From NCBI GenBank assembly GCA_963812745.1, contig CAWEWE010000004.1, forward strand, positions 332,734 through 396,733: a DNA stretch of 64,000 nt. The letters run 5' to 3'. This document shows, one piece after another, positions 1 through 64,000 of the stretch (position 1 is its first letter; every line of letters begins with the position of its first letter). The notes under the pieces were generated by a model. It had not been told where the DNA came from and searched no databases. It worked only from the letters and a program-made list of their open reading frames with translations. The position numbers and the translations under genes were made by a program. This stretch comes from an uncultured Chloroflexia bacterium (GTDB lineage Bacteria > Chloroflexota > Limnocylindria > Limnocylindrales > CSP1-4).

Positions 1-61
1 GGGGCGGTTGAGCGTCAATCGCACGCCCCAATCGGTCGGCGTCGTGAGGAGCAGGGGCTCG

Positions 62-2287
62 TCAGCCATGGGGAACCTGCGGCGCGGGCGAAGCGAGGAC
101 CACGAGGGCATCGACCGCCACGGCGCCTTCGGCCGAGGCGATCACCGGGTTGAGGTCGACCTCGATGAGGTCCGGCCGCTCGATCCCGAGGCTCGACAGC
201 GCGACGACCAGCTCGGCGACCGCATCGCGGTCGATGGCCGCACGACCGCGGGTGCCGGCCAGCAGACGGGCCGCCCGAAGCTCGTCGAGCATCGACTGGG
301 CGATCGGGAGGGTCACCGGGGCGAGCCGGATCGCGACGTCGTCGAGGACCTCGGCAAGGACGCCGCCGAGCCCGACCACGACACACGGCCCGAACGACGG
401 GTCACGCCGCAGGCCGACGATGAGCTCGAGTCCGTCGTCGGCCATCGGCTCGACGAGGAGACCACGGGCATCGATCCCGTGCTGGCGCGCGGCGCGGAGC
501 AGCTCGTCGGCAGCCGCCCGGATGGCGTCGTCGCCCTGGAGCCCGAGCCTGACCAGTCCGAGATCGCTCTTATGCGGCAGGTCGACTGCGTCGATCTTCA
601 GGACCACCGCGTGACCGCCGAGCGGCCGCGCGGCCTCGACCGCAGCCTCCGCGTCGGGGACCGCGACGGCAGGCGTGACCGACAGCCCGGCAGCCCGCAG
701 CATGTCGAGGCTCTCGCGTTCGGGCAGGGCACGGAGCCCGGTGGGCACGGTCACCGCGGTCTCGTCGAGACCGTAGGCCGTGCGATCGCGCGCCAGCGGC
801 GACCAGGCGGCTCGCCATGGCCCGGATGCGACCCGGGCCCCTCGGCGTCGCTCCCAGCGAGCGACCGCGCCGATCGCATGGACGGCCTCGCGCGCCCCGC
901 GCAGCAGCGGCGCCCCGCCACCCTGCTCGTCGAGCACCGCCTTGGTCTCGGGCGGCGGCTCGCCGGACGTGAGCGACACGTAGACCGGCAGCAGCCATGG
1001 CCGCTCGCGCGTCGCGTCGAGCAGGGCGCGGGTCACCTCGTCCGCCGTGGCGACCTCCGCCGCCATCGAGCGATACGGGAAGTCGTGCACCTGGACGAGC
1101 ACGTCGTACGCGCCGGAGACCGCCATCGCCTCGAAGACCGCCCCGTACGCGGTGGTCGCGTCCGCCGCTCCCCAGGGATCGAGCGGGTTGCCGATGAAGC
1201 CCATCGTCGGGAGCGCCTCGAGGATGCTCGTTCGGGCGTCATCGGGGATGGGCGGCAGGTCGAGCCCGGCCGCCGGCGCGAGGTCGGCGATGAGCGATGC
1301 CTCGCCCGTGCTGACCGTCACGACACCGGTCCGGCCACGCCCGATGCCACGTCCCGTCCGGCGGATGCCCTCGACGAGCTCGGCCGTCTCCAGCAGCTCG
1401 TCGAGGTCCGCGCACTGGATCACGCCGGCCGCGTCGAGGGCGGCGTCGGTGACCCGGGCCTCGCCGGCGAGCGATCCGGAGTGGGCGATCGCGGCGGCGC
1501 GGGCATGCTCGCTCCGACCGACCTTGACGGCCATGATCGGCTTGCCCAGCTCCAGCGCGCGATCGGCGAGCGCGAGGAACCGCTCCGGCCGGCGAAACCC
1601 CTCGAGGAACAGGATGACCGAGGTCGTCTCGGGATCATCGAGGCAATACGCGAGGTAGTCGCAGACGTCGAGGACGACCTCCGAGCCGCAGCTGATGATC
1701 CGGCTGAAGCCGACCCGAGATCCCGACTGCACGAACGCATCGGTGACCGACCCCGACTGGGCGATCCCGGCGACCCCGCCGCGTGGCAGGTACGGGGAGA
1801 CATCGCCGATGTACGTGGCTGCGTTGACGGTGAGGTCGATGACGCCCATGCAATTCGGGCCGACCAACGCCATGCCGTGCCGGCGGGCGATGGCCGCCAC
1901 CTCGGCCTGCATGGCTGCCGCGGCCGCGCCCCCTTCGACGACCCCGCCACCCGGGATGACGACGGCGGGGATCCCGGCATCGGCCGCGGCCTGGGTGACG
2001 ACCGCCGCGCGCAGCGGGTTGAGCGCCACGAGGGCGATGTCCGGTCGCTCCGGCAGCGCGTCCAGCGACGGGTAGCAGGGCTGGCCGAGCAGCTCGTCGT
2101 ACTTGGGATTGACGAAGTGGCAGCGCGTCGCGCTGTCCATCAGCCGCAGATTGTCGCGGACCGTCTCCGCGATCCAGCTGCGCGCGGACGCGCCGACGAC
2201 GGCGATCGACGTCGGCTGGAAGACGGGCCGCAGGTCGATCGCTCGGCTACCCGCGGCTTCGGTCGGGACGGCCACGGGGTCGATCAT
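62..2287 (-). CDS. ADP-forming acetyl-CoA synthetase / NDP-forming acyl-CoA synthetase, fused alpha-beta (CoA-binding + ATP-grasp), about 741 aa
   Basis: Long ORF 62..2746. The functional part starts at MIDPVAV (ATG 2285-2287, overlapping the ACAD stop as ATGA). CoA-binding motif SIAVVGASARS. The C-terminal ATP-grasp region ends ...DLNPVIASAEG. The upstream Arg-rich extension is a frame artefact. Confidence 0.75.
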   Translation of the reverse strand: MIDPVAVPTEAAGSRAIDLRPVFQPTSIAVVGASARSWIAETVRDNLRLMDSATRCHFVNPKYDELLGQPCYPSLDALPERPDIALVALNPLRAAVVTQAAADAGIPAVVIPGGGVVEGGAAAAAMQAEVAAIARRHGMALVGPNCMGVIDLTVNAATYIGDVSPYLPRGGVAGIAQSGSVTDAFVQSGSRVGFSRIISCGSEVVLDVCDYLAYCLDDPETTSVILFLEGFRRPERFLALADRALELGKPIMAVKVGRSEHARAAAIAHSGSLAGEARVTDAALDAAGVIQCADLDELLETAELVEGIRRTGRGIGRGRTGVVTVSTGEASLIADLAPAAGLDLPPIPDDARTSILEALPTMGFIGNPLDPWGAADATTAYGAVFEAMAVSGAYDVLVQVHDFPYRSMAAEVATADEVTRALLDATRERPWLLPVYVSLTSGEPPPETKAVLDEQGGGAPLLRGAREAVHAIGAVARWERRRGARVASGPWRAAWSPLARDRTAYGLDETAVTVPTGLRALPERESLDMLRAAGLSVTPAVAVPDAEAAVEAARPLGGHAVVLKIDAVDLPHKSDLGLVRLGLQGDDAIRAAADELLRAARQHGIDARGLLVEPMADDGLELIVGLRRDPSFGPCVVVGLGGVLAEVLDDVAIRLAPVTLPIAQSMLDELRAARLLAGTRGRAAIDRDAVAELVVALSSLGIERPDLIEVDLNPVIASAEGAVAVDALVVLASPAPQVPHG

Positions 2288-3462
2288 CCGACGACGCGGT
2301 CGACGCCGCGCTTCTCCAACGCCCGGGCGATGATCAGCCGCTGGATCTCGGACGTGCCCTCCCAGATCCGGTCGACCCTGAGCTCGCGGAAGAACCGCTC
2401 GGCGGCCGTCTCGCGCATGTAGCCGCGACCGCCGAACACCTGCACGACGCGGTCGGCGCAACGGAACGCCGCTTCCGACGCGAACAGCTTGGCGAGCGAC
2501 GCCTTGGCGTGGACGACCTTCGGGTCGGCGCCCTCGTCGGCGAGGACAGCGGCCTCGCGCGTCAGCAGCCGGGCGGCCGACGCGTCGGCGGCAGAGTCGG
2601 CCAGCGGGAAGGACACGCCCTGGAAATCGAAGATGCGCTCGCCGAACTGGACCCGCTCGACCGCCCAGTCGACGGCCTCGGTCAGCAGCCGCTCCATCGC
2701 GCCGGTGCAGCGGGCGCCGATGTGGATCCGCTCCTCGACGAACCACTCGTTGGTGAGCTCATCGGCCTGGCCGACACCACCGAGGACCGCGGAGGCATGG
2801 ACCCGGACCCCGTCGAGCACGAACTGCGGATGGCGGTCCGCGAAGGTGTGCATGTAGTCGGGATCGTGCTTGAGGGTCACGCCCGGCGTGTCGTAGTCGA
2901 CCAGGAACAGCGTCGGCCGGCGGTCGTCGCCGTCGATGACGACGCAATGGAAGATCATGAAGTCGGTCTCGTCGGGCGGGCCGGTCACGAACCACTTCTC
3001 GCCGTCGAGGACGTACTCGCCGGTGTCGGCATCGCGCACGGCGGTCGCCTCGAGTGCCCGGGCGTCGGAGCCGGCGCCCGGCTCGGTGACCGCGTAGGCG
3101 CCGAACCGCTCGCCACGGAGGCTCGGCTCGAGATATCGCCGGCGCTGGTCGTCGTCGCAGTGCAGCAGGGCGTTGTAGGCGCCCGGGATGTACGACCAGA
3201 GGCCGCCGGTCGACTGACCGAGCTGCTCGTGGACGAGGACCTGCTCGAGCATCGACCAGCCCTGGCCGCCGACCTCGACCGGCAGCGACCCGCCGACGAG
3301 CCCGGCCTCGATCGATGCGTCGCGGATGGCCGCGCGCTGCTCCGCAGGGATCCGACCGCCCGCGCGCTCGAACTCGACCTCGACCGGCTGGAGGACGTCG
3401 CGTGTGAATCGACGCGCGCGCTCCTGGAGCTTGAGCTGGTCCGGGCTCAGCGTCAGGTCCAC
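2284..3462 (-). CDS. acyl-CoA dehydrogenase
   Basis: C-terminal ACAD motifs (RIWEGTSEIQRLIIARAL, YAVTEPGAGSD). A GTG start (VDLTLSPDQLKLQERARRF) lies at 3460-3462, with an alternative GTG at 3480. The track ORF 2284..4773 fuses it artefactually with the upstream surface-protein frame. Confidence 0.8.
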   Translation of the reverse strand: MDLTLSPDQLKLQERARRFTRDVLQPVEVEFERAGGRIPAEQRAAIRDASIEAGLVGGSLPVEVGGQGWSMLEQVLVHEQLGQSTGGLWSYIPGAYNALLHCDDDQRRRYLEPSLRGERFGAYAVTEPGAGSDARALEATAVRDADTGEYVLDGEKWFVTGPPDETDFMIFHCVVIDGDDRRPTLFLVDYDTPGVTLKHDPDYMHTFADRHPQFVLDGVRVHASAVLGGVGQADELTNEWFVEERIHIGARCTGAMERLLTEAVDWAVERVQFGERIFDFQGVSFPLADSAADASAARLLTREAAVLADEGADPKVVHAKASLAKLFASEAAFRCADRVVQVFGGRGYMRETAAERFFRELRVDRIWEGTSEIQRLIIARALEKRGVDRVVG

Positions 3463-3530
3463 GCGCCAAGGATGGCGCACAGGATGGGCCGGCTCCGCGC
3501 GTCGTCGCAGGGCGCGGGACGGCGGACATG

Positions 3531-3561
3531 GAAGAGGGCCGGTCGGCGACCGGCCCTCTTC
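3531..3561. terminator. perfect 14-bp inverted repeat hairpin GAAGAGGGCCGGTC-ggc-GACCGGCCCTCTTC
   Basis: Seen directly in the sequence. It sits between the 3' end of the giant surface-protein gene and the ACAD start. A possible alternative adhesin stop (tca 3579-3581) lies 18 nt before it. Confidence 0.5.
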
Positions 3562-4719
3562 CTGCTCGGCTGCGCTGTTCAGCCGGCGGGGAGGATGTCC
3601 CAGAACGCCTTGTTGGCGATCGACTTGCCGAGTCTTCGGGTCGGCAGATGTGCCCGGGGTGAAGACGCCGCTGTCACCGCCTTCGTTGAAGGCGGCTGCT
3701 TGCGAGGCCGCAAGCTTGATCGCGTTCAGGTTGGTCCCGCAGAACGCGGTCTCCCACGCTGCGAATGATCCGGCGCTCGGCGACGAGCCGAATGCCGAGG
3801 CGTTGAGTTCCGCTGCGATCAGCTGCTGGAGCAGCCGCATCCGAGCTTGATCGATCGAGGAGCGCTTGACGCCCGTGCTCGTCTTGGAGATGTCGGACCA
3901 GAAGGCGCCCATCAACTTGGCCGTTCGTGTCGATGACAGGCGACCGCAAAGGGTGATGTCACCGACGGCGATCGCCACACCCGGGAAGGTGTGCCCACCA
4001 GCAGTCCCACCGAACCAGGCGGCCACGGCGAGGTCGAAGTGCGTCGCCCAGAAGCCTTGTGTCCGGGTCGTGCCGGGACCGGTGTTCTCGAAAACGCAGG
4101 TCACCGTGTCGCCGCTCTTCAAGACGATCGTTGCTGTCTGCGTCGCGAGGTTGCCGAGGCCGGTGCTGCCACCGCTACCGGTGACCGCGCAGTTCAACGG
4201 AGTATTCGGATCCGAGGAGCCCCCGATCCCAGTCAGCACCCAGCCAGCCGGCACGAGCTCGGTGGCGGTGTAGGTGCCGGCCTTCAGGACCTGGGTGTTC
4301 GAGTTGCTTCCGGCTTGACCCGTCAGGTTGAAATCGGCGTAGGCCGGGTTCGTGCCGCCGGCGGCGTCGAAGTTGAACGTCACGGCAGCGCCCGCAGGCT
4401 TGGTGATCTTCTGGATGATGATCGTGCCGCGCTTGTTATTCGTGAACGTGCAGACGATGGTCTCGCCGGCGTCCACGTCCAGGCTGGCCACTGTGGTGAC
4501 GACTGCATCGGCGTCACCGGTGCAGACGATGCTCGCGAGGTCCCAGCCTGTGGGCACGGTCTCGCTGATGGTCTTCGGCCCGAACTCGGTCGGGTCGAGC
4601 GTGTCGATGTGGCTAGACGGCACGAGCAACGAGATCGGATCCGTGTCCAAGTTCTCAGCGACCAGGCCGGTCCCGGTCACCGCGAACTCGAAGTCCTGCG
4701 GATCGCTCGCCGGGTCAGT

Positions 4720-6720
4720 CACCTTCTGGTAGGTGACGGTGGCGTGCTTGGTGTTCTCGAAGGTGCACACCACGGTCTCGCCGGCGTCGATGTCGAGGGT
4801 GGCCGTACGGTGCCGAGCTCGGTGAAGTCGGCGTCACCGGTGCAGTCGAGGGCGGTCAGCGACCAGCCGGCGACGGCCGACTCGATGACGGTATGGGCGC
4901 CGAGCTGGGCGGCGTTCAGGTTGAACGTGTCCTGGCTGGGTAGGGTGGCGTCGCCGGCGTCGGTGTCGAGGTCGAGGTCGGCCGGCACACCGGCGCCGGT
5001 CAGGTCGAAGTCGAAGTCCTGCGGATCGGAGGCCGGGTCGGTGACCTTGACCACCGTCAGGCTGGCGTGCTTGGTGTTCGTGAAGGTGCAGACCACGGTC
5101 TCGCCGGCGTCGATGTCGAGGGTGGCCGTACGGTGCCGAGCTCGGTGAAGTCGGCCCGGCACCGGTGCAGTCGAGGGCGGTCAGCGACCAGCCGGCGACG
5201 GCCGACTCGATGACGGTATGGGCGCCCGAGCTGGGCGGCGTTCAGGTTGAACGTGTCCTGGCTGGGCAGGGTGGCGTCGCCGGCGTCGGTGTCGAGGTCG
5301 AGGTCGGCCGGCACACCGGCACCGGTCAGGTCGAAGTCGAAGTCCTGCGGATCGGAGGCCGGGTCGGTGACCTTGACCACCGTCAGGCTGGCGTGCTTGG
5401 TGTTCGTGAAGGTGCAGACCACGGTCTCGCCGGCGTCGATGTCGAGGGTGGCCGTACGTGCCGAGCTCGGTGAAGTCGGCGTCACCGGTGCAGTCGAGAT
5501 CGGTCAGCGACCAGCCGGCGACGGCCGACTCGCTGACGGTATGGGCGCCCAGCTGGGCGGCGTTCAGGTTGAACGTGTCCTGGCTGGGCAGGGTGGCGTT
5601 GCCGGCGTCGGTGTCGAGGTCGAGGTCGGCCGGCACACCGGCACCGGTCAGGTCGAAGTCGAAGTCCTGCGGATCGGAGGCCGGGACGGTGTCCTTGACC
5701 ACCGTCAGGCTGGCGTGCTTGGTGTTCGTCGAAGGTGCAGACCACGGTCTCGCCGGCGTCGATGTCGAGGGTGGCCGTACTGCCGAGCTCGGTGAAGTCG
5801 GCGTCACCGGTGCAGTCGAGATCGGTCAGCGACCAGCCGGCGACGGCCGACTCGATGACGGTATGGGCGCCCAGCTGGGCGGCGTTCAGGTTGAACGTGT
5901 CCTGGCTGGGCAGGGTGGCGTTGCCGGCGTCGGTGTCGAGGTCGAGGTCGGCCGGCACACCGGCACCGGTCAGGTCGAAGTCGAAGTCCTGCGGATCGGA
6001 GGCCGGGACGGTCTCCTTGACCACCGTCAGGCTGGCGTGCTTGGTGTTCTCGAAGGTGCACACCACGGTCTCGCCGGCGTCGATGTCGAGGGTGGCCGTA
6101 CTGCCGAGCTCGGTGAAGTCGGCGTCACCGGTGCAGTCGAGATCGGTCAGCGACCAGCCGGCGACGGCCGACTCGCTGACGGTATGGGCGCCCAGCTGGG
6201 CGGCGTTCAGGTTGAACGTGTCCTGGCTGGGTAGGGTGGCGTTGCCGGCGTCGGTGTCGAGGTCGAGGTCGGCCGGCACACCGGCACCGGTCAGGTCGAA
6301 GTCGAAGTCCTGCGGATCGGAGGCCGGGACGGTCTCCTTGACCACCGTCAGGCTGGCGTGCTTGGTGTTCTCGAAGGTGCACACCACGGTCTCGCCGGCG
6401 TCGATGTCGAGGGTGGCCGTACTGCCGAGCTCGGTGAAGTCGGCGTCACCGGTGCAGTCGAGATCGGTCAGCGACCAGCCGGCGACGGCCGACTCGCTGA
6501 CGGTATGGGCGCCCAGCTGGGCGGCGTTCAGGTTGAACGTGTCCTGGCTGGGTAGGGTGGCGTTGCCGGCGTCGGTGTCGAGGTCGAGGTCGGCCGTCAC
6601 ACCGGCACCGGTCAGGTCGAAGTCGAAGTCCTGCGGATCGGAGGCCGGGACGGTCTCCTTGACCACCGTCAGGCTGGCGTGCTTGGTGTTCTCGAAGGTG
6701 CACACGATGGTGTCACCGGC
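4720..6720. repeat. six tandem copies of a 321-323 bp coding repeat (107-aa domain) inside the surface-protein gene
   Basis: The motif gatgtcgagggtggccgta recurs at about 4789, 5112, 5438, 5761, 6082 and 6403. The three upstream copies carry 1-nt indels (ggccgtacggtgccgag / ggccgtacgtgccgag versus ggccgtactgccgag in intact copies). Confidence 0.8.
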
Positions 6721-8060
6721 GGCGACCGCGAAGCTGACCCCGTTGGTGATCGGCGTCTCGGTGACGTTGGTGCAGCTGACGCTGGTCAAGCTCCAGCCGG
6801 CGGGCACGTTCTCGACGATCGTCTTGGTCCCGAGCTGGCCCGCGGTCAGCGTGATCACGGTGGTGTTGGCTGTCGTGCCGTCATCGACGAGGTCGATGTC
6901 GCCCGGCATCCCCGACCCGCTGGTGTCGAAGTCGAAGCTGGTCGAGCCTTCGGGAGTGGCCTGCTTGACGACGGTGACCGTGGCGTCCTGGACGTCGATG
7001 AAGGTGCACACGATCGTGTCACCGGCGGCGACCGCAAAGCTGACACCGTCGGTGATCGCCGTCTCGGTGACACCGGTGCAGTCGACGCCGGTCAGCGACC
7101 AGCCGCTCGGCACCGTCTCGGTGATGGTCTTGGTGCCGGCCAGCTGGGCGGCGGTCAGCGTGAACACGATGTCGTTGTCGCCGGGGCCGGCGCCGTCATC
7201 GACGAGGTCGATGTCGGGCCCGATCCCGGCGCCTGTGGCGTCGAAGTCGAAGCTGGTGGCGCCTTCGGGGGTGGCCTCCTTGACCACCGTGACCGTGGCG
7301 TCCTGGCTGTCGTTGAAGGTGCACACGATCGCGTCACCGGCGGCGACCGCGAAGCTGACCCCGTCCGTGATCGGCGTCTCGGTGACATTGGTGCAGCTGA
7401 CGCTGGTCAGTGACCAGCCGCTCGGCACCGTCTCGGTGATGGTCTTGGTGCCGGCCAGCTGGGCGGCGGTCAGCGTGAAGACGATGTCATTGTCGCCGGG
7501 GCCGGCACCGTCATCCACGAGGTCGAAGTCGGCGCTGATGCCGGTCCCGGTGCCGTCGAAGTCGAAGCTCGTGGCGCCCTCGGGGGTGGCCTCCTTGACC
7601 ACCGTGACCGTGGCGTCCTGGCTGTCGTTGAAGGTGCACACGATGGTCGCCCCGGCAACGACCGCGAAGCTGACACCATTGGTGATGGCCGTTTCGGTGA
7701 CACCGGTGCAATCGACGCTGGTCAGGCTCCATCCGGTGGGCACGTTCTCGGTGATCGTCTTGGTCCCGAGCTCCGCGGCGGTCAACGTGAACGACACGTC
7801 GTTGTCGCCCGGGCCGGCGCCGTCATCGACGAGATCGATGTCGGCGTGATTCCGGTGCCGGTGGCATCGAAGTCGAAGCTGGTGGCGCCTTCGGGAGTGG
7901 CCTGCTTGACCACCGTGACCGTGGCACCTTGCGTGTTATTGAACGTGCAAGTGATCGTCTCGCCGTTGTCGAGGTCGAGGGCGGTATTCACCTCTGTGTC
8001 ACCCAGCGAGCTCACGCACGAGACGCTGGACAGCGTCCAGCCGGCCACGGCGTTCTCGGT
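6721..8060. repeat. four to five tandem copies of a ~310 bp coding repeat (second ~100-aa domain type)
   Basis: aaggtgcacacgat recurs at about 6696, 7003, 7317, 7631 and 7935. Encoded units are ..VCTFNDSQDATVTVVKEATPEGATSFDFDATG... Confidence 0.7.
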
Positions 8061-10269
8061 GACGGAGTAGTTCCCCGGCGTCAGCGAGCCAGAGTCGTTC
8101 GACTGCCCATCAGTGAGGCCGAAGTCAGGGTTGGTCCCGGCGTCCCAGCTGGCGACGAAGTCGAACGACTGCGTCGATGCATCAGGGGTCGTCTGCTTGA
8201 TCGTGACGATGTTGCCGGCCGGCGGGATGGCATTTGCTGCCATCTGGTTGTCGCGGCCGCCGGCGAGCTGCGCCGTCGAACAACAGGAATTTGACGTGAT
8301 AGGGCGAGCCTGCGATGCCGCCTGCTCCACCGCCGGTGAGGTTCCACTCGCTCGATAGCGCAACGTGCGCACCGAACCAGAGGCACGACCGAGCAGGTCG
8401 TCGGATCGTTCCCCTTCTTGCACGCACGCGTCGGCTCATTGCCAACGGTGAAGGTGATCGTAATCACCGTCTCGCTGTCGCCGGCGTATGAGCCGCTGGT
8501 CGACGGTGCGGTCGTGCTGGTCATGTTCCCGTTCCGCATCGTGAAGTTGCGGCCGGCGGGCTGGGTGACGCTGTCTGTCGTGAAGATGGCGTGCGTATCG
8601 GGCTGTATCGGCTCTAGATCGTCGGGACCCCAGAGTCGCGCAGCCGGTGATGTCGTCGCAGAGGTCGGCGTCCGTGATCCAGTTTTCCGAAAAGTTCCAA
8701 GTGGTGAGGAAGTCGTACGCGTGATTGCGCCGCCCTTGGTAGTGCCGTACTGGAGCGTGAGCGTGTGGGTGCTACCCGGGAAGCAATCCGGTCAAGCCAG
8801 AGTCGCTGGACGGTGGCGTCGCCCTCGAAATACGTGGAGTTGTTCGCACTTGAGGTTGCCATTGATCCAGTCGCAGTCCGGTATCGCCCGCTGCATACCC
8901 ATCGCCGTCGTCGTTGGCGCACTGGTCGTACGTGCCGATCGACATGTCGGTGAACGCGGTCGTCGCCGTGCCCGAGATGGGGCCGGTAGCGACGACGTTG
9001 TAGTTGGCGACGAACCATGTCGGGAGCTCAAACATGTACGTGATGCTGGCCGGCTCGCTGAGCGACCGGTCGGGTCGCACGTGGCGGGTCCAGGAGCTGC
9101 CGAGCGTCGTCGTTGACAAAGATATGGACGACCTCCCCGGCGGCCCAGTTCGTCCCAGTGAGCGTGACCGTCTCGCCCGGCGGCATAGTCGGCCTTGTCA
9201 CTGGCGATCGTGGGTGGCCCACTCGGGACATATGTCGGGCTGGGCTCGGCGGAGGTCGCCGGCGCGAGCGGCTCGGGGCTTGTGGCAGGCTCGCCCAGTG
9301 GTTGCTGGGTCGCCTGAGGGCTCGGCGCTGGGGTCGGTGACCTCGGTCGGATCGGGCTCGGTCGCACCCGGATCGGTCGTCGCCTCGGGCGCAGGCGTGG
9401 TCTCGGGAGCTGCTGTCGGGTCTGGGGCTGCAGTCGGCTCCGCGACGGGCTCCGGCGTGGGCTCAGGGGTCGGGTCGGGGGTGGGCGCGGGTGTCGGGTC
9501 TGGGGTCGGTTCGGGTGTGGGTCGGCGTAGGCTCAGGCGTCGGATCGGGCGCGACCGCTTCGGCCGGCGCGGCCTCCGGGGGCGCTGCGGGATCGGCCGC
9601 CACGGCGGCGATCGGGATCATGACCGCCCCGATGAACACGGCGATCTGGAACACGACGAGCAGCCGGGAGCCAAGGCGGCCGGCACGGCTCCGCCGTGGA
9701 TCAGGGAACGGCAGCGCCGGCGCGTCCTCCAGGGCTCGCGCGAGATCCTTGTGGAGGATCTCCGGTGAGATGAATCGCCTGGTCCGCCGCGCGCGCTCGT
9801 TCATGATCTAAACCTCCCCAACCCTGCCCGGAACACACGAATGCCACCGTGCCGACGGCACGGTGGCGTCATCTAGCTGTTCCATCCTCGCGGGCACCGG
9901 ACAGCCCCGGCACCCGGCATCCCCTCCGAACCAGTCGCCCAGCAGCAATAGCTGCCTCCCCACTTTTGCCACTAGCGAGGTGACGGATCACGGACCTTGA
10001 CTGGGTGGTCCCGTGAAGGGCATCGCGCTATGGACCTGCGACCGGGCGCGCCCCCCGGCGCTGCGACCTGCTCGCATGGGTGGTGTACCAGCGCACCACC
10101 CGGTACGTCAATACCAGGACCGTGAACTATCCGCCTAGCGTGCAGGTTTGTCGCGAGGTTGACACTCCTGACGCGACGGAGCCGCGAAGTCCGGTATCGT
10201 CGGCGCGGCCCCGGGGGGACGGTCGTCCATCGAACCGGCGGGCTGCCAACGCGGCGTAGCGGAGGGAGT

Positions 10270-11868
10270 GTGTCCTCGAGCACGGACGAGAACCTGGGCA
10301 TCCCGCCGTCCCTGGACCCTGAGGCCGCCGTCGTCGAAGCGGACCAGGGTCGCTCCGCGAATATCAAGCAGATCCGCGGATCCAGCCTGCTCCTGCTCGG
10401 TCGGATGATCGGGCTGGGGCTCGACTTCGTCGCCCAGGTCCTGATCGTCCGCTACCTCGAGAAGACGGAGTACGGCGCGTTCGCGCTGGCGCTGTCGATC
10501 GTGGCGCTCGGGACCACCATCTGCCTCCTCGGCCTCGAGCGGACCGTCGGGCGGTTCGCGCCGATCTACCAGGAGCGCGGCGATCTGGGCCGCATGTGGG
10601 GCACGATCGTCGTGGTCGTCAGCACGGTGATCACGATCGGCCTGGCCCTCGTCCTCGCCGTGTATGCCTTCCAGGGATTGATCGGCGGGGCGGTCGACAA
10701 CGAGCTCGCGCTCTCGATCCTGCTGGTGATGATCGTGCTCTCACCGCTGCAGGCGCTCGACAGCTTGCTGATCGCGCTGTTCGCGACGTTCGGGTCGGCC
10801 CGCTCGATCTTCTTCCGGCGCTACGTCTTCGCCCCGGTGCTGCAGCTGAGCGTCGTGATCGTGCTCATCGCGACCGAGAGCGGCGTGCGCCTCCTCGCCC
10901 TCGGCTACGTCCTCGCCGCGGCCGCGGGCATCGCGTTCTACTTCGTCGTCCTGCTCCGCCTCCTCCAGCGCCAGGGGTTGCTGGCGCACCTGACGCGGGA
11001 CTCGCTCCGGCTGCCGGTCCGCGAGGTGTTCTCGTTCAGCATCCCGCTCCTCGCGTCCGACCTCGTGTTCGTCCTGCGCAGCTCGCTCACGGTCATCCTC
11101 CTGGAGGTCCTGCGGAACACGGAGGAGGTCGCCGAGTTCCGGGCGGTGCTGCCGATCGCGGTCCAGAACATGTTCGTGGCGACGAGCTTCCGCTTCATCT
11201 TCACGCCAGGCGCGTCGCGGCTCTACGCGCGCGGGGACCGGCGCGCGCTCAACGACCTGTACTGGCAGACGGCGACATGGATCGCGATCCTGTCGTTCCC
11301 GGTCTTCGCGCTCTGCGTGGCCTTCGCCGAGCCGGTCGTGGTCCTCCTGTTCGGCGAGCCGTATCGGAGTGCCGGCACGGTGCTGAGCATCCTGTGCATC
11401 GGCTACTACGTCAGCGGCAGCATCGGCTTCAACTCGCTGCTCCTGCGCGTGTTCGGGCGGGTCAAGTACATGGTCACCACGGACCTCACCACCGCGGCGA
11501 TCAGCATCGTGGCGACGGTGTTCCTGATCCGGGCATTCGGGGCGGTCGGCGCCGCGATCGCCACGACCGGCACGTTGATCATCCAGAACGTCCTCTACCA
11601 GTGGGGCATCCGGACCCGAACGACCGTCGAGGCGGTCGACCCGCGCTTCATCCGACCGTATGCGTCGATCTTCATCGGGGCGGCCCTCGCCGTCGCCGTC
11701 GAGCGGCTCCTCGATCCGCCGCTCATCGTCGGCGTGGTGGTGGTCGGGCTGATCTCGCTTGCCGTGCTCGGGATCAACCGCCACGCGCTGCGGGTCCTCG
11801 AGACGTACCCCGAGCTCGGGCGCTTCCCGCTCGTGCGTCGGATCTTCGGTGACCCGTCACCCACATGA
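10270..11868 (+). CDS. polysaccharide/oligosaccharide flippase (MOP/Wzx-like polysaccharide biosynthesis protein)
   Basis: Fourteen-TM-like hydrophobic profile typical of Wzx/MOP flippases. An in-frame GTG at 10270 follows GGAGGGA. The track ORF runs from 10159 with an Arg-rich N-terminal extension that is unlikely to be real. Confidence 0.65.
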   Translation: MSSSTDENLGIPPSLDPEAAVVEADQGRSANIKQIRGSSLLLLGRMIGLGLDFVAQVLIVRYLEKTEYGAFALALSIVALGTTICLLGLERTVGRFAPIYQERGDLGRMWGTIVVVVSTVITIGLALVLAVYAFQGLIGGAVDNELALSILLVMIVLSPLQALDSLLIALFATFGSARSIFFRRYVFAPVLQLSVVIVLIATESGVRLLALGYVLAAAAGIAFYFVVLLRLLQRQGLLAHLTRDSLRLPVREVFSFSIPLLASDLVFVLRSSLTVILLEVLRNTEEVAEFRAVLPIAVQNMFVATSFRFIFTPGASRLYARGDRRALNDLYWQTATWIAILSFPVFALCVAFAEPVVVLLFGEPYRSAGTVLSILCIGYYVSGSIGFNSLLLRVFGRVKYMVTTDLTTAAISIVATVFLIRAFGAVGAAIATTGTLIIQNVLYQWGIRTRTTVEAVDPRFIRPYASIFIGAALAVAVERLLDPPLIVGVVVVGLISLAVLGINRHALRVLETYPELGRFPLVRRIFGDPSPT

Positions 11869-13142
11869 GCACGGATCGGCCGACCACGCGCTCGCGCGTC
11901 CCGCCGGTCTTCGAGTCGCTCGCGTACCTGTATGGGCCCGCGGAGCCGTCGCATCTTGCGGTCATGGTCGAGGCGAGCGATCGCTGGGAGCTGCCGCGGC
12001 CGCCCGACGCGGGCGTCGACGTCGTGCTGTGGGGACGGCACGCCCGCAACATCCGACCGTCCGCGTCGGGCATCCCGTTCGCGGTCCGCCGCGAGGCGGC
12101 ACTGGCGCGGCTGCGCGGCCGGCCGCCCCGCGGGCTGCGCCTCGCCGAGCTCCACCGCCTGGTGCCGGTGTCGCGACCCGGTCGCCTGCGGCGACCGATC
12201 CGGAACGTGCTGCTCGGCGGCGCCCTGGCCGAGCTCGTTCGCGGCGATCGACCGACGCGCGTCATCGATGCCGTCGCCGTGGCTGCTGGCGCCCCATCGA
12301 TCAGTCGGGGGTTGCGGCCGAGTGGCGACGGATCGGCCCTCGCGCGCCTCGACCTCGACGCCCGGACCCAGGCCGAGTTGCGCGTGGCCAAGGTCGGCCA
12401 CACGAAGGACCCGGCGCGCGGCCGCGCGGCCCTGCTCGCCCTGGCGGCCGCCGACGTCCCGCTCGTCCCCCGACCGCTGGGCGGCGGCATCACGGCCGGC
12501 GCGGCATGGGCGACCGAGTCGGTCATGGTGGGTCAGCATGTCGACACGCTGACGCCGGCCCTGCTCGACCAGATCACCCGGTTCCTTGCCGCGTTGCCCG
12601 CAGGTCCCGTCGACCGACGCGCGGTCGACGATCAGCTGGCCGAGGTCGCCGAGGTCTTCCCCGAGCATGCGGCGGCCTTCGAGCGGGCCGCGGCTTCGGC
12701 CGCCAGGTGGGGAGCGTCCCTGCCGGCGGTCCTCGTGCATGGCGACATGTGGCTCAACAACGTGTTCATCACCGACGGGCAGCTGAGCGGCGTGTTCGAC
12801 TGGGATACCTGGCACCCGGCCGGCCTGCCCGGCACCGACCTGTTGAACCTGCTGGCGGCGGATGCCCGGACGCATCAGCGCCGCGACATCGGTGAATTGC
12901 TCGCCGCCGACTACTGGCGCTCACCCGACGTCGTCGATGCGCTTCGCGCGTACGCGCGTGCGCGCGATCTGCCTGCCCCCGATGACGCCGGTCTGGCGGC
13001 CATCGCGATCGGCTGGTGGGCGAGCCGTGTCGCCGGCTCGCTCCATCGAGCCCACCGCTCGATCGACGATCCGGCCTGGGTCCGGCGCAACGTCGACCTC
13101 GCCCTCGATCGCATCGAGCGGCTCGAGCGGGAGCTCGGCTAG
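11865..13142 (+). CDS. phosphotransferase-family (APH/CotS-like) kinase
   Basis: Brenner catalytic motif HGDMWLNNVF and Mg-binding motif FDWDTW. The start overlaps the flippase stop (ATGA), implying translational coupling. Confidence 0.7.
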   Translation: MSTDRPTTRSRVPPVFESLAYLYGPAEPSHLAVMVEASDRWELPRPPDAGVDVVLWGRHARNIRPSASGIPFAVRREAALARLRGRPPRGLRLAELHRLVPVSRPGRLRRPIRNVLLGGALAELVRGDRPTRVIDAVAVAAGAPSISRGLRPSGDGSALARLDLDARTQAELRVAKVGHTKDPARGRAALLALAAADVPLVPRPLGGGITAGAAWATESVMVGQHVDTLTPALLDQITRFLAALPAGPVDRRAVDDQLAEVAEVFPEHAAAFERAAASAARWGASLPAVLVHGDMWLNNVFITDGQLSGVFDWDTWHPAGLPGTDLLNLLAADARTHQRRDIGELLAADYWRSPDVVDALRAYARARDLPAPDDAGLAAIAIGWWASRVAGSLHRAHRSIDDPAWVRRNVDLALDRIERLERELG

Positions 13143-13291
13143 GCACTCGGGGTAGGCCCATTGCCGGCGTGCGCCGGAAAACGTCCTGAGGGGATTGAAC
13201 ACGCCTGCCGACAGGCCTACTATCGGCGTCCGCACCATCCGCGAATCCCGGGGGAGGAGCCAGGCCGAGACCGGCCGGAAGGGGGTTCGTC

Positions 13292-16200
13292 ATGCGCGAC
13301 CGTCGGAAGTCGTTCCTTGCCACCCTGTCGACGATCTTCCTGATCAGTGCACTGCTCGTGCCGGTCGGGGCGGGCGCCGCAGGACCCAAGCCGGCGACCG
13401 CGCCGGACACCGGAAAGGTCGACCTGTACGAGGCGACCGTCAGCACCGCCCTCGTGCAGCAGATCATCGAGGCGGGCTTTGACGTCGTCGACGTCCAGCT
13501 CCTCGCGAATGAGCGCGCGAGGATCACACTGGCCCTCAAGCCCAACGAGCGGATGGCCGTCCGCAAGATGGGGGTCACGCTCGAGTCGTGGCGCAATAAC
13601 GACGGACTGACGGCGACCCAGCTCGCGACGCAGCAGACCAGCGCCGGGTTCAAGGTCTGGCGTGACAACGACGGGCCAGACGGATTGGATGCCTACGCGC
13701 ACGCCATCGCGGCCGCCAATCCGGACCTGCTCAAGCTCGAGGTCATCGGGGAGACCCACGGCACCAACCCCAACGGGATCCCCGGGTCCACCGACGACAC
13801 GCCGCGCGACATCATCGCGTTGCAGCTCACGGTCGGCGCTGATGGGCTCGCCGGTGGTCAGAAGCCGGCCGTCCTCTACAACTCGTTGCAGCACGCCCGG
13901 GAGTGGATCGGCGGTGAAGTCAACCGCCGGCTCCTGGAGTGGTACATCAAGCGCTATCGCGAAGGCGATCCCAAGATCATCAGCCTGCTGCAGACGACCG
14001 AATTGTGGTTCGTCCTCGTGTCGAACCCCGATGGGTATCAGTACACATTCTCTGAAGGCAATCGACTCTGGAGGAAGAACCTTCGGGACAACGACGGGAA
14101 CGGGATCATCAACGGCCTCGACGGCGTCGATCCCAACCGCAACTACCCGGAGCACTGGGGCTGGGATGACGACGGCTCATCGCCGCTGATCTCGAGCGAG
14201 ACCTACCGCGGCCCGTCGGCCGCCTCCGAGCCCGAGACGCAGGCGATCATCGGCCTCTACGACCAGGTGGATTTCGTCTTCCACGTCAACTGGCACTCGG
14301 TCGGGCAATGGCTGCTCTACGGTCTCGGCTCGATCATGGACACGCCCACGGCCGACGATCCGATCTTCGTCGCGCTGTCGGGCACCGACAAGCAGCCCGC
14401 GATCCCGGGGTTCAACCCCGGGCTCAGCAGCTCCGAGCTGTACGTTACGAACGGCGACACGAACGACTTCGCGTATGCGCAACGCGGCGCCCTCGGGTGG
14501 GTCCCGGAGCTGAGCGAGGGTCCGAACGGCGACAGCTTCATCTTCCCGGACAAGGAAGGCCAGATCCAGGCGGAGTTCAACCGGGTCCTCCCCTTCGCCC
14601 GGAGCGTCGCGTTGTCGGCCCTTGATCCAGACGATCCGATCTCGTCGACCGGGGTCAAGGTCGCGCCGTTCTACCTCGACGTCTCCAAGATCGACCCGCA
14701 GAAGGCGTCGAACCCGTTCAGCGACCTCACCTTCAAGTACGCCTATGGCGATCCGCAGCCGGTCCAGATCCTGGCCAAGCGGGATCTGAACGGTGACGGG
14801 ACGTCGAACGACGCTGTCACGCTCCGCTACTCGATCAATGGCGGCGCAGCGCAGTCGACGACGACATCGGAATGGCAGGGCGGTGACCGATACGGAAAGG
14901 CCGGTGACGAGTACTTCCAATTCATGCGCGGCAATGTCACCGGCATCAACCCGGGCGACTCGGTCCGCGCCTGGTTCACCGGAGGCGGCCAGACCAGCGA
15001 CTCGTTCACCTTCCAGGTGGTCGAGGACAGTCCGGCCCAGGTCCTCATCCTGGCAGCTGAGGACTACAGCGGGGCGACGAACGACCCTCCCTACCCGTCT
15101 GCCAGCGGGCCGTTCCTGCTGAGCTACTACACCGATGCGCTCGACGCGAACGGGATCACCTATGACGTGTACGACGTGGATGCCAGGGGCAGGACCGCGC
15201 CCAGTCAGATCGGTGTCCTGGGCCACTACGACGCGGTCATCTGGTATACGGGCAACGACTTCCTGACGAGGGAGGCTGCGCAGGTGCCCGGCACCGGCTT
15301 CGCGACCCTGGGCTTCCGCGAGATGCTCGAGGTCCGGGCGTACCTCAATGAGGGCGGCAACCTGCTCTACACGGGTCAGCATGCGGGCGTCCAGTTCGCG
15401 CAGGCATTCCCCTTCAACCCGGTGAGCACACCGCCTTACTGCGACGGGACCGTACCTACCAAGACCGCCGTCGAGTGCCGCATCGCCGACGACGACTTCC
15501 TCCAGTACTGGTTGGGGTCCTACATCTACGAGGACAACGCCGGCCTGGCCGGCCCGAGCGACCCGTTCGATGTGCTCGGTGTGTCGACCCCGTTCTCAGG
15601 CACGTCCTGGGTGATGGAGGGCGGCAGCAGCGCGAACAACCAGGTGAGTGCCGAGGCATTCATCACGACCAGCAGCCTGCTCGATGTCGCGGACTATCCG
15701 CAGTTCACGAGTAGCGCCCCTGCAGAGTGGGTCACCGGAGTCGCTGGTTCGTTCGAGCCACATACCGGGACCCAGTACCTGTACTCCGACCGCGCCGACA
15801 TCAGCTACAAGCGGATCAGGCGCGATGTCACGGTTCCTGCGGGCGGCGGAACGATGTCGTTCTTCACGTCCTATGACACGGAGCCCAATTGGGACTTCGT
15901 GTTCGTCGAGGTCCACGACGTCGACGCTGACACGTGGCAGACCATGCCGGATGCCAACGGCCATACGAACTCCAGCACCGGCGACAGCTGCCCGGAGGGC
16001 TGGCACGAGCTGCACCCGTGGCTGGTCCAGTACCAGGGTGCTGACTGCGCCGGGGCGCGCTGGAACGCGCACTCTGGCCGGTCGGCCGGTTGGGAAGAGT
16101 GGGAGATCGACCTCGCCGCATTCGCGGGCCACGATGTCGAGATCTACTTCTCGTACGCGAGCGACTGGGCGTTCCAGGGCCTGGGCGCGTGGTTCGACGA

Positions 16201-16484
16201 CGTGACCTTCAGCTTCGAGGGCACGACCGAGAGCTTCGAGGCCGGGACCGGGGCATGGGTCGTTCCTGCCGGCGTACCTGCCGGGCAGCTCACCGAATCC
16301 CAACGATTGGTACCGGACCACGGACGTCGGATTCTCGGAAGGCGCGGTCGTCGGCATGACGCCGACCGATGCCAACTTCCGGACGCTCCACTTCGGGTTC
16401 GGCTTCGAAGGGATCAGCACATCGGCGGAGCGGAACGAGGTGATGTGCCGCGCGATGAACCACCTGGGCATCACCTGCTCATAG
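13292..16484 (+). CDS. secreted zinc carboxypeptidase, peptidase M14 family, with large C-terminal extension; apparent frameshift near 16275-16295
   Basis: Signal peptide MRDRRKSFLATLSTIFLISALLVPVGAGAA. M14 signatures are LQHAREWIGGE (HxxE zinc ligands) and LVSNPDGY. The C-terminal ~70 aa (...PNDWYRTTDVGFSEGAVVGMTPTDANF...HLGITCS*) are in a different frame that ends at TAG 16482-16484. The track ORF continues to 16552 in an Arg-rich frame. Confidence 0.7.
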
Positions 16485-16503
16485 CGTCAGGCGAGCATCT
16501 CGA

Positions 16504-16527
16504 GGGGCCGGCCGCGAGGCCGGCCCT
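16504..16527. terminator. GC-rich hairpin GGGGCCGGCC-gcga-GGCCGGCCC between convergent genes
   Basis: Seen in the sequence between the M14 peptidase (+) and ppk2 (-). It has a GNRA loop and no U-tract. Confidence 0.4.
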
Positions 16528-16544
16528 TCCATGTCCGGCGAGCG

Positions 16545-17366
16545 TCAGGTGATGACGAGATCAGCCGGCACGTCGGCAGCGACGGCCGGATAAGCCGGCT
16601 TCAGGTCGGCGATCGTGTCGGCCAGGATCCGGGCGACGGCGAGGTTGCGGAACCACTTGCGGTTGGCCGGGATCACATACCACGGCGCGACATCGGTCGA
16701 GCACTTCGAGAGCGCCTCGTCGAACGCGGCCTGGTAGTCGTCCCAGCGGGCACGCTCCTGCAGGTCGCCCATGGAGAACTTCCAGCGCTTGGTCGGGTCG
16801 TCATAGCGCGCCTGGAAGCGCTCGCGCTGCTCCTCCCGATCGATGGACAGGAAGAACTTGACGATGGTCGTCCCGTTGGCGGCAAGGTGTCGCTCGAATG
16901 CATTGATCTGGTCGTAGCGCTTCGACCAGACGGCCTTCGGGACGAGCTCGTGGACGCGCACCACGAGGACGTCCTCGTAATGGGATCGGTTGAAGATGCC
17001 GATCTCGCCCTTTCGCGGCATCGCCTTGTGGACGCGCCACAGGTAGTCGTGCGATAGCTCCTCGCTGCTCGGGACCTTGAACGACGTCACCGGGCTGCCC
17101 TGCGGGTTGAAGGCCGTCATGACCTTCTTGATCGTCCCGTCCTTGCCGGCGGCGTCGATGCCCTGCAGGACGACCAGCACCGAGCGCTTGGCTTCGGCCC
17201 AGAACCGGTCCTGCAGCTCGGCCAGGCGGTCGAGCTGGCGGGCCGTCTCCCCCTCGGCGCTCGCCTTGTCCCAGCCGAACGTCGCCCCGTGGTCGCGCCT
17301 CGCCAGCCGGACCCGGGTGTCTGGCCGGACCCGCAGCTCGCGGCGCAAGTCGGGGCGAGTGGCCAT
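16545..17366 (-). CDS. ppk2: polyphosphate kinase 2 (PPK2 family polyphosphate:nucleotide phosphotransferase)
   Basis: PPK2 Walker-A-like motif LQGIDAAGKDGTIKKV, plus ...NRSHYEDVLVVRVHE. The likely start is MATRPDLRREL (17366); the track ORF begins at 17426. Confidence 0.8.
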   Translation of the reverse strand: MATRPDLRRELRVRPDTRVRLARRDHGATFGWDKASAEGETARQLDRLAELQDRFWAEAKRSVLVVLQGIDAAGKDGTIKKVMTAFNPQGSPVTSFKVPSSEELSHDYLWRVHKAMPRKGEIGIFNRSHYEDVLVVRVHELVPKAVWSKRYDQINAFERHLAANGTTIVKFFLSIDREEQRERFQARYDDPTKRWKFSMGDLQERARWDDYQAAFDEALSKCSTDVAPWYVIPANRKWFRNLAVARILADTIADLKPAYPAVAADVPADLVIT

Positions 17367-17450
17367 GGCGCACCTCCATGAACGGGTCGGTCGGTCGACC
17401 GGTCGTATCATGCGACCGTACCGCATCGCCTCGCGCAGGAGCGCTCACCG

Positions 17451-18896
17451 ATGACCGTCGTGACGGGCACCAAACCGCATCCGATCTTCCTCGCCGGCCG
17501 CTGGGTCGATTCGCCCGACCGCCTGGAGGTGTCGAACCCGGCCGACCCGGCCAACCCGGCAGGGGCGACCTACAACGCCACCCCCGAGCAGTACGAGGAG
17601 GCCGTCAACGCGGCCGTCGACGCGTTCGAGGTCACCCGGAAGCTGCCCGCCTACGAGCGGGGACGGATCCTGCGTGAGATCTCGAATGGCATCAAGGCGC
17701 GCCGCGAGGAGCTCGGCCGGCTCATCGCGCTCGAGGCCGGCAAGCCCATCCGCGACGCCCTGGTCGAGGTCGACCGCGCGACGCTGACCTTCCGTCTCGG
17801 CGCCGAGGAGGCAGAGCGGATGACGGGCGAGCTCATCCCGCTCGACCTGATGCCCGCCTCGAAGGACCGCGTCGGCATCACGCGCCGCTTCCCGATCGGC
17901 CCGATCGCCGCGATCTCGCCGTTCAACTTCCCGCTCAACCTCGCCGCGCACAAGCTGTCGCCGGCGATCGCGAGCGGCAACCCGATCGTGCTCAAGCCAC
18001 CGTCGAAGGACCCGCTCACGATGCTGACCGTGGCCGAGATCGTCGAGGCCGCCGGCGTGCCGGCCGGTGCCGTGAGCATCCTGCCGATGACCCGCGAGCT
18101 CGGCGATCGCATGGTCGCCGACGAGCGGTTCAAGCTGCTGACCTTCACCGGGTCGCCGTCGGTCGGCTGGCGGATGAAGGAGCGCGCGGGCAAGAAGAAG
18201 GTCGTGCTCGAGCTCGGTGGCAACGCCGGCGTGATCGTGGACAAGTCGGCCGACATCGATTGGGCCGTGAAGCGGATCCTCGTCGGCGCGTACGCGTACG
18301 CGGGCCAGGTGTGTATCAGTGTCCAGCGGATGTTCGTGGACGAGTCGATCTGGGACTCGTTCATGGAGCGCTTCCTGGCCGGGGTCGGCGCGCTCAAGGT
18401 GGGCGACCCGCTCGACCCCACCACCGATGTGGGCCCGATGGTCGACGAGCACCAGGCCAGCCGCACCCAGCAATGGGTCGACGAGGCGGTGGCGATGGGT
18501 GGCAAGGTCCTCGCCGGTGGCAAGGCGCAGGGCACCTTCTTCCCGCCGACCGTCCTGACCGACGTCCCGGTCGCCGCCCAGGTGTGCAGCAACGAGGCAT
18601 TCGCGCCACTCGTGGTGGCGTTCCCATCCACGGACATGGGTGACGCGATCAGCCGCGTCAACGACTCGATGTTCGGGCTGCAGACCGGCGTGTTCACCAA
18701 CGACCTGGCCGGCGCGTGGCAGTCGTTCAACGAGCTCGAGGTGGGCGGCGTCATCATCAATGACATCCCGACCTACCGGATCGACCACATGCCGTACGGC
18801 GGGGTGAAGGACTCCGGGCAAGGCCGCGAGGGCCTGCGCTGGGCCATCGAGGACATGACCGAGATCCGCATCATGGTCCTCGCCCAGCCGTCCTGA
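17451..18896 (+). CDS. NAD(P)-dependent aldehyde dehydrogenase family protein
   Basis: ALDH motifs ELGGNAGVIV (a Glu-active-site-region variant) and the catalytic Cys in GQVCISVQRMFV. RBS AGGAG upstream. 481 aa. Confidence 0.85.
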   Translation: MTVVTGTKPHPIFLAGRWVDSPDRLEVSNPADPANPAGATYNATPEQYEEAVNAAVDAFEVTRKLPAYERGRILREISNGIKARREELGRLIALEAGKPIRDALVEVDRATLTFRLGAEEAERMTGELIPLDLMPASKDRVGITRRFPIGPIAAISPFNFPLNLAAHKLSPAIASGNPIVLKPPSKDPLTMLTVAEIVEAAGVPAGAVSILPMTRELGDRMVADERFKLLTFTGSPSVGWRMKERAGKKKVVLELGGNAGVIVDKSADIDWAVKRILVGAYAYAGQVCISVQRMFVDESIWDSFMERFLAGVGALKVGDPLDPTTDVGPMVDEHQASRTQQWVDEAVAMGGKVLAGGKAQGTFFPPTVLTDVPVAAQVCSNEAFAPLVVAFPSTDMGDAISRVNDSMFGLQTGVFTNDLAGAWQSFNELEVGGVIINDIPTYRIDHMPYGGVKDSGQGREGLRWAIEDMTEIRIMVLAQPS

Positions 18897-18924
18897 CGCA
18901 GCCCGGAACCTCGCCGTCGATCGG

Positions 18925-19614
18925 TTAGGACTCCGCCCGCGCGAGCCCGTTGCGGATCGCGTACCGCGTCAGCGCGTTCATGCCGCGGATGCCGAGCTTC
19001 GTCGACACGTTGGCCAGATGGCGGCGGACGGTGTGCACGCTGATGTCGAGCGACTGGGCGATCTGGGCGGCCGACTGGCCGGACGCCAGCAGGCTCAGGA
19101 CCTCGCGCTCCCGCGCGCTCATCGTGCCGGCCTCGAACCAGCGGATCGAGTCCTCGACGACGGCGTTGGTCACGCTGCTGTGGAGGTAGCGATCACCCCG
19201 CGCCACGGCCCGGATGGCCTCGACAAGCTCGCGCGACTGGGCACCTTTGATCATGTACCCGGCGGCTCCCGCGGCGAGTGCCTGGCGGACCGTCTCCGGG
19301 TCGCTGTGCATCGTCAGGACCACCACCCGGAGATCGGGCTGGCGGGCGCGCAGCGCACGGAGGAGCGGCATGGCATCGCCCTCGGGGAAGGTCAGGTCGA
19401 GGACCAGCACGTGCGGCCGCTGCGTCACGACGAGGTCGAGCGCCGACGCATGGTCGGCGGCCTCGCCGACGATCTCGAAACCCTTCTCGCCCTGGAGCAC
19501 CATCCGCAGGCCCTCTCGGATGAGGTGGTGGTCGTCGACGAGCGCCACGCGGATCACCCCGGGCAGGGCCGCACGCGACGAGACGCGATGCGCGAGGTCC
19601 GGCGTGGGCTCCAT
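18925..19614 (-). CDS. two-component response regulator, NarL/FixJ (LuxR-type HTH) family
   Basis: Receiver domain (VALVDDHHLIREGL...LVLDLTFPEGD) plus a C-terminal LuxR HTH (REREVLSLLASGQSAAQIAQSLDISVHTVRRHL). Confidence 0.85.
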   Translation of the reverse strand: MEPTPDLAHRVSSRAALPGVIRVALVDDHHLIREGLRMVLQGEKGFEIVGEAADHASALDLVVTQRPHVLVLDLTFPEGDAMPLLRALRARQPDLRVVVLTMHSDPETVRQALAAGAAGYMIKGAQSRELVEAIRAVARGDRYLHSSVTNAVVEDSIRWFEAGTMSAREREVLSLLASGQSAAQIAQSLDISVHTVRRHLANVSTKLGIRGMNALTRYAIRNGLARAES

Positions 19615-19650
19615 CAGCGGGACAGCTGGACCGGCGGCCCGATCTGCGGC

Positions 19651-20724
19651 TCAGGACGGACTGCCGGCGGCCGCGGCACTGGGCACGACGATCTCGACGC
19701 GCGTCCCGGAACCACGCTGCGTGCGGACCTCGACCGTGACTCCGTGGATGCTGGCGCGCTCGTACATGCCGTCCAGGCCGAGCCCACGATCGCGAGCGGA
19801 GGCGTCGAACCCGATTCCGTCGTCACCGACGACCAGCCGCACGGTGTCGTCGACGAGGTGCCCGCCGATCCAGATCCGCCGCGCCCGGCTGTGCCGTGAC
19901 GCGTTGCCGAGCGCCTCCTGGACGATCCGGTAGAGATCGATCTCCATCTCGGGCTCGAGGAAGCCGGGTGGCAGGAGGGCTGGGTCGAAGCGCAATTCGA
20001 CGGGGACGCCGGCCGACCGGGCGAGGTTGTTGAGCGCGGCACCGAGGCCGATCTCGTGCACCCGCGTGGGCCGCAGCTTGGCCGCGACCTGGCGGGTCTC
20101 GGCGAGTGCCGCGGCCGCGAGCTCGCGCGCGCGCAGGACCCCCGTCTGATGCGTCGCCTGTCCGGTCCGACGGTCGGCATCCTTGACGTCGGTGACCTGA
20201 AGTTCGTGGTCGGCCGCATCGAGCGTGAGGATCACCGCGGTCAGCGTCTGGCCGACGCCGTCATGGAGCTCCCGGGCGAGGCTCGCGCGCTCCTCCTCGT
20301 GGGCGGTCACGAGCCGCTCGCTCGCCTTGCGGTACAGCGCCGCATAGTGGCGAGCCGAGGTGGAGACGCGGTCCGCAAGGACGGCGACGATCACCGCGAT
20401 CGCGACCATGAGCGGCCATTCGGTGAACTCGAGCTGCTCTTCTGTGGGCGGCACGCCGACCGCGTCCGACACCGCGAGGTAGGCGACCATCACGATGGTC
20501 GCGACGAGGATGCGCCACAGCGCGGCAGCCAGGCCGTAGATGAAGGCGCCGATGGCGACGGTGAGCCACAGGCCCTGCAGCAGGATCTCCGGATCGGCCA
20601 GGCGCAGGAACAGCGCGACCGCGAAGACACCGCAGGCCAGGTCCACGACGCGGCGGAGCAGGACGGGATCCAGTGTCGCCAGACGTGATGAACGATGGTC
20701 CCTGAACGGACCGTCGATGGTCAT
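19651..20724 (-). CDS. sensor histidine kinase, HisKA_3/NarX-like
   Basis: TM segments followed by the H-box EERASLARELHDGVGQTL and an HATPase_c region. I place the start at MTIDGPF (ATG 20722-20724); the track ORF extends to 20913. Confidence 0.75.
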   Translation of the reverse strand: MTIDGPFRDHRSSRLATLDPVLLRRVVDLACGVFAVALFLRLADPEILLQGLWLTVAIGAFIYGLAAALWRILVATIVMVAYLAVSDAVGVPPTEEQLEFTEWPLMVAIAVIVAVLADRVSTSARHYAALYRKASERLVTAHEEERASLARELHDGVGQTLTAVILTLDAADHELQVTDVKDADRRTGQATHQTGVLRARELAAAALAETRQVAAKLRPTRVHEIGLGAALNNLARSAGVPVELRFDPALLPPGFLEPEMEIDLYRIVQEALGNASRHSRARRIWIGGHLVDDTVRLVVGDDGIGFDASARDRGLGLDGMYERASIHGVTVEVRTQRGSGTRVEIVVPSAAAAGSPS

Positions 20725-20791
20725 CCGTGAGCCCCCATTTGATGGATGTTGAGTATAGGCAGGGGCAGTCGAGGGAACAATGATGTGGTGG

Positions 20792-20809
20792 CCGAATCGG
20801 GGGATTCGG
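20792..20809. promoter_or_regulatory. perfect inverted repeat CCGAATC-gggg-GATTCGG in the divergent HK / RND intergenic region
   Basis: Seen in the sequence about 90 nt upstream of the RND1 start and about 70 nt upstream of the HK start. It is a candidate operator for the adjacent NarL-type regulator. Confidence 0.3.
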
Positions 20810-20900
20810 TCGGGATCGTGGTGGGTCCTGTCAACACCAGCGTCGCTGAGGGGCGGCGTCTGCGGCTGTTTTCCCGACGGGAGTGGTGGGGGATGACGAC

Positions 20901-23900
20901 ATGATGCGTGCACTAGTCAGCACAAGCGTTCGCTTCCGGCTGATCGCGATCGGCATCGCCGGCGTGCTCTTGCTGGTGGGGGCGACCCAGCTGCAGAACG
21001 CGCGCGTCGACGTGCTGCCGGAGTTCTCGCCGACGATCGTCGAGGTCCAGACCGAGGCGCTCGGCCTGTCGGCCGAGGAAGTCGAGGAGCTCGTCACGGT
21101 CCCGTTGGAGGCCGACCTCCTCCACGGCGTGGCCTTCCTCGAGAAGATCGAGTCGAAGTCCCTGCCCGGCCTGTCGTCGATCCAGATGACCTTCGAGCCG
21201 GGCACCGAAGTGCTCAAGGCCCGCCAGGTGGTCGCCGAGCGGCTGACGCAGTCGCACGCCCTCCCGAACGTCGCCAAAGCGCCGGTCATGCTCCAGCCCC
21301 TCTCATCCCTCAACCGGTTCATGATCGTCGGCCTCAGCTCGAGCGAGAAGTCGCTCATCGAGATGTCGGTGCTGGCGCGCTGGAACATCCAGCCGCGCCT
21401 CATGGGCGTCCCCGGCGTCGCGAACGTGTCGATCTTCGGCCAGCGCGAGCGGCAGCTCCAGGTCCTGGTCGACCCGGCCCAGCTGCGCCAGCGCGGGGTC
21501 ACACTCGACCACGTGGTCGAGACCGCCGGCAACGCACTGTGGTTCTCGCCCCTGACCTTCCTCGAGGCGTCGACGCCGGGCACCGGCGGCTTCATCGACA
21601 CGCCGCAGCAGCGGCTCGGCATCCAGCACATCCTGCCCATCCGCTCCGCCGAAGACCTCGCCCAGGTCGCCATCGACCGCGGTCCCGATGCGGCGCCTCT
21701 GACCCTCGGTGACGTCGCGACCGTCGTCGAGGACCACCAGCCGCTCATCGGCGACGGGATCGTCGGCAACGGCAACGGCCTCGTGCTCGTCATCGAGAAG
21801 TTCCCTGATGTCAACACGCTCGATGTCACCCGCAATGTCGAAGCCGCGCTCGCGGCGATGCAGCCGGGCCTGCCCGGCATCCAGGTCGATACGACGCTCT
21901 TCCGCGAGGCCTCGTTCATCGATGCCTCGCTCGGCAACGTGTCGCTGGCGCTGCTGGCTGGCTTCCTCCTGATCGCGCTCGTCCTGGGTCTCATCCTGTT
22001 CGACTGGCGAGCCGCGCTGATCAGCCTCATCACCATCCCGCTGGCGGTGCTCGCAGCCGCCGTGGTGCTCCACCTCATGGGCGTGTCGCTCAACGCGATC
22101 AGCGCAGTCGGGATCATGATCGCCGTCGGGGTGGTGGTCGACGACGTCGTCGGCCTGGTCGAGGGCGTGCGTCATCGGCTACGGACGCCACGGCCCGGGG
22201 ACGTGGATTCCGGACGCGCGAGCGTGATCACCGAGGCCGTCCTCGAGAGCCGTGGTCCGGTCGTCTACGCGACCCTGATCATCCTCGTGGCGCTCCTGCC
22301 GCTCCTGTTCGTGGACGGCACGCTCGGCGCCTTCCTGCCGTCCCTCCTGCGCGCGTATGCAGTCGCCATCGTCGCGTCACTCATCGTGTCCGTGACGGTC
22401 GCCCCGGCACTGGCAGTCCTCGTCCTCTCTGCTGCACCTGGCGAACGGCGCGAGTCGCCCCTCCTCCGGCGACTCCGCCGCTCGTACGAGTCGGCCATGA
22501 GCTGGTTCGCGAGCCGCGCGCGGCCGGCGTGGGTGATGATCGGCACCGTCGTCGTCGCCGCCGCGGTCCTCGCAAGTGTTGCCATCGCGCCCGCGGACGG
22601 GAACGGCGTCCTGCCATCGTTCCGCCAGCGTGATCTCCTCATCCACTGGGATGGCGCGCCGGGCATCTCGCATCCGGAGATGAACCGGATCGTGGGCCGC
22701 GCCGCAGCCGAGCTGCGCACGATCCCGGGCGTCCGCAACGTCGGCGCCCACGTCGGCCGCGCGATCATGTCCGACGAGCGGGCCAACGTGAATACCGGCG
22801 AGATCTGGGTCAGCATGGATCCGGGCGCCGATTACGACCGGACCCTCGATGCCGTCCAGACGACCGTCGACGGCTATCCCGGCCTGGCGCGGTCGGTGAC
22901 GACCTACCCGGCCGACCGTATCGCCGAGGTGTTCGGCACCCCGGATCGCGACGTCGCCGTCCGGATCTACGGGCAGGACCTGTCGACGCTCGAGACCAAG
23001 GCCGAGGAAGTCCGCGGCGCGATCTCCGGCATCGGCGGTATCCAGGCGCCGTCTGTCTCCACGACCGTCAAGGAGCCCACGGTCCAGATCGAAGTCGACC
23101 TGGACAAGGCGGCCGCAGTCGGCCTCAAGGCCGGCGACGTCCGGCGGGCCGCCACCTCGCTCCTGTCCGGCATCCAGGTCGGCAACCTCTTCGAGGAGCA
23201 GAAGGTCTTCGAGGTCGTCGTCTGGGGTACGCCGGAGCACAGGGCGAGCCTCGATACCATCAAGGCACTGCTGATCGATACGCCCGACTCCGGGCTGGTC
23301 CGGCTTGGCGATGTCGCCGACGTCAAGGTCGCGGCGGTGCCGAGCGTGATCGACCGCGAAGGCGTGATGCGCTACCTGGACGTCACGGCAGACGTCCAAG
23401 GCCGTGACATCGGATCCGTCGTCGCGGACGTCCGGGCAGCCGTCGCAGCGGTGCCCTTCGCCATCGAATACCACGCCGAGATCAATAGCGCCGGCCTCGA
23501 GCGGCAGGCCGCGCAGATGCAGCTGCTGGTTCTGGCCGCCGGCTGCGTGGTGCTGATGCTGCTGCTCCTCCAGGCCACGTTCGGCGCCTGGCGACTCGCC
23601 CTGCTGGTGCTGCTGGCGGTGCCGGCGGCGGCCGCTGGTGGTGTCGTCCTGGCGCTGGCGACGGGTCAGCTGCTAACGCTGGGGGCGCTTGCCGGGTTCA
23701 TCCTGGTCATCGCCATCACGATCCGCCACGCCGTCGCCCTCATCGATCGCTTCCGGCGGATCGAGCGGAGCGGCGCTGTCCCTGGCGCCGAGGTGGCAGT
23801 GGCCGCCGTCCAGGAGCGGCTGGTCCCGATCGTGACGACCCTGCTTGCCACCGCCGCGTTCGCCCTGCCGTTCATCGTCCTTGGCGACGTGGCCGGCCTC

Positions 23901-24068
23901 GAGATCCTGCGGCCCATGGCGATCTTCGTCCTGGGTGGGCTCGTGAGTGCCGCCCTGCTGATCCTGTTCGTCGTCCCGAGCATCTACATCCTGTCCGGCC
24001 CGAGCCCGGAGTCCGAGACCGAATCGTTGTTGAGCGAACCACCGGCCCTCGAGCCGACCGCGGCATAG
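20901..24068 (+). CDS. RND efflux transporter permease, CzcA/CusA-like (heavy-metal-efflux type)
   Basis: 12-TM architecture with two large periplasmic loops. Conserved TM4 motif GVVVDDVVGLVEG. N-terminus similar to CzcA ([35 protein letters not shown]). In-frame ATG at 20901, with a possible GTG at 20883. Confidence 0.85.
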   Translation: MMRALVSTSVRFRLIAIGIAGVLLLVGATQLQNARVDVLPEFSPTIVEVQTEALGLSAEEVEELVTVPLEADLLHGVAFLEKIESKSLPGLSSIQMTFEPGTEVLKARQVVAERLTQSHALPNVAKAPVMLQPLSSLNRFMIVGLSSSEKSLIEMSVLARWNIQPRLMGVPGVANVSIFGQRERQLQVLVDPAQLRQRGVTLDHVVETAGNALWFSPLTFLEASTPGTGGFIDTPQQRLGIQHILPIRSAEDLAQVAIDRGPDAAPLTLGDVATVVEDHQPLIGDGIVGNGNGLVLVIEKFPDVNTLDVTRNVEAALAAMQPGLPGIQVDTTLFREASFIDASLGNVSLALLAGFLLIALVLGLILFDWRAALISLITIPLAVLAAAVVLHLMGVSLNAISAVGIMIAVGVVVDDVVGLVEGVRHRLRTPRPGDVDSGRASVITEAVLESRGPVVYATLIILVALLPLLFVDGTLGAFLPSLLRAYAVAIVASLIVSVTVAPALAVLVLSAAPGERRESPLLRRLRRSYESAMSWFASRARPAWVMIGTVVVAAAVLASVAIAPADGNGVLPSFRQRDLLIHWDGAPGISHPEMNRIVGRAAAELRTIPGVRNVGAHVGRAIMSDERANVNTGEIWVSMDPGADYDRTLDAVQTTVDGYPGLARSVTTYPADRIAEVFGTPDRDVAVRIYGQDLSTLETKAEEVRGAISGIGGIQAPSVSTTVKEPTVQIEVDLDKAAAVGLKAGDVRRAATSLLSGIQVGNLFEEQKVFEVVVWGTPEHRASLDTIKALLIDTPDSGLVRLGDVADVKVAAVPSVIDREGVMRYLDVTADVQGRDIGSVVADVRAAVAAVPFAIEYHAEINSAGLERQAAQMQLLVLAAGCVVLMLLLLQATFGAWRLALLVLLAVPAAAAGGVVLALATGQLLTLGALAGFILVIAITIRHAVALIDRFRRIERSGAVPGAEVAVAAVQERLVPIVTTLLATAAFALPFIVLGDVAGLEILRPMAIFVLGGLVSAALLILFVVPSIYILSGPSPESETESLLSEPPALEPTAA

Positions 24069-24079
24069 GAGCGACTCTG

Positions 24080-24514
24080 ATGACACGACATCGCTGGTTC
24101 CTGACCGGTATCGCGGTCGCCGCGCTGGCCCTGGGTGCCTGCAACAGCGGCTCGACCACATCCGAACCCAAGGTCGAAGCCATCACCATCGCCGAGGACG
24201 AGGCGACGGGTCTCAAGACCCTGACCCTGTCCGAGAAGGCCGCGGAGCGCCTGGGCGTCGAGACCGCGGAAGTCGCCGGGAGCGGCTCGCAGATGTCGAT
24301 CCCGTACGCCGCCGTCGTCTATGACGCCCAGGGCAAGACCTGGACCTACGTCAATGCCCAGCCGCTCGTGTACCAGCGCGCCGAGATCACGGTCGACGAG
24401 ATCGACGGCGATGTCGCGCGCCTCTCCGTGGGGCCGGCGAGCGGTGCGCTCGTCGTCACGACGGGTGCGGCCGAACTGTACGGCGCTGAGATCGGCGTCG
24501 GCGGCGGTCATTGA
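24080..24514 (+). CDS. 144-aa lipoprotein resembling only the C-terminal beta-barrel/membrane-proximal part of an RND membrane-fusion (periplasmic adaptor) protein
   Basis: Lipobox LALGAC. Mature region IPYAAVVYDAQGKTWTYVNAQPLVYQRAEITVDEIDGDVARLSVGPASGALVVTTGAAELYGAEIG matches the MFP C-terminal pattern (..P.sAv..d.qG..yVfv......r.v..g...g..v.i..Gl..Ge.vV..G...L.dG..v). RBS AGGAG. It lies between the two RND pumps. Confidence 0.55.
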   Translation: MTRHRWFLTGIAVAALALGACNSGSTTSEPKVEAITIAEDEATGLKTLTLSEKAAERLGVETAEVAGSGSQMSIPYAAVVYDAQGKTWTYVNAQPLVYQRAEITVDEIDGDVARLSVGPASGALVVTTGAAELYGAEIGVGGGH

Positions 24515-24553
24515 TCACCGCCTAACCCACGTCACTGGGGGGAGACCTCGGTC

Positions 24554-27500
24554 ATGATGCGCCGGATCATCGCTCTCAGCCTGCGCTTCCGCTTCATCGT
24601 CGTCGCGCTTGCGGCGGCCCTGTTGATCTTCGGTGCTGCCCAAGTGCAGGCCATGCCAGTCGACGTCTTCCCGGAGTTCGCTCCGCCGAAGGTCGAGATC
24701 CAGACGATCTGCATCGGCCTGTCGGCTGAGGAGGTCGAGCAGCTCGTCACGGTGCCGATCGAGCAGTCGCTCGCCGGCATCGAGGGCCTGGAGACCATCC
24801 GTTCGAAGTCGGTCATCCAGCTCTCGCAGGTCGTGCTGCTGTTCAAGCCCGGGACGAACGAGCTCGAAGCTCGCCAGCTCGTAGCCGAACGGCTCGCCCA
24901 GATAACACCGTCGCTACCGACCTGGGCCGCACCACCGGTGATGCTCCAGCCGCTGTCGGCGACGAGCCGCGTCATGAAGATCGGTCTGAGCTCCGAGACG
25001 GTCGATCAGATCGACATGTCGATGATCTCGTACTGGACGATCCGGCCCCGACTGCTGAGCGTCTCCGGCGTGGCGAACGTCGCCATCTGGGGCGAGCAGA
25101 TCGACATGCTGAGCGTGCAGGCCATCCCGGACAAGCTCGTCGAGCACGGGGTCGCCCTCACCGACATCATGGACGCCGTCTCCGAGACGCTCGATGACGG
25201 GCTCCTGCAGTTCAACACCGGCAACTTCACGGGGACCGGCGGGTACATCGACACGCCCAACCAGCGCTTCGTCATCCGCCACGTGCCGCCCGTCGTCGGC
25301 GTCGAGGATCTCGCCCACGTCACCGTCCCAGGCCGCGACGGCCAGGCGGTCCCGCTCACCGACGTGGTCGAGCTGGTCCGCGCCCATCAGCCGCTGATCG
25401 GCGAGGCAGTCATCAACGACGGGCCGGGCGTCATGCTCATCGTCGAGAAGTTCCCGTGGGCCAACACGCTCGACGTGACTCGTGGCGTCGAGCTCGCCCT
25501 CGACGACCTTCGACCGGGCCTGTCCGGCATCGACGTCGACCACACGATCTTCCGCCCGGCCAGCTTCATCGAGCAGGCACTCCACAACCTGTCGAATGCG
25601 CTGATCCTCGGCAGCATCCTCGTATTCGTCATCCTGATCGTCTTCCTGTTCGAGTGGCGGACCGCGCTGATCAGCCTCGTGGCGATCCCGCTGTCGCTGA
25701 TGGCCGCCGCGATGGTCCTGTACTTCCGGGACGTCACGATCAACACGATGATCCTGGCGGGCTTCGTCATCTCGGTGGGGGTCGTCGTCGACGACGCGAT
25801 CATCGACGTCGAGAACATCACCAGACGGCTGCGCCTGGCGCGCCTCGAGGGCAGCACGAGGTCGACCGCTTCGATCATCCTCGACTCGTCGCTGGAGGTC
25901 CGCAGCGCGATCGTCTATGCCACGCTGATCGACGTCATCGCGGTGTCGCCGGTGTTCTTCATCAGCGGCCTGTCGGGTTCGTTCTTCCAGCCGCTGGTGA
26001 TCTCCTATGGGCTCGCCGTGCTGGCATCGCTGGTCGTCGCGCTCACGGTCACACCGGCGATGGCCTTCATCCTGCTGCGCAACGCTCCGATCGAGCGCCA
26101 GCGCTCACCCATCACCAAGCGGCTGCAGGAGGGCTACGCCCGCCTCATCACGCGCATCCTCCGGACGACGCGTCCCGCCTTCGTGACGGTCGGCCTGGTG
26201 AGCATGGTCGGGCTCGGCGTGTGGCCGCAGCTCGGCCAGTCGCTCCTGCCCGACTTCAAGGAACGCGACTTCCTGATGCACTGGGTGACCGCGCCGGGTA
26301 CATCCATCGGCGAAGAGACCCGGATCACGATCGAAGCGTGCAACGAGCTGCGCGAGATCCCCGGTGTTCGCAACTGCGGGTCGCACATCGGCCAGGCCTT
26401 CGTCGCCGACGAGCCGTACGGCGTCGAGTTCGGCGAGAACTGGATCAGCATCGATCCGGCGGTGGACTACGACAAGACGCATGCCGCCGTCCTCGAGGTG
26501 GTCAACGGCTACCCGGGCCTTCGGCGCGACGTGCAGACTTATCTGAAGGAGCGCATCCGCGAGGTCCTCACCGGCTCCAGCGACGCCATCGTCATCCGCA
26601 TCTACGGTCCGGACCTCAAGGTCCTCAAGGACCTCGCCGATGACGTCGAGGAGAAGCTCGGCGCCATCCCGGGGATCATCGACCTCCACAGTGAGCAGTT
26701 GATCGACATCCCCCAGATCCAGGTCCAGGTCGACCTCGCCAAGGCGCAGGCCCACGGCGTGAAGCCGGGTGACGTCCGGCGCATCGCCTCGACCTACATG
26801 GCCGGCGAAGAGGTCGGCGACATCTTCAACACCGGCAAGGCGTACGACGTGGTCGTCTGGAGCGTCCCGCAGAAGCGCGGTAGCGTCACGGACGTCGAGA
26901 ACCTCCTCATCGACACCGCGTCCGGTAGCAAGGTCGCCCTCAAGACGATCGCGGATGTGACCGTCGCGCCGACCGCCGGCCACGTGAACCACGAGGAGAC
27001 GGCCCGTCGGATCCACGTCGATGCGAACGTCAGCGGCCGCGACCTCGGTGCGGTGATCACCGACGTGAAGGCCGCGCTCGCCACCGTGCAGTTCCCGCAG
27101 GAATACCATCCGGAGCTGCTCGGTGAATACCAGGAGCGGCAGGCGGCGCAGGACCGGCTCCTGCTGTTCGCGATCGTCGCGGCGGTCGGCGTGTTCCTGC
27201 TCCTGCAGGCGTCGTTCGGTAGCACGCGCCTGGCGATCCTGTCGTTCCTGACCCTTCCGTCGGCACTCGTCGGCGGCATCCTCGCCGCGTGGGTCGGGAC
27301 CGGCGTGGTGTCGCTCGGGGCACTCGTCGGGTTCTTCACGGTGCTGGGCATCGCGGCCCGCAACGGCATCATGATGATCAACCACTTCCAGCACCTCGAG
27401 CGCTACGAGGGGATGGAGTTCGGGCCGGCCCTCGTGGTCCGCGGAGCCCGGGAGCGGCTGGCACCGATCCTCATGACGGCGCTCGCGACCGGCCTCGCGC

Positions 27501-27679
27501 TCGTCCCGCTGGCGATCGCCGGCGACCTGCCGGGCCATGAGATCGAGCACCCGATGGCGATCGTCATCCTGGGCGGCCTGGTCACCTCGACCCTGCTCAA
27601 CCTGTTCGTCGTCCCGTCCCTCTACCTGCGGTTCGGCCGGAGCAAGCCTGCGACCTCAGGAGCCGCCGCGGCGGCCTGA
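24554..27679 (+). CDS. RND efflux transporter permease, CzcA/CusA-like (second paralog)
   Basis: TM4 motif [20 protein letters not shown] is typical of HME-RND. RBS GGGGGGAG. 1041 aa. Confidence 0.85.
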
Positions 27680-27731
27680 CACGCTCCCCGCGCGACCCGG
27701 GGTCACTGTCCCAGCGTTCCCGTCGAGGGGA

Positions 27732-27763
27732 GCCGAATGACGGCCAAGCGGCCGTCATTCGGC
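27732..27763. terminator. perfect 14-bp hairpin GCCGAATGACGGCC-aagc-GGCCGTCATTCGGC, bidirectional terminator between convergent genes
   Basis: Seen in the sequence between the RND2 stop (27679) and the APH-family gene stop (27793). Confidence 0.55.
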
Positions 27764-27792
27764 GTATCCGGGGGTCGAACGCTGGACGGCCG

Positions 27793-28812
27793 CTACTGCC
27801 GAGCGTCGAGCCGCTCGATGAGGTCGACCAGCCACATCGCCGGGCCGTCGCCGAACGTTCCCATCGCCGCGGGGTCGACGCCGGAGAGTGCTCGCGCCCA
27901 TGCCGCCGACTTGCCGATCCGACCGAGATCGAGTGCCAGCCCGAGGACGTCGTGCAGGGCGGCCCGCGGCAGCACGTCGGTCCAGGCTTCCAGGTAGGCA
28001 TCGCGAAGGCGGATGAGCTCCGGTCCATCGGGATCCGTGCCCAGCCGGTGGGCGACCGAGTTCAGCGTCGTGACCAGCGTCGCGAACGGGTGGGCCACGG
28101 CCGCGTCGCCCCAATCGAAGAAGCGGACACCGTCCGTGCCCACGAAGACGTTGCCGCTATGCAGATCGTCGTGCTGGATCGTGGCCGCGATCCCCGAGCG
28201 GTCCAGCTCACCGGCCGTGGCCGCGACCCACTCTCCCAGGCCGCGTAGCCGCTCGCGACCCGCCTCCGCCGCCGGCCGGTCGTCGTCACCGACAAGTGCC
28301 CACCACTGATCGTCCTCGACGATCCGTGCCAGCTCCCCGGGGAGCGCCGCGGGCCTGCCGTCCGGGACGCCCAGCGCGAGCAGCTCCCCTACGCGATCCT
28401 CGACACTTCGTTGGAGAAGGGCGTAGTCGGCGAGGATCCGCTCCCACGCGGCGAGGTCGGCGTCGCCAGTGCCGTCCGGACGAGTCTGGCGGAGCGTCGG
28501 GCCGCCGTCCTCGAAGAGCAGCCATCCTCGCTCGGCGTCCGCGTCGAGCGGCAACGACACGTGCCCCACGTTCCACGCTGCGAACGCCGTCAGCAGCCCC
28601 GCCTCGTGGGCGGTGCCCGGGCCGGAGGCCTTGCACCAGACGGCGCCACCGTCGGTCAGGATGCGGAACACCGTCGACCACGGCCGGACGTGCGGCTGCT
28701 CCACCGTTCCGACGACCGAGCGGCCGTGGGCCCTGAGCCGATCACGCGCCCAGGCGAGGATCGTCTCGACCCACGCAGGGTCGGTCCAGGCGGTCCGGCC
28801 CTGCCCGCTCAT
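27793..28812 (-). CDS. phosphotransferase-family (APH-like) kinase
   Basis: Catalytic motif HDDLHSGNVF and Mg-binding motif FFDWGDAAVAHPF. The start MSGQGRTAW (ATG 28810-28812) overlaps the upstream phosphoesterase stop (ATGA). Confidence 0.7.
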   Translation of the reverse strand: MSGQGRTAWTDPAWVETILAWARDRLRAHGRSVVGTVEQPHVRPWSTVFRILTDGGAVWCKASGPGTAHEAGLLTAFAAWNVGHVSLPLDADAERGWLLFEDGGPTLRQTRPDGTGDADLAAWERILADYALLQRSVEDRVGELLALGVPDGRPAALPGELARIVEDDQWWALVGDDDRPAAEAGRERLRGLGEWVAATAGELDRSGIAATIQHDDLHSGNVFVGTDGVRFFDWGDAAVAHPFATLVTTLNSVAHRLGTDPDGPELIRLRDAYLEAWTDVLPRAALHDVLGLALDLGRIGKSAAWARALSGVDPAAMGTFGDGPAMWLVDLIERLDARQ

Positions 28813-29810
28813 CCCGGGCTGAAGAACTCGTCCATCGTCCCGGCCGAACAGGACTCGGCGAGGCAGTCGAGACCCCACGCGTCCTGGATCGTGCGCAGCA
28901 GCGTGTAGTGGTCGTGCCGCTCGGTCGACCGGGAGCCGGCCGGGATGTGAGGTGAGGCCACGATCGTGGCGATGTGCCCGCCCGAGGGCTCGTCGCCGGC
29001 GTCCTCGTCGAACGTCACGACGAGCAGCCCGCCGTCACGGAACGCGTCGCTCTCGAGGATGGTGGGCACGAGCTCGGCCAGCCAGGCGTCGGCCCGGTCC
29101 AGCGGGCAGTCGTGCGCGTTGTGGCACTGGTTCGGGACGATGAAGGCGAAGTCCGCGTCTCCGGGCCGGAAGGCGGTGAAGTCCTGCAGATACGCACACC
29201 GGCGCGGGTCGGTCCGGATGCTCGTGAAGCTGATGGCCGGCGCGTGCTTGCGCTCGTACACCCCCTCGCCGTCACGCCCACCGCTGGCGGAGCTCCCGGT
29301 GAAACACCCGTCGGGGCGGTTCTCCGCGTACTCGCGCCATGTCCGCCCGCGCGCCTCGATCTGGTCGGCGATGGTCGGCGCGTCGATGTCGTGGCTGCGG
29401 TTGTCGGTCACGCCGTGGATCGAGCCGCTGAACATGGCGAAGTAGTTGGGCTGCGACGGCCGGGCGACACCGAACGACCGCTCGGCCAGGCCGAAGCGCT
29501 CGATCAGCCCGTTGGTGTACGGCATGTCGTCCGCCCCGACCACCCGGTCGTAGTCCTGGTTCTCGAGGACGATGATCCAGACGTTGGGGAAGTCCGGGAT
29601 CGCGGCCGACGGACTCGGCCCGGCCGACGAGGACGGCGACGGCGACGCGCTGGTCGATGGCGCCACGGTGGCGGATGGCGGTGCCGTCGCTGATCGCGAC
29701 GGGGCGGGCGTGGGGGTCGAGCCGGCCCGTTGCGTCAGTCCGTATGCCAACAGGACCACGACGACCAGGCCGACGCCGAGGGCGAACGCGATCGAGCGCT
29801 GCTTCGTCAC
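28809..29810 (-). CDS. membrane-anchored phosphoesterase-family protein (phospholipase C / acid phosphatase AcpA-like, PF04185-type)
   Basis: N-terminal TM (IAFALGVGLVVVVLLAYGL) and a Ser/Pro-rich linker. The phosphoesterase core has IIVLENQDYD...NYFAMFSGS...IVPNQCHNAHD motifs. Confidence 0.65.
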   Translation of the reverse strand: MTKQRSIAFALGVGLVVVVLLAYGLTQRAGSTPTPAPSRSATAPPSATVAPSTSASPSPSSSAGPSPSAAIPDFPNVWIIVLENQDYDRVVGADDMPYTNGLIERFGLAERSFGVARPSQPNYFAMFSGSIHGVTDNRSHDIDAPTIADQIEARGRTWREYAENRPDGCFTGSSASGGRDGEGVYERKHAPAISFTSIRTDPRRCAYLQDFTAFRPGDADFAFIVPNQCHNAHDCPLDRADAWLAELVPTILESDAFRDGGLLVVTFDEDAGDEPSGGHIATIVASPHIPAGSRSTERHDHYTLLRTIQDAWGLDCLAESCSAGTMDEFFSPG

Positions 29811-29827
29811 GCTCCCCCTCGACGAGA

Positions 29828-31504
29828 TCAGCGCTTCCGGCCGCCGCCGAACAGCGTGCCGAAGATCCCGCGGATGATGTCCTGACCGAGCCGCGACGTC
29901 GCGACCCGGCCGCCGGTCCGCACGACGTTGTCGATCGTCCGCTGGCGCGCCTTGGCAGTAGCGGCGGCCTCCCGCTCCTCGGCCTTGCGCTGCCGCTCCG
30001 CCTCACGCGCGGCGCGTTTCTGGGCGGCCTCAACCTCGCGCTGCTGGCGGGCGATCTCGCGAGACTGCTGCGCGGGTGTCATGTCGTTCAGGCCGCCCGC
30101 GGTCGTCGGGTCGAGTCCGGCGCGCGTCGCCTCCTCGATCGCGGCCTGACGAGCCGCCGCGACCCTGGCCGTGATCCGTTCGTGGGCACTGTCGCGATCG
30201 ACCGTGGCGCCGTACTTGGTCGCGAACGTGCTGCCGGCGACCGCCGCCGCGAACGCGTCCGGCGGCATCGGTGCCATCAGCGAGTCGGGCGGCAGCAGCC
30301 GCGTGGCCGCCAGCGGCGTGGGCACCCCGCGCGGCGACAGGACCGTCACCAGCGCCTCGCCCGTCCCGAGCGAGGTGATCGCCTTCTCGACGTCGTAGAA
30401 GTCGGTCATCGGGAAGGTCCGCGCGGTCTTGCGCAGGGCGTCGGCGTCGTCGGGCGTGAACGCGCGCAGGGCGTGCTGCACGCGGTTGCCGAGCTGGGCG
30501 AGCACGGCCGCCGGCACGTCGGTGGGCGCCTGGGTCACGAAGTACACGCCGACGCCCTTCGATCGGATGAGTCGGGCAGTCCGCTCGATCTGGTCCATCA
30601 ACGCCTCTGAGGCATCGTCGAAGAGCAGGTGCGCCTCGTCGAAGAAGAAGCACAGCTTCGGCTTGGGCAGGTCGCCCGCCTCGGGCAGGGTCTCGTACAG
30701 CTGGGCGAGCATCCACAACATGAACGTCGAGAACAGGCGCGGCTGGTCCATGACATCGGCCAGCTCCAGGATGCTGATGACACCCTGGCCATCGGCCGTC
30801 GTGCGGATGAGGTCCTCGACCTCGAACTCCGGCTCGCCGAAGAAGACGTCCGCGCCCTCCTGCTCGAGCACGACGATCGACCGCAGCAGCACGCCGACCG
30901 TCGCCGTCGACATCCCGCCGTAGTCCTCGAGGATCGCCTTGCCCTCATCGGACGAGAGGAACTTGAGCGAGGTCGCGAGATCCTTCAGGTCGAGCAGCGG
31001 CAGGTCGTTGTCATCGCAGTACTTGAAGACGAGGGCGAGGACGCTCGTCTGCGTCTCGTTGAGGTCGAGCACCTTGCCCAGGAGCAGCGGACCGAACGAG
31101 CTGACCGTGGCGCGGACCTGTGCACCGTTCTTGCCCGACAGGGACAGGAACTCGACCGGGTGCCCCGACGCCTCGAACTGCCAGCCCAACGAGGCCACGC
31201 GTTCCTGGACCTTGGGGTTCGCGCCGTCGCCGGGGAGGGCGATGCCCGACAGGTCGCCCTTGATGTCGGCCGCGAACACCGGGACGCCCGCCTTTGACAG
31301 CTGCCCCGCCAGCAGCTGGAGCGTCTTGGTCTTGCCGGTCCCGGTCGCCCCTGCCACCAGCCCGTGGCGGTTGAGGATCGACATCGGGATGCACACCCGG
31401 ACATCGTTGAAGAGCTCGCCCTCGTGCATCGCGCTGCCGACGATCAGGCTCGGCTCGTCGAACGCATAGCCGGCCGAGATCGCGTCGCGGAATGCCTGAT
31501 CCAT
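29828..31504 (-). CDS. DUF853 (helicase HerA-like C-terminal domain) P-loop NTPase, YjgR-like
   Basis: Walker A GATGTGKTKTL, and Walker B/DEAH-like LCFFFDEAHLLF. The basic/coiled C-terminal tail is typical of the DUF853 family. Confidence 0.7.
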   Translation of the reverse strand: MDQAFRDAISAGYAFDEPSLIVGSAMHEGELFNDVRVCIPMSILNRHGLVAGATGTGKTKTLQLLAGQLSKAGVPVFAADIKGDLSGIALPGDGANPKVQERVASLGWQFEASGHPVEFLSLSGKNGAQVRATVSSFGPLLLGKVLDLNETQTSVLALVFKYCDDNDLPLLDLKDLATSLKFLSSDEGKAILEDYGGMSTATVGVLLRSIVVLEQEGADVFFGEPEFEVEDLIRTTADGQGVISILELADVMDQPRLFSTFMLWMLAQLYETLPEAGDLPKPKLCFFFDEAHLLFDDASEALMDQIERTARLIRSKGVGVYFVTQAPTDVPAAVLAQLGNRVQHALRAFTPDDADALRKTARTFPMTDFYDVEKAITSLGTGEALVTVLSPRGVPTPLAATRLLPPDSLMAPMPPDAFAAAVAGSTFATKYGATVDRDSAHERITARVAAARQAAIEEATRAGLDPTTAGGLNDMTPAQQSREIARQQREVEAAQKRAAREAERQRKAEEREAAATAKARQRTIDNVVRTGGRVATSRLGQDIIRGIFGTLFGGGRKR

Positions 31505-31630
31505 GGGTCCTCCGAGGCAGCCGAACGGTCCGTTCGAGGGGAAGGCGCAAGGGTATCATCGGACCCCCGCGCCGCCACTTCGCACCTCACCGCGGCGGCC
31601 GGCACGGGATGCTCACAGCCGGAGGAAGCC

Positions 31631-32035
31631 ATGCGCATCGAGGATGTCGAGGGCATCGGCCCGACCAATGCGGCCAAGCTCGAAACGGCGGGCGTCAGCA
31701 GCACGGACGACCTGCTGGAGCGGGGTGCGAAGCCGTCAGGCAGGCAGTCGCTCGAGGCTGCGACCGGCATCGCCCACTCGCTGATCCTCGAATGGGTCAA
31801 CCACGTCGACCTGATGCGGATCGACGGGGTGGGCTCGGAGTATTCCGACCTGCTCGAGGCGGCCGGGGTCGACTCGCCGGCCGAGCTCGCCCGACGCAAT
31901 GCGGCCAACCTCGCGACGACGATCGACGAGGTCGTGGCCGCCCGCCCGAACATCGTCCGCCGTGCGCCGAACGAGAAGGAGCTCCAGGGCTGGATCGACC
32001 AGTCGAAGAAGCTGGACAAGGTGGTCGAGCATTGA
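31631..32035 (+). CDS. small tandem helix-hairpin-helix protein (DUF4332-like)
   Basis: Two HhH-like repeats (IEDVEGIGPTNAAKLETAGVSSTDDLL and MRIDGVGSEYSDLLEAAGVDSPAELA). RBS GGAGGAAG 4 nt upstream of ATG 31631. The stop lies 13 nt before mscL. Confidence 0.5.
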   Translation: MRIEDVEGIGPTNAAKLETAGVSSTDDLLERGAKPSGRQSLEAATGIAHSLILEWVNHVDLMRIDGVGSEYSDLLEAAGVDSPAELARRNAANLATTIDEVVAARPNIVRRAPNEKELQGWIDQSKKLDKVVEH

Positions 32036-32048
32036 CCGGCCGAGGTCG

Positions 32049-32447
32049 ATGATCGCCGAATTCCGGGGGTTCCTGCTCAGGACGAATGCGCTGGCGCTGG
32101 CCATCGGGGTGATCATCGGCGGCGCGCTCGGCACGGTCATCAACTCGCTGGTCAACGACATCATCATGCCGCCCATCGGCCTCGCCCTGGGCGGCGTGGA
32201 CTTCTCGTCGCTGAAGGTCGTCCTCAAGGCCGCGGTCGGCGGTGATCCGGCCACCGAGGTGGCGATCCGCTGGGGCGCCTTCATCAACGCAGTAATCGCG
32301 TTCATCGCGATCGCGCTGGTGGTGTGGCAGCTCAGCCGGACGTTCGTCAACGAGGAACCGCCGACCGAGGTGAAGACCTGCCCGTTCTGCAAGGAGGCCA
32401 ACGCGCCTGACGCGACACGCTGCAAGGCCTGCACGAGCGAGATCTAG
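32049..32447 (+). CDS. mscL: large-conductance mechanosensitive channel MscL with C-terminal CxxC...CxxC zinc-ribbon-like tail
   Basis: MscL signature FRGFLLRTNALALAIGVIIGGALGTVINSLVNDIIMPPIG. The C-terminus ends KTCPFCKEANAPDATRCKACTSEI. Confidence 0.85.
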   Translation: MIAEFRGFLLRTNALALAIGVIIGGALGTVINSLVNDIIMPPIGLALGGVDFSSLKVVLKAAVGGDPATEVAIRWGAFINAVIAFIAIALVVWQLSRTFVNEEPPTEVKTCPFCKEANAPDATRCKACTSEI

Positions 32448-32479
32448 GCCGCCGGTTCCGCGGGCCGCTTCGGCGCCGC

Positions 32480-32684
32480 GGAACATCTGATGTTCCGATC
32501 GACGCCTGGGCGGCGCCTCGAGCGGCGGTTCTTGGCTTTTGGAACCTCACGATGTTCCAATCAGCGGCTGAAGTTCGCGAAGATCGGTCCTCGTTCGCCG
32601 TTTGGAACCTCCAGTGTGTTCCAACCCGCCGAGCAGCCATGGCGATAAGGCGGTTCGATCGCCGGTCGGAACATAGGGTGTTCC
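32480..32684. repeat. array of four regularly spaced (61-64 bp) inverted repeats GGAAC-N7-9-GTTCC (mostly TTGGAAC...GTTCCAA)
   Basis: Site 1 (32480-32496) is GGAACATCTGATGTTCC, a perfect 17-bp palindrome. Site 2 is 32539-32560, site 3 is 32602-32624 and site 4 is 32668-32684. All lie in the 600-bp non-coding stretch between mscL and GGDEF-EAL gene 1. Confidence 0.6.
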
Positions 32685-33044
32685 AAAGGCGGCCGCCGGC
32701 GAGGTGACGATCGCTCAGTCGTCTCTCGGTTGCTCCCTGAGGTACCCATCCGGGACGACGCCCACGACCTCCATCCCGTACCGAGCCGCGATCTCCTCGA
32801 GTGCGGTTTCGTCCATCCCGGTCCGCAACCCCGCGGCCAGCTCGTCGAAGAGTCACGTCGAAGCCGCCGACGTCGATCATGCGCGCCTCGCCCGGACCGG
32901 GCACGAACGCACCATCACCGAGTCTCACGATCGAGGGCCTCCCTCCAGACGCACCGGGACGTTCGTACCGGTGATTATCGAGGGTCCGTTGGGGTACAGA
33001 TAGGTCCGCCGCAGTCTGGCGCCGCCTGGGGATGCGCGAACAGG

Positions 33045-34667
33045 ATGTCCAAGAAGCCGAGGAAGCTCCCGCGATCGTCGTCCCGAGCGATCAGCCGCCT
33101 CACCACGACCGCGTTCGTGTTCGATGTGCTCGTCGCCGTGATCGCTGTCGGGGCATCGACCGCGCTGGTCGGCGGCGCGCTGGGTCCAGGGGGAACGACC
33201 CTGGATCCGGTCGTGCTCGTCGGGGCGGCGGGCGCGACGATGGCCACCCTCGTCCTGGGCGTGCTGGCGTTCGCCACGGTGCGCATCCGCCACCACGCAG
33301 CCGTCCTCGAATCCGAGCGCTCGGATCTGCGCGAGGCCTATGACCGGGCGCGGCTGGACTCGCTCCGCGACGGGCTGACGGGACTCGGCAACCATCGAGC
33401 ATTCCAGGAAGAGCTCGACGTCCAGGTCGCGACGGCCCGGGACGAGGACGCGCCGCTGGCCCTACTCATCGTCGACGTCGACGACCTCAAGAAGATCAAC
33501 GACCGACGCGGTCACGCGGCGGGCGATGAACTGCTTCGCGCCGTCGCCCAAGTCATGCACGCGAACCTGCGGCGATCGGATCGTGCGTACCGGATCGGCG
33601 GCGACGAATTCGCATTGCTGCTGCCGGGCTGCGGTCTCGACGACGCGGCGATCATCGCCAATCACCTCCTGGCAGCGACGCTCGGCGGCCACCATGGTCG
33701 GATCGGCTCGTTCTCGGTCACCATCGGCATCTCGGCGTTCCCCACGCCGAGCTCGGATCGACAACAGCTGCTCCACCACGCCGACGCGGCGATGTACGCC
33801 GGCAAGCGCCATGGCCGGACGAAGGTGGAGCTGTTCGATCCGCGGCGCCACGGCATCGCCGACGACACCCGGACACTCGCGCAGCTGGTCGCTGCGGTCG
33901 AACGCGTGACCACGAAGGGCCAGTTGCAGGCGGTCTACCAGCCCATCTACTCGCTGCGCACTGGTGCGGTCTCGGGGTTCGAGGGCCTTGTCCGGCTCGG
34001 ACCCAACGCGGAGTTCGACGCACCGACCGCGCTGTTCGTGGCCGCCGAGGCGACCAGTCGCACGATCGAGCTCGATGTCGTCTGTGCCGAGACGGTCCTG
34101 GCCGGCGCGCGCGATCTTCGACCCGACCAGTACCTCTCGATCAACCTGTCGCCGCGGACCCTGGAGTCCGACGCGTTCAGCCCGCTCGAGGTGCTAGCCC
34201 TCGCCCGCCGCTACGGCGTCCCGCCGACCCAGCTGGTCATCGAGCTGACCGAACGCGAGGCCGTGGAGGACCTCGAGAGCCTCCGCTCGGCCGTGGCCGC
34301 ATTGCGACGCCAGGGCGTCCGCATCGCCCTCGACGACATCGGTGCCGGGAACGCCGGGTTGCGGCTGTTGAGCGAGGTCGACTTCGACATCATGAAGATC
34401 GACCTGTCGCTGGTCCGGGCGGGCGCCACGCATGAGCCGTCGGAAGCGGTGCTCCGCGCGCTCGGGAGCTTCGCTCGCCAGCGTGGCCACCAGATCGTCG
34501 CCGAAGGCATCGAGACCCCCGATCTCCTCGAGGCCGTGCTCGAGCTGAACTACGACGCCGGGCAGGGCTACCTGTTCGGGAAGCCCGGATCCACGATGGC
34601 GATGGCGGACCTCAAGCTGGTGGACCTGATCACCGGCGGCGAGGCCTCCGAGCATCCCGCGGCCTGA
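33045..34667 (+). CDS. membrane-anchored diguanylate cyclase/phosphodiesterase (2 TM + GGDEF + EAL)
   Basis: GGDEF domain (LTGLGNHRAFQEEL...DELLRAVAQ...RIGGDEFALLLPG) and EAL domain (YQPIYSL...ELTEREAVEDL...DDIGAGNAGL...QGYLFGKP). ATG at 33045; the track ORF from 32730 has an Arg-rich extension that is unlikely to be real. Confidence 0.85.
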   Translation: MSKKPRKLPRSSSRAISRLTTTAFVFDVLVAVIAVGASTALVGGALGPGGTTLDPVVLVGAAGATMATLVLGVLAFATVRIRHHAAVLESERSDLREAYDRARLDSLRDGLTGLGNHRAFQEELDVQVATARDEDAPLALLIVDVDDLKKINDRRGHAAGDELLRAVAQVMHANLRRSDRAYRIGGDEFALLLPGCGLDDAAIIANHLLAATLGGHHGRIGSFSVTIGISAFPTPSSDRQQLLHHADAAMYAGKRHGRTKVELFDPRRHGIADDTRTLAQLVAAVERVTTKGQLQAVYQPIYSLRTGAVSGFEGLVRLGPNAEFDAPTALFVAAEATSRTIELDVVCAETVLAGARDLRPDQYLSINLSPRTLESDAFSPLEVLALARRYGVPPTQLVIELTEREAVEDLESLRSAVAALRRQGVRIALDDIGAGNAGLRLLSEVDFDIMKIDLSLVRAGATHEPSEAVLRALGSFARQRGHQIVAEGIETPDLLEAVLELNYDAGQGYLFGKPGSTMAMADLKLVDLITGGEASEHPAA

Positions 34668-34680
34668 CGGGCCCTCCGGG

Positions 34681-35520
34681 TCAGGCGTCCGGGCTGGGGT
34701 AACTGCCGAGGACCCTCGTCATGGTCGTCACGCTGCGCACCTCGTCGAGGGCCGCCGCCATCGATGGGTCGGCGATGTCCCCGTCGAGGTCGATCCAGAA
34801 GACGTATTCCCACGCGCGCTCGCGGCTCGGGCGCGATTCCAGCTTGCGCATGTTCAGGCCGTGGGCAGCGATGACCCGCAGCACCGCCAGCAACGTCCCC
34901 GGCTCGTTGCGCACGGCGACGACCAGCGTGGTCCGTTGATGGTCCGGCGGCGCTACGAGCGCGGGTGGCCGTCCGTCGGCCCGCGCCAGGACGAGAAAGC
35001 GCGTCCGGTTGCCGGGCAGGTCGCCGACGTCGTCGGCCAGGATCTCGAGGCCGAACAGCGCCGCCGCGCGCGGCGAGAGGACGGCCGCGGCACCACGCTC
35101 AGCCGCGTCCGCGATGGCCTTCCCGGCACCGGCGGTGTTGTAGGTCGACAGCAGCTGCCACTGGTGCGAGCGCAGGAACGCCTCGGCCTGGCCGAGCGCC
35201 TGGATGTGCGAGTACACCCGTTCGATGTCCTCCAGCCGCTGACCGGGCAGGGCGGCGAGGCACAGCCGCACCGGGACCATCACCTCGCCGTGGATCACGA
35301 GGTCGAATTCCACGAGCAAGTCGTAATTCTCGCGGACCGTGCCGTTGATCACGTTCTCGATCGGCACGACGCCGGCCTCGGCACGCCCGTCGGTCACCGC
35401 CTCGAACACGGCGCGGAAGCTGCCGACCGCGCTGCGCGGCGCATCCCCGAACGCCGCGAGCACCGCGTCCTCGGCGAACGCGCCGGGCTCGCCGGCGTAG
35501 ACGATGGAGCTTGATGGCAT
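34681..35520 (-). CDS. pheA: prephenate dehydratase
   Basis: PDT domain with the motif TRF plus a C-terminal ACT domain (TTLVVAVRNEPGTLLAVLRVIAAHGLNMRKLESRPS). The start is MPSSSIVYAGEPGAFAE. Confidence 0.85.
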   Translation of the reverse strand: MPSSSIVYAGEPGAFAEDAVLAAFGDAPRSAVGSFRAVFEAVTDGRAEAGVVPIENVINGTVRENYDLLVEFDLVIHGEVMVPVRLCLAALPGQRLEDIERVYSHIQALGQAEAFLRSHQWQLLSTYNTAGAGKAIADAAERGAAAVLSPRAAALFGLEILADDVGDLPGNRTRFLVLARADGRPPALVAPPDHQRTTLVVAVRNEPGTLLAVLRVIAAHGLNMRKLESRPSRERAWEYVFWIDLDGDIADPSMAAALDEVRSVTTMTRVLGSYPSPDA

Positions 35521-35823
35521 GCGCGAGTGTAGGCATGCGCGGTGCTCGACCGCCCGAGGTCGCCACGGCCCCGCGATCCGGCATCGGGACCACACGGCAC
35601 CGGCCCGATGGTCCCATCGCTCCCCATACCACCAGCGTGGTGCGACCACGGGCCTCGTTGGGTACAACTCGATGACGACCCTCGAGACCTAGGACCCTGC
35701 CGCTTGCCGACTACCGACCGGGGCGCTCCGACACGACCGAACACGCGCGCGGGCAGCTCGCCAGTCGCGGGCACGCGCGGCGCATTCAGCGCAGCCATCG
35801 GCCGTGTCCCGACGCAGGTCCGT

Positions 35824-38376
35824 GTGTGGACGCTGACCCTCGTGCTCGCGGCGGCGACGGTGGTCGCCTACGCGGTCTTCCTGGTCGATCGGCCCGGTCG
35901 CGAGGTACCGGTCGCCGTCCCATGGCCGATCATCGCGATCGCGGTCGTCATCGCCGAGCTCAAGGTGGTGCAGGTCCATTTCCGCCGCGAGACCCACGCG
36001 TTCTCGTTGAGCGAGTTCCCGGCCGTGATCGGGATGTTCTTCCTGCCACCCGGGGAGTACCTGCTTGCGGTCCTCACCGGATCCGCGGTGGCGTTCGTCA
36101 TGACCGGCTCGCGATTCGTGAAACTGGCGTTCAACCTCGCGAACTACGGGCTGATCGCGGTGATCTCGATCTCGATCGTCCTGTCGATCGCCTCCCCGAC
36201 GGGGCCGCCCGGCCTTCGCGAATGGGCGGCGGCGTTCGCGGCGACCACCCTCGCCACGGTGCTCAGCTCCGTGACGATCGCCCTCGTGATCACCCTCTCG
36301 GGCGGGGCACCGCAGTTCCAGAAGCTGCCGGAGATGATCCAGTTCGGGAGCATGGTCGCGCTCGCCAACACGAGCCTGGCGTTGCTCGCCGTGACGGTCC
36401 TGTGGCTCGATCCGATCCTGCTCTGGCTGCTGGTCCTGCCGCTCGTCATGATCTTCGTCGCCTACCAGGCCTACATCTCGGAGCGCGAGAAGCACGAACG
36501 CCTGGAGCTGCTCTACGAGTCGTCGCGGATCCTGCAGCACTCCCCGGAGATCGACTCGACGCTGGTCGCCCTGCTCAGCCACGCCAGGACGATGTTCCGT
36601 GCCGAGCTCGCCGAGGTGATCCTCTATCCGCGATCGGCGGGCGCCGAGGGGCTGTGGGCCCGGTCCTGGCACGATCGCGAACCCGAGATCGCGAGCCCAG
36701 GCGACGAGACGCTGCGACAGCCGCTGCACGACCTCGTCCGATCGTCCATCGGGCCGTTCATGCACGAGACCCGTGATCACCGCGGCAGGGTCGCCCGGCA
36801 CATGGTCGGCGCGCTGCGCGGCGAGTCCGACATCATCGGCGCGCTGGTCGTCACCAACCGGCTCACGGAGGGGACGACGTTCGGGGACGACGACCTTCGC
36901 CTGCTCGAGACCCTGGCGAACCAGACGGCGGTCGCCCTCGAGAACGGACACCTCGAGCAGTCGCTCGCCGAGCTGTCGCGCCTCAAGGAGCAGCTCCGGC
37001 ACCAGGCGTATCACGACCCGCTGACCGGGCTGCCCAACCGAACGCTCTTCCTCGAGACCGTTGCGGAGCGATTGGACGGGGAAAGTCCGCGAATGCCGGT
37101 CGTGCTGTTCCTCGACCTCGACGACTTCAAGGTCGTCAACGACACGTTGGGTCACGACGCGGGCGACCGCCTGCTGTGCGAGGTTGCGGCCCGGCTGCGC
37201 ACGGTCCTCCGCACGGGAGACATCGCGGCTCGGCTCGGTGGCGACGAGTTCGCGATCCTGCTCGACGACCCGCTTGGCCTCGGTCGGGCGAGTGTCGTGG
37301 CCGACCGGATCATCGACGCGCTGCGCGCGACCTTCCCGCTCGACGGCCGCGACATCGCGATCGGCGTCAGCATCGGGATCGCCACCGGCCGGATCGGCAT
37401 CAATGCCGACGAGCTGTTGCGCGACGCAGATGTCGCGATGTACACCGCGAAGGCGACCGGCAAGAACCGGGTCACGGTGTTCGAGCCGACGATCCACGCC
37501 GCGATCGTCGCCCGCCACGAGCTGAGCGCCGAGCTGTCACGCAGCCTCGGCCGCGGCGAGCTCGATGTCTTCTACCAGCCGATCGTCGAGCTCGCGACGC
37601 GGCGGATCGTCGGCGTCGAGGCGCTGATCCGCTGGCAGCACCCGGTGCGCGGCCTCATCGGCCCCAGCGAGTTCGTGCACCTCGCCGAGGAGACCCGCCT
37701 GATCCGACCGCTCGGCCGGTGGGTCCTGCTCGAAGCGTGCCGGCAAGCCGTGGAGTGGGCAAGCACGATCCCAGACGGAGTCGAGCTGACGATGTCGGTG
37801 AACCTGTCCGCACAACAGCTCCAGGAACCGGACTTCGTCGGTGATCTGCGCGAGATCCTCGAGGACACGGGCCTGCCGCCCCACCAGCTCGTCCTCGAGA
37901 TGACCGAGACCGTGATGTTCCACGACACCCTGACCACGCTGTCGCGGCTCGAGGCCATCCGCGACCTCGGGGTGCGCATCGCGATCGACGACTTCGGGAC
38001 CGGCTACTCATCGCTGGGCTACCTGCGCCGGTTCCGCGTCGACATCCTCAAGATCGCGCGCGACTTCATCGGCCCTGCCGATCGCGAGGAGGAATGGGCG
38101 TTCGCGAGCGCGATCGTGGCGATCGGCCGCTTGCTCGGGGTGACGATGGTCGCCGAGGGGATCGAGGAACCGGGCCAGCTCGATCGCCTGATCGAGCTCG
38201 GCTGCGAGCTCGGCCAGGGCTACCTGTTCGCCCGACCGGCGCGCGCCGCCGAGATCGGCCCATTGCTGGGCGCCGAGATCGCGACGGCCACGGCGGTTCA
38301 AGGCGACACCCCCGGAGCCGACGCGTCCGATACCCGTCCCGATCATCGTCGCGCCATGGCGGTCGACCCGACCTAG
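35824..38376 (+). CDS. multi-TM sensor diguanylate cyclase/phosphodiesterase (8+ TM, GAF, GGDEF, EAL)
   Basis: N-terminal polytopic membrane region, a GAF-like segment (IGALVVTNRLTEGTTFGDDDLRLLETLANQTAVALEN), GGDEF (RLGGDEFAILL) and EAL (ELTMSVNLSAQQL...QGYLFARP). In-frame GTG near 35824; the start is uncertain. Confidence 0.8.
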   Translation: MWTLTLVLAAATVVAYAVFLVDRPGREVPVAVPWPIIAIAVVIAELKVVQVHFRRETHAFSLSEFPAVIGMFFLPPGEYLLAVLTGSAVAFVMTGSRFVKLAFNLANYGLIAVISISIVLSIASPTGPPGLREWAAAFAATTLATVLSSVTIALVITLSGGAPQFQKLPEMIQFGSMVALANTSLALLAVTVLWLDPILLWLLVLPLVMIFVAYQAYISEREKHERLELLYESSRILQHSPEIDSTLVALLSHARTMFRAELAEVILYPRSAGAEGLWARSWHDREPEIASPGDETLRQPLHDLVRSSIGPFMHETRDHRGRVARHMVGALRGESDIIGALVVTNRLTEGTTFGDDDLRLLETLANQTAVALENGHLEQSLAELSRLKEQLRHQAYHDPLTGLPNRTLFLETVAERLDGESPRMPVVLFLDLDDFKVVNDTLGHDAGDRLLCEVAARLRTVLRTGDIAARLGGDEFAILLDDPLGLGRASVVADRIIDALRATFPLDGRDIAIGVSIGIATGRIGINADELLRDADVAMYTAKATGKNRVTVFEPTIHAAIVARHELSAELSRSLGRGELDVFYQPIVELATRRIVGVEALIRWQHPVRGLIGPSEFVHLAEETRLIRPLGRWVLLEACRQAVEWASTIPDGVELTMSVNLSAQQLQEPDFVGDLREILEDTGLPPHQLVLEMTETVMFHDTLTTLSRLEAIRDLGVRIAIDDFGTGYSSLGYLRRFRVDILKIARDFIGPADREEEWAFASAIVAIGRLLGVTMVAEGIEEPGQLDRLIELGCELGQGYLFARPARAAEIGPLLGAEIATATAVQGDTPGADASDTRPDHRRAMAVDPT

Positions 38377-38393
38377 CGACCAGCGGAGGCACC

Positions 38394-38963
38394 GTGTTCA
38401 TCCTGTACTCGCTCGTCATCGGCCTCGCCCTCGGCATCGCCTTGGGCGGCCGGCCGGCGGGGCTTGCCACGCTGCGCTTCCGATGGTCGGGGCTGATGCT
38501 GACCGGGCTGCTCGTGCAGGTCGTGCTCTTCTCCGAACCGGTGACCGAGCGCGTCGGCGCCTGGGGCCCGTCGATCTATGTCGCCTCGACCGCGGCCGTC
38601 CTCGCCGCTGTGGTGGCCAATGCCTCCATCCCTGGGATGGCGATCGTGGCAGCCGGCGCGGTCAGCAACCTGGCCGCGATCGTGGCCAACGGTGGCTACA
38701 TGCCGGCCGCACGCTCGGCGCTGGCCGCCCTGGGCAAGACCGATCCCACGACCTACTCCAACAGCGCCAGCATCGAGCACCCCGCGCTCGAACCGTTGAC
38801 CGATATCTTCGCGATGCCCGCGTGGCTGCCGTTCGCGAACGTGTTCAGCGTCGGGGACATCCTCATCGCCGTGGGGGTCGCGACGACCATCGTGCTGGCG
38901 ATGCGCCGGACAGGCGGCGGGTCATCGGCGGTCGCCACGACCGGCGAGCCGCTCGCCACGTAG
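38394..38963 (+). CDS. small integral membrane protein of unknown function, immediately downstream of the GGDEF-EAL gene
   Basis: GTG at 38394 (VFILYSLVIGLALGIALGG...). There are 5-6 predicted TM segments. I recognise no catalytic motif. Confidence 0.5.
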   Translation: MFILYSLVIGLALGIALGGRPAGLATLRFRWSGLMLTGLLVQVVLFSEPVTERVGAWGPSIYVASTAAVLAAVVANASIPGMAIVAAGAVSNLAAIVANGGYMPAARSALAALGKTDPTTYSNSASIEHPALEPLTDIFAMPAWLPFANVFSVGDILIAVGVATTIVLAMRRTGGGSSAVATTGEPLAT

Positions 38964-39102
38964 GCGACCGGCCGGGTGGTTGCCACGACGCAACTCCCCC
39001 TTCCAGCGGGTCGTCGATGGTACCGAATACTCATTGGTACTGGGGTCCCGTCGCCTCACCATCGCGTGGGAGGCAACTCGTCCCCCCACTTACCGGATCG
39101 TC

Positions 39103-39190
39103 CAGGGCAAACCCGTCGCGAGGCGGGGACGCAAAGCCAGGGATCTCTCATCCGAGACCGCCCGGCTGCCGGTCCAGCGAGTGCCGAGCC
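39103..39190 (+). ncRNA. candidate c-di-GMP-I (GEMM) riboswitch
   Basis: CCAGGGCAAACC (39103-39114) is followed by a hairpin CCCGUC-GCGA-GGCGGG with a GNRA loop (39112-39127), then GACGCAAAGCC (39128-39138) and a second hairpin region. This matches the conserved core of the GEMM class I aptamer (..AGGGCAAACC..GNRA-hairpin..GGGACGCAAAGCC..). Downstream, CCUUC-GAUA-GAAGG (39189-39202) can sequester the SD GAAGGAG. Confidence 0.6.
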
Positions 39191-39210
39191 TTCGATAGAA
39201 GGAGCAACCC

Positions 39211-39300
39211 GTGAAGGCGAACCTGGCGCGCTTCACCTGGGCCCTCACGCTGCTGGCCGTCATGGCCCTGAGCGTGGGTGCGGGGATCCGGTGGCAGTAG
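39211..39300 (+). CDS. 29-aa hydrophobic, signal-peptide-like micro-ORF (MKANLARFTWALTLLAVMALSVGAGIRWQ) downstream of the riboswitch
   Basis: Strong SD GAAGGAG lies 7 nt before GTG 39211. The TAG stop (39298-39300) is followed 2 nt later by a second, out-of-frame small ORF. The two may be one secreted ~60-aa peptide if an indel is present. Confidence 0.3.
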   Translation: MKANLARFTWALTLLAVMALSVGAGIRWQ

Positions 39301-39302
39301 CC

Positions 39303-39395
39303 ATGACGACCGTCATGGCTTCGACCGACCGTGTCCTATCGATGACCTCCGGACACCCAGAGGTCGTCATCGAGTCCGGGCACCGCTGGGGCTGA
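39303..39395 (+). CDS. 30-aa small ORF MTTVMASTDRVLSMTSGHPEVVIESGHRWG
   Basis: ATG 39303, stop TGA 39393-39395, immediately followed by a terminator hairpin. It may be the continuation of the preceding peptide in a shifted frame. Confidence 0.25.
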   Translation: MTTVMASTDRVLSMTSGHPEVVIESGHRWG

Positions 39396-39417
39396 GCCCC
39401 GACGGACCGATCTCATC

Positions 39418-39446
39418 GAGGGGCGCCGGCCACGCCGGCGCCCCTC
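39418..39446. terminator. perfect 13-bp hairpin GAGGGGCGCCGGC-cac-GCCGGCGCCCCTC followed by GTTCGTTGTCC
   Basis: Seen in the sequence. It terminates the riboswitch-controlled mini-operon and lies before the convergent PadR gene. Confidence 0.5.
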
Positions 39447-39475
39447 GTTCGTTGTCCTACATCCCGGCCCGCCAG

Positions 39476-40036
39476 CTAGCGAGCCGCGCGCGCCACGATC
39501 CCTTCCCAGAAATCGACCGCCGCGCCCTCGTAGAGCAGGCCCATCCGCAGCGTCTCGCCGCGCCAGCGCTCGACCGTCCGCCCGCCCTTCGCAGGTCTGC
39601 CCGGGCGGTGCTCGAACCGCTCGTCTTCCCGGTATGCGGACAGCTTCGCGCGATGGATCGCGAGCTGCTGCTCGGCGAGACGCAGCGTGGCATCCGACGA
39701 GGCCAGATCGGCGAAGAAGAGCTGCAGGAGCCCCGGGTCGCGCAGCTCCGTCGGCACTTCGGACGGCTGGTCGAGCCACGCATCGAGGGCCGAGACACCG
39801 GCACTCGTGATCATGAAGACGCGTCGACGCCGTCCTTCGGTCTCGCGCGTCTCGGTGAGCAGGCCCATGGCCGCGAGACGGGGAGGCTCGCTGTACAGCA
39901 GGGTGTGCGGGAACGACCAGAAGTTGCCCAGCGTGGCCTGAACGTGGCGCTCGAGGTCATAGGGTGTCGACGGTCCTTCGCGTGCGAGCAGCCCGAGGAC
40001 GAGGTAGGACGTGGCGGTCAGGGTCCTGCTTGACAT
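39476..40036 (-). CDS. PadR-family transcriptional regulator
   Basis: PadR winged HTH (LTATSYLVLGLLAREGPSTPYDLERHV...LYSEPPRLAAMGLL) plus a C-terminal dimerisation region. Start at MSSRTL (alternative at 40045). Confidence 0.8.
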   Translation of the reverse strand: MSSRTLTATSYLVLGLLAREGPSTPYDLERHVQATLGNFWSFPHTLLYSEPPRLAAMGLLTETRETEGRRRRVFMITSAGVSALDAWLDQPSEVPTELRDPGLLQLFFADLASSDATLRLAEQQLAIHRAKLSAYREDERFEHRPGRPAKGGRTVERWRGETLRMGLLYEGAAVDFWEGIVARAAR

Positions 40037-40180
40037 AGTACGCATCGTACCATACGATACGAAGTATTCCGCACTGTCCACAGCGAACCAGTCGCCGGGG
40101 AAATCCAAACCCGGTGGGCATCCCGTGATGCTCGACCCTGGACCCGCTCACGCCAGCGCGGCCGCTAGCAAGGGTGGTAT

Positions 40181-40615
40181 ATGACCACGAACCTGAAGAT
40201 GATCGAGCGGATCCCGCTCGAGATCTTGAACAAGGGCGACCTTGGGCTCGTCGACGAGATCTACGCGACTGACTACGTCGAGCGCACCGGCCTGCCGGGC
40301 GTGCCGACGACTCGCGACGGTTTCAAGCAGACCGTGAAGGCGCTTCGAACGGCGTTCCCCGATCTCCACTACACGATCGATGACGCGATCGAGAGTGGCG
40401 ACCGGATCGTCCACCGCCTGACCGCCAGCGGCACCATGAAGGGTGACTTTCAGGGTATGCCTGCAACGGGCAAGCGAGCCACGTGGACCGAGATCCATAT
40501 CGGGAAGGTCGTCAATGGGCGTCTGACCGAGCACTGGGGCCTTGTCGACCAGCTTGACATGCTCGTCCAGCTCGGCGTCATTCCTGCCCCGGGTAGGACA
40601 CCCGTCGCCGTCTAG
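40181..40615 (+). CDS. SnoaL-like ester cyclase / polyketide-cyclase-fold protein (PF07366-like)
   Basis: The pattern ILNKGDLGLVDEIYATDYVER...VHRLTASGTMKGDFQGMPATGKRATWTEIHIGKVVNGRLTEHW is typical of ester cyclases. It is divergent from PadR. Confidence 0.7.
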   Translation: MTTNLKMIERIPLEILNKGDLGLVDEIYATDYVERTGLPGVPTTRDGFKQTVKALRTAFPDLHYTIDDAIESGDRIVHRLTASGTMKGDFQGMPATGKRATWTEIHIGKVVNGRLTEHWGLVDQLDMLVQLGVIPAPGRTPVAV

Positions 40616-40639
40616 TCGTCGACCGTAGACGCGAAAAAT

Positions 40640-40668
40640 GGCCCCGGCACAAGCCGGGGCCTTTTCTC
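40640..40668. terminator. rho-independent terminator GGCCCCGGC-acaa-GCCGGGGCC-TTTTCTC (bidirectional)
   Basis: Seen in the sequence. It lies 25 nt after the ester cyclase stop, and the complementary strand gives the hairpin plus ATTTTT for the convergent XRE gene. Confidence 0.8.
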
Positions 40669-40782
40669 GCGCATGTCCTACTGGAGACGCAACCCAGGCG
40701 ATAGACGCTGACCGCGCTCGGCGCTCGAGTCGTCGCCAATGCTGGTGCCCCCTCCACTCTCTCCCTACTATTACAGTCCTCC

Positions 40783-41127
40783 TCACCGCGATCGCCGCCT
40801 GGCGCGATACCAGGCGAGATACTCCAGCAGCTCGTCTCGCTCGGCGTCGGTAACATCCGCGAACAGGGCGGCTCCGACCGTTTCGGTGGTATTCCCGTTC
40901 GCCTCTCCGGCGATACGGTAGCCGTTGAGGCGCATCAGCTCGGCGTAGGGCACCGACAAGGCCTCGCTCAATTGGTGGAGGACGTGCGGCGAGGGCTTTT
41001 TGACCGCATCGTTCTCGAGTTTGCTCAGGTACGCGGGCGAGATGCCGGCGGCCCTGGCCGCGTCGACGGTCGACAGCGCGCGAACCTCCCGCGCCTGCTT
41101 CAGCAATGCGCCGAATGATGGTGCCAT
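40783..41127 (-). CDS. XRE-family (Cro/C1-type HTH) transcriptional regulator
   Basis: HTH_3 motif LKQAREVRALSTVDAARAAGISPAYLSKLEND. Start at MAPSFG (41127). Confidence 0.75.
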   Translation of the reverse strand: MAPSFGALLKQAREVRALSTVDAARAAGISPAYLSKLENDAVKKPSPHVLHQLSEALSVPYAELMRLNGYRIAGEANGNTTETVGAALFADVTDAERDELLEYLAWYRARRRSR

Positions 41128-41335
41128 CCCCGCGGACGTTCTCCTGCGGCCTGGATCGTCGACCTGGTCGGACGATAGCACGCTTTACCACAGTTGAGTA
41201 CGACACTACAGTTGACAACAGGGGCGTTTCCGTGGTTCAATGCTTGCACGGCAACGACCGCCACGTCTCCGCAAGCGGATGAGCCCCGCCTACCACGCTT
41301 GACGCCGGAACGTTCGCCGGCGAAAGGTCGTCCCG

Positions 41336-41986
41336 ATGCCGCTCCAAGAGCTGTTCGTTCTCGCCGTCGCAGCCATGGTCGGCCTGGCCGCGATGCGGCT
41401 GATCAGGGTCCGACTCGGCCGAGTGCCACACCCTGCGGGCTGGGCCAGGATCCCGTTCATCATCGCGTTCCTGCTCGTGCCGCCAATCGTGCTCGCAGCA
41501 CTGATCCAGCCGGCCTGTGGCCTCTTCGGCGGCGTCGCGTGGGTACCGATGTACGTGGCATTGCTGGTCGCCATCGCGCTTGCGATGTGGATCGCGGCGC
41601 AGGTCGCCAGGAACTTCGCACCTCGTCGATCGCGCCCGCTCCTCCTGTTGGCCCTGGTGGCGAGTGAAGATGAGCACGTGGACGACGGGTTCGATCCACC
41701 GCTGACCGTGCCGCTGGCCGAAAGCCAGTCGCACGTTGCCGTTGCCAATGCGGTGTTTCCGAGAGGTCCAGAGTTCCCGACGCAGATGGATCGCCCGGAT
41801 TTTCGCGCGGCATGGGATGCACTCGATGCCGCGACACGGACGCTGGAAGGGCGGATCGCCGATGACGAGCGTCGTGGCCTGGGTGTCGCCTCGTCGGCCA
41901 TGGCGTCGGCCGAGGACGCGCGCGGTCGCCTGGAGACCCTACGGCGCTTCGCTTCAGACGGTGGTCAGGCGTGGGCCGCGACCTGA
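41336..41986 (+). CDS. hypothetical membrane protein (3 TM N-terminal, soluble C-terminal)
   Basis: Divergent from the XRE regulator. TM segments are LFVLAVAAMVGLAAM, IPFIIAFLLVPPIVLAALI and VPMYVALLVAIALAMWIAA. I recognise no motif. Confidence 0.4.
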   Translation: MPLQELFVLAVAAMVGLAAMRLIRVRLGRVPHPAGWARIPFIIAFLLVPPIVLAALIQPACGLFGGVAWVPMYVALLVAIALAMWIAAQVARNFAPRRSRPLLLLALVASEDEHVDDGFDPPLTVPLAESQSHVAVANAVFPRGPEFPTQMDRPDFRAAWDALDAATRTLEGRIADDERRGLGVASSAMASAEDARGRLETLRRFASDGGQAWAAT

Positions 41987-42046
41987 AAGCGCGGCTCGCG
42001 AAGAAGCCGGGCTACCGCCCGGGCTTTCTTCGTTCATAGAGCGGGA

Positions 42047-43090
42047 TCAGCGAGCGTCGGCCCGATCGGATAGCGCGGTGCGGCTGGGGGTGGGCATGGG
42101 CGCCTCGCAGACACGCCGCAGGACGTCGCTGAGTCGCGCCGTCGCGACCCCGATCACGCTGTCGGCGGCCCCGTAGTAGAGGAGCAGCGTGTCGGCGCTC
42201 TCGTCCAAGGTGACCAGCCGCACGGGAACACCACCCGGCCGACGTCGCCGGTGATCTCGTACGGGGTCGAGGGCCCGAACACCCACTCGTCGGTCTGGTG
42301 CAGGATGGTCGTCGGGTCCTCGAGGTCCAGCAGCGCCAGACCCGCTCGATAGATCGGCCCGTCGGCCGTCGAGTGGACGCCGTGATAGAGGACGAGCCAG
42401 CCCTCGGCCGTCTCCAGCGGGGGCGGACCGAGACCGATCTTGCCGGCATCCCACCAGGCGCCGTCGCGGGCCTCGAGCAGCAGCTGGTGGTCGCCCCAGT
42501 GGCGGAGGTCCGGCGAGTACGAGATCCACATGTGGGCACCGCCGCGCAGCGGCGACGGGCGGTGGATCATCGCCCAGCGTCCGTCGAAGCGGCGAGGGAA
42601 GAGCGCCGCGTCCTTGTCCTCGGGCGGCATGACCGGCCCGAGTCGGCGTGACGCTTCGGAAGTCGGGGGTCATCGCCAGGGAGACGAGCGGCCCACGACG
42701 GCTATAGGCGGTGTAGGCGATCGCCCACTCCTCGCGCTCCGGAAGCCAGGTGAGCCGAGGGTCTTCGCAGCCCCAGATCTCTTCGGCTGAGTGCTCCACA
42801 TCGGGTCGCAGGAGCGGCTCGGGGTCGAAGCGCCAATCCGAGATGCCGTCGGCGCTGCGGGCGACATGCAGCATGGAGATCCCGCGCAGGTCCTCGACGC
42901 GGGTCGAGGAGGACGGTCTCGTTCCCGACCCGGGCAGCGCCCGGGTTGAAGACGGAGTTGGCGGCGATATGGCACGTCGGCCGGCGGTGATGATCGGGTT
43001 CGATGCCGGACCGCTCGAAGAGCTCGGGCGGTCGGGTCCATGGCGCCAGCGCGACCGCCCGCCGCTCGGTGCGGGCGTGCGCGACCCGGT
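42047..43090 (-). pseudogene. GH130-family glycoside hydrolase/phosphorylase, fragmented by at least 3 frameshifts
   Basis: GH130-like segments sit in three frames: ..SVFNPGAARVGNETVLL.., ..EEIWGCEDPRLTWLPEREEWAIAYTAYSRRGPLVSLAMTPDF.., ..MIHRPS...GWLVLYHGV...VFPCGW.. and ..TLLLYYGAADSVIGVATARLSDVL... Confidence 0.55.
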
Positions 43091-43099
43091 GTGCGGATC

Positions 43100-44150
43100 G
43101 CATCGCTCGGATCCGCTCAAGGGCGATCAGCCACATCAACGTCGACTCGGCTCCCTGGTTCGTGTTGACACCCTGCGGCGTGAGGCCATCGAAGCACGCG
43201 CCGCGCTCTGGGACGGCGATCGGCACGTCGCAGATCGTTGTCGCCGAGGAACCACGCATACGCCCGCTCCATCGCGACACGATACCGGTCGTGCTCCGGT
43301 CGCCTCGATGGGCGGCTTCCGCCGCCAGCAGCAGCGCCGTCGCCTCGATCGGTTGCTGGTCGAATCTCGACTTCGTGCCCCCGCGTGGCCACCACCCGTT
43401 GCCGACCGGGTGAGAGATGGCCGGCCGGGTCGGGTCTGCGAGTCGATGAGCCAGTCGAGGACGTCGAGGCCTGCCTGGAGCATCTGGCTCGAGTCGACGA
43501 ACCGCCCAGCGACGATCAGCGCCTGGGCCGGGAGGGCGTTCTCGTAGGTCAGGCGCGATTCAGGCCACGGCCACGCCGACGTCGACGTCCCGCGATCCTG
43601 GAAGATCGATCCGAGCCGGTTCGCCATCAGGCGGTAGGCGAGCGCGGCTCGTGATCGTCGGTGCGCTCCGCATCACGGCCTCGCAGCCCAGCAAGACCGA
43701 CGACTGCGCGCGGAGGGCGCGCAGGCCCTGCGTCGCCGGCAGCGCCTGGAGGAACAAGCGAGGAAGCGGACGCGACCAGGGCAGCGATCCGGGGCTTCCG
43801 CGATCGTCCAGCCGAGCGCGAGCATCGCCCGACCCTGACTGTCCTCGGACGCGGTCCCAGCCAGCCACGACCCGTCGACAGCGTCGGAAGTTGCGGAACC
43901 TGCCGGTCGCGTGATCGAAGGCCTCGTCCAGGAAGCGCATGCCCGGCCATGCACTCGCCGCGACCGCGTCCCAACCGAGCTCACGCTGGTGGAGCAGATC
44001 GACCTGCAGGGCGCGGGCGACGTCATCGGTGCAGTAGCCGTGGGCTGGATCGGGGTCGGCTCCGACGGCGTGCTGCATGATCCCGAGATCGCCAGTGAGC
44101 GCGTCGAGATGCGCCCGGCTCACGGGATGGAGCGGTGCCAGGTCAGGCAT
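43100..44150 (-). pseudogene. glycoside-hydrolase-like protein (possible alpha/alpha-barrel type), fragmented across 3-4 frames
   Basis: ATG 44148-44150 overlaps the GT4 stop (ATGCCTGA). Fragments are MPDLAPLHPVSRAHLDALTGDLGIMQHAVGADPDPAHGYCTDDVARALQVDLL.., ..GSIFQDRGTSTSAWPWPESRLTYENALPAQALIVAG.. and ..GVNTNQGAESTLMWLIALERI... The family assignment is weak. Confidence 0.3.
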
Positions 44151-45310
44151 TGATCGCGGCCAGGACCCCAGCCGGCTCCGCATGCGGCTTCGCCGATCCC
44201 ACCTGTCCGAGCACGCGACCGTACTCGGCGCCGACGGCCGACCACACCATCCGCCGACTGTACGCATAGGCACGCCGCCCGATGGCGGCGCGAAGCCGTC
44301 GTCGCCGAGGACCTGGTTCAGCGCGTCGGCCCAGCGCGGCTGCGGATCCGGCGGGACGAGGATGCCGCGTCCGTTCGCAAGCACCTCGGTAGCGTAGGCG
44401 TACGGCGTCGACACGATCGCCCGGCCCGCACCCATGGCATAGGACAGCGTGCCGGACACGATCTGGTCCAGCTTCGGATACGGCGTCACGAACACATCGG
44501 CCGCCTCGAGCCAGCGGGTCAGCTCGACCCGGCCGACGAAGCGATCCACGAACCGGACGTGGTCGGCCATCCCGAGCCGCTTGACCTGGGCGACGCAGTC
44601 GCTCCCGGTACGCCTCCCCTTCGGTCCGCAGCAGGTCGGGATGGGTAGCACCGACCAGCACATAGAGGGCCGCCGGGTTGGCCGCAACGACTGCCGGCAG
44701 GGCATCGAGGACCAGCTCGTAGCCCTTGCCGGGACCGAGCAGGCCGAAGCTCAGGATGACGTCGCGTCCTGCCAGCCCGAGATCCGTCTTGACCGTCTTC
44801 GGATCGACGAGCGGCAGCTCCGGAACGCCGTGGGGGATGATGTGCAGACGCTGGGGATCGACGCCGTAGACGTTGCGCAGGAGCGTCCCAGCTGACCGCG
44901 ACATCACGACCGTGGCATCGGTTCGAGCGACCAGCTCGGAGAGGACGGCTCGCTGGCCGTCGGTCGGGTCCTGCAGGACCGTGTGGAGCGTCGCGACTGC
45001 GGGGACGCGGAGGGCGTCGACGAAGTCGAGGACGTAGGCGCCGTCGTCGCCGCCCCAGATGCCGTACTCGTGCTGGATCGACACGACGCTGGCACACCGA
45101 TCCAAGCCGCGCGCGACGTGGATGTAGTCGGCGAGCTCATCCCGACGGATCCGATGGTGGACCTCGATGGGATAGGGCAATGGTCTGCGCGGACGGGTGC
45201 AGGGCGACGATCTCGCGACTGCCGGTCGCGGAGGCGAGGTCGTGGGTGAACGACGCGATCCCGCATCGGCGCGGGGGATAGGTGGAAACGAATGCGGTGC
45301 GGGCGATGAC
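44143..45310 (-). pseudogene. GT4-family glycosyltransferase, fragmented by at least 3 frameshifts
   Basis: N-terminus VIARTAFVSTYPPRRCGIASFTHDLA.., middle ..HIIPHGVPELPL...ILSFGLLGPGKGYELVLDA.., then in other frames ..VKRLGMADHVRFVDRFVGRVELTRWLEAADVFVTPY.. and the C-terminus ..LRAAIGRRAYAYSRRMVWSAVGAEYGRVL... Confidence 0.55.
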
Positions 45311-45468
45311 GTGGCTCCTCTCGGCTGATTCGCGTCGCGGGCCCGAACAGGAGGCCGGGCGGTCAGCTCGATCAGCGACTGGGACCGCCCACACGCTGCG
45401 TGCGCTCGGCTGGCGATCCGGTCGCGAAACAGAACGGCCCGTCTGAAGCGACGGGCCGCTATTGGTGA

Positions 45469-45671
45469 CTAGGCGGACCGCACCTGGCTGGCGCGCGGGC
45501 CCTTCGGGCTCGACTCGATCTCGAACTCACTCGCTCGCCGCCGACAAGGCGGTCGAAGTCGATCGACTGATCGAGAGCGCCGCGATGGAAGAAGTATTCC
45601 TTCGCATCCTCGGCGGTGATGAAGCCGAAGCCGCGGTCGGCGACGATCTTCTTGATGGTTCCGGTGGTCAT
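45469..45671 (-). CDS. cold-shock protein (CspA family) with one apparent 1-nt frameshift near 45525
   Basis: N-terminus MTTGTIKKIVADRGFGFITAEDAKEYFFHRGAL (RNP1-like GFGFI). The canonical C-terminus ..EFEIESSPKGPRASQVRSA* is in the adjacent frame (ORF 45469..45924). Confidence 0.7.
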
Positions 45672-45815
45672 GAGGACCTCCAACACTTCCCGAACAGGGA
45701 TGCTGAGCGCACGGTCCGTTCGAGAAGGGGGATCGACCACGCGGAGTGTCGCCACGAGTCGCGGCGAAGCCACAGCATAGCACAAACGTTCCAGATGTGC
45801 CACCGGGCCGTCGCC

Positions 45816-45850
45816 CGCCGGCTGCCGGCGTCGACCCGCCGGCAGCCGCG
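45816..45850. terminator. 13-14 bp GC-rich hairpin CGCCGGCTGCCGGCG-tcgacc-CGCCGGCAGCCG(G)CG after the leu cluster
   Basis: Seen in the sequence just past the stop (45857) of the last minus-strand gene of the ilv/leu supercluster. Confidence 0.45.
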
Positions 45851-45856
45851 CCGCTC

Positions 45857-46405
45857 CTACTGGTTGAACCAGTCGACCGTGTCGATCTTGCCCTTTTCCT
45901 CGTCGAGCTCGGCGCGTTGCTCACGGGCAGCTCCTGCCGGCAGGGGCGACTTGTGCCGCGCCCGTGTCCCGGTCGCGGCTGCCGCTTCCGGGGCGCCCGT
46001 CCAGTGCGCCTCAGCGAGCATCTGGTTCAGCGCCACGAGATAGGCCTCGATCGATGCCGCGATCACGTTCGGACCACGGGCCTCGCCGCTGTATTCACCC
46101 TCGCCGCGCTCGCCCGAGGCGAGCGGCGGCGCGATCCGCACGTTGACGACGCCGATCGTGTCGGTCCCCTCCCCCAGCGCGTGGATGTCGTAGGCCAGGA
46201 GCCGCGGATGACCGTCGAGGACTTCGGCGATCGCCTTGTCGACGGCCCGGTACAGGGCATCGATGGCGCCGATGCCTTCGGCCGAGGCCTGCCAGTGATG
46301 GTCGCCTGCGTCGATGATCACGGCGCCGCGGCTGCGGGCATTCGAGCCCGTCGACACGGTCCAGCGGGCGAGGCGGAGCGGCGCGGTGGCGTCGTGGCCG
46401 GGCAT
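45857..46405 (-). CDS. stand-alone LeuA-allosteric (LeuA_dimer-like) domain protein, 182 aa
   Basis: ..AVIIDAGDHHWQASAEGIGAIDALYRAVDKAIAEVL...DIHALGEGTDTIGVVNVRI...GPNVIAASIEAYLVALNQM matches the C-terminal regulatory domain of 2-isopropylmalate/citramalate synthases. RBS GGGAGGT; the ATG lies 4 nt after the cimA-like stop. Confidence 0.6.
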   Translation of the reverse strand: MPGHDATAPLRLARWTVSTGSNARSRGAVIIDAGDHHWQASAEGIGAIDALYRAVDKAIAEVLDGHPRLLAYDIHALGEGTDTIGVVNVRIAPPLASGERGEGEYSGEARGPNVIAASIEAYLVALNQMLAEAHWTGAPEAAAATGTRARHKSPLPAGAAREQRAELDEEKGKIDTVDWFNQ

Positions 46406-46409
46406 CGAG

Positions 46410-48121
<1,712 letters not shown>

Positions 48122-48125
<4 letters not shown>

Positions 48126-49240
48126 GCCGGGACGCCCGCCTGGAGCGCGTCGATCACCGCGGTCGTCATCGCGGTGGTGCCGACGACCACGAGGCCGTCC
48201 TTGGCGTCGCGTGGGTCCGCGAGATCGTGAGTCCGCCAGCCCTCATCGAGCGCCTGCGACACGGCCGCCTCGATCGCCGACGAGACGTCGGGGCGCTTGA
48301 ACGACGAGAACATCATCATGGCCGCCGACAGGATGGTGCCGATCGGGTTGGCCAGGTCCTGGCCGGCGATATCTGGGGCCGAGCCGTGGATCGGCTCGTA
48401 CAGCCCGAATGTCCCGTGTTCGGTCTGACGGTCGGCAAGCGACGCCGAGGGCAGCATGCCGAGGCTGCCGGCGAGGACCGCCGCTTCGTCCGACAGGATG
48501 TCGCCGAACAGGTTCTCGGTGACGATGACGTCGAAGTCGGCCGGGCGTTTGATCAGCAGCATCGCGCACGAGTCGACGAGCTGATGGCTGACCTCGACGT
48601 CCGGCATGCGCCGACGCTCCTCGTCGACGACCCGACGCCATAGGCGGGACGTCGCCAGGACGTTGGCCTTGTCGACGCTGGTCAGACGACGGCGGCGGAT
48701 CAGCGCATACGCCCCCGCGAGCAGGACGATGCGGCGGATCTCGTCTTCGCTGTACGGCATGGTGTCGACCGCGTGCCGTTGACCCTTCTCGTGGGCGGCC
48801 TCCTGTCGCTCGCCGAAGTACACGCCGCCGGTCAGCTCGCGAACGATGAGCAGGTCGACGCCCGCCAGGAGCTCCGGCCGGAGCGGCGACGACGCGACGA
48901 GCGCCGGGTGCACCTTGACCGGCCGCAGGTTGGCGAACAACCCGAGATCGCCGCGCAGGGCGAAGAGGGCCTGTTCCGGCCGGACGGCCGCGGACGGGTC
49001 GGACCACTTCGGCCCGCCGACGGCGCCGAGCAGGATCGCATCGGCGGAGCGGCAAGCCTCGATGTCCTCGGGTCGGATCGCGACGCCATACGCATCGATC
49101 GCGGCGCCCCCGGCGACGACCTCCGTCCACTCGATGGCGAAGTCGAATCGCTCACCGGCGGCGTCGAGCACACGCCGGGCGGCATCGACCACGTCTGGCC
49201 CGACGCCATCGCCGGGGATCGCAACGACCCGGTAGCGCAT
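48122..49240 (-). CDS. leuB: 3-isopropylmalate dehydrogenase
   Basis: Motifs SADAILLGAVGGPKW, IVRELTGGVYFG and NLFGDILSDEAAVLAGSLGMLPSASL. It overlaps the cimA-like start (ATGA). Confidence 0.9.
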
Positions 49241-50881
49241 CAGGGAAGCCCGCGCTCCGTTCGCTGGTTCGCGAAGGCCACCGCGACACCGTTGATCTCA
49301 GCGCCGTGGAGCTTGTTCGTGGCCACGAGATAGGCGTCGAGCGACGCCTCGATGATGTTCGTGCTTAAGCCGTGGCCGGACACGATCAGCGCGCCCGGGC
49401 CCTCATCCGATGAGCGCCGGCAGCGGACCAGCGACCTGGCCCTGGGCATCCTCGCCGGCCGACACCGCCTTGATCTCGTACTCGGTCAGCGTCGGGTGCC
49501 AGCCGAGGACCGGCTGCACCGCGTCGTCGACCGCCTGGAAGAGCGCGTTGACCGGCCCGTTGCCGGTGGCCTCGGCGCTCCGCTCGCGGCCGTCGACCGC
49601 CAGCGTGACGGTCCCGGTCGCGTTGCCGCCGTGCGAGGACGTGACGCTCCAGCCGACGAGCGAGACGCTCGCCGGGACCTCCGACGCTCGCTGCTCGACG
49701 AGCGCGAGGAGGTCGGCGTCGGTGACCTCCTTCTTGGCGTCGGCGAGCTCGATCGCCTGGCGATAGATCGTATCGAGCGCCTCGCCCTCGAGATCGTGGC
49801 CGAGCTCGCGGAGCTTGCCCTGGAGGCCACGCCGGCCCGACAGCTTGCCGATCGTCAGCTGGCTACCGGACAGCCCGACCGACTGCGGGGTCATGATCTC
49901 GTACGTCAGCGGGTGCTTGATGACGCCATCCTGGTGGATGCCCGACTCGTGGGCGAAGGCGTTGCCGCCGACGATCGCCTTGTTGGGCTGGACGGCGAAG
50001 CCGGTGAGATAGCTGACCAGGCGCGATGCTGCGGTGATGTGCTCGGTCTGCACGCCGGAGCCGACGGCCTGGAACTGCGTCGGCCGCGTCCGGAGGGCCA
50101 TCACGACCTCCTCCAGGGACGCGTTGCCGGCCCGCTCGCCGAGGCCGTTGATCGTGACCTCCACCTGGCGCGCGCCGGACTGGACCGCGGCAAGCGTGTT
50201 GGCCGTGGCCAGACCAAGGTCGTTGTGGCAATGGATGCTGACGGTCGCCTGGTCCCCGACGAGATCGACGACGCGCTTGGTGAGCGCCGCGAATTCGCTC
50301 GGGATGGCATAGCCGACGGTGTCGGGGATGTTCACGGTCGAGGCCCCGGCCTCGACGACCGCCTCGTAGACCTGCATGAGGAAGTCGGTGTCGGTGCGCG
50401 AGGCGTCCTCGGCGCTGAACTCGATCTCGGCGTCGCGGCCGAGCTGTTCGCGTCCATAGCGGACCCAGCGCACCGCTTCGGCGAGCGCGGTCTCGCGATC
50501 GACGCGGAGCTTGTGCTTGAGGTGGATGTCGCTGGTGGCGATGAAGACGTGGAGATGCGGTCGATGGGCGATCTTGATCGCCTCGATCGCCCGTTGCGGG
50601 TCACCGTCACGGCAGCGGGCAAGGGCTGCCACGGCGATGTCCTGGGGCGTCTCCTGGGCGATCCGCCGGACCGCCTCGAAATCGCCCGGCGAGGCAGCGG
50701 GGAACCCGGCCTCGATGACATCGACCTTGAGCCGCGCGAGCTGGCGTGAGACCTCCAGCTTCTCGGCCGCGGTCAGCCCGGCGCCGGGCGCCTGCTCGCC
50801 GTCACGGAGCGTGGTGTCGAAGATCCGGACGCTGCCGGCCGGCACGAACGGCCCGGCCGGCCGGGGTACGGGCGCGCTCAC
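49240..50881 (-). CDS. leuA: 2-isopropylmalate synthase with one apparent frameshift near 49440
   Basis: [11 protein letters not shown] and [18 protein letters not shown], then the regulatory domain ..[15 protein letters not shown]... The expected C-terminus (..[23 protein letters not shown]..) is in the adjacent frame (ORF 49240..49449). Confidence 0.8.
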
Positions 50882-51939
50882 GACGTGGTCCCCGATGCGG
50901 CCGGCGTGCGCGTCGCCGCAGCCTGGGCCTGCCCCGCCTGGACGGTGACCGGGTCGAGGAACGGCATCTTGGCACGCAGCTCGGCGCCGACCTGCTCGAT
51001 CTGATGGTCGCGATCCTGCTGGCGGAGCCGCTGGAACTGCTGGCCGCCGGTCTCGTACTCATCGATCCAGCGCTCGGCGAACGATCCCGAGCGGATGTCG
51101 GCCAGCACGTCCTGCATGGCGGCCTTGGCTCCCTCGGTCACCCGCGGCCCGGAGACGTAGTCGCCGAACTCGGCGGTGTCGGACACCGAGAAGCGCATGA
51201 AGTTGAGCCCGCCCCGGTACATCAAGTCGACGATGAGCTTGAGCTCGTGCATCGTCTCGAAGTAGGCGAGCTCGGGCTGGTAGCCTGCCTCGACGAGCGT
51301 CTCGAAGGCCGCTTTCACGAGCGCCGACACGCCGCCACACAGCAGCGCCTGCTCACCGAACAGGTCGGTCTCGGTCTCCTCCGCGAAGGTGGTCTCGAGG
51401 ACGCCGGCCCTGGTCGAGCCGAGCGCTCGCGCGTAGGCGAGCACGCGATCCCGGGCCGTGCCCGAGGCGTCGCGGTCGACCGCGAACAGCGCCGGGACGC
51501 CGCCGCCCTGCTTGTACACGCTGCGCAGCAGGTGGCCCGGGCCCTTGGGCGCGACCATGCCCACGTCGACCACGTCCGGCGGCGTGATCCGTCCGAACCG
51601 GATGTTGAAGCCATGGGCGAACATCAGCAGCTGTCCGGGCCGCAGGTTCGGGGCGATGTCCGTGTCGTAGACGGCCTTCTGGGCGGTGTCCGGGACGAGG
51701 ATCATGATGATGTCGGCATCGCGGACCGCATCGGCGACGTCGGCGACGCGCAGCCCGGCTTCCTCGGCCAGGGCCCGGCTCTTGGAGCCGGGGGCGAGAC
51801 CGACCACCACGTCCGCCCCGCTCTCGCGGAGGTTCTGGGCGTGGGCATGCCCCTGGCTGCCGTAGCCGATGATCGCGATCGTCTGCCCCTCGAGGGCGCT
51901 CGGATCCGCATCGGCGTCGTAGTACATCCTGGCGGTCAT
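50878..51939 (-). CDS. ilvC: ketol-acid reductoisomerase
   Basis: [21 protein letters not shown], and HGFNIRFG. 353 aa. It overlaps the leuA start. Confidence 0.9.
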
Positions 51940-52538
51940 TTCTTCGTTGCCTCCTCGATGGATCCTGCGCCCCTCGCCATGACCACCGTTCCGGTCCGGA
52001 CGAGCTCCTTGATGCCATAGGTCCGCACGAGCGACACGAACGTGTCGATCTCGCTCTCCGTGCCGGTGACCTCCGCGATCACCGACCCCTCCACGAGGTC
52101 GACGACGCGTCCGCGCGACAGCTCCACCATCCGGAGGATCTCGTCACGGTTCGACTCCGTGGCGCGCACTTTCACGAGCGCGAGCTCGTGCGCGACGGTC
52201 GGCTCCGAGGTGACGTCCTGGACCTTGAGGACGTCGATCAGTCGATACAGCTGCTTGGCCGCCTGCTCCACCGCCACGTCATCGCCGTGGAGGGTGATCG
52301 TCATCCGGCTGACGTCGTCGCGATCGGTGTGGCTGACGGCCAGCGAATCGATGTTGAAGTTGCGCGCGCGCATGAGGCTGGCGACCCGGTTCAGCACGCC
52401 CGGCTTGTTGAGGACCACCGCCACCAGGACGTGGCGACGCGTTTCGCCACTGCCGGGCAGGGCGCGTGGCGGTGGGACGGCGTGGGCCGGTTGGGTAGAT
52501 CCGGCCGGGACCTTGCCGTTCGAGTCGGGGTTGCTCAC
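51936..52538 (-). CDS. ilvN: acetolactate synthase small (regulatory) subunit
   Basis: ACT domain [37 protein letters not shown] 52536-52538 overlaps the ilvB stop (GTGA). Confidence 0.85.
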
Positions 52539-54401
52539 TCGTCGGCCCCACCCCAGTTCTCGATGAGGTCGGACAGGCCCTTGCCCGCCGGCATCATCGG
52601 GAAGACGTTCTGCTCCTCGGCGATCTCGAACCAGATGAGGGCCGGACCATCGACGCCCTGGGCGAAGCGGATCGCCTCGTCCACCTCGCCCGGGGTCGAC
52701 GCCTTCACGGCTGGGATCCCGAACGCCTCGGCGAGCTTCAGGTAGTCGGGGCCGAGCAGGTGTGCCGAGTGGTAGTTGCCCCCGTAGATGATCTCCTGCC
52801 ACTGGCGGATCATCCCGAGCTTCTTGTTGTCGAACAGGGCGATCTTGACCGGGATCCGGTCCTGGACCAGGGTCATCAGCTCCTGGAAGGTCATCTGGAA
52901 CCCACCGTCGCCGGTGATCGCCCAGGTCTCGCGGTCCGGGCGGCCGAGGGCCGCGCCCATCGCCGCCGGCACGCTGAAGCCCATCGTCCCGAGGCCGCCC
53001 GACGAGACGTGCTGGTTCGGCTCGCGGAAGCCCGTGTAGCGCGCCAGCCACATCTGGTTCTGCCCGACGTCGGCGACATAGGTCGCCCGGTGGTCGCTCA
53101 GCTCGCCGATGCGCTGCACGACGTAATCGGCCGACAGGAGCCCGTCGCGCCACGCCCCGGAGCCATGCCATGACGACGACTCGGAGTCGCGCCGCCATTC
53201 GGCGAGCTGATCGAGGTACTCAGCGCGGTCCGCCAGCGGCGTCTCGGGGACCATGCGGGTGAGTGCCTGCGAGGACGCGCTTGGCGTCGCCCACGATGGG
53301 CACCTCGACCGCGACGTTCTTGCCGATCTCGGCGGGGTCGATGTCGGCGTGGACGATCCGCGCATACGGGGCGTAGGTGCGCACGTTGCCGGTGACGCGG
53401 TCGTCGAAGCGCATGCCGATGGCGATCAGCAGGTCGGCCGACTGGATGGCCCGGTTGACGTGCTTCCAGCCGTGCATGCCCATGTAGCCATACGCCAGCG
53501 GGTGGGTCTCGTCCATGGCCCCGATGCCGAGCAGCGTCCACGCCACCGGGATCGAGGTCTTCTCGGCGAACGCGCGCAGGTCGTCCCAGGCCTCGGCGTG
53601 TAGCACCCCGTGGCCGGCCAGGATGACCGGGCGCTTGGCGGCCGCGATCTCGGTCACCGCGGTCTTGAGCTGGCGGCCGTGCCCCTCGAGGTTGGGCCGG
53701 AAGCCGGGCAGGCCCGCGACGACCTCCTCGTCGGTCGGATGTTCGGCGCGGGTCTCCTGCTGGAGCGCGTCCTTGGTGATGTCGATGTGGACCGGGCCGG
53801 GCCGGCCGGTCCGCGCGATATGGAACGCCTCGGCGACGACCCGCGGCAGGTCGTTGGCGTCGCGGACCAAGTAGTTGTGCTTGGTCATCGGCAGGGTGAT
53901 GCCGTTGATGTCGATCTCCTGGAAGGCATCCTTGCCGATCAGCGCCGCAGGCACGTTGCCGGTGATCGCCACCATCGGGACCGAATCCAGGAGGGCCGTC
54001 CCGATGCCAGTCACGAGGTTGGTCGCGCCCGGCCCGGACGTTCCCATACACACGCCGACGCGACCCGTGACGCGGGCGTAGCCGTCGGCCGCGTGGGCGC
54101 CGCCCTGTTCGTGGCGGACGAGGACGTGGCGGAGCTCCGGGTAGTCGCCGAGGACGTCGTAGAGGGGCAGGATGACGCCGCCGGGGTAGCTGAAGAAGAC
54201 GTCGACGCCCTGGCGAAGGAGCGCTTCACACAGCACGTCGGCACCGATCCGCGTGCGCTTGAGGTCGCGTGCCTCGTGGAGCATGTCCTTGCGGGCCTGC
54301 TCGACGGCCGAGGCGTGCACCGACCCGTCGCCGGGCACGTGGCTGCGACGCGGTCTCGGCGCCGGACTCGGCGGTTTCTCGGGATCGGTCCTGATCGTCA
54401 T
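52535..54401 (-). CDS. ilvB: acetolactate synthase large subunit with one apparent frameshift near 53250-53290
   Basis: N-terminal and middle TPP-enzyme domains lie in ORF 53220..54401 (GADVLCEALLRQGVDVFFSYPGG...). The C-terminal TPP-binding domain lies in ORF 52535..53365 (..GLGTMGFSVPAAMGAALGRPDRETWAITGDGGFQM..). Confidence 0.85.
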
Positions 54402-54434
54402 GGCGGCCCCTCAGTTCGTGTCAGACAAACGAAA

Positions 54435-54458
54435 GACCCTCGCCACCCGGCGAGGGTC
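54435..54458 (-). terminator. attenuator-type terminator GACCCTCGCC-ggg(t)-GGCGAGGGTC followed by UUUCGUUUGUCUG on the ilvB-sense strand, ~20 nt upstream of the ilvB RBS
   Basis: Seen in the sequence. Its position in the ilvB leader and the U-rich tail fit transcription attenuation. A Leu/Ile/Val-rich leader ORF candidate lies at 54488..54697 (-). Confidence 0.5.
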
Positions 54459-54849
54459 CCTTCGGTGATGCGTTGGTGTCGTGACGCCTAGCGTCCGTCC
54501 TCTCGCATCCCTCCGTTCTCCCGCCGGGAGCCGGTAATAAGGCCGAGAAGGCCGTCCAGCCCCAGGAGCGAGCGAATAAGCGCGAGGAGCGATACGTCGG
54601 CGAGCGGACTCGACTCGAGCGGCATGTGGACGCGGCGGCCATCCGTCGTGATCACGACGGCGACTGCACGCTGGTCCTGCCGATCGAAACGGCCCAAGCT
54701 GGCCTCCAGACGCTCGATCCGCCCGGTCAGAGCCGTGCGGTTCGCGAAAGTCTAGCAGGGATGGACCTTGCGTCAACGTCCCCCCGATGGTCCTAGCCAT
54801 GACAGCCACGTGGCGACGCCCGCTCCCGACGTCGGCGGGCGCTCGTCAG

Positions 54850-56430
54850 TCAGCGCGCCTCCGCCCCGAAGCCCGAGGACCGGAAGCCCGAGCCGAACCG
54901 GAGGCCCTGGTCGCGGACCAGCTCGTCGAGGTCCACGGTCTCGGTCGACGGCCGCTCCAGCGGCACGCCGAGGAGATAGCCCTGACCGGCGCGGATGCCA
55001 AGCGACCGCACGAACTCGAGCTGCTCGACGGTCTCGATGCCCTCGGCGATGACCAGCGCGCCCCACCGGTCGGCGAGGTCCTTGAGCGTCTCGACGACCT
55101 CCTGCGACGTCGCGCGGACGACACCGCCCTGGATCAGCGAGAGATCGATCTTGACGATGTCGAACCGCAGCTGGGACAGCAGCCGCAGGCCGGCGTTGCC
55201 GGCGCCGACGTCGTCGGCCGCGATGCGCATCCCCGCGGCGCGACACGCGTCGACCGCGCGGCTGAGCCGGTCCATGTCCTCGACGGCCTCGCGCTCGGTC
55301 AGCTCGAGCACGATGCGGCCCGGATCGACGCCGTGCCGGTTCGCGAGCTGGACGAGGCCGTGGACGCTGAACTGGTCCGACTCGAGCGAGCGCGGCGAGA
55401 TGTTGAGCGTCAGGCTGCCCGGCAGCGACAGGCGGGCGAACGCGGCGATCGATGTCGTGAGGCTGGCGAGGTCGAGCTCGACGGTCCGGCCGAACGCCTC
55501 GGCCGCGGTGAACAGCTCGGTCGCGTCGGCGAAGCCGGAGCCCGGCATCGGCCGGCTGAGCGCCTCGAAGCCGCGCGGGCGGCCCGACCGCAGATCGAAG
55601 ATCGGCTGGAAGACCGTGTTGAGCGCACCAGCGGCGGCCACCTGTGCGACGAGCCCCGCCCGACCGGCGACCGAGCGCTCCATGCCGGGCGAGCCGTGGC
55701 GCTCGGGCTCGAAGATCGAGACGCACGTGCGGCCGTGCTTCTTGCCGTATGCCAGCGCCGCATCCGCCTCGCGATAGAGCGTGGCCCGATCGGGTGCGGT
55801 GCCGGGTGCCGCGGCGATGCCCACCGTGAACGACCACGGCTGCATCGGCGCCCCGTCCCGTCTGCGGCGATCATCCACGCCGCGCTCCAGCACCGTCGCC
55901 AGGATCCGGCGCATCGCCAGGTAGGCGCCATCGGCATCCACACCGGGCATCAGCACCGCGAACTCGTCGCCACCGATGCGGAAGACCTGGTCGCCGCGGC
56001 GCAGGCCGGCTGTCAGCACGCCCGCGATACCGACCAGCACGCGGTCGCCGCCGGCGTGGCCCTCGGCCTCGTTGACCTTGCCGAAATCGTCGAGGTCGAG
56101 GATGGCCAGCGAGAGTCGGCTGTTGTAGCGGGTAGAACCGACCCACTGGCGCTCGAGCTCTTCCTGGAACGCGCGATGGTTGCCGAGACCGGTCAGGGCG
56201 TCGCGCAGCGACTCGGCGCGCGCTCGGGTGTAGGCGTCCTCGAGGACGACCCGTGCACGGTCCAGCCGTTCGGCCGGCTCCAGGATCCGCTTCGCGAGCC
56301 AGACCGTGAGTCCGCCGAGCGCGAGCGAGAGCGCCGCGATCCCGGCGGTCGGCAGGAGGATCGACGCACCGTCACCGATGCTGAGCGAGTAGATGACCGG
56401 TGTGGCCAGCGCGACCGGGATCGCGAACAT
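54850..56430 (-). CDS. membrane-anchored GGDEF-EAL protein, close paralog of the 33045 gene (N-terminus probably extends upstream of 56430)
   Basis: LTGLGNHRAFQEELERQ, RIGGDEFAVLMPG, and EAL motifs (FQPIFDL, ELTEREAVEDM, DDVGAGNAGL, QGYLLGVP). In-frame sequence upstream of the annotated Met encodes another TM segment (LFLALIT-MFAIPVALATPVIYSL). Confidence 0.8.
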   Translation of the reverse strand: MFAIPVALATPVIYSLSIGDGASILLPTAGIAALSLALGGLTVWLAKRILEPAERLDRARVVLEDAYTRARAESLRDALTGLGNHRAFQEELERQWVGSTRYNSRLSLAILDLDDFGKVNEAEGHAGGDRVLVGIAGVLTAGLRRGDQVFRIGGDEFAVLMPGVDADGAYLAMRRILATVLERGVDDRRRRDGAPMQPWSFTVGIAAAPGTAPDRATLYREADAALAYGKKHGRTCVSIFEPERHGSPGMERSVAGRAGLVAQVAAAGALNTVFQPIFDLRSGRPRGFEALSRPMPGSGFADATELFTAAEAFGRTVELDLASLTTSIAAFARLSLPGSLTLNISPRSLESDQFSVHGLVQLANRHGVDPGRIVLELTEREAVEDMDRLSRAVDACRAAGMRIAADDVGAGNAGLRLLSQLRFDIVKIDLSLIQGGVVRATSQEVVETLKDLADRWGALVIAEGIETVEQLEFVRSLGIRAGQGYLLGVPLERPSTETVDLDELVRDQGLRFGSGFRSSGFGAEAR

Positions 56431-56734
56431 GGTGATCAGCGCGAGGAACAGGCGCAGCCGGACGACACGCAGGTCGGTCGACCTGTCGAAGATCGTGTCC
56501 TCCGGATCGCGGGCGTCGGGAATCGGAGCGCTGGTCTGGATGATCGGCCTCCGGATCGGGCGAGGTCCGGCGGGATGGGCGACGCGGTGCCGGTCGCGTC
56601 GTTATACGCCGCTCAGGCCGTGGCGCGTACGGGCACCGTCGTACCGCCCGCGATAGGACCTCCGGACACGCTCTGCTACCCTTCCGGCCGCAAGGCGGCC
56701 GCCGCACACCAGCCATCCGGAGACCCGCGCACCG

Positions 56735-58174
56735 ATGACATCCTCGCGAACGATCGTCGACAAGATCTGGGCCGACCACGTCGTCGCCGAGGATCCCGGC
56801 TCTCCGGCCGTGCTCGCGGTGGACCTCCACCTCATCCACGAAGTGACATCGCCGCAGGCGTTCACCGGCTTGCGCGAGCGCGGCCTCGGCGTCCGTCGAC
56901 CGGGCCAGACCGTGGCGACCGCCGACCACTCGATCCCGACCACGCCACGAAACCTGCCGATGCTGGACCTCCAGGCGGCCGCGCAGATCGGCCAGCTCGA
57001 GCGCAACTGCGCCGACTTCGGGATCCCGCTCCACGGGATCGGCTCGCCGTCGCAGGGCATCGTCCACGTCATCGGGCCGCAGCTCGGGCTCACCCAGCCC
57101 GGGATGACCATCGTGTGCGGCGATTCGCACACTTCGACCCATGGCGCGTTCGGGGCGTTGGCATTCGGGATCGGGACGAGCGAGGTCGAGATGGTCCTCG
57201 CTACGCAGACGCTGCTCCAGCGCCGGCCGAAGACCTACGAGGTCCGCGTCGATGGACGGCTCGCGGCCGGCGTGTCGGCCAAGGACATCATCCTCGCGCT
57301 GATCTCCCGGATCGGGGTCGGCGGCGGTACGGGCCATGTCTTCGAGTACCGGGGCGAGGCCATCCGGGCGCTGACGATGGAACAGCGCATGACCGTGTGC
57401 AACATGAGCATCGAGGGCGGGGCACGAGCCGGGCTGATCGCCCCGGACGAAACGACGTTCGACTACATGCACGGCCGGCCGCATTCGCCCCAGGGCGCCG
57501 ATTGGGACGCCGCGGTCGAGCGCTGGCGGGGTCTGCCGACCGACGACGGCGCGACCTTCGACCGGTCGATCACGATCGACGCGAACGCGCTCGAGCCGAT
57601 GATCACCTACGGGACGAACCCGGGGATGGGCATCCCGATCACGTCGCGCGTGCCCTCGCCGGACGACGAGACCGACCCCGCGCAGCGCCGCGCGCTCGAG
57701 CACGCGCTGTCCTATATGGATCTCCAGCCTGGTCAGCCGATCCTCGGCCAGAAGGTCGACGTCGTGTTCGTCGGGTCGTGCACCAACGGCCGCATCAGCG
57801 ACCTGCGGCTGGCAGCCGCCGCCCTCAAGGACCGACGCGTCGCCGATGGCGTGCGCCTGATGGTCACGCCCGGGAGCGATGAGGTGAAGCGCGAGGCCGA
57901 GCGCGAAGGTCTGGCTGACGTGTTCAGGGCGGCCGGCGGCGATTGGCGCGAATCGGGCTGCTCGATGTGCATCGCGATGAACGGCGACCAGCTCACGCCG
58001 GGTCAGTACGCGGTGAGCACGTCGAACCGCAACTTCGAGGGCCGGCAGGGCAAGGGCGGACGTACGTTCCTCGCGTCGCCGCTGACCGCCGCCGCGTCCG
58101 CCATCACCGGCGTCGTGACGGACCCGCGAACGCTGCCCGGCATCGAGAGCATGGCCGCGGTGGGCGGCCGCTGA
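56735..58174 (+). CDS. leuC: 3-isopropylmalate dehydratase large subunit
   Basis: Aconitase-family motifs [27 protein letters not shown] and [12 protein letters not shown]. 479 aa. Confidence 0.9.
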
Positions 58175-58176
58175 CG

Positions 58177-58797
58177 ATGGCAGAGCCGTTCCGGATGTTC
58201 ACGAGCAAGGTCGTGCCGATCGACGCCGAGAACGTCGACACCGATCAGATCATCCCGGCGCGCTATCTCAAGGTGACCGACAAGGTCGGTCTCGCCGATG
58301 CCCTGTTCCGCGACTGGCGCTTCGAGGAGGACGGCTCGCTCAAGGATCCGCCGTTCATCCTCGACACCGCGGGCATGGCCGGGCGCCAGATCCTGCTGGT
58401 CGGCGACAACTTCGGGTCCGGGTCGTCGCGCGAACACGCCCCCTGGGCGCTGACGTCATGGGGCGTCCGCGCCATCCTGTCGACCGGCTTCGCCGACATC
58501 TTCAAGAGCAACAGCCTCAAGAACGGGCTGCTGCCGATCGAGGTGACGCCGGAGATCCACGGCCGGCTGCGCGAGCTGCTCGAGCGCGATCCCGACGCGG
58601 CATTGACCGTCGACCTCGCCGAGGAAGGCGTGCTGCTGCCGGACGGTTCGACGATCGACTTCGTGATCGATCCGTTCGCCAAGCGGATGCTGCTGGCCGG
58701 GACCGACGAGCTCGGCTACCTCCTGTCGAAGGAGGCGGACATCAGCACATGGGAAGCGTCGCACCCGCCGCGCATCGAGACCCGAGCGACGGCCTAG
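58177..58797 (+). CDS. leuD: 3-isopropylmalate dehydratase small subunit
   Basis: MAEPFRMFTSKVVPIDAENVDTDQIIPARYLK...GDNFGSGSSREHAPWAL. The ATG lies 2 nt after the leuC stop. Confidence 0.9.
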   Translation: MAEPFRMFTSKVVPIDAENVDTDQIIPARYLKVTDKVGLADALFRDWRFEEDGSLKDPPFILDTAGMAGRQILLVGDNFGSGSSREHAPWALTSWGVRAILSTGFADIFKSNSLKNGLLPIEVTPEIHGRLRELLERDPDAALTVDLAEEGVLLPDGSTIDFVIDPFAKRMLLAGTDELGYLLSKEADISTWEASHPPRIETRATA

Positions 58798-59147
58798 CCC
58801 CCGTGGATCAGGCGGGCCGTGGCGCGGCCCAACGCGGCTGGATCGGGCGGAGCATCGTGCGGCGGGCGCAGACAGCACAGCCGAGGTGTGGGGTCGGGCC
58901 GTGCTGGCGATGTGCCTCGACGGCTGCGCGGAGGACACGGAAGGGCCGTGTCGCGGCATGGCGCACGGGGCGGGTCATGGTCGATGGCCTCCGGGCTAGC
59001 GGCGGGTCAGTGATGGTTCGAGCATCGGCGAGGCGGGCGCTCGTACCCACGGACGGAGGGCGACCGTCGGATTGGACGACCGACGAGGTCCGGCGACGAC
59101 ATGCGGCCGTTCGGAACCGCAAGCCCGGTCGGTCCGTCACGTGGCGC

Positions 59148-59669
59148 ATGAACATCCTTCGATCGACCGGCCGCTTCGGCGCCGGCACCCTGGCCATCGC
59201 CCTGCTGCTGGCTGCCTGTTCGAGCGGCGGTGCGGCACCATCGGCTAACCCGAGCCAGCCACCGTCCGACACACCCGTCAGCGCTCCGCCCAGCACCGGC
59301 AACGGTTCGGACCCCGGACCCGTCATCGGGGCGAAGCCGGTGGTCCCGAAGCCGGGTCAGGCGATCGGCCTCCATCCGGTCCCCGCCGAGGAGCTCAGAG
59401 CCCGCGTGGACGGCAACAAGATCATCGTGACCGCCATCTGGACGACCGGCGTGGAACCCTGCACGATCCTCGACTCCATCGTCGTCGACAAGGGCGAGGG
59501 CACCTACACGATCACGCTCCGCGAGGGCAGTAGCCCGCAGGAGATCGCCTGCATCGCGCTCGCCGAGCAGCACGTGACCGAGTTCGAGATCCCCGACGTC
59601 GCCGCCGGCGACTGGACGATCAGCGATTCCGGCGGCGTCGCGCCACCCGTCGCCGTCACGGTCAGCTAG
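59148..59669 (+). CDS. lipoprotein of unknown function (173 aa)
   Basis: Signal peptide with lipobox LLLAAC, a Ser/Pro-rich linker, then a ~110-aa domain (..KIIVTAIWTTGVEPCTILDSIVVDKGEGTYTITLREGSSPQEIACIALAEQHVTEFEI..). Confidence 0.5.
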   Translation: MNILRSTGRFGAGTLAIALLLAACSSGGAAPSANPSQPPSDTPVSAPPSTGNGSDPGPVIGAKPVVPKPGQAIGLHPVPAEELRARVDGNKIIVTAIWTTGVEPCTILDSIVVDKGEGTYTITLREGSSPQEIACIALAEQHVTEFEIPDVAAGDWTISDSGGVAPPVAVTVS

Positions 59670-59717
59670 GGGACCGCGCGGCGACGGGCACGCCGCGCAC
59701 CGAACCACACCGAACCG

Positions 59718-59747
59718 CCCCGGACCGCACACGTCCGGGGCGTTCTC
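59718..59747. terminator. hairpin CCCCGGAC-cgcacac-GTCCGGGG followed by CGTTCTC
   Basis: Seen in the sequence 50 nt after the lipoprotein stop and before the MarP-like gene. Confidence 0.5.
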
Positions 59748-59772
59748 ATGACCCCTGTGCGACGATCGGTCC

Positions 59773-60960
59773 GTGAACCCGCTCGACCTCGTGGCCATCA
59801 TCCTGGTCGTCCTCGCCGTGGTCCTCGGGTTCAGCTCCGGCGCACTGCCCCAGGTCGGCGGGCTGCTCGGCGCCGTCGGCGGCGGCGCGCTGGCGGTCCT
59901 CGCGATCACCCGGCTCGTCGAGCCGCTCGACGCGATCCCCGTCAATGTCCGCCCGTACGCGGTGCTCGCGGTGCTCCTGATGGCCGTCGGCATCGGCAAA
60001 TCCGTCGGCTCGGCGATCGGGCGAACCGCCGCGCGATCGCTGGGCTCCGGCATCCTCGGTGCGGCGGATCGAGTCGCCGGCGGGCTGACCGGCGCCGCAC
60101 AGGCGCTTCTCGTGGTGTGGCTGGCCGGCGGGTTGCTGGCGATCGGGCCCGTGCCCAGGCTCACCGAGGCGGCCCAGACATCGACCGCGATCCGCACCCT
60201 GAACGCGGTCCTGCCCCCACCCGACGCGATCGCCGGCGAGCTGGGCCAGCTCCTGGGCGATTCCGGTCTGCCCGATGTCTTCGTCGGCTTCGAGCCGCTC
60301 CCGCGTCCCCCGGTCGACATTCCCACGGACGCCAGCGCGCGGCAGATCGCCGAGCTCGCGGAGGGGAGCACCGTGCGGGTCCTGGCCATCGTCTGCGGCG
60401 ACCGCGCCGCCGGCAGCGGCGTTGCCGTCGCAGACGGGTACGTCGTCACCAACGCCCACGTGGTCGCCGGATCGCGTGATGGCGCGGTCAGCGTCGCGAC
60501 CGTTCGTGGCGACCCGGTCGACGCGCGCGTCGTCCTGTTCGACCCGCTCCTCGACGTGGCTCTGCTCCACGCCCCGGACCTCCGCGCGCAGGCGCTGCGG
60601 TTCGCCAGCCGCGACCCGGGCCGGGGGATCGCCGGGGCGGCGCTCGGCTATCCGGGCGGCGGCTCGCTGACGATCGTGCCTGCGGCCGTCACCGGTGCCT
60701 ATCGCGCGACCGGGCGCGACATCTACGGGCGCCTGCGGGTCGATCGCGACATCCTCGAGCTCCGCGCCGAGATCGAACGTGGCGACAGCGGCGGTCCGTT
60801 CGTGTTGCGGGACGGGACCATCGGTGGCCTCGTCTTCGCCGAGGCGCGGACGGACCAGGATGTCGGCTACGCGCTGAGTCCGACCTCGGTGGCGGTGCGC
60901 ATCACGCCGTCGCTCGGGCGGACGGGCGCGGTCGAGACGGGGAGCTGCCTGCGGACCTAG
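59773..60960 (+). CDS. CvpA-family membrane domain fused to trypsin-like (S1) serine protease, MarP-like
   Basis: Four N-terminal TM helices, then a protease domain with His (VVTNAHVV), Asp (DVALL) and Ser (GDSGGP) triad motifs. The architecture matches the mycobacterial MarP/Rv3671c family. Confidence 0.8.
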   Translation: MNPLDLVAIILVVLAVVLGFSSGALPQVGGLLGAVGGGALAVLAITRLVEPLDAIPVNVRPYAVLAVLLMAVGIGKSVGSAIGRTAARSLGSGILGAADRVAGGLTGAAQALLVVWLAGGLLAIGPVPRLTEAAQTSTAIRTLNAVLPPPDAIAGELGQLLGDSGLPDVFVGFEPLPRPPVDIPTDASARQIAELAEGSTVRVLAIVCGDRAAGSGVAVADGYVVTNAHVVAGSRDGAVSVATVRGDPVDARVVLFDPLLDVALLHAPDLRAQALRFASRDPGRGIAGAALGYPGGGSLTIVPAAVTGAYRATGRDIYGRLRVDRDILELRAEIERGDSGGPFVLRDGTIGGLVFAEARTDQDVGYALSPTSVAVRITPSLGRTGAVETGSCLRT

Positions 60961-61373
60961 TTCGGCCGGCCGGGCGTCAGCTCCGAGATCCAGTGGGCGA
61001 CCGCGCGCATGACCTTGTCACGGATCTTCGGCTGGTTCGCGAGGAGCGAGGTGAACTCCCGATGGCCGACCACCAGCAGGGTCGCCGGTGTCGCCGCCAT
61101 GGCCGTCGCCGTCCGCGGGGCCTTACCGAGGAGCGCCAGCTCACCGAAGAAGTCTCCCGGCCCCATGGTGTTGACGCGCTTGCCCGCCTTGCTGATGTCG
61201 ATCTTGCCGTCGAGGATCACGAAGAACTCGTGCCCGGACGCGCCTTCCTCCGTGAGGACCTTGCCAGCGTTCACCGTGACCTCGTCGGCAAGCTTGCTGA
61301 CCGCGGCGAGGTCTCGCTCGCTCAGGTCCGCGAAGAGCGGACATTTCGACAGCATCGTGGCCTTCTGATCCAT
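60957..61373 (-). CDS. cyclic-nucleotide-binding domain protein (139 aa)
   Basis: cNMP-binding motifs FFVILDGKIDISK...GPGDFFGELALL...RTATAMA. Start at MDQKATML. Confidence 0.7.
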   Translation of the reverse strand: MDQKATMLSKCPLFADLSERDLAAVSKLADEVTVNAGKVLTEEGASGHEFFVILDGKIDISKAGKRVNTMGPGDFFGELALLGKAPRTATAMAATPATLLVVGHREFTSLLANQPKIRDKVMRAVAHWISELTPGRPN

Positions 61374-61477
61374 CGCCCTCGACCATCCCTCCTCGCAGTG
61401 ACCCCTCAGGTTCCGGTCGCGGCAGCATACGCGCTGGGTCCTTCCACTGGAAGGTCGGATGCAGCGGCTATCCTCCC

Positions 61478-63157
61478 GTGATGGCGGAGGGACGGCCCGG
61501 GCGGATGGACTTGGCGATCGGCGCATTGCGCACCGCCCTCGCCGAACCTGCCATCCGCCGGCTGACCGTCGCGTGGTTCGCGGTGATGGCCGGCAAGTGG
61601 GCGCTCTTGGTGGCCACGCTCGTCATCGCCTACGACCTCGGCGGACCCTTCGCGGTGGGGATCCTCGGCGTCGTGCGTTACCTCACCCCGGCGATCATCG
61701 CGCCGCTGGCCGGGTTGCCCGCCTCGCGCTGGCCGCTGGAGTCGGTGCTGCGCGCCACCAACCTCGTCCGGACGATCGCGGCTGCCGGGGCGTTGGTCGT
61801 GGTCGCGACCGACGCGCCATTTGCCGCCCTGGCGGTGATGGTCGGCCTCGAGGCCGGCGCCGGGGCGTTCACGCGACCGATCCACATGGCGCTCCTGCCG
61901 GCCTGCGGGCGGACGCCCGAGCAGCTCATCGCCTCGAACGTGACGTCGAGTGCGGCAGAGGGTCTCGGGACGTTCGTCGGGCCGGCACTCAGCGGCCTCC
62001 TCCTGGTGGTCGCCGGTCCAGCCGCGGCGATCGCCGCGGTCGTAGCGCTCTATGCCCTGGGCCTGGTCGCCATCACCGGGCTCCACATCCCGGCCGTGGG
62101 ACGACGCGCCGATCCGCCGACCATCACGACGGTCCTGCGCGAGATCTCGGCGGGTGTCAGAGCTGCCGCCACGCTGCCCGGTCCCCGGCTGGTGATCATC
62201 GGCTTGGCCTTCCAGACGTTCGTGCGTGGGCTGCTGACGGTCCTCGTCGTGGTCGCCGCGATCGAACAGCTGGGTCTCGGTGAAGGCGGCGTGGGAACCT
62301 TGAACGCGGCGATGGGCCTCGGCGGTCTGGCCGGCGCGCTCGCCGCCATCGGCCTTGCGGGTAGGAGCCGGCTCGGTCCGGCGTTCACGGTCGCACTGGC
62401 CGGTTGGGGTGCGCCGATCGCCGTGATGGGACTCATCGTCGATCCGGTGGTCGCCCTGGTCTCGATGGCGGCTGTGGGGCTGAGCAACAGCATCCTGGAC
62501 GTATCGGGGTTCACGCTCGCCCAGCGGACCACCCCGAACGCGTCGCGGGTCGCCCTGCTCGGGCTCATCGATAGTGTCGCGAACGTCGGACCGGCACTCG
62601 GGGGCCTCGTCGCGCCGCTGCTGATCGCGTCGATCGGGACCCCGGCCGCGCTCGTCGTGACGGGCGCGATCCTTCCGGTCGTGGCCCTCATCGGCTGGCC
62701 GGCGATGCGGCGGCTCGACGAGGGCGGGCCGGTCGCGGCACGTCGCGTGGCGCTCGTCCATGACCAGCCGCTGTTCGCGCCACTGTCGCTGGCGTCGGTC
62801 GAACACCTTGCCGGGTCGCTGACACCGGTCCGGTTCGAGGATGGCGAGTGGCTCATCCGCGAGGGCGAAGCCGGCGACCGCTACGTCCTCATCGACGAGG
62901 GTATGGTCGAGGTCGTCCAGGGTGGTCGGCACCTCCACGAACTTGGGCCGGGGACGGGCATCGGTGAGATCGCGCTCCTGCAGGCCATCCCACGGACCGC
63001 CTCGGTCATCGCCCGGGGACCGGTCAGCGCGTATGGCCTCGACCGGTCGTCATTCCTCGAAGCCGTCCTGGGGCACGCCGCCAGCCACGCCGCCGCGTCA
63101 GCGGTGTCGGATGACCACCTCGAGGCGGATGCCACCAGGGCGGCCGCCCGCTCCTGA
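61478..63157 (+). CDS. MFS transporter with C-terminal cyclic-nucleotide-binding domain
   Basis: About 12 TM segments, followed by a cNMP domain (FEDGEWLIREGEAGDRYVLIDEGMVEV...GPGTGIGEIALLQAIPRTASV). It is divergent from the small cNMP-binding gene. Confidence 0.75.
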   Translation: MMAEGRPGRMDLAIGALRTALAEPAIRRLTVAWFAVMAGKWALLVATLVIAYDLGGPFAVGILGVVRYLTPAIIAPLAGLPASRWPLESVLRATNLVRTIAAAGALVVVATDAPFAALAVMVGLEAGAGAFTRPIHMALLPACGRTPEQLIASNVTSSAAEGLGTFVGPALSGLLLVVAGPAAAIAAVVALYALGLVAITGLHIPAVGRRADPPTITTVLREISAGVRAAATLPGPRLVIIGLAFQTFVRGLLTVLVVVAAIEQLGLGEGGVGTLNAAMGLGGLAGALAAIGLAGRSRLGPAFTVALAGWGAPIAVMGLIVDPVVALVSMAAVGLSNSILDVSGFTLAQRTTPNASRVALLGLIDSVANVGPALGGLVAPLLIASIGTPAALVVTGAILPVVALIGWPAMRRLDEGGPVAARRVALVHDQPLFAPLSLASVEHLAGSLTPVRFEDGEWLIREGEAGDRYVLIDEGMVEVVQGGRHLHELGPGTGIGEIALLQAIPRTASVIARGPVSAYGLDRSSFLEAVLGHAASHAAASAVSDDHLEADATRAAARS

Positions 63158-63176
63158 CCGCGCCTACACTGCACGC

Positions 63177-64000
63177 CATGCCCGACGCCGTCACCACCGC
63201 ACCGTCGCATCCCTACGACCGCCCGACCGATCCGGCCAAACGCCATTCGACGGCCCTGACCGACGGCCCCGACCGGGCCGCTGCGCGGGCGATGCTCAAG
63301 GCGATCGGTTTCACCGACGAGGATCTCGCCAAACCGCTCGTCGGCGTGGCCACGACCTGGATCGAGACGATGCCGTGCAACTACAACCAGCGGCGCCTGG
63401 CCGAGCACGTCAAGGACGGCATCCGTGCGGCGGGTGGCACGCCGATGGAGTTCAACACGGTGTCCGTGAGCGACGGCGTCTCGATGGGCACCGAGGGCAT
63501 GAAGGCGTCGCTGGTCAGCCGCGAGGTCATCGCCGACTCGATCGAGCTCGTCGTCCGTGGCCACCTGTTCGACGGCGTGGTCTGCCTGGTGGGCTGCGAC
63601 AAGACGATCCCTGCCGCCGCGATGGCCCTCGGCCGGCTCGATGTCCCCGGGCTGATCCTCTACAACGGCACGATCTACCCGGGCGTCTACAAGGGCCGGC
63701 GGGACGCCACCGTGGTCACGGTGTTCGAGGCGATCGGCGCCTATCGGGCCGGGAAGATCAGCCTCGACGAGCTGTACGAGGTCGAGAACGTGGCCTGTCC
63801 CGGGGCGGGCGCGTGTGGCGGACAGTTCACCGCCAACACCATGGCGACGGTCATGGAATTCATGGGGCTCTCGCCCGCTGGGCTCAATGGCATCCCTGCC
63901 GAGGATCCGGCCAAGGACGCCGCCGCCCGGCAGAGCGGCGAGCTCGTCATGGACCTCGTCCGCCGCGACGTGCGGCCGTCGGTGTTCGTCACCCGCGAGG
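63177..64000 (+). CDS. ilvD: dihydroxy-acid dehydratase, 5' portion (truncated by window end)
   Basis: The N-terminal IlvD pattern is MLKAIGFTDEDLAKPLVGVA..WIE..PCN..RLAEHVKDGIRAAGGTPMEFNT..VSDG..MGTEGM..SL.SREVIADS.ELVVRGH..DGVV...GCDK..P..AMA, plus ..CPGAGACGGQFTANTMA.. (Fe-S Cys ligands). It is absent from the ORF track because no stop lies inside the window. Confidence 0.9.

What the first reader, a model, noticed from the sequence alone, without database searches (positions are those of the whole stretch)
3579..9804. Giant repeat adhesin-like gene riddled with frameshifts in and outside its tandem repeats
A 6.2 kb gene encodes an N-terminally anchored protein with a Pro-rich stalk, at least 10 tandem two-Cys beta-sandwich domains (six 321-bp and four to five ~310-bp units) and a unique C-terminal domain with no sortase motif. 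At least eight single-nucleotide indels break the frame; three fall at the same position of consecutive repeat copies. Possible explanations are assembly collapse or polishing errors in repeats, a decaying pseudogene, or slipped-strand/recombinational phase variation between repeat copies. The true C-terminus is ambiguous: an alternative stop at 3579-3581 sits neatly 18 nt before a perfect 14-bp terminator hairpin.
Basis: seen in the sequence. Interest (0 to 1): 0.6.

Follow-up and report, generated by a model that had tools for sequence, protein, structure and literature searches.

The report
Adhesin gene broken by assembly errors
A real 6.2-kb gene for a giant repeat-rich cell-surface protein looks shattered by about 20 frameshifts, but these are most likely consensus errors of a long-read metagenome assembly in a stretch that varies between strains, so the finding is ordinary.

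Summary
The minus-strand gene 9804->3579 changes frame about 20 times, not 8.

The frameshifts are most likely assembly artefacts.
- They are nearly all insertions (15 of +1, 4-5 of +2), mostly outside homopolymers, and no in-frame stop is needed in the repaired frame.
- A sister strain, 99.6-99.9% identical over about 54 kb of flanks with only 4 indels, carries the same gene broken at mostly different places. Parts broken here are intact there, and the reverse.
- A second cluster of about 20 frameshifts lies in the only other strain-variable segment (42.1-45.5 kb).
- Single +1 insertions of the same type break ilvB and leuA here but not in the sister strain.
- Homologues from short-read assemblies are in one frame.
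- Selection between the two alleles is purifying (pN/pS 0.15).

A real pseudogene or phase variation is unlikely. Re-mapping the reads remains the decisive test. Interest is low.

The parts
3579..9804 (-). Whole gene. After removal of 20 frame-breaking indels it reads as one 2,071-codon ORF from ATG 9804 to TGA 3581-3579.
   Evidence: Three-frame map; codon-usage dynamic programming; homology-guided frame map; repaired protein has no stop and 13 SpaA_4 matches, E=6e-153.
9595..9804 (-). N-terminus: Arg-rich segment plus a single hydrophobic helix (residues ~47-70). It is a signal-anchor or a long signal peptide.
   Evidence: Translation; hydropathy maximum at residues 47-51; 100% identical to the sister strain.
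9237..9594 (-). Pro/Thr/Glu/Asp-rich linker with two +1 frame changes (~9525 and ~9310; exact base not assignable).
   Evidence: The sister strain stays in frame through the first site.
8230..9236 (-). Conserved ~330-aa N-terminal domain with no Pfam match. It is broken by 10 frameshifts at about 9181, 9103, 8878, 8850, 8800, 8775, 8727 (+2), 8636, 8384 and 8265; all the others are +1.
   Evidence: Frameshift-aware protein-to-DNA alignment to P0001, P0003 and P0010. Junction sequences. DNA alignment to the sister strain. The AF2 model of homologue P0002 is all-beta, pLDDT 86, with only weak pilin-like matches.
7800..8229 (-). First, unique SpaA_4 domain. One frame change at ~7847 (-1 or +2) falls at its junction with the 315-bp repeats.
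   Evidence: Pfam; junction.
6655..7925 (-). Four ~315-bp repeats (SpaA_4 domains). They are intact here and frame-broken in the sister strain.
4740..6725 (-). Six 321-bp repeats (SpaA_4 domains). U1-U2 are intact. There are six insertions: ~5727 (+1, at the very end of U3), ~5453 (+1), ~5227 (+1), ~5157 (+2), ~5131 (+2) and ~4808 (+2).
   Evidence: Unit spacing is 321, 321, 322, 322, 326, 323 bp, and units were aligned. Several insertions read as both variants of a between-copy difference written one after the other (CTG/CTC -> CTCG; GAG/ACC -> GACG). The sister strain has four of these repeats intact.
4131..4755 (-). Two further unique SpaA-like two-Cys domains, both in frame.
   Evidence: Pfam SpaA_4 and SpaA_3.
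3579..4130 (-). Conserved helical C-terminal domain (TRTQGFWATH...FWDILPAG*). A +1 frameshift sits between ...SADPKT and GKSIANK (~3640), and the true stop is 3579-3581.
   Evidence: 235 homologues at 60-79% identity, all reading through the tail in one frame. L002 full-length homologue ends SYWNVLP*. SNPs against the sister strain are synonymous in the respective frames on both sides of the shift. AF2 pLDDT 86, no PDB match.
3530..3562 (-). Perfect hairpin (16-nt arms) 16 nt downstream of the true stop. It is a likely terminator without a U-tract.
42073..45533 (-). Second dense cluster of about 20 frameshifts, outside the finding, in cold-shock, GT4 glycosyltransferase and GH130 genes. It lies inside a strain-specific replacement island (41.1-45.8 kb).
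   Evidence: Codon-usage DP calls about 20 shifts here and 0 in four control genes. Repaired GH130 matches Pfam positions 31-316 of 320 and CSD 2-65 of 66. Synteny with the sister strain breaks at 45817 and near 41120.
53269..53269 (-). Single +1 insertion (not in a homopolymer) that splits ilvB (acetolactate synthase large subunit) into two ORFs in this assembly only.
   Evidence: Sister-strain protein residues 1-377 and 378-621 match two different frames here.
49434..49434 (-). Single +1 insertion (not in a homopolymer) that cuts off the last ~60 codons of leuA in this assembly only.
   Evidence: The lost tail is present in the alternative frame and is identical to the sister strain.

Best explanation
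The gene is real and most likely intact in the organism. It encodes a 2,071-aa membrane-anchored surface protein. A Pro/Thr stalk is followed by a conserved all-beta head domain, 13 SpaA-type (prealbumin or Cna-B-like) two-Cys beta-sandwich domains forming a long rod, and a conserved helical C-terminal domain. By architecture it is inferred to be an adhesin or envelope fibre.

The roughly 20 frameshifts are consensus errors of a long-read metagenome assembly. The contig names and the related records point to a Flye-type assembly that was not polished with short reads, but that is inference. The locus is hypervariable between co-occurring strains. The reads piled up there are heterogeneous, or the particular allele has very low coverage, so polishing left or created indels at roughly one per 150-300 bp. 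The rest of the contig carries about one per 15-20 kb.

What is shown: where the indels are, what type they are, and how they compare with a sister strain and with homologues. What is inferred: the sequencing platform and the exact step at which the errors arose.
For: 1. **Localisation.** The sister-strain contig (ena:ERZ25039588:contig_5600; loci L007, L008, L011, L014) is collinear with about 54 kb of the window at 99.6-99.9% identity, with only 4 indels. The only two segments that differ between strains are the adhesin (3.6-9.8 kb) and a replacement island (41.1-45.8 kb). They hold about 40 of about 43 frameshifts (P=1e-27).
2. **Same error type in housekeeping genes.** ilvB (53269) and leuA (49434) are each broken here by one +1 insertion outside a homopolymer. 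Both are intact in the sister strain, and the downstream protein sequence is preserved in the shifted frame. A third strain's contig (L009, L010) has AcrB and aconitase split, with 27 gap openings in 18 kb.
3. **Largely different breaks in the two strains.** The sister strain has about 11 frameshifts in the N-terminal domain, mostly at other positions, and broken 315-bp repeats. Its C-terminal 840 codons are intact and include four 321-bp repeats. Here the 315-bp repeats and U1-U2 are intact, while the end of U3 and U4-U6 are broken.
4. **Indel spectrum.** There are 15 of +1, 4-5 of +2 and no certain deletion. Of 10 reference-verified +1 events, 9 are not homopolymer extensions. In the repeats the insertions read as both between-copy variants written in series.
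5. **No sign of decay.** No stop is needed in 2,071 repaired codons. All 24 invariant columns of the N-terminal family are kept. pN/pS against the sister allele is 0.15 over 370 codons. Downstream of the shared C-terminal shift, 3 of 5 differences are synonymous and 2 are conservative in the shifted frame.
6. **Intact homologues in short-read assemblies.** Homologues in short-read MAGs are single-frame (L001-L004, L006), and L002 is a complete 1,201-aa ORF. In other long-contig assemblies they are shattered into small same-strand ORFs (L005, L012, L013).
7. **A matching dataset exists.** The Microflora Danica long-read project, to which the closest GTDB relative L005 belongs, is Nanopore-only. 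[quoted passage not shown]
Against: - No reads could be examined, so coverage and heterogeneity at the sites are inferred.
- At least three frameshifts are shared by both assemblies: GGACTGC at 8878, ACTCGGC at ~3640, and GGCACGTACGG in one repeat. That needs either a systematic, context-dependent error or the same allele mixture in both samples. It would be the natural outcome if those indels were real.
- An excess of insertions outside homopolymers is not the textbook Nanopore error profile, which is deletions in homopolymers.
- I could not confirm that the source contig belongs to the Nanopore project. The accession was not found because no supplementary files are held.
- No closely related allele (>90% identity) that is fully intact was found in any collection.
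Confidence: 0.8

Rival explanations
1. Real, recently inactivated pseudogene. The strain has lost this adhesin, and the same holds for the GT4/GH130 island, with indels accumulating under relaxed selection.
For: The frameshifts are in the deposited sequence. At least three are shared with the sister strain. Large surface-protein genes and accessory islands are common targets of gene loss. No fully intact close allele was found.
Against: - Twenty indels occur with no nonsense codon, and all family-invariant residues are kept.
- pN/pS is 0.15.
- The bias is to insertions, whereas bacterial pseudogenes are biased to deletions (established knowledge: Mira, Ochman and Moran 2001).
- The indels are strongly clustered, with 3.3 kb of the gene clean (P=3e-7).
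- The two strains have 99.6% identical flanks but largely different sets of breaks.
- The expected number of neutral indels at 0.4% divergence is a handful at most.
- ilvB and leuA carry the same kind of lesion.
Confidence: 0.1
2. Real within-population heterogeneity produced by an active process. Recombination among repeat copies or between alleles (antigenic or phase variation) means some cells truly carry out-of-frame versions, and the consensus mixes them.
For: - The locus is a mosaic of identical patches and patches of 65-70% identity between two strains with near-identical flanks.
- pS is 0.096 inside the gene against about 0.004 in the flanks.
- Repeat copy number differs: the gene is 617 bp shorter in the sister strain.
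- Hybrid sequences occur at positions where repeat copies differ.
Against: - No homopolymer or short tandem repeat lies at the shift sites.
- No silent cassette or paralogue is present in the 64-kb window.
- Thirteen of the 20 shifts lie in unique sequence.
- An unrelated, non-repetitive island shows the same frameshift density.
- Recombination between in-frame alleles does not by itself create +1 insertions.
Confidence: 0.07
3. Expression through programmed frameshifting or transcriptional slippage of a gene that is truly out of frame.
For: The coding signal is maintained in every successive frame.
Against: - Twenty shifts of two kinds occur with no shared slippery motif.
- Homologues are single-frame.
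- The sister strain shifts at other positions.
Confidence: 0.01

Closest known systems
SpaA-fold / Cna-B-type repeat surface proteins of Gram-positive bacteria (pilins such as BcpA and SpaD; MSCRAMM B-repeat stalks)
   Same: There are 13 tandem SpaA_4 (PF24514) prealbumin-like two-Cys beta-sandwich domains forming a rod. The head-domain model gives weak structural matches to BcpA and SpaD. The gene carries highly similar tandem DNA repeats.
   Different: - It has no LPXTG sorting signal or C-terminal hydrophobic tail.
- It is anchored, or exported, through an N-terminal hydrophobic segment.
- The ~330-aa head domain and the ~165-aa helical C-terminal domain have no Pfam family, and the C-terminal domain has no PDB match.
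- The hosts are Chloroflexota-type MAGs, not Firmicutes or Actinobacteria pathogens.
Residual indel errors in long-read-only metagenome assemblies, concentrated where strains differ
   Same: - Dense frame-breaking indels are confined to strain-variable segments of an otherwise clean long contig.
- Isolated indels break housekeeping genes.
- Sister assemblies break at different positions.
- Short-read assemblies of homologues are in frame.
   Different: The spectrum here is dominated by +1 and +2 insertions outside homopolymers. A few errors recur in two assemblies. The platform and the polishing history of this contig could not be verified.
Hypervariable surface-protein loci shaped by recombination and repeat copy-number change
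   Same: Alleles are mosaic, and synonymous divergence is about 25-fold higher than in the flanks. Repeat number differs between strains, and selection on the protein is purifying.
   Different: No donor cassettes, invertase, reverse transcriptase or slippery tracts were seen in the window. Nothing indicates an active switching mechanism.

Membership tests
SpaA_4 (PF24514) prealbumin-fold repeat proteins | Significant matches to the SpaA_4 profile above Pfam's gathering score | tested here: met
   Repaired protein: 500 bits (cut-off 27.3), 13 stretches. The best stretch covers profile positions 1-107 of 107. Also found in the unrepaired 771-aa ORF.
Sortase-anchored LPXTG surface proteins / pilins | C-terminal LPXTG-type motif followed by a hydrophobic stretch and a basic tail | tested here: not met
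   No LPXTG-like motif lies near the C-terminus and the only loose match is IPPAG at residue 526. The protein ends ...KAFWDILPAG. The only hydrophobic segment is N-terminal.
Sortase-anchored LPXTG surface proteins / pilins | Sortase gene in the locus | tested here: not met
   None of the 20 neighbouring genes scanned against Pfam is a sortase. The rest of the genome could not be examined.
Uncharacterised family: conserved all-beta head domain + SpaA-type repeats + helical C-terminal domain ending FWDxLP | Full-length homology of both terminal domains to family members | tested here: met
   - N-terminal domain: 133 hits, best 61-64% identity at 99% coverage, with 24 invariant columns kept.
- C-terminal domain: 235 hits, 60-79% identity at 99-100% coverage, with 66 invariant columns among 13 sequences.
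- The full-length homologue in L002 has the same order of parts.
Bacterial pseudogene (true gene decay) | Disabling mutations of several kinds (nonsense as well as indels), relaxed selection, and lesions shared by close relatives | tested here: not met
   Only indels are seen and no stop is needed. pN/pS is 0.15. Most lesions are not shared with a strain whose flanks are 99.6% identical. Three shared lesions keep this from being fully excluded.
Slipped-strand (contingency-locus) phase variation | Frameshifting indel within a homopolymer or short tandem repeat tract in the coding region | tested here: not met
   The junction sequences show insertions flanked by different bases. TRF finds only the long domain repeats and the Pro-rich 12-24-bp periodicity.
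Assembly or consensus artefact | Indels not supported by the underlying reads | not testable with these tools
   No reads are available. The indirect tests all point this way: localisation to strain-variable DNA, the same lesion type in ilvB and leuA, different breaks in the sister assembly, and in-frame short-read homologues.

The most novel reading that the evidence does not exclude
The messy consensus may be reading out real, extreme within-population diversity at this adhesin locus. In that case the head domain and repeat array are actively diversified, by recombination among repeat copies or with alleles or cassettes elsewhere in the genome, fast enough that co-occurring cells with identical flanks carry alleles only 65-70% identical in patches. 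That would make it an antigenic-variation-like system in an uncultured soil Chloroflexota-type lineage.
Probability: 0.08. Interest if true: 0.55.

Novelty: not a real feature. Interest (0 to 1): 0.12.

Why it matters
The practical value is as a warning. In long-read-only metagenome assemblies, dense frameshifts can pile up in strain-variable genes, here a giant adhesin and an accessory glycosylation island. Annotation pipelines then report them as pseudogenes or as strings of small ORFs. That biases estimates of gene loss and hides large surface proteins.

The underlying gene is an ordinary new member of the SpaA-fold repeat surface proteins. Its only mildly interesting features are two conserved terminal domains, widespread in Chloroflexota-type MAGs, that have no Pfam family; the C-terminal one also has no solved structural relative.

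Tried and rejected
- **Uniform sequencing error.** Rejected as the whole story. Ten neighbouring genes give full-length Pfam matches, and the collinear 54 kb has only 4 indels against the sister strain.
- **Repeat collapse alone.** Rejected, because 13 of the 20 shifts lie in unique sequence.
- **Homopolymer slippage, biological or technical.** Rejected for most sites after inspecting the junctions.
- **'Both SNP alleles written in series' as a proof.** The reading fits nearly every +1 site and is directly visible in the repeats. For unique sequence I judged the codon-position argument too permissive to count as proof, since two thirds of random insertions would fit it.
- **A shared methylation-type motif (CCGG, GACT, CTCGG) at the sites.** Suggestive at best. 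It is not distinguishable from base composition, and it would predict genome-wide errors.
- **Paralogues or silent cassettes in the window.** None found by tblastn or blastn.
- **Finding the source genome or an intact close allele.** The GTDB representatives gave 6 loci, the best 69% identical and itself frame-broken. Protein searches gave nothing above 64% (N-terminal) or 79% (C-terminal) identity.
- **Exact look-ups.** Look-ups of the window's ACAD, flippase and the 771-aa fragment found no indexed contig.
- **Linking accession ERZ25039588 to the Microflora Danica paper.** Failed, because no supplementary files are held.
- **NCBIfam on the fragments.** Nothing relevant.
- **Canonical terminator scan.** Found nothing, although a perfect hairpin is present.

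Full report
**1. What is in the sequence**

The region lies in DNA of about 68% G+C and holds one long minus-strand gene.

- **Start.** It begins at ATG 9804 with an Arg-rich segment and a single hydrophobic helix (residues ~47-70).
- **Linker.** A Pro/Thr/Glu/Asp-rich linker follows.
- **Repeats.** Tandem Repeats Finder reports 6.2 copies of a 321-bp unit (4740-6725, 97% matches) and 4.1 copies of a 315-bp unit (6655-7925, 83%). Pfam identifies them as SpaA_4 prealbumin-like fold domains (PF24514), with seven in the one long intact ORF, 5482-7797.
- **Frame changes.** GC3 frame plots and three-frame translation show that the coding signal jumps between frames many times.

**2. Counting and placing the frameshifts**

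The 321-bp units are spaced 321, 321, 322, 322, 326 and 323 bp apart. Aligning them shows six insertions:

| Position | Size | Unit |
|---|---|---|
| ~5727 | +1 | very end of U3 |
| ~5453 | +1 | U4 |
| ~5227 | +1 | U5 |
| ~5157 | +2 | U5 |
| ~5131 | +2 | U5 |
| ~4808 | +2 | U6 |

Three fall at the same position of consecutive copies: GGCA[C]GTACG in U4 and GGCA[CC]GTACG in U5 and U6.

Outside the repeats I stitched the frames together and searched the product. The N-terminal ~330 aa has no Pfam family. It does match 133 proteins at up to 61-64% identity over 99% of its length. The frame changes therefore interrupt a conserved domain.

tblastn, inspection of the junctions and a frameshift-aware protein-to-DNA alignment against three homologues all agree on ten shifts in this domain. 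They lie at about 9181, 9103, 8878, 8850, 8800, 8775, 8727, 8636, 8384 and 8265. Nine are +1 and one is +2.

Four more shifts complete the set:
- Two in the linker, at ~9525 and ~9310.
- One at ~7847.
- One near the C-terminus, at ~3640.

The total is 20, and the frame arithmetic closes on the stop at 3579-3581.

The repaired protein is 2,071 aa with no stop, 13 SpaA_4 matches (E=6e-153), 13 Cys pairs and no LPXTG motif.

**3. The true C-terminus**

The C-terminal ~165 aa (TRTQGFWATH...) matches 235 proteins at 60-79% identity. All of them read ...FTPGTSADSKTAKSIA..FWDxLP* in one frame. A complete 1,201-aa homologue in a Bacillota MAG ends SYWNVLP*.

A perfect hairpin with 16-nt arms (3530-3545 / 3547-3562) starts 16 nt after it. 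The long ORF that appears to fuse the adhesin to the downstream acyl-CoA dehydrogenase (2284-4773) arises only because that wrong frame lacks a stop.

**4. Are the frameshifts real? Comparison with a sister strain**

Exact protein look-ups show that the window comes from an 810-kb contig. Near-identical proteins sit on other very long contigs.

The orthologous locus of one of them, ena:ERZ25039588:contig_5600 (1.35 Mb), was fetched in four overlapping pieces. Outside two segments the two assemblies are collinear and nearly identical:

| Window stretch | Mismatches / identity | Gaps |
|---|---|---|
| 1251-3600 | 8 mismatches | 0 |
| 9805-23143 | 51 mismatches | 1 |
| 19828-40675 | 99.87% | 1 |
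| 45817-64000 | 99.59% | 2 |

Inside the adhesin gene the two are a mosaic of identical stretches and stretches of 65-70% identity, with dozens of indels. The sister gene is 617 bp shorter.

The sister copy is also frame-broken, but mostly elsewhere:
- It has about 11 shifts in the N-terminal domain, mostly at other positions and with a mixed ins/del spectrum.
- Its 315-bp repeats are broken, whereas they are intact here.
- Its last 840 codons are intact, including four 321-bp repeats, whereas the end of U3 and U4-U6 are broken here.

At several of our sites the sister has exactly the in-frame sequence. Examples are GCC-CCG at 9181, GC-CGG at 9103, TGG-TTG at ~8800 and GGC--AAG at 8727.

**5. 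The same lesions elsewhere in the window**

A codon-usage dynamic programme calls no frameshift in four control genes. It calls about 20 on the minus strand between 45.5 and 42.1 kb. After repair the products match GH130 (31-316 of 320), a cold-shock domain (2-65 of 66) and GT4 glycosyltransferase profiles.

This cluster lies wholly inside the only other segment where synteny with the sister strain breaks, a replacement island at about 41.1-45.8 kb.

Two of the four isolated indels between the assemblies are +1 insertions in our contig, and neither is in a homopolymer:
- The insertion at 53269 breaks ilvB. Sister residues 1-377 and 378-621 match two different frames here.
- The insertion at 49434 breaks leuA. 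The last 60 aa survive in the other frame, identical to the sister.

A third strain's contig has still more indels, with AcrB and aconitase split.

Frameshifts run at about 3.7 per kb in strain-variable DNA and about 0.06 per kb elsewhere (P=1e-27).

**6. Signs of decay are absent**

- The repaired frame needs no nonsense codon.
- All 24 invariant columns of the N-terminal family alignment are kept, and conserved residues run right up to each junction.
- Over 370 aligned codons of the C-terminal part, our allele and the sister allele differ at 27 synonymous and 12 non-synonymous codons. That gives pN/pS 0.15 and pS 0.096, against about 0.004 divergence in the flanks.
- Downstream of the shared C-terminal shift, the five differences are three synonymous and two conservative in the shifted frame, and all non-synonymous in the unshifted one.
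- The indels are nearly all insertions, 15 of +1 and 4-5 of +2. This is the opposite of the deletion bias of bacterial pseudogenes (established knowledge).
- The indels are strongly clustered, with 3.3 kb of the gene clean (P=3e-7).

**7. Family-wide pattern**

Homologues in short-read MAGs are in a single frame through the N-terminal domain (L001-L004, L006), and L002 is complete. In long-contig assemblies the family is repeatedly shattered:
- L005, a Microflora Danica MAG and the closest GTDB relative at 69% identity.
- L012, from the same ERZ250395xx series.
- L013, a 398-kb JGI contig.

The Microflora Danica long-read study used Nanopore reads only, Flye, and one round of Medaka. It names microdiversity as a limiting factor (PMC12313526). 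I could not prove that our contig belongs to that study.

**8. Explanation adopted**

The gene is real and probably intact. The frameshifts are consensus errors of a long-read metagenome assembly, concentrated where co-occurring strains differ. There the reads are either heterogeneous or thin for the particular allele.

In the repeats several insertions are visibly both between-copy variants written one after the other (CTG/CTC -> CTCG; GAG/ACC -> GACG). That is what a mixed pile-up would produce.

Confidence is 0.8. The main reservations are these:
- No reads were seen.
- The insertion-rich spectrum outside homopolymers is not the textbook Nanopore profile.
- At least three indels are shared by both assemblies (8878, ~3640, one repeat). 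That requires a context-dependent error or the same mixture in both samples.

**9. Rivals**

| Rival | Confidence | Why it fits poorly |
|---|---|---|
| True pseudogene | 0.10 | The points in section 6 and the largely different breaks in the sister strain |
| Real heterogeneity from recombinational or phase variation | 0.07 | No slippery tracts and no cassettes in the window, and an unrelated island shows the same density |
| Programmed frameshifting | 0.01 | Single-frame homologues exclude it |

**10. What the protein is**

By architecture it is a membrane-anchored or secreted surface fibre. It has an N-terminal anchor, a Pro/Thr stalk and an all-beta head domain. The AF2 model of a homologue has pLDDT 86 and gives only weak pilin-like matches at TM ~0.25. 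A rod of 13 SpaA-type domains follows, then a conserved helical C-terminal domain (pLDDT 86) with no PDB match.

It works like the stalk-and-head adhesins of Gram-positive bacteria. It is not a member of the sortase-anchored class, because the LPXTG motif was tested for and is absent. An adhesive function is inference from architecture only.

**11. Verdict**

The anomaly, a gene riddled with frameshifts, is most likely not a biological feature. The underlying gene is an ordinary new member of a known kind. Interest is low, at 0.12. Positions 49434 and 53269 are convenient internal controls.

Noticed in passing
window 42073-45533 (minus strand), inside 41120-45817: A second dense cluster of about 20 frameshifts in cold-shock, GT4 glycosyltransferase and GH130 genes. 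It lies wholly inside a strain-specific replacement island that is absent at this position in the sister strain.
   Followed up: yes
window 53269 and 49434: Single +1 insertions outside homopolymers split ilvB (acetolactate synthase large subunit) and cut off the last ~60 codons of leuA in this assembly. Both genes are intact in the sister strain.
   Followed up: yes
window 16281: A one-base difference from the sister strain near the 3' end of the M14 carboxypeptidase gene (1086 aa here, 1063 aa there). I did not determine which assembly is right.
   Followed up: partly
window 39097-39174 (+): A c-di-GMP-I-GGC riboswitch (65 bits, E=4e-13) sits between a DUF5317 gene and the 3' end of a minus-strand PadR gene. 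No clear plus-strand gene lies directly downstream. GGDEF-EAL genes lie just upstream (32.7-38.4 kb).
   Followed up: no
window 3579-4130 and proteins P0170-P0289: The C-terminal ~165-aa helical domain (TRTQGFWxTH...KRSxLDQARMQLLQQLLAAELN...FWDxLP*) is a large, well conserved family. It has 235 hits and 66 invariant columns among 13 sequences, but no Pfam model and no Foldseek match in the PDB. It always follows SpaA-type repeats at the very C-terminus.
   Followed up: partly
window 8230-9236; loci L001-L006: The N-terminal head domain (motifs YDQCxND, CxWxNGNL, GTTKGGKHAYDFLT, GSPYH, RDNQM) has no Pfam model. It occurs in MAGs labelled Chloroflexota, Bacillota, Acidobacteriota (Pyrinomonadaceae) and Gaiellaceae.
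   Followed up: partly
L009 / L010 (ena:ERZ25039547:contig_69725): The contig of a third closely related strain has 27 gap openings in 18 kb against the window, and its AcrB and aconitase genes are split. It ends inside the M14 peptidase gene, about 3.5 kb short of the adhesin gene.
   Followed up: partly
window 2284-4773 (minus strand): The 829-aa ORF that seems to fuse the adhesin C-terminus to the acyl-CoA dehydrogenase exists only because the wrong frame has no stop here. The sister strain has TAG where this contig has CAG.
   Followed up: yes
window 4740-7925 versus L007 2366-6100: Repeat copy number differs between the two strains, and the gene is 617 bp shorter in the sister strain. The frame-broken 'T-type' 321-bp units sit at opposite ends of the array in the two assemblies.
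   Followed up: partly

Follow-up and report, generated by a model that had tools for sequence, protein, structure and literature searches.

The usual view of RND adaptors is that they bridge the pump to a channel in the outer membrane. The locus described here raises the question of what such a protein would do when it appears to have kept only the part that touches the pump, in a host that may have no outer membrane. The window, a stretch of DNA of 64,000 nucleotides from a soil Chloroflexota genome, contains a closely spaced set of three genes on the plus strand, encoding an RND permease (RND1), a 144-aa lipoprotein, and a second RND permease (RND2), with intergenic gaps of 11 nt and then 39 nt. 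Genes for a histidine kinase and a response regulator lie next to them on the opposite strand. We refer to the parts of membrane-fusion proteins (MFPs) using the definition of the membrane-proximal (MP) domain in PMC4446572. The features of the locus are as follows:

18925..19614, minus strand: response regulator of the NarL/LuxR type (Pfam Response_reg and GerE), divergent from the pump genes
19651..20724, minus strand: HisKA_3 histidine kinase (Pfam HisKA_3 and HATPase_c)
20725..20900, no strand: intergenic region between the divergent genes, which presumably carries the promoter and regulator sites
20901..24068, plus strand: RND1, upstream RND permease paralogue (ACR_tran E 1e-169; 1055 aa from ATG 20901)
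24080..24514, plus strand: 144-aa lipoprotein adaptor, predicted to have the MP domain only (sequence, conservation, AF2 model, Foldseek, and profile matches)
24209..24274, plus strand: adaptor residues 44-65, GLKTLTLSEKAAERLGVETAEV, N-terminal strand-helix-strand (aligned to the SilB construct 5a4g)
24287..24490, plus strand: adaptor residues 70-137, C-terminal beta-roll of the MP domain (TIGR01730, CusB, MexA, and 4l8j alignments)
24554..27679, plus strand: RND2, downstream RND permease paralogue (1041 aa; ACR_tran E 1e-212)

An earlier note on this DNA, made from the sequence alone, had placed the three open reading frames correctly (RND1 20883/20901-24068, lipoprotein 24080-24514, RND2 24554-27679). 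Its length of 1061 aa for RND1 counts from GTG 20883, whereas the ATG 20901 that it also quoted gives 1055 aa. ATG 20901 is the better start because MMRALV lines up with MMRRII of RND2; immediately 5' of this ATG is the purine-rich GGAGTGGTGGGGGA. A promoter and terminator consensus scan of 20500-28000 was empty, with no sigma-70 consensus. The note had also taken the host for an actinobacterium, an assignment that we dropped based on the titles of related loci, the nearest of which are from Chloroflexota, Ca. Limnocylindria. Chloroflexota are grouped with bacteria lacking a lipopolysaccharide (LPS) outer membrane (PMC10608941).

The adaptor starts with a signal peptide and the lipobox LALGAC (residues 1-21), ending at Cys21 (codon 24140-24142), which is at least 90% conserved among 108 relatives. 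Of 105 short family members of about 140-165 aa, here called mini forms, 88 have a lipobox recognized by regular expression. Residues 44-65, which include an invariant R57, make up an N-terminal element whose counterpart in CusB/SilB-type MFPs is the N-terminal segment that helps to build the MP domain. The C-terminal beta-roll ends in a conserved helix, GAAELYGAE. No Pfam or NCBIfam model matched the window adaptor above its cut-off. The Pfam HlyD families gave no match to the 144-aa protein, and NCBIfam TIGR01730 (RND_mfp) gave a weak match of 14.2 bits, against a cut-off of 94.9 bits, over model positions 247-313 of 322. A Pfam scan of five mini forms at E values up to 10 returned noise only (LytB_SH3 and signal-peptide models). 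Two relatives carry a precomputed PF25967 label that a direct Pfam scan did not reproduce, and public sources mostly label the family genes "hypothetical protein."

Profile and structure comparisons both led to MFPs. The adaptor-family profile matched solved MFP chains of TriAB (E = 1.5e-4), 4l8j (6e-4), and an engineered SilB construct of the N terminus and MP domain (PDB 5a4g; 8e-3), in which residues 56-151 align with the profile; weaker matches were to MexJ, TMexC, CusB 320-382, and MexA (E up to 2). Adaptor residues 70-137 align with CusB 320-382, MexA 265-326, and 4l8j 253-319. We set aside the top PDB profile match, the designed repeat protein 8pjx, as spurious, since it shares only the short word YDxxGxTW, repeated six times. 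The AF2 model of the adaptor has a pLDDT of 89.3, and its best Foldseek matches in the PDB are all MFPs, with probabilities of 0.99-1.0 for the top five, albeit at weak E values. Local rmsd values were 1.2-3.7 Å over 56-76 residues (ZneB, CusB, MexA, and AcrA).

Longer relatives of 331-336 aa, which match the mini-form profile at E values of about 1e-30, clear the Pfam HlyD_3 and HlyD_D23 cut-offs. When these are aligned with the mini forms (alignment A3), a single internal deletion appears between RLGVETAEV and IPYAAV, directly after the equivalent of residues 44-65. Even the longest relatives have no hairpin. Judged from sequence and predicted structure, these comparisons show the adaptor to be an MFP homologue with an MP fold, and alignment A3 shows that a single, clean internal deletion removed the hairpin, lipoyl, and beta-barrel domains. 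The proposal that the mature lipoprotein is the membrane-proximal part of an MFP and nothing else is supported by four results: profile matches, the Foldseek search suggested as a check, the HlyD-passing relatives, and alignment A3, in which the missing domains can be seen. Unlike a multi-domain MFP, the adaptor has no lipoyl domain, beta-barrel, or the usual hairpin and scores below the family cut-off; it has the N-terminal strand and C-terminal elements of an MP domain with MFP homology, a membrane anchor, and a gene adjacent to a transporter gene.

Clustering at 50% identity divides the adaptor family into 2,154 clusters; of the 150 best representatives listed, 105 are mini forms. A survey of orthologous loci, as the note had recommended, found the same unit throughout: in each of the 39 related genome loci, RND DNA flanks the adaptor gene on both sides, within the reach of each contig. 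In Frankiales and other contigs, two RND genes also adjoin the adaptor gene, with a different gene order in two cases. RND1 and the adaptor are fused in a 1219-aa protein, represented by a 90%-identity cluster of three members, all of 1219 aa and on separate contigs; at the one fusion locus inspected, an RND2-type gene follows the fusion. Comparison of these loci shows the gene trio to be strictly conserved. It is a common yet unnamed three-gene unit in bacteria generally regarded as having no outer membrane. We found no earlier description of MP-only adaptors, or of RND adaptors of single-membrane bacteria, in the limited literature searched. A few family members are on contigs labelled Hyphomicrobiaceae or Steroidobacteraceae, both of which are outer-membrane families.

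RND1 and RND2 share 45% identity, and both belong to the RND superfamily: they match Pfam ACR_tran (PF00873) at 566.8 and 709.1 bits, respectively, against a gathering cut-off of 28 bits, with model positions 1-1019 covered and a hydropathy pattern consistent with the 12 membrane helices and two large outside loops of this superfamily. Placing them within the superfamily was less simple. They had been called HME type, and in support of this, the closest solved structure to RND2 is ZneA (375 bits) and the best-scoring NCBIfam family is TIGR00914 (CusA/CzcA). However, the TIGR00914 scores of 412.1 bits (RND1) and 554.0 bits (RND2) fall below the curated cut-off of 701.45 bits, and the TM4 signature also fails. 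TM4 of RND1 is AVGVVVDDVVGLVEG (pattern AVG-VVV-DDV-VGL-VEG), and that of RND2 is of the type SVG-x3-DDA-x3-VEN, for a combined pattern of xVG-x3-DD[AV]-x3-VE[NG]. Neither has a TM4 signature defined by Nies, namely DFG-x3-DGA-x3-VEN (HME1-3a), AIG-x3-DGS-x3-VEN (HME3b), or AVG-x3-DAA-x3-IEN (HME4). The DDA..VEN type is given for NieA ("HME5?"), AcrB, AcrD, and AcrF (PMC7060636 supplement), so it is not a discriminating feature. The motif VVDD..V.N had been reported for both permeases; VVDD is present in both, but the literal motif fits neither, as RND1 reads VVDDVVGLVEG and VEN is found in RND2 only.

We compared the two pumps with ZneA at its proximal (136, 602, 610, 654, and 658) and distal (72, 172, and 599) zinc-site carboxylates. 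At the proximal positions, RND2 reads R, E, E, E, E, which hardly varies among downstream orthologues, so that four of the five are carboxylates (E620, E628, E666, and E670 at ZneA 602/610/654/658). RND1 has R, E, E, D, E in the window and is variable at these positions in its orthologues. Thus, RND2 keeps carboxylates at four ZneA positions, but both window pumps differ from ZneA/CzcA/CusA in having Arg at the position of ZneA E136 and in missing the TIGR00914 cut-off, TM4 of RND2 is of the NieA/AcrB type, and the distal site is not retained (S, N, and V, by manual count on the ZneA alignment). In nearly all tabulated downstream orthologues, the constant residues of RND2 are R139, H576, E620, E628, E666, E670, the DDAIIDVEN residues of TM4, and R936-N937 in TM10. 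RND1 retains the DD pair and the TM10 Arg. These residues, together with ZneA as the nearest solved structure, weakly favour a cation as the pump substrate, be it a divalent metal or a cationic compound. The evidence on the substrate is mixed, given Arg in place of E136, the absence of the ZneA distal site, a DD-type TM4 shared with AcrB, the absence of a periplasmic metal-sensor domain in the neighbouring kinase, and the absence of nearby metal genes.

A neighbor-joining tree separates the upstream from the downstream pumps in two clades that are congruent with each other. At locus L023, one open reading frame (labelled L023_D2 in the tree) encodes a third, unrelated RND and accounts for the odd L023_D row of the site table. 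Across orthologues, RND2 sites are nearly invariant and RND1 sites drift; in many lineages, RND1 has lost the periplasmic carboxylates and the VEN glutamate, both of which RND2 retains. The tree and site table show RND1 and RND2 to be ancient, separate paralogue lineages under unequal constraint, with RND1 as the faster-evolving paralogue and RND2 highly conserved. The two permeases most likely co-operate, and a mixed trimer like MdtB2C is plausible. In such a trimer, the conserved substrate site would come from RND2, with RND1 as its diverged partner. The MdtABC system of E. coli, with its MdtB2C heterotrimer (heterotrimeric MdtBC is cited in PMC8277102), likewise combines a pair of RND paralogues with a single adaptor gene in one operon. 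It differs in that MdtA is a full four-domain MFP, TolC is used, and the gene order is another; the heteromer in our case is a proposal.

We infer a heterotrimer from co-inheritance and asymmetric conservation, a pattern that two homotrimers would fit equally well. The most serious alternative, which we consider unlikely overall, is accordingly a pair of independent homotrimeric pumps with different substrates, encoded in one operon and served by one common MP-only adaptor, in line with the title of the earlier note. RND1 and RND2 are each full length with the TM4 DD pair and TM10 Arg intact, so either could pump alone, and most known RND pumps are homotrimers, MdtBC-type heterotrimers being described as rare (PMC8277102). 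However, the pump pair is inherited together in every locus examined with congruent trees, the loss of carboxylates and of the VEN glutamate is confined to RND1, as would fit a division of labour within one complex, and the natural fusion joins the adaptor specifically to RND1. A further, more tentative extension of the mixed-trimer reading is that these loci represent a distinct class of two-layer RND machine in single-membrane bacteria (Chloroflexota and Actinomycetota), in which an obligate mixed trimer of the two ancient paralogues is clamped or activated by an MP-only lipoprotein; we regard this as possible, though on balance doubtful.

The lipoprotein could instead be a metal or substrate chaperone that feeds the pumps, as CusF or the CusB N terminus does, rather than a structural or activating subunit. 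A CusF-like role had been suggested for it, and both pump and adaptor do resemble metal-efflux lineages (ZneA, CusB, and SilB). There is also no explanation for two glutamates of the C-terminal helix (E132 and E137) or for the short C-terminal tail, which is conserved in part. A CusF-type protein is a small beta-barrel with conserved Met/His and Trp ligands, and the adaptor does not have these characteristics. The mature protein has a single Met, which is not conserved, a single His at the C terminus, where relatives have K, H, or E, and no Cys besides the lipid anchor; none of the columns listed as invariant or nearly so holds a Met, His, or Cys. The Met-rich site of CusB/SilB is missing from its N-terminal linker, and no metallochaperone family in Pfam or NCBIfam matched. 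We therefore rejected a CusF-like chaperone on its unconserved ligand residues, and a chaperone role of any kind seems very improbable.

The arrangement had been described as a minimal tripartite pump, a term that we do not retain, as there is no sign of a third, outer-membrane component. That the window has no full-length MFP or outer-membrane factor was borne out: no HlyD-type (MFP) or OEP (outer-membrane factor) Pfam match was found in the GC3-supported or other sizeable open reading frames scanned across its 64 kb. Likewise, there was no OEP match around the Hyphomicrobiaceae-labelled loci (L038 and L039). The least credible alternative sees in the locus what is left of an ordinary tripartite pump, with a decaying MFP fragment for an adaptor and the real adaptor and channel encoded elsewhere; our view of the genome is limited to 64 kb and some relatives are on proteobacterial-labelled contigs, but the 144-aa form is widespread (2,154 clusters, with 105 of 150 best representatives mini) and under strong purifying selection, has an intact lipobox, a compact and confidently predicted fold, and a fixed position in all 39 loci, the hairpin is missing even from the longest relatives, and no outer-membrane factor was found near the Hyphomicrobiaceae-labelled loci, so this reading was rejected on the strength of conservation and fold.

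The reading that we prefer, with a probability of roughly 0.6, is that of a possibly heteromeric RND machine with two layers, suited to a cell with a single membrane and consisting of two ancient paralogous permeases and a lipid-anchored, MFP-derived adaptor of the MP domain only. A flexible linker of roughly 12-20 residues would hold the lipoprotein at the outer surface of the cytoplasmic membrane, where it would dock on the porter domains, acting as an assembly or activating subunit and not as a tube. If the host lacks an outer membrane, we infer that only the pump-touching MP domain was retained because there was no outer-membrane channel to reach.

Among known adaptors, those most like the window adaptor are CusB, ZneB, and SilB, which serve heavy-metal RND pumps, and above all the SilB construct 5a4g. 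The window adaptor has the same N-terminal motif, x-L-x-x-x-x-x-x-x-LG-V/I-x-T-A-x-V, and the same C-terminal beta-roll, 5a4g, ZneB, and CusB are its best Foldseek matches, and their genes likewise adjoin an RND gene. In contrast to these proteins, the adaptor has no beta-barrel, lipoyl domain, hairpin, or Met-rich metal site, is lipid anchored, and is encoded between two RND genes. BesA of Borrelia, a hairpin-less RND adaptor also among the Foldseek matches, shows that adaptors can shed domains (PMC4446572), and the 331-336-aa relatives lack the hairpin in the same way. However, BesA still has its lipoyl and beta-barrel domains besides the MP domain and uses an outer-membrane channel, whereas the window adaptor keeps the MP domain only. 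By analogy only, MmpS-MmpL of mycobacteria, which have no classical LPS outer membrane, also pairs an RND-superfamily transporter with an adjacently encoded accessory protein of about 140 aa that is tethered to the membrane. The window transporters are ACR_tran and not MMPL, the adaptor is of MFP descent, and no sequence relationship was detected; a Pfam scan of the adaptor at E values up to 1 gave no MmpS match.

Whether the adaptor MP domain also controls the pump is debated (PMC4446572). This family amounts to a natural experiment, in which the bridging domains are gone and the MP domain alone is kept under strong constraint. If the more tentative reading of a distinct RND class is true, the MP domain would have a separate role that is independent of bridging to an outer-membrane channel, for example in activation, assembly, or cargo loading. 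One small soluble domain and its pump would be a simple system for testing that role. AcrB-like RND pumps in bacteria with no outer membrane have been called unexpected (PMC11170357), and a study of this family would begin to explain what they do there.

Expression of the pump is probably controlled by the adjacent kinase and regulator. A hydropathy scan of the membrane-embedded HisKA_3 kinase indicated some four membrane helices, with no domain of any size outside the membrane and no periplasmic metal-sensor domain; no metal genes lie near the pump locus. The longest open reading frame of the kinase extends to 20913, and the gene-caller start is at 20724 (a 357-aa call in locus L001). The NarL-type regulator adjoins the pump genes in the Limnocylindria loci and also in the distant fusion locus (L048).

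The three genes of the module lie on one strand, and all three ORFs are in place as the earlier note described them, with neither a full membrane-fusion protein (MFP, or adaptor) nor an outer-membrane factor (OMF) among the ORFs scanned in the window:

20883/20901-24068, same strand as the other two ORFs, upstream RND permease RND1 (ORF call)
24080-24514, same strand as RND1 and RND2, lipoprotein of 144 aa (ORF call)
24554-27679, same strand as RND1 and the lipoprotein, downstream RND permease RND2 (ORF call)

The spacers are just 11 nt and then 39 nt, so the trio is most simply read as one transcription unit. Both permeases have a GC3 of 0.90-0.92, as in the genuine genes of the window (69% GC), are covered at full length by Pfam ACR_tran, and share 45% identity across ~1,035 residues. 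ATG 20901 is the preferred start of RND1 and gives 1055 aa; from it, MMRALV pairs with the MMRRII of RND2, and purine-rich sequence lies just 5'. The gene set first reported is therefore real, with small corrections to the RND1 length and the literal TM4 motif. Upstream of the trio and divergent from it are genes for a histidine kinase (HisKA_3) and a response regulator of the NarL/LuxR type. Pfam searches of GC3-supported ORFs and several other candidate ORFs across the 64 kb found no HlyD-type adaptor and no OEP/TolC-type channel. The window also holds two APH-family phosphotransferase genes, at 11853-13142 (+) and 27793-28878 (-); the latter is convergent with RND2, a position kept in many close Limnocylindria loci.

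The lipoprotein starts with MTRHRWFLTGIAVAALALGAC, in which a basic n-region is followed by a hydrophobic core and then by a lipobox, whose cysteine is Cys21. Against Pfam and NCBIfam models nothing scored over cut-off, and NCBIfam RND_mfp gave a weak match (E 0.016) exactly at its C-terminal model positions 247-313 of 322. We ran a profile built from 108 diverse relatives against all PDB sequences, and most matches, including every stronger one, were adaptors (one spurious repeat protein was set aside). These were TriAB (1.5e-4), Bacteroides 4l8j (6e-4), and 5a4g, a SilB "N-terminus + membrane-proximal domain" construct (8e-3, covering profile positions 38-131), with further matches to MexJ, TMexC, CusB residues 320-382, and MexA. 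The AlphaFold2 model has a mean pLDDT of 89.3, with residues 31-140 above 93, and its best Foldseek matches in the PDB are all adaptors (5a4g, TMexC, ZneB, AcrA, CusB, MexA, and BesA). Local superpositions span 56-76 residues at 1.2-3.7 Å; the fold statistics, which depend on a single search engine, combine weak E-values (0.02-0.4) with probabilities of 0.99-1.0 for the top five. The tail after the last helix (24491-24511, residues 138-144, GVGGGH), modelled at low confidence, is invariant in close relatives (VVTTGAAELYGAEIGVGGGH) and ends ExG[VI]G[KHE] in distant ones.

An exhaustive profile search over 1.84 billion cluster representatives placed 2,154 clusters in the adaptor family (1,634 of them at E ≤ 1e-10), which fall into two size classes, ~140-165 aa and ~235-340 aa. 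The mini forms are mostly named "hypothetical protein" in public sources. In the longest members, P0242 and P0244, both ends match the mini profile (about 1e-30), and the middle part exceeds the Pfam gathering scores of HlyD_3 and HlyD_D23. Their two lipoyl half-motifs are only ~15 residues apart, and so they lack a hairpin. Among three further variants, P0137 (220 aa), P0135 (417 aa), and P0225 (500 aa), the membrane-proximal (MP) domain is tandemly duplicated in one, and the other two carry a large additional domain, which is an insertion in one case and an appendage in the other.

Alignment with the longer relatives reveals one clean internal deletion in the lipoprotein, between RLGVETAEV (residues 57-65) and IPYAAV (residues 74-79); the lipoyl and beta-barrel segments that those relatives still have are gone with it. 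By definition, the MP domain of adaptors consists of an N-terminal strand plus C-terminal elements (PMC4446572), and as judged from sequence and model, the lipoprotein is exactly these elements. Four independent lines, namely the profiles, the structure model, the intermediate forms, and this alignment, agree on an MP-only MFP relative, which bears out the original reading of an MFP relative reduced to its membrane-proximal part.

The trio is conserved as a unit. Scanning one genome per species gave 39 related loci, and in 39 of 39 the adaptor gene is flanked on both sides by RND-homologous DNA, as far as the contigs extend. The same gene order occurs on two Frankiales-labelled contigs (L043 and L044) and around a medium form of 261 aa (L046 and L047); the order is adaptor-RND-RND on contig L045, and an ABC transporter is inserted between RND1 and the adaptor at a long-form locus (L042). 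In a neighbour-joining tree, upstream and downstream pumps form two separate clades with matching branching orders and longer branches in the upstream clade, indicating that RND1 and RND2 are old paralogues. In one protein, P0233 (L048:2553-6212, 1219 aa), an RND1-type permease and a mini adaptor are naturally fused, and its 90%-identity cluster has three members of 1219 aa each on separate contigs. The adaptor's former signal peptide follows TM12, where a thirteenth helix would be needed, and could serve as that helix. At L048, the sole fusion locus inspected, an RND2-type gene follows the fusion, and a divergent HisKA_3 kinase and NarL regulator precede it, the same pair as in the window. 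This fusion lends indirect support to a direct contact between RND1 and the adaptor.

The earlier note had assigned the DNA to an actinobacterium. All of the closest among the 39 loci, at 64-89% identity, come from Chloroflexota MAGs that carry the label Chloroflexia or Ca. Limnocylindria, and the window GC agrees with the mean genome GC of Ca. Limnocylindria, 68.9% (PMC10608941); we therefore assign the host to the Chloroflexota. Remoter loci belong to Thermomicrobiales and several Actinomycetota, and a handful of short contigs carry Hyphomicrobiaceae or Steroidobacteraceae labels. The identical lipoprotein sequence is present on a contig of 1.35 Mb in metagenome assembly ENA ERZ25039588. The envelope type is taken from phylum-level literature, which places Chloroflexota among bacteria without an LPS outer membrane (PMC10608941). 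Of the few proteobacterial-labelled contigs carrying family members, two labelled Hyphomicrobiaceae (L038:5595-6431 and L039:9377-10273) have no OMF near the middle gene and encode there a protein of 278-298 aa with an N-terminal membrane helix in place of the lipobox and a ~100-residue insertion without any Pfam match. The window itself encodes a large protein (5482-8435, -) in which SpaA-type prealbumin-fold repeats occur at least seven times; this domain is associated with Gram-positive surface proteins, and the protein would fit a single-membrane envelope.

RND2 is nearest to ZneA (375 bits), followed by CusA (282) and AcrB-type pumps (about 205-245). CusA/CzcA is the top NCBIfam family for both permeases, and neither reaches its cut-off. 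TM4 of RND1 reads AVG-VVV-DDV-VGL-VEG, and TM4 of neither pump agrees with any classical HME signature; the DDA..VEN form is common to NieA-type pumps and AcrB, AcrD, and AcrF (PMC7060636 supplement). We transferred the ZneA zinc-site positions from that supplement by HMMER alignment. The proximal site (136/602/610/654/658) maps to R139/E620/E628/E666/E670 in RND2 and R/E/E/D/E in RND1, and the distal site (72/172/599) is not retained, mapping to S/N/V. In the orthologues tabulated for 23 related loci, near-invariance marks the downstream pump at every mapped ZneA-site position, His576, TM4 D413, D414, D418, E420, and N421, and TM10 R936-N937, whereas in the upstream pump just the TM4 DD pair and the TM10 Arg are retained, its other sites varying.

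Upon the homology, MP fold, domain loss, conserved trio, and paralogue asymmetry, a working can be proposed. If the cell has no outer-membrane channel, the bridging domains would be dispensable, and the pump-contacting MP domain alone would be retained. Cys21 and a linker modelled at low confidence (roughly residues 22-33) may anchor the lipoprotein to the outer leaflet, and the lipoprotein may dock on the porter domains as an assembly or activating subunit. RND1 and RND2 may share the work within a mixed trimer, like that described for MdtBC (PMC8277102); this fits the pumps' strict co-inheritance and the way the periplasmic sites of RND1 have drifted. Two separate homotrimers are a possible alternative.

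A cation is weakly favoured as the pump substrate by the carboxylate cluster, which is ZneA-like, and by an adaptor lineage like that of CusB and SilB. Several features argue against a classical heavy-metal system: Arg occupies the fifth site position, TM4 resembles that of AcrB, no metal genes lie nearby, and the kinase has about four membrane helices and no outside sensor domain, a build not known from classical metal-sensing kinases. A CusF-like metallochaperone, offered earlier as an alternative identity for the lipoprotein, is not supported, since its invariant or nearly invariant columns are Arg57, Pro75, Tyr81, Gly85, Arg100, Gly118-Pro119, Gly122, Val125-Val126, Gly129, Glu132, Leu133, Gly135, and Glu137, its lone Met varies, and relatives carry K, H, or E at the position of its terminal His.

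Among known adaptors, the closest are CusB, ZneB, and SilB, in particular the engineered SilB MP construct, together with BesA, an adaptor without a hairpin. MdtABC likewise has two RND paralogues, and MmpS-MmpL is similar by analogy only. A 2015 review expected hairpin-less adaptors in Gram-positive bacteria but found otherwise, with YknX the sole Gram-positive adaptor with an MP domain known to it (PMC4446572). In the literature searched we found no prior description of an MP-only adaptor or an RND-adaptor-RND trio. The trio is not categorically new, because each part descends from known families.

Elsewhere in the window, a branched-chain amino-acid cluster (46410-63999) contains two LeuA-like genes, leuB, ilvC, ilvB, and leuCD, while ilvD lies where the window ends. 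The cluster is broken by a GGDEF-EAL gene, by a CvpA-trypsin fusion, and by an MFS transporter that carries a cyclic-nucleotide-binding domain. Acetolactate synthase (52535-54410, -) is seemingly split into two overlapping frames, a TPP_enzyme_N/M ORF and a TPP_enzyme_C ORF, probably by a frameshift, from assembly error or real. RND2 and HerA are likewise split in L002, which is another assembly from the same organism. Three GGDEF-EAL proteins, one with a GAF domain, are encoded at 32649-34667 (+), 35533-38376 (+), and 54850-56601 (-).

Follow-up and report, generated by a model that had tools for sequence, protein, structure and literature searches.

The window, a 64,000-nucleotide stretch of DNA from the metagenome-assembled genome of an uncultured Chloroflexia bacterium (Chloroflexota, Limnocylindria-type), contains a c-di-GMP signalling locus whose core is formed by a membrane GGDEF-EAL enzyme (enzyme E), a DUF5317 protein and a c-di-GMP riboswitch with two peptides (Table 1). 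The core comprises an operon, in which enzyme E is followed by the DUF5317 gene, and, 3' of this operon, a self-terminated RNA unit of ~360 nt carrying the aptamer, two coupled micro-ORFs and its own terminator. It is narrower than the island drawn in an earlier note on this DNA, which had proposed a local c-di-GMP circuit also taking in another GGDEF-EAL protein, pheA, a third paralog and possibly a giant adhesin. All the elements named there are present at or near the positions it gave. The circuit was supported for enzyme E, DUF5317, the riboswitch and the peptide, which are linked in 50 of 80 loci (rearrangements included), but not for GGDEF-EAL #1, pheA, the third paralog or the adhesin.

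Table 1 Features of the c-di-GMP locus and other genes of the window.
Feature	Position	Strand	Description	Basis
GGDEF-EAL #1	33045–34667	+	540 aa; 2–3 N-terminal TM; GGDEF 1.4e-39, EAL 1.2e-48	Pfam
pheA	34681–35520	-	PDT (prephenate dehydratase) + ACT	Pfam
Enzyme E (GGDEF-EAL #2)	35704–38376	+	890 aa; ~7 TM + GAF + GGDEF + EAL	Pfam, hydropathy, gene call on an identical contig
DUF5317 protein	38394–38963	+	189 aa; PF17248, 89 bits (cut-off 25)	Pfam
Conserved leader and/or promoter region	38964–39091	+		54 upstream sequences lined up at aptamer
c-di-GMP-I (GEMM-I) type aptamer	39092–39176 with extended P1; Rfam span 39097–39174	+	RF03167	Rfam
Expression platform	39177–39236	+	SD hairpin + GUG-start hairpin	Fold predictions
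ORF1	39211–39300	+	GTG start; 29-aa single-TM peptide MKANLARFTWALTLLAVMALSVGAGIRWQ, ends ...GAGIRWQ	Hydropathy
ORF2	39304–39396	+	30-aa peptide MTTVMASTDRVLSMTSGHPEVVIESGHRWG, ends ...ESGHRWG	
Intrinsic-terminator-like hairpin	39417–39453	+	14 bp, 13 G-C, followed by UUCGUUGU	Terminator scan, conserved in alignment
GGDEF-EAL #3 (third paralog)	54850–56430	-	526 aa; in leu/ilv neighbourhood	

Both membrane GGDEF-EAL proteins described for the region were borne out: Pfam matched both domains in #1 and in enzyme E (GGDEF 2.9e-42, EAL 1.6e-71), and for the latter Pfam and hydropathy together gave a polytopic membrane and GAF sensor. The N-terminal membrane domain of enzyme E had no Pfam match and no relation to DUF5317. 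Its motifs read RTGD-x5-GGDEF, EAL, EMTE, DDFGTGYSS, KIA (where KID is canonical), EGIE and QGY, and RxxD-GGDEF, EAL, ExTE, DDFGTGYSS, EGIE and QG[YF] are retained across ~50 orthologs; the cyclase, I-site and phosphodiesterase motifs of the enzyme appear to be intact. GGDEF-EAL #1 carries RRSD-x5-GGDEF, ELTE, EGL in place of EAL and a degenerate loop 6 (DDIGAGNAG), and loop 6 is also degenerate in #3 (DDVGAGNAG). The RxxD and GGDEF motifs and the EAL catalytic residues are retained in all three enzymes, and domain search, motif inspection and the ~50 orthologs of enzyme E identified no GGDEF or EAL domain as degenerate. MorA of Pseudomonas aeruginosa is bifunctional. Like MorA (PDB 4RNH, "Motility regulator", and 4RNF), enzyme E is membrane-anchored with all active-site motifs present, and it shares ~50% identity with 4RNH over GGDEF-EAL (E=9e-103); unlike MorA, it has a sensor of ~7 TM plus GAF outside any Pfam family, KIA rather than KID, and DUF5317 as its operon partner.

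The remaining candidates for the circuit found no support. Only the closest relatives have GGDEF-EAL #1 beside the module, and pheA adjoins the module only in L009, L010, L012, L035 and L071; this is the pattern expected from inherited synteny, and these neighbours are outside the conserved core. The third gene, which had been called a close paralog and assigned to the circuit, is present, and its 46% identity to #1 versus 31% to enzyme E makes it a paralog of #1, though not a close one; it lies in the leu/ilv neighbourhood, and a role in the circuit was not supported. What had been read as a "giant adhesin" consists of SpaA-repeat ORFs, apparently frame-broken and ~30 kb from the module, with no riboswitch close by in the Rfam scan of the 64 kb; it too found no support as part of the circuit.

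The small membrane protein that had been placed next to enzyme E as an uncharacterised 6-TM protein is a member of DUF5317. Its adjacency was upheld, with the GTG start 17 nt past the stop codon of enzyme E and preceded by GGAGG, but the 6-TM bundle was not, since the AlphaFold2 model (pLDDT 91.5) has approximately five TM helices and a conserved non-helical region. Comparison of this model with the PDB (Foldseek) returned no fold match at E<=0.001. Homologs numbered 4043, and alignment identified conserved polar residues at Q42, N76, N92, N99, N123, D137, N149, S152 and D155.

The candidate GEMM riboswitch was confirmed by a match to the c-di-GMP-I clan of Rfam (65.1 bits versus a gathering score of 59, E=4e-13), the sole Rfam hit in the 64 kb. 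The aptamer folds into P1 (GGAUCG/CGGUCC), P2 with a GNRA loop (GCGA) and P3. The nucleotides corresponding to G20, A47 and C92, the ligand contacts of Vc2 (PMC4744006), lie at 39106, 39133 and 39169 and are all canonical. When a covariance model was built for this aptamer, 56 homologs were found; G20, A47 and C92 are invariant in 56/56, compensatory changes occur at 16 of 25 pairs, and 93.6% were paired versus 31–54% in slid controls. The aptamer is genuine and has the nucleotides that specify c-di-GMP, and their conservation suggests that it binds this ligand. It resembles c-di-GMP-I (RF01051; Vibrio cholerae Vc2) in its three-helix junction, GNRA loop on P2 and G20/A47/C92, as well as in its company, since RF01051 riboswitches are often associated with c-di-GMP signalling genes. 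Unlike RF01051, it controls only two micro-ORFs (29 aa and 10–34 aa), which form a self-terminated unit; its platform seems to act on translation (SD and GUG hairpins), nucleotides 1–26 of the ORF are themselves constrained as RNA, and the unit lies 3' of the enzyme/DUF5317 operon.

Upstream of the aptamer, the presumed leader and/or promoter region holds a hairpin (GGUUGCC..GCAAC) plus CUCCCCC and, immediately 5' of P1, a covarying hairpin, along with a GGTAC-N8-YCATNG and a TANNNT-like block; no match to the sigma-70 consensus was found in it. Downstream, a hairpin at 39184–39197 (CCUUC-GAUA-GAAGG) that covaries between loci (CCUUC/GAAGG, GACUC/GAGUC, GCUUC/GAAGC) includes the Shine-Dalgarno sequence, and a second one at 39211–39236 (GUGAAGGCG-AACCUGG-CGCGCUUCAC) contains the GUG start codon. 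RNA-level constraint covers the first 26 nt of ORF1: synonymous sites in codons 1–8 are almost frozen, with Ala encoded by GCG in 38/38 cases, Leu by CTG in 52/54 and Arg by CGC in 47/52, versus a background use of ~0.45–0.5. Since the Shine-Dalgarno and GUG both lie in conserved hairpins, and the terminator scan identified no terminator between aptamer and ORF1, control is most likely exerted at translation initiation. Thermodynamic modelling of 54 leaders gave changes in Shine-Dalgarno accessibility that were inconsistent between loci, together with a weak leaning of the ligand-bound fold towards start-codon occlusion (23 loci versus 8). The terminator-like hairpin closes the riboswitch-peptide unit, as do equivalent hairpins in loci with a different gene order, and the PadR gene on its far side lies in convergent orientation.

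ORF1, which has the ribosome-binding site GAAGGAG, is present 22–37 nt past the aptamer in 54 of 54 complete aptamers. Residues G23, A24, G25, R27 and W28 never change even though synonymous variation is found in their codons (codons 11–27), and the peptide matched no family in Pfam or NCBIfam. ORF2 starts 3 nt past the ORF1 stop, inside a conserved hairpin (39301–39318), and across loci its offset from ORF1 ranges between -4 and +7 nt, apart from L031 with 32 nt. Its frame is kept through indels in 52/54 units at lengths of 10–34 aa, and in 45 of these 52 the C-terminus reads [AS]G[HQ]RW. TM-type ORF2 peptides make up ~19/52 (e.g. MTRMLKAQAFRVLLVLSALASSALVLEAGQRWK); the window's own is non-hydrophobic. 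Both ORFs are under protein-level purifying selection and, judging from their arrangement, are translationally coupled. The earlier note did not include ORF2, the common C-terminal GxRW motif or the identity of DUF5317.

The survey of relatives covered 80 species-level Chloroflexota (Limnocylindria-type) DUF5317 loci. Enzyme and riboswitch were both present in 50, both absent in 28, and the riboswitch was alone in 2 and the enzyme in 0 (Fisher p=1.5e-19, for loci that are phylogenetically non-independent). The gene order found here has counterparts in relatives, with the linkage of enzyme E, DUF5317, riboswitch and peptide kept in 50/80 loci, and these elements remain linked despite rearrangement to enzyme-riboswitch-DUF5317 (L028, L038, L060), to DUF5317-riboswitch-enzyme (L031), or to a divergent arrangement of the enzyme and a DUF5317-riboswitch pair (L017). 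Most of the 28 loci that lack enzyme and riboswitch also lack a detectable peptide, so the partnership is frequent, not obligatory. RW-peptide genes follow DUF5317 in L021, L026, L044, L063, L074 and L086, which have neither riboswitch nor enzyme, and a gene for a 29-aa ...APFRWNS peptide precedes a DUF5317-GAF-GGDEF fusion gene. Among 65 assessable distant metagenomic loci, an HD-GYP, EAL or GGDEF gene ends <=250 nt upstream of DUF5317 in 52, and in distant low-GC organisms ...GA-x-x-(K/R)-W peptides are encoded upstream of HD-GYP/DUF5317 operons (...VAGHKWG in L091). DUF5317 and GA-x-x-(R/K)-W peptides therefore form a wider partnership, which is found with three types of c-di-GMP turnover enzyme (GGDEF-EAL, HD-GYP and DUF5317-GAF-GGDEF fusions). 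The trio of enzyme, DUF5317 and peptide recurs in distant bacteria and apparently has not yet been described; the occurrence of DUF5317 with such peptides beside c-di-GMP enzymes far outside this lineage was also absent from the earlier note.

We propose that c-di-GMP made or degraded by enzyme E would bind the aptamer and alter translation of ORF1, and that ORF2 translation would shift with it through coupling; under c-di-GMP the peptides could be switched ON or OFF. The peptides would insert in the membrane, where, together with DUF5317, they may act on the membrane sensor domain of enzyme E and so shift its cyclase/phosphodiesterase balance. We regard this proposal, taken as a whole, as moderately likely.

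Two alternatives concern the RNA. RF03167 (c-di-GMP-I-GGC), reportedly introduced by Weinberg et al. in PNAS in 2017, is a class we take to be a candidate variant of unknown ligand, and as it is the top Rfam model in 6/7 close loci (62.8–65.1 bits versus 59), and P3 and the junction sequence are very similar, the aptamer might recognise a ligand other than c-di-GMP. This is very improbable, since the RF03167 consensus has a G right after GACGC, presumably the family-defining position 47, whereas all 56 aptamers have A there; one close ortholog falls instead to RF01051 (55.7 bits versus a gathering score of 35), and the genomic neighbours are c-di-GMP enzymes. With canonical G20/A47/C92 in every aptamer, the top label "GGC variant" is misleading, and by its predicted ligand contacts the aptamer is an ordinary c-di-GMP-I. 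That the unit is non-coding and binds c-di-GMP as a sponge or small RNA (Bdellovibrio merRNA is an example), both ORFs being incidental, is scarcely credible. This reading would fit a short ~360-nt unit that carries its own terminator and leads to no conventional gene, as well as the strong RNA-level conservation over nucleotides 1–26 of ORF1 and the extra conserved hairpins, but substitutions are codon-periodic, invariant residues have varying codons, indels are in frame, the Shine-Dalgarno and coupled start/stop arrangement are conserved in >50 loci, and homologous peptides exist without any riboswitch.

The other two alternatives accept the peptides and assign them a different role. They could be c-di-GMP effectors on another cellular target, with DUF5317 and enzyme E nearby through a common pathway and no feedback. 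The Clostridioides difficile CD1980.2 family provides a precedent, in which class I c-di-GMP riboswitches control small membrane proteins of 58 aa, turning them OFF by premature termination, with an effect on sporulation as developmental output (bioRxiv 10.64898/2026.06.10.731418). There, as here, a class I riboswitch has as its sole cargo a small protein that associates with the membrane and whose fold is unknown, and multicopy or tandem units occur; the C. difficile proteins are scattered, not linked to a c-di-GMP enzyme gene, and reported without homologs outside that species (bioRxiv 10.64898/2026.06.10.731418), whereas here a 29-aa and a second peptide share the tail GxRW and are linked to DUF5317 and a GGDEF-EAL gene. 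Also in favour, every peptide unit ends in a terminator of its own and probably carries promoter-like blocks as well. We nevertheless consider this unlikely, since the C-terminal motif also accompanies DUF5317 without riboswitch or enzyme and in distant HD-GYP/DUF5317 operons, which points to partnership with DUF5317 itself rather than to a lineage-specific output. More doubtful still is the idea that DUF5317 is an enzyme or exporter (intramembrane protease, maturation/export) that processes the peptides at the GA-x-x-(R/K)-W tail to yield an active product. Invariant polar or acidic residues in or near the membrane (Q42, N92, N99, D137, N149, S152, D155, with an S-x-G-D motif), a weak sequence match to signal peptidase II in its C-terminal, catalytic portion (Pfam A8, E=0.007) and a tail that is the most conserved part of the peptides even where the rest of ORF2 degenerates are consistent with processing; conversely, the A8 match is far under the Pfam cut-off, the Foldseek comparison with the PDB gave nothing at E<=0.001, and no other maturation genes are conserved close by.

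The favoured reading, in which peptides and DUF5317 would feed back on enzyme E, has a parallel in MgrB-PhoQ of enterobacteria, where the output of a pathway sets the synthesis of a tiny membrane peptide, which in turn acts on the pathway's membrane sensor. The likeness lies in the proposed feedback logic, the interaction here being hypothetical; the sequences are unrelated, and a riboswitch rather than a transcription factor would exert control here. If the proposal is true, it would close an MgrB-PhoQ-like feedback loop in which a riboswitch stands in for the transcription factor.

Genes of the window, which has a G+C content of 69%, were mapped using Pfam and the gene calls of an identical ENA contig (ERZ25039588:contig_5600) that carries the identical DUF5317 protein. 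At the centre of the map is an operon encoding a TM-GAF-GGDEF-EAL enzyme of 890 aa (hereafter E) and a DUF5317 membrane protein, followed by a self-terminated unit made up of a riboswitch and two micropeptide genes, ORF1 and ORF2. Two other GGDEF-EAL proteins (#1 and #3) are also encoded. A 193-aa ORF at 32347-32928 (-), between MscL and GGDEF-EAL #1, is a gene call in the identical contig, with no NCBIfam match and no Pfam hit on record; a Cupin_2 gene occupies its place in the related locus L002. The PadR/SnoaL pair moves independently of the module: in the window it lies 3' of the peptide unit (39476-40615), and in the related locus L004 (2980-4136) it lies between pheA and E.

Positions and strands of the features mapped in and around the module
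Feature	Position	Strand	Remark
MscL	to 32447	+	
GGDEF-EAL #1	33045-34667	+	
pheA	34681-35520	-	
TM-GAF-GGDEF-EAL (E)	35704-38376	+	
DUF5317	38394-38963	+	
Riboswitch	39092-39176	+	
ORF1	39211-39300	+	
ORF2	39304-39396	+	
Terminator	39417-39447	+	
PadR	39476-40108	-	convergent with the peptide unit
Third GGDEF-EAL gene (#3)	54850-56430	-	between ilvB and leuC

E, DUF5317, the riboswitch and the micropeptides are one conserved module. Across 80 species-representative loci from Chloroflexota, an E ortholog and the riboswitch were found together in 50, E alone in none, the riboswitch alone in two and neither in 28 (Fisher p=1.5e-19, for loci that share ancestry and so are not independent). Close relatives (DUF5317 identity 68-81%) retain all four components within differing flanks; in L005, for example, leuCD lies upstream of the module and a GGDEF-EAL gene with ilvBNC downstream. 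Gene order also varies, with E, riboswitch-peptides and DUF5317 following one another in L028, L038 and L060, the order DUF5317, riboswitch-peptides and E in L031, and E and DUF5317 diverging from each other in L017. The peptide unit still ends in a terminator of its own in each of these variants. At four loci the whole riboswitch-ORF1-ORF2 unit is duplicated in tandem, with the copies ~550-1260 nt apart (L045:8701-9328, L088:8689-9399, L027:8705-9363 and L080:2595-3940). At L056:7303-8806, a riboswitch-peptide unit follows two tandem DUF5317 genes; no gene for a GGDEF-EAL protein lies within 8 kb, and the locus has leuCD upstream and ilvB downstream.

The earlier note had proposed a locally wired c-di-GMP island that took in GGDEF-EAL #1, pheA, E, the small membrane protein and the riboswitch, had pointed to a third paralog beside the ilv leader, and had named the small peptide and possibly a giant adhesin as outputs. 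The core of this proposal is supported, given its co-occurrence in 50/80 loci and its survival of changes in order. The wider island is not: pheA and #1 lie beside the module in some close relatives, and adjacency to pheA is confined to the closest of them. Nor was the adhesin borne out as an output of the riboswitch, since it is 30 kb away, has no riboswitch near it and is encoded by frame-broken ORFs. These ORFs, at window ~3500-8000 (-), comprise at least 9 SpaA_4 prealbumin-fold repeats of an adhesin-like surface protein split over several frames, and the split reflects either assembly frameshifts or a pseudogene; one ORF of the region, 2284-4833, continues into an acyl-CoA dehydrogenase gene.

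An Rfam scan of the 64-kb window returned a single family, RF03167 (c-di-GMP-I-GGC), at 39097-39174 (65.1 bits against a gathering score of 59, E=4e-13). A covariance model built from seven orthologous aptamers then recovered 56 aptamers in 52/80 related loci. In the 56-aptamer alignment, compensatory changes were present at 16/25 pairs of the P1-P2-P3 three-way junction, and 93.6% of cells were paired, compared with 31-54% when the partners were slid, the observed values being reached in 0/500 shuffles; together, these results establish that the aptamer structure is real.

By its ligand contacts, the aptamer is assigned to the canonical c-di-GMP-I (RF01051/GEMM-I) type. The 'GGC' of the Rfam name presumably stands for G, G and C at positions 20, 47 and 92 (Vc2 numbering), the variant being defined by G at 47, in agreement with the RF03167 consensus GACGC-G-AAG. 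At that position A replaces G in the window and in each of the 56 related aptamers; the match scores above the family's gathering score and lacks its defining base. Three segments, CAG-G-GCAAACC, GACGC-A-AAGCC and G-C-CG, are invariant in the 56 aptamers and correspond to G20, A47 and C92, the nucleotides that contact c-di-GMP in the Vc2 riboswitch (PMC4744006; PMC5888326). The spacing of G20 and A47 is 27 nt, as in Vc2 and Vc1, and the near-identical ortholog aptamer of L004 is assigned to RF01051 (55.7 bits against a gathering score of 35). Judged by these bases, the 'GGC' label comes from similarity over the sequence as a whole and not from the variant-defining base, which is a point for annotation, as Rfam assigns 'c-di-GMP-I-GGC' to aptamers with canonical ligand contacts. 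A sub-threshold BjrC68 match at window 39402-39453 (20 bits against a gathering score of 39) is merely the terminator hairpin.

The cargo of the riboswitch consists of two very short ORFs. ORF1 has 29 codons and a GUG start 34 nt past the aptamer, with the Shine-Dalgarno sequence GAAGGAG, and encodes MKANLARFTWALTLLAVMALSVGAGIRWQ; ORF2 has 30 codons, begins with AUG 3 nt past the ORF1 stop, encodes MTTVMASTDRVLSMTSGHPEVVIESGHRWG, and is followed by a G+C-rich terminator hairpin of 14 bp. An ORF1 of 28-35 aa lies 22-37 nt past all 54/54 complete aptamers (consensus MKANLARFTwAlaLLASMALTlGAGMRWx). Its residues G23, A24, G25, R27 and W28 never change, although the codons used for them do (GGC/GGA/GGT, GCC/GCG/GCA/GCT, CGG/CGC), and this is the signature of a translated and selected peptide. 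ORF2 is present in 52/54 units, from a 4-nt overlap to a 7-nt gap after ORF1 (32 nt in L031), and its length ranges from 10 to 34 aa. It ends in [AS]G[HQ]RW in 45/52 cases and otherwise in QQRW, followed by 0-8 residues (mostly 0-2). At ~19/52 loci it is a transmembrane peptide (e.g. MTRMLKAQAFRVLLVLSALASSALVLEAGQRWK); in the clade of the window the N-terminal part is now polar and the tail is retained. Pfam and NCBIfam searches of the peptides matched no family, and most of these ORFs are skipped by gene callers, a peptide ORF being called as a gene in only 3/7 close loci.

A terminator scan found none in the stretch from the aptamer to the start codon that follows it. The Shine-Dalgarno sequence forms part of a short hairpin, on the 3' arm, and the pairing of this hairpin is kept as its sequence changes (CCUUC/GAAGG, GACUC/GAGUC, GCUUC/GAAGC, CUGCUC/GAGUAG). 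The first 26 nt of ORF1 (39211-39236), GUGAAGGCGAACCUGGCGCGCUUCAC, are near-frozen at synonymous sites, with GCG for Ala3 in 38/38, CTG for Leu5 in 52/54, CGC for Arg7 in 47/52 and a GUG start in 51/54, compared with a top-codon use of only 38-50% for these amino acids at later ORF1 codons; fold prediction places this stretch in a hairpin with the start codon within the stem. Given these two hairpins and the lack of a terminator before ORF1, control at translation initiation is the best reading. The ORF2 start also falls within a hairpin, in which pairing is kept via A-U, G-U and G-C changes, and this, together with the 3-nt gap to ORF1, suggests that ORF2 is translationally coupled to ORF1.

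For the direction of the switch, thermodynamic modelling of 54 leaders showed no consistent change in Shine-Dalgarno accessibility between holo-constrained and free ensembles and only a weak trend at the start codon, which was more occluded in 23 and less in 8. Long-range pairings proposed by RNAalifold, of aptamer J1/2 GUCCAGG with ORF1 CCUGGGC and of the P1 5' strand with GAUCCGG, were rejected because their columns are invariant or non-covarying and W10 is not conserved. Window 39211-39236 contains two CCUGG motifs, and the aptamer core has a complementary CCAGG motif for each.

Upstream of the aptamer, the 128 nt from the DUF5317 stop (window 38964-39091) show block conservation across ~50 loci. 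The blocks consist of a hairpin with CUCCCCC, a GGTAC-N8-YCATNG motif, TAGCGT/TACGGT (resembling TANNNT) and, immediately before P1, a hairpin of the GAGGAC..GUCCUC type that covaries; a promoter, an operator and an extended leader are candidates for this region. No match to the sigma-70 consensus was found upstream of the riboswitch unit, and an ECF-like promoter (GCAAC-N17-CGTC) that fits the window was rejected since it does not fit the orthologs.

The three GGDEF-EAL proteins were inspected for the residues expected of diguanylate cyclases (PF00990: GG[DE]EF, RxxD five residues upstream, DxLT/N and D-x-D-F-K-x-x-N-D) and of EAL domains (PF00563: QPI, E(A)L-x-R, N, E-x-x-E, DD, K, E-G-x-E and QG, with loop 6 DFG(T/A)GYSS). 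All three have an RxxD I-site five residues N-terminal to an intact GGDEF (E, RTGD-IAARL-GGDEF; #1, RRSD-RAYRI-GGDEF; #3, RRGD-QVFRI-GGDEF), #3 having NE for ND in the D-x-D-F-K-x-x-N-D motif, and RxxD..GGDEF is kept in 44/45 complete E orthologs. The EAL catalytic residues are likewise present in each (QPI, E-x-L-x-R, N, E-x-T-E, DD, K, EGIE and QGY). E is the best preserved, with every EAL element, including EAL and DDFGTGYSS; its sole deviation, KIA for KID (Asp of K-x-D to Ala), is common to nearly all orthologs. E also aligns with 4RNH, the GGDEF-EAL structure of MorA, at ~50% identity (E=9e-103). In #1 and #3, which share 46% identity, loop 6 is degenerate (DDIGAGNAG and DDVGAGNAG, respectively), and #1 has EGL for EAL; the enzymatic activity of these two is less certain. 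Thus, the active-site check suggested in the earlier note found intact GGDEF and EAL motifs, and not domains that are degenerate everywhere. No NCBIfam equivalog scored above its cut-off for any of the three. To our knowledge, the control of sensory membrane domains in c-di-GMP enzymes is largely unknown. The N-terminal membrane domain of E was rejected as a relative of DUF5317 or MASE9 (hhalign probability 0.2%; Pfam at E<=10 gave noise only).

The membrane protein matches Pfam PF17248 (DUF5317) with 89.2 bits against a gathering score of 25. Its AlphaFold model, predicted with confidence (pLDDT 91.5), has ~five TM helices, and model and alignment together place a conserved, mostly non-helical segment with NGGxMP and P-x-ANVFSxGD motifs at residues 99-152. 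A weak resemblance to signal peptidase II (Peptidase_A8, the LspA fold with its Asp dyad) fell below the cut-off (17 bits against 25, E=0.007) and is unsupported, as a Foldseek search of the model against the PDB gave no match with E<=0.001. A full-text literature search for DUF5317 returned no paper mentioning the family.

DUF5317 and related peptides also occur beyond the clade. Within Chloroflexota, a gene for an ...AG-x-RW peptide lies 3' of DUF5317 in 6/28 loci that have neither enzyme nor riboswitch; a divergent membrane-protein ORF lies upstream of DUF5317 in the riboswitch-less loci L042 and L070. Among the 50%-identity cluster representatives, P0147 is a DUF5317-GAF-GGDEF fusion, and its contig carries a 29-aa ORF, MATAKSFLLRVCVLASFVLVLAAPFRWNS, directly upstream, with its own terminator and no riboswitch. 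This arrangement, a self-terminated gene for a 29-aa ...APFRWNS peptide before a DUF5317-GAF-GGDEF fusion, lies at L089:1765-3658, and also in L152; the fusion locus L089, which has no riboswitch, also has the GGTAC-N8-TCATAG block seen upstream of riboswitch units. DUF5317 is fused to MFS transporter domains in the representatives P0171, P0191 and P0231. In a low-GC organism, a distant DUF5317 (35% identity) lies 7 nt 3' of a MASE9-HD-GYP gene, with a 31-aa ORF, MRKWGKVLPVVFKVAVVLSLVLTSVAGHKWG, upstream that has a TTGACA-N18-TAGAAT promoter and a terminator.

A further 80 distant DUF5317 homologs were sampled from metagenomes, 65 of them with enough upstream sequence. A same-strand gene whose end lies <=250 nt ahead of DUF5317 encoded HD-GYP (intact MASE9-HD-GYP) in 35/65, (GGDEF-)EAL in 16/65 and GGDEF in 1/65; loci of this kind are among L091-L171, for example L091:2214-4301. 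The neighbouring HD-GYP genes retain HDxGK in 38/41 and GYP in 41/41. Where the contig included the sequence before an HD-GYP operon, small TM peptides ending in (S/L)GA-x-x-(K/R)-W were in most cases encoded there, sometimes as tandem pairs. Searches of Pfam and NCBIfam gave no family for these peptides, and homologs found in the protein collection are without a name; a 48-aa example used as a query had only 20 close relatives, none of them named. Neither our own covariance model nor Rfam detected a riboswitch in HD-GYP-type DUF5317 loci.

Taken together, the most economical mechanism would be one in which c-di-GMP sets the translation of the micropeptides, and these peptides and DUF5317 act on the membrane domain of E. 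Strong comparative evidence points to the former step; the latter we infer from co-occurrence, fusions and order permutations. More broadly, the peptides and DUF5317 could credibly be a phylum-spanning accessory system of c-di-GMP enzymes. We consider it possible, if somewhat short of probable, that DUF5317 and GA-x-x-(R/K)-W peptides form an unrecognised accessory system for membrane c-di-GMP enzymes (GGDEF-EAL, HD-GYP and GGDEF) whose range takes in, at a minimum, Chloroflexota of high GC and one lineage of low GC, and that in Limnocylindria this system has become a closed RNA-peptide feedback loop, in which c-di-GMP itself, acting via the riboswitch, sets how much there is of the peptides that tune its own enzyme.

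The closest precedent is provided by the riboswitch-controlled small membrane proteins of C. difficile, and MgrB-PhoQ is alike in logic only. The CD1980.2 family of C. difficile consists of ~58-aa membrane-associated paralogs, 76-88% identical, encoded 3' of Cdi1 riboswitches, with homologs reported absent outside C. difficile (bioRxiv 10.64898/2026.06.10.731418). The peptides of the module (29 aa and 10-34 aa) do not fit this family as described there. The Limnocylindria unit is a second, independent case of a c-di-GMP riboswitch with micropeptides as its only cargo, and would be the first to be tied directly to the enzyme responsible for making or degrading its ligand. The locus suggests that membrane peptides of 30-50 aa with a C-terminal G-A-x-x-(R/K)-W tail may, together with DUF5317, be regular partners of c-di-GMP enzymes.

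Follow-up and report, generated by a model that had tools for sequence, protein, structure and literature searches.

The 64-kb stretch of DNA analyzed here (the window) contains four GGAAC-N7-9-GTTCC palindromes between mscL and a gene encoding a GGDEF-EAL protein, and they raise the question of which gene, if any, they serve. The original prediction was that they fill a long untranslated leader of the GGDEF-EAL gene and act there as phased binding sites of a dimeric regulator or as small RNA stem-loops. Our comparison with related loci leads to a different answer. Very probably, the palindromes form the cores of a tandem array that is accessory and varies in copy number, that is located 3' of mscL at a convergent gene junction, in which only the arms are selectively maintained, and which is unrelated to control of the GGDEF-EAL gene.

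Four palindromes in a tandem array

An exact search for GGAAC-N7-9-GTTCC gave four matches, at 32480-32496 (N7), 32541-32558 (N8), 32604-32622 (N9), and 32668-32684 (N7), and no further match elsewhere in the 64 kb. The number expected by chance is 0.11, and 0 of 100 dinucleotide-preserving shuffles reached four, confirming that the palindromes are not random. The start-to-start distances are 61, 63, and 64 bp (61.5, 63.5, and 63.0 bp from center to center), in agreement with the 61-64 bp spacing reported before. Widening the spacer to N5-12 yielded no extra palindrome in the window. Copies with one mismatch numbered 9 elsewhere in the window versus 14 expected from shuffles, so there is no excess, and the GGAAC and GTTCC 5-mers are not over-represented across the window. 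The TT and AA said to flank the arms are found on both sides of palindromes 2 and 3, but only on the right side of palindrome 4 and on neither side of palindrome 1. Also, the half-site that had been pointed out at 20775 does exist (20774-20786), but it has no partner arm and is missed by the covariance model introduced below, and we regard it as a chance match.

The same four palindromes, with one substitution in a linker, are found in a second assembly, L001 (ENA ERZ25039547), which is ~99% identical to the window and differs from it at ~110 positions over 12.4 kb. Therefore, the array is not an assembly artifact.

The similarity between the units reaches past the palindromes, as seen in repeat families D1 and D5 and in the unit alignment. 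The unit consensus can be written as TTCGTTCGCCGnTTGGAAC-loop-GTTCCAAnCGGCGGC, and the 47-column consensus of 14 units, TTCGTTCGCCGnTTGGAACATnnGGATGTTCCAAnCGGCGGCnGAG, is itself palindromic with arms of ~13 nt. The units repeat every 61-64 bp in the window, and the period in relatives is 62-73 bp. Tandem Repeats Finder (TRF) detects no array here because the units are too diverged, with ~55% identity outside the core. The coordinates of the array and of its surroundings are given in Table 1. The counterpart of palindrome 1 in L006 is GGAACGT-CCC-ACGTTCC, in which an A-T to G-C change has occurred in both arms and pairing is kept. The unit of palindrome 2 is missing from L006, which has a 52-nt gap there. 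The loop of palindrome 3 is similar to that of unit c in L080, ATCCAGCGC.

Table 1. Features of the region from mscL to the GGDEF-EAL gene (positions in the window)
Feature	Position	Strand	Basis or detail
mscL, 132 aa, MscL domain and C-terminal CxxC...CxxC tail	32049..32447	+	Pfam PF01741, E = 5e-30
9-bp direct repeat GGCCGCCGG, left copy	32447..32455		read from sequence
Tandem array, four ~62-bp units with palindromic cores	32455..32705		unit alignments, covariance model R1
Palindrome 1, GGAACAT-CTG-ATGTTCC	32480..32496		7-bp arms, N7 between 5-bp cores
Palindrome 2, TTGGAAC-CTCACGAT-GTTCCAA	32539..32560		N8
Palindrome 3, TTGGAAC-CTCCAGTGT-GTTCCAA	32602..32624		N9
Palindrome 4, GGAACA-TAGGG-TGTTCC then AAA	32668..32687		N7
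9-bp direct repeat GGCCGCCGG, right copy	32691..32699		read from sequence
Cupin pseudogene	32715..32928	-	alignment to L006; tblastn in two frames
Conserved block of ~80 bp just upstream of the GGDEF-EAL start	32953..33031	+	kept in 12/12 orthologous loci
GGDEF-EAL gene, 540 aa	33045..34667	+	Pfam GGDEF, EAL; ATG conserved across orthologues

The region upstream of the GGDEF-EAL gene

By Pfam, the gene order around the array is HerA-like (-), DUF4332 (+), mscL (+), GGDEF-EAL (+), pheA (-), and GAF-GGDEF-EAL (+). The ~600 bp from mscL to the GGDEF-EAL gene had been taken for one untranslated leader. Instead, this interval consists of the tandem array, a degraded cupin gene on the minus strand, and a conserved block of ~80 bp. 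The palindromes are 3' of mscL and precede the cupin pseudogene; they occupy the gap of ~270 bp between the stop of mscL (32447) and that of the cupin (32715) and are, thus, downstream of both genes. Of the intact 163-aa cupin of relatives, the pseudogene retains residues 1-31 and 120-163, in different frames, and the remainder was lost through an internal deletion of ~278 nt and a frameshift. The intact orthologues carry the Cupin_2 domain (PF07883).

The ~80-bp block contains a GGACC...GGTCC inverted repeat and the invariant GTACAGATA. In alignments of the 12 orthologous loci it is conserved whatever lies further upstream. This conservation makes it the true candidate for the promoter, operator, or leader of the GGDEF-EAL gene. 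By contrast, most of these 12 orthologues lack the palindromes, and the reading of the palindromes as GGDEF-EAL operators is therefore refuted by the criterion that the original prediction had set.

Other loci bear on the same question. The notion that the array is an operator array or a structured 5' UTR of the GGDEF-EAL gene draws on its location in the window, upstream of that gene and on the same strand, and on L162, where the cupin has been lost and the array directly precedes the conserved proximal block. However, a minus-strand cupin gene or pseudogene intervenes in L006 and in the window, and L080 has an array with no GGDEF-EAL gene on its contig. Moreover, neither a riboswitch nor any other Rfam family matched at E ≤ 1 when the window region and three related arrays were searched. 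We consider this notion very improbable. The GGDEF-EAL gene is a neighbor of the array and stands outside the element. An appealing but incorrect view is thereby set right: no long leader filled with operators precedes the c-di-GMP gene, whose conserved control region would be the ~80-bp block by the start codon.

Distribution in related loci

The array was then followed through ~24 related Ca. Limnocylindrales loci, defined by an MscL identity of at least 70%. It is present in five lineages, always just after the mscL stop, and the first palindrome begins 27-73 nt past that stop in all five. The window and L001 have four units, and the next gene in the window is the cupin pseudogene. L170 (MscL 98% identical) has at least two units and its contig ends inside the array. 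L162 (MscL 91% identical) has four units. L006 (MscL 86% identical) has three, and next to them an intact minus-strand gene for a cupin of 163 aa. L080 (MscL 78% identical) also has three units, followed by pheA, and neither a cupin nor a GGDEF-EAL gene is found on its contig. The unit count is, thus, 3-4 where both ends of the array are known, and it varies among related loci by gain and loss of whole units, as in VNTR and MIRU loci.

About 19 related loci have no array, showing that it is dispensable. The stops of mscL and the cupin gene overlap (ATCTAG) in the array-less loci L163, L167, L168, L171, and L172, and they are 10 bp apart in L165 and 33 bp apart in L007. L011, L160, and L161 have neither array nor cupin. 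In L010, L081, L082, and L169, mscL is followed directly by pheA, with no array. The 3' part of the DUF4332 gene, mscL, the array, and the cupin are all absent from L002-L005, which retain the GGDEF-EAL proximal block. L181 is uninformative on the array, as its contig ends 20 nt past mscL. All four combinations of array and cupin presence and absence were found. The array-bearing loci are spread over the mscL neighbor-joining tree, and there must therefore have been several losses or several gains of the array.

A perfect 19-nt direct repeat, TCAGTCGCCGCCCGTCTGC, flanks the L006 array on both sides, and its right copy constitutes the 3' end of the cupin gene. By analogy, the 9-bp direct repeat brackets the array in the window, although alone it is weak evidence. 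In L165, 14 bp of the overlapping-stop junction are duplicated in tandem. These bracketing repeats and the L165 duplication show that the mscL/cupin junction is prone to duplication. An insertion there would be tolerable only with duplication of the shared stop region. The perfect state of the L006 repeat, set against the ~46% divergence of the linkers between L006 and the window, argues that at least some of the array events were recent.

Several of these features would be expected if the array were a selfish or mutational by-product without a host function, that is, a VNTR or a MITE-like insertion at the overlapping mscL and cupin stops that was tolerated via duplication of the junction, changed its unit number by slippage, and was often deleted. 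The patchy presence in every combination with the cupin, the different unit numbers of close relatives, the bracketing repeats in L006 and the window, and the duplication at the same junction in L165 all agree with such an origin. We nevertheless consider it unlikely, and the main evidence against it comes from the arms, as described in the next section. In addition, it offers no sign of mobility, since no other copy was found in ~377 kb.

The array is also reminiscent of a degenerate orphan CRISPR array in its period of 61-73 bp, in its partly palindromic repeats, in its variable unit number, and in its presence/absence polymorphism. Such an identity is hardly conceivable here. The repeats are only ~65-70% alike, their loops vary in length and sequence, and the "spacers" are related to one another and conserved among lineages. 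TRF fails to detect an array, and the 6 kb to each side contain no cas genes. More generally, a Pfam search found no transposase, integrase, cas, or par genes within ~6 kb of the array.

The search for further copies was conducted with a covariance model, R1, built from 14 units. It scores the units of the window at 35-44 bits, and the L170 units, which were outside the training set, at 35 and 28 bits. With filters off, R1 found nothing above 16 bits elsewhere in the 64-kb window, and it found no copy in 313 kb of related loci, which together with the window make up the ~377 kb; a low-copy family beyond this DNA is conceivable. Its best off-target matches, at 16418 and 19063, are at chance level. 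In viral contigs, a two-unit pattern had 8 matches, about the number estimated for chance; R1 gave a partial match to the palindrome core in three of these and none in the rest.

Conservation of the arms

The original prediction suggested a comparison of arms and spacers in orthologous loci, and this comparison shows that the arms are selectively conserved. Across lineages, identity is 84-100% in the 5-bp arms, 19-73% in the loops, and 43-67% in the linkers and other array positions (arms versus linkers, Fisher p 9e-4 to 2e-8). The third codon positions of mscL are 69-91% identical, and linkers and loops diverge faster than these synonymous sites. Between the window and L170, for example, mscL is 96% identical and the linkers only 67%. 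Two of the 32 arms differ by a single substitution, and the remaining 30 are intact. In the 14 aligned units, the five core pairs vary little or not at all; GGAAC/GTTCC is strictly constant and the flanking TT/AA and GCCG/CGGC are more weakly so. The arrays contain no gaps able to hide decayed units, and the covariance model finds no such units.

These data bear directly on the by-product explanation. The rapid change of the linkers relative to synonymous sites is what it would predict, but neutral decay would have destroyed the arms as well. Since 30 of 32 arms are intact despite linkers that are ~50% diverged, neutral decay is ruled out. Concerted evolution, in turn, would have homogenized the units, and because non-arm identity within the array is just ~55%, homogenization of whole units is ruled out too. 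The arms are under purifying selection for their sequence and not just for pairing. The constancy of the arms next to fast-changing loops and linkers therefore points to the arms as the selectively maintained recognition element. The array provides a clean natural example of arms of 5-7 bp that stay constant while the rest of the unit turns over faster than synonymous sites, and it adds a polymorphism in presence and unit number to an uncultured soil Chloroflexota lineage.

Predicted hairpins and possible helical phasing

The arms could be recognized as hairpins in RNA or single-stranded DNA, or in duplex DNA. In support of hairpins, 15 of the 16 units are predicted to fold into a GGAAC/GUUCC stem with an outer helix; the minimum free energies range from -12 to -23 kcal/mol, and the z-scores go down to -5. 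The spacer between the arms has 7 bp in six, 8 bp in six, and 9 bp in four of the 16 units, a variation that is easier to reconcile with a loop than with a rigid dimer site. The double change between palindrome 1 and its L006 counterpart, which keeps the pairing, also speaks for a hairpin. Runs of T and A form part of the stem (TTGGAAC/GTTCCAA). Other results count against hairpins. Two units of the window have unremarkable z-scores (-1.1 and -1.4), and the core stem of 5-7 bp is weak on its own. Covariation over the 18-pair helix equals that of shuffled controls, with none beyond the invariant core, and the flanks of a unit pair no better with each other than flanks swapped among units (p = 0.31). 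Furthermore, an invariant stem sequence with free loops is unusual for the targets of RNA-binding proteins.

We could not assign the putative hairpins to one strand. The unit consensus is symmetric, and G.U pairs (19 versus 14 between strands, p = 0.49) have no strand bias and mark no strand as the transcribed one. Folding the whole array gave z = -2.8 for the plus strand and -4.5 for the minus strand, values that are uninformative because the identical arms pair across units. A scan for sigma-70 promoters and terminators over 32300-33200 found none, and there are no U-tracts. An intrinsic terminator, defined as a GC-rich hairpin with a U-tract, was rejected, with no terminator-like site in that interval.

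In support of duplex DNA, the 11 center-to-center spacings group at 62.5 ± 0.7 bp and at 72.8 ± 0.6 bp, two classes that differ by 10.3 bp. All 11 are within 1.5 bp of 6 or 7 times 10.5 bp (63 or 73.5 bp), although they represent at most 2-3 independent events, as the unit length is inherited by duplication. In the multiple alignment, two linker indels change the class; they are apparently independent, and each is 10 nt long. The phasing of about six helical turns in the original prediction, therefore, holds for the window and extends to relatives, where it is six or seven turns. As a sign of a constraint acting on duplex DNA, this spacing is suggestive only.

These spacings could mean that a sequence-specific protein occupies every palindrome from the same side of the helix and that a higher-order nucleoprotein complex is built 3' of mscL by wrapping, looping, or filament formation. 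Such a complex would be comparable to those on the tandem palindromic repeats of plasmid centromeres such as sopC, or to gyrase or nucleoid proteins bound at BIMEs. This is the mechanism of the original prediction without the link to the GGDEF-EAL gene. The regular spacings and the two 10-nt indels favor it, as do arms that are invariant in sequence and more than complementary, and a symmetric consensus without strand bias. The nearly even spread of the half-site distance over 7, 8, and 9 bp is a difficulty, since dimers on B-DNA do not usually tolerate the corresponding ~70 degrees of twist, and it is hard to square with the rigid dimeric regulator proposed before. The phasing itself loses weight when the small number of independent events and the inheritance of the unit length via tandem duplication are considered. 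Sites 63 bp apart cannot touch without strong bending of the DNA. The sites are also downstream of both flanking genes with no promoter-like site near, they match no known operator, and the loci examined reveal no candidate binding protein that accompanies the array. Taken together, phased duplex sites of this kind seem rather unlikely to us.

Instead, we propose, short of calling it probable, that the array is a REP/BIME-like cluster of extragenic palindromes at convergent gene ends, the arms of which are read by a putative factor. This proposal is built on sequence comparison. An array of ~62-bp units would have been inserted where mscL (+) and the cupin gene (-) converge. Each unit would form a stem-loop in transcripts running out of mscL, and the symmetry of the consensus means that transcripts arriving from the opposite strand would fold in the same way. 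The stem-loops may then protect 3' ends, or serve as a barrier to read-through and an insulator between the convergent genes, while a sequence-specific factor, if present, would read the constant arms.

Comparison with known repeat systems

In E. coli, REP/BIME clusters occupy gene 3' ends and the gaps between convergent genes, and they stabilize the upstream mRNA. They bind gyrase and IHF, and their copy number varies among strains. In common with them, our array has imperfect palindromes, ~35-45 nt long and able to form stem-loops, in which the arms are conserved and the loops are free to vary. Like REP/BIME clusters, it is extragenic at 3' ends and convergent junctions, clustered with short linkers, variable in copy number, and dispensable. 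It differs in three respects. The REPs of Enterobacteria and Pseudomonas are dispersed in tens to hundreds of copies, whereas here there are 16 units at one locus and none in the ~377 kb searched. REPs are linked to RAYT transposases, and neither a RAYT gene nor any other transposase gene is present within ~6 kb of the array. Finally, the unit alignment has no conserved foot tetranucleotide of the GTAG type.

MIRU-type VNTRs and minisatellites resemble the array in having intergenic head-to-tail units of 40-100 bp and in gaining or losing whole units among close relatives, as with unit 2, which is present in the window and absent in L006. In contrast, MIRUs are similar over the whole unit and occur at many loci, while our units are alike in the core only (~55% in the rest) and are known from one locus. 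We place the array in neither the REP nor the MIRU family, because it is not dispersed in the ~377 kb searched and does not have whole-unit similarity at many loci.

The array can also be compared to a plasmid centromere. In F sopC, a 43-bp unit is repeated 12 times in tandem, and SopB binds the 7-bp inverted repeat that each unit contains. Both systems have tandem units with a short inverted repeat in each and a period near whole helical turns. The array, however, is chromosomal (contigs of 0.1 to 1.8 Mb) with no parA/parB or sopAB near it, the spacer of its inverted repeat varies, and it has only 3-4 units. The tandem or bidirectional terminators of high-GC bacteria that have no U-tract are similar in that they place hairpins between convergent genes that can fold on either transcript. 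Terminator hairpins need no common sequence, whereas the arms of the array are invariant across units and lineages, and the array-less relatives have unrelated GC hairpins or overlapping stops in its place.

A literature search found no GGAAC/GTTCC operator and no described repeat in Limnocylindria. The earlier remark that no known operator consensus could be recognized was, thus, correct, and it extends to RNA families. The array might be a previously undescribed cis element confined to a single locus, with palindromes phased at six or seven turns and GGAAC arms read by a dedicated protein specific for the sequence or the hairpin. That protein would build a higher-order complex 3' of mscL, and the element would come and go as a whole within Limnocylindrales. 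Its roles would be, for example, managing supercoiling or collisions between the convergent genes, or post-transcriptional control of mscL output. We regard this as doubtful.

What the array would mean depends on the putative factor. If one reads the arms, the array would be a single-locus relative of REP/BIME clusters with quantized helical spacing, and a small, tractable system for the role of extragenic palindromes at convergent gene ends. If none does, it would be a curiosity of limited reach. Its significance would rise if complete genomes were to contain the single locus only and an arm-binding factor were to be found.

Several other candidates were rejected. Across the 16 units, promoters of the ECF type (GGAAC-N16-18-GTT) and of the sigma-54 type (TGGCAC-N5-TTGC), compared by eye, misfit in both spacing and downstream elements. 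A tRNA/tmRNA scan gave no hit. Repeats of a type III toxin-antitoxin system were dismissed because no toxin ORF is found downstream. The ORFs of 51-62 aa that cross the array do not represent coding repeats or small peptides, since the period is not a multiple of 3 and indels in the loops break the frames. Lastly, the 193-aa minus-strand ORF in the ENA record is spurious and fuses the antisense strand of mscL, the array, and the remnants of the cupin gene.

The block upstream of the GGDEF-EAL gene

A conserved block lies upstream of the GGDEF-EAL gene and was kept in 12 of the 12 orthologues compared (the window and the related loci L002-L006, L011, L160, L162, L163, L165 and L168). Two elements within it are invariant across these orthologues: a GGACC...GGTCC inverted repeat, with about 21 nt between the arms, and GTACAGATA. 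This block is probably the real promoter, operator or leader of this c-di-GMP gene. Compensatory changes were seen at only 2 of its 14 predicted pairs, and a search of Rfam gave no match for the block.

The DUF4332-mscL segment and its junctions

Four orthologous loci, L002-L005, were found to be missing a whole segment of about 1.4 kb, which comprises the 3' part of the DUF4332 gene, mscL, the array of tandem GGAAC/GTTCC palindromes and the cupin. In these loci, the proximal block of GGDEF-EAL adjoins HerA-side sequence. Since the entire segment is absent there, the DUF4332-mscL pair acts as an indel cassette within the lineage.

The convergent mscL and cupin genes have overlapping stop codons in many relatives, where ATCTAG is read on both strands. 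In L165, the two stops are set apart by a 14-bp tandem duplication (GATCTAGTCGCCGC/G). The three-unit array of L006 is flanked by a perfect 19-nt direct repeat, TCAGTCGCCGCCCGTCTGC, the right copy of which is the cupin 3' end. This repeat resembles a long target-site duplication, or else the product of a duplication of the junction that preceded the insertion.

Compared to the intact 163-aa cupin gene of L006, L165 and L171, the window copy is frameshifted and has lost about 278 nt (residues 32-119), a deletion common to the near-identical strain L001. The 193-aa gene called here in the public ENA record was rejected as a spurious ORF, which crosses the antisense strand of mscL, the array and what is left of the cupin gene.

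Coordinates of the features described
Feature	Locus	Position	Remark
Conserved block	window	32953-33031	~80 nt, directly 5' of GGDEF-EAL ATG
Segment missing from L002-L005	window	31567-32953	
Overlapping mscL/cupin stops	L163	~645-650	
	L171	~2013-2016	
	L172	~1498-1501	
Separated stops	L165	1137-1165	
Direct repeat, left; right	L006	3093-3111; 3294-3312	
Cupin pseudogene	window	32715-32928	minus strand
193-aa ENA call	window	32347-32928	minus strand; no Pfam match
	L001	6299-6880	
Inverted-repeat stretch	L080	1720-1990	
HerA-like gene	window	29828-31504	558 aa
	L001	3776-5455	297 + 259 aa
MscL tail	window	32376-32447	

Other observations

Downstream of the array in L080, a stretch of about 270 bp has seemingly lower GC and bears long inverted repeats (CTTGGCAAAAACTTGCAC ... 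GTGCAAATCTTGCCAAG) as well as cgtaatg/cattacg motifs. This stretch may represent a MITE or may encode a structured RNA; Rfam gave no match for it.

The HerA-like gene is one ORF in the window and is called as two genes in L001 (about 99% identical). Because the two sequences differ by substitutions at about 30718 and 30729, the L001 gene may contain a premature stop.

MscL ends in a zinc-ribbon-like tail with CPFC...CKAC, which matches DUF7577 weakly (E = 0.004) and is kept in all close homologues.
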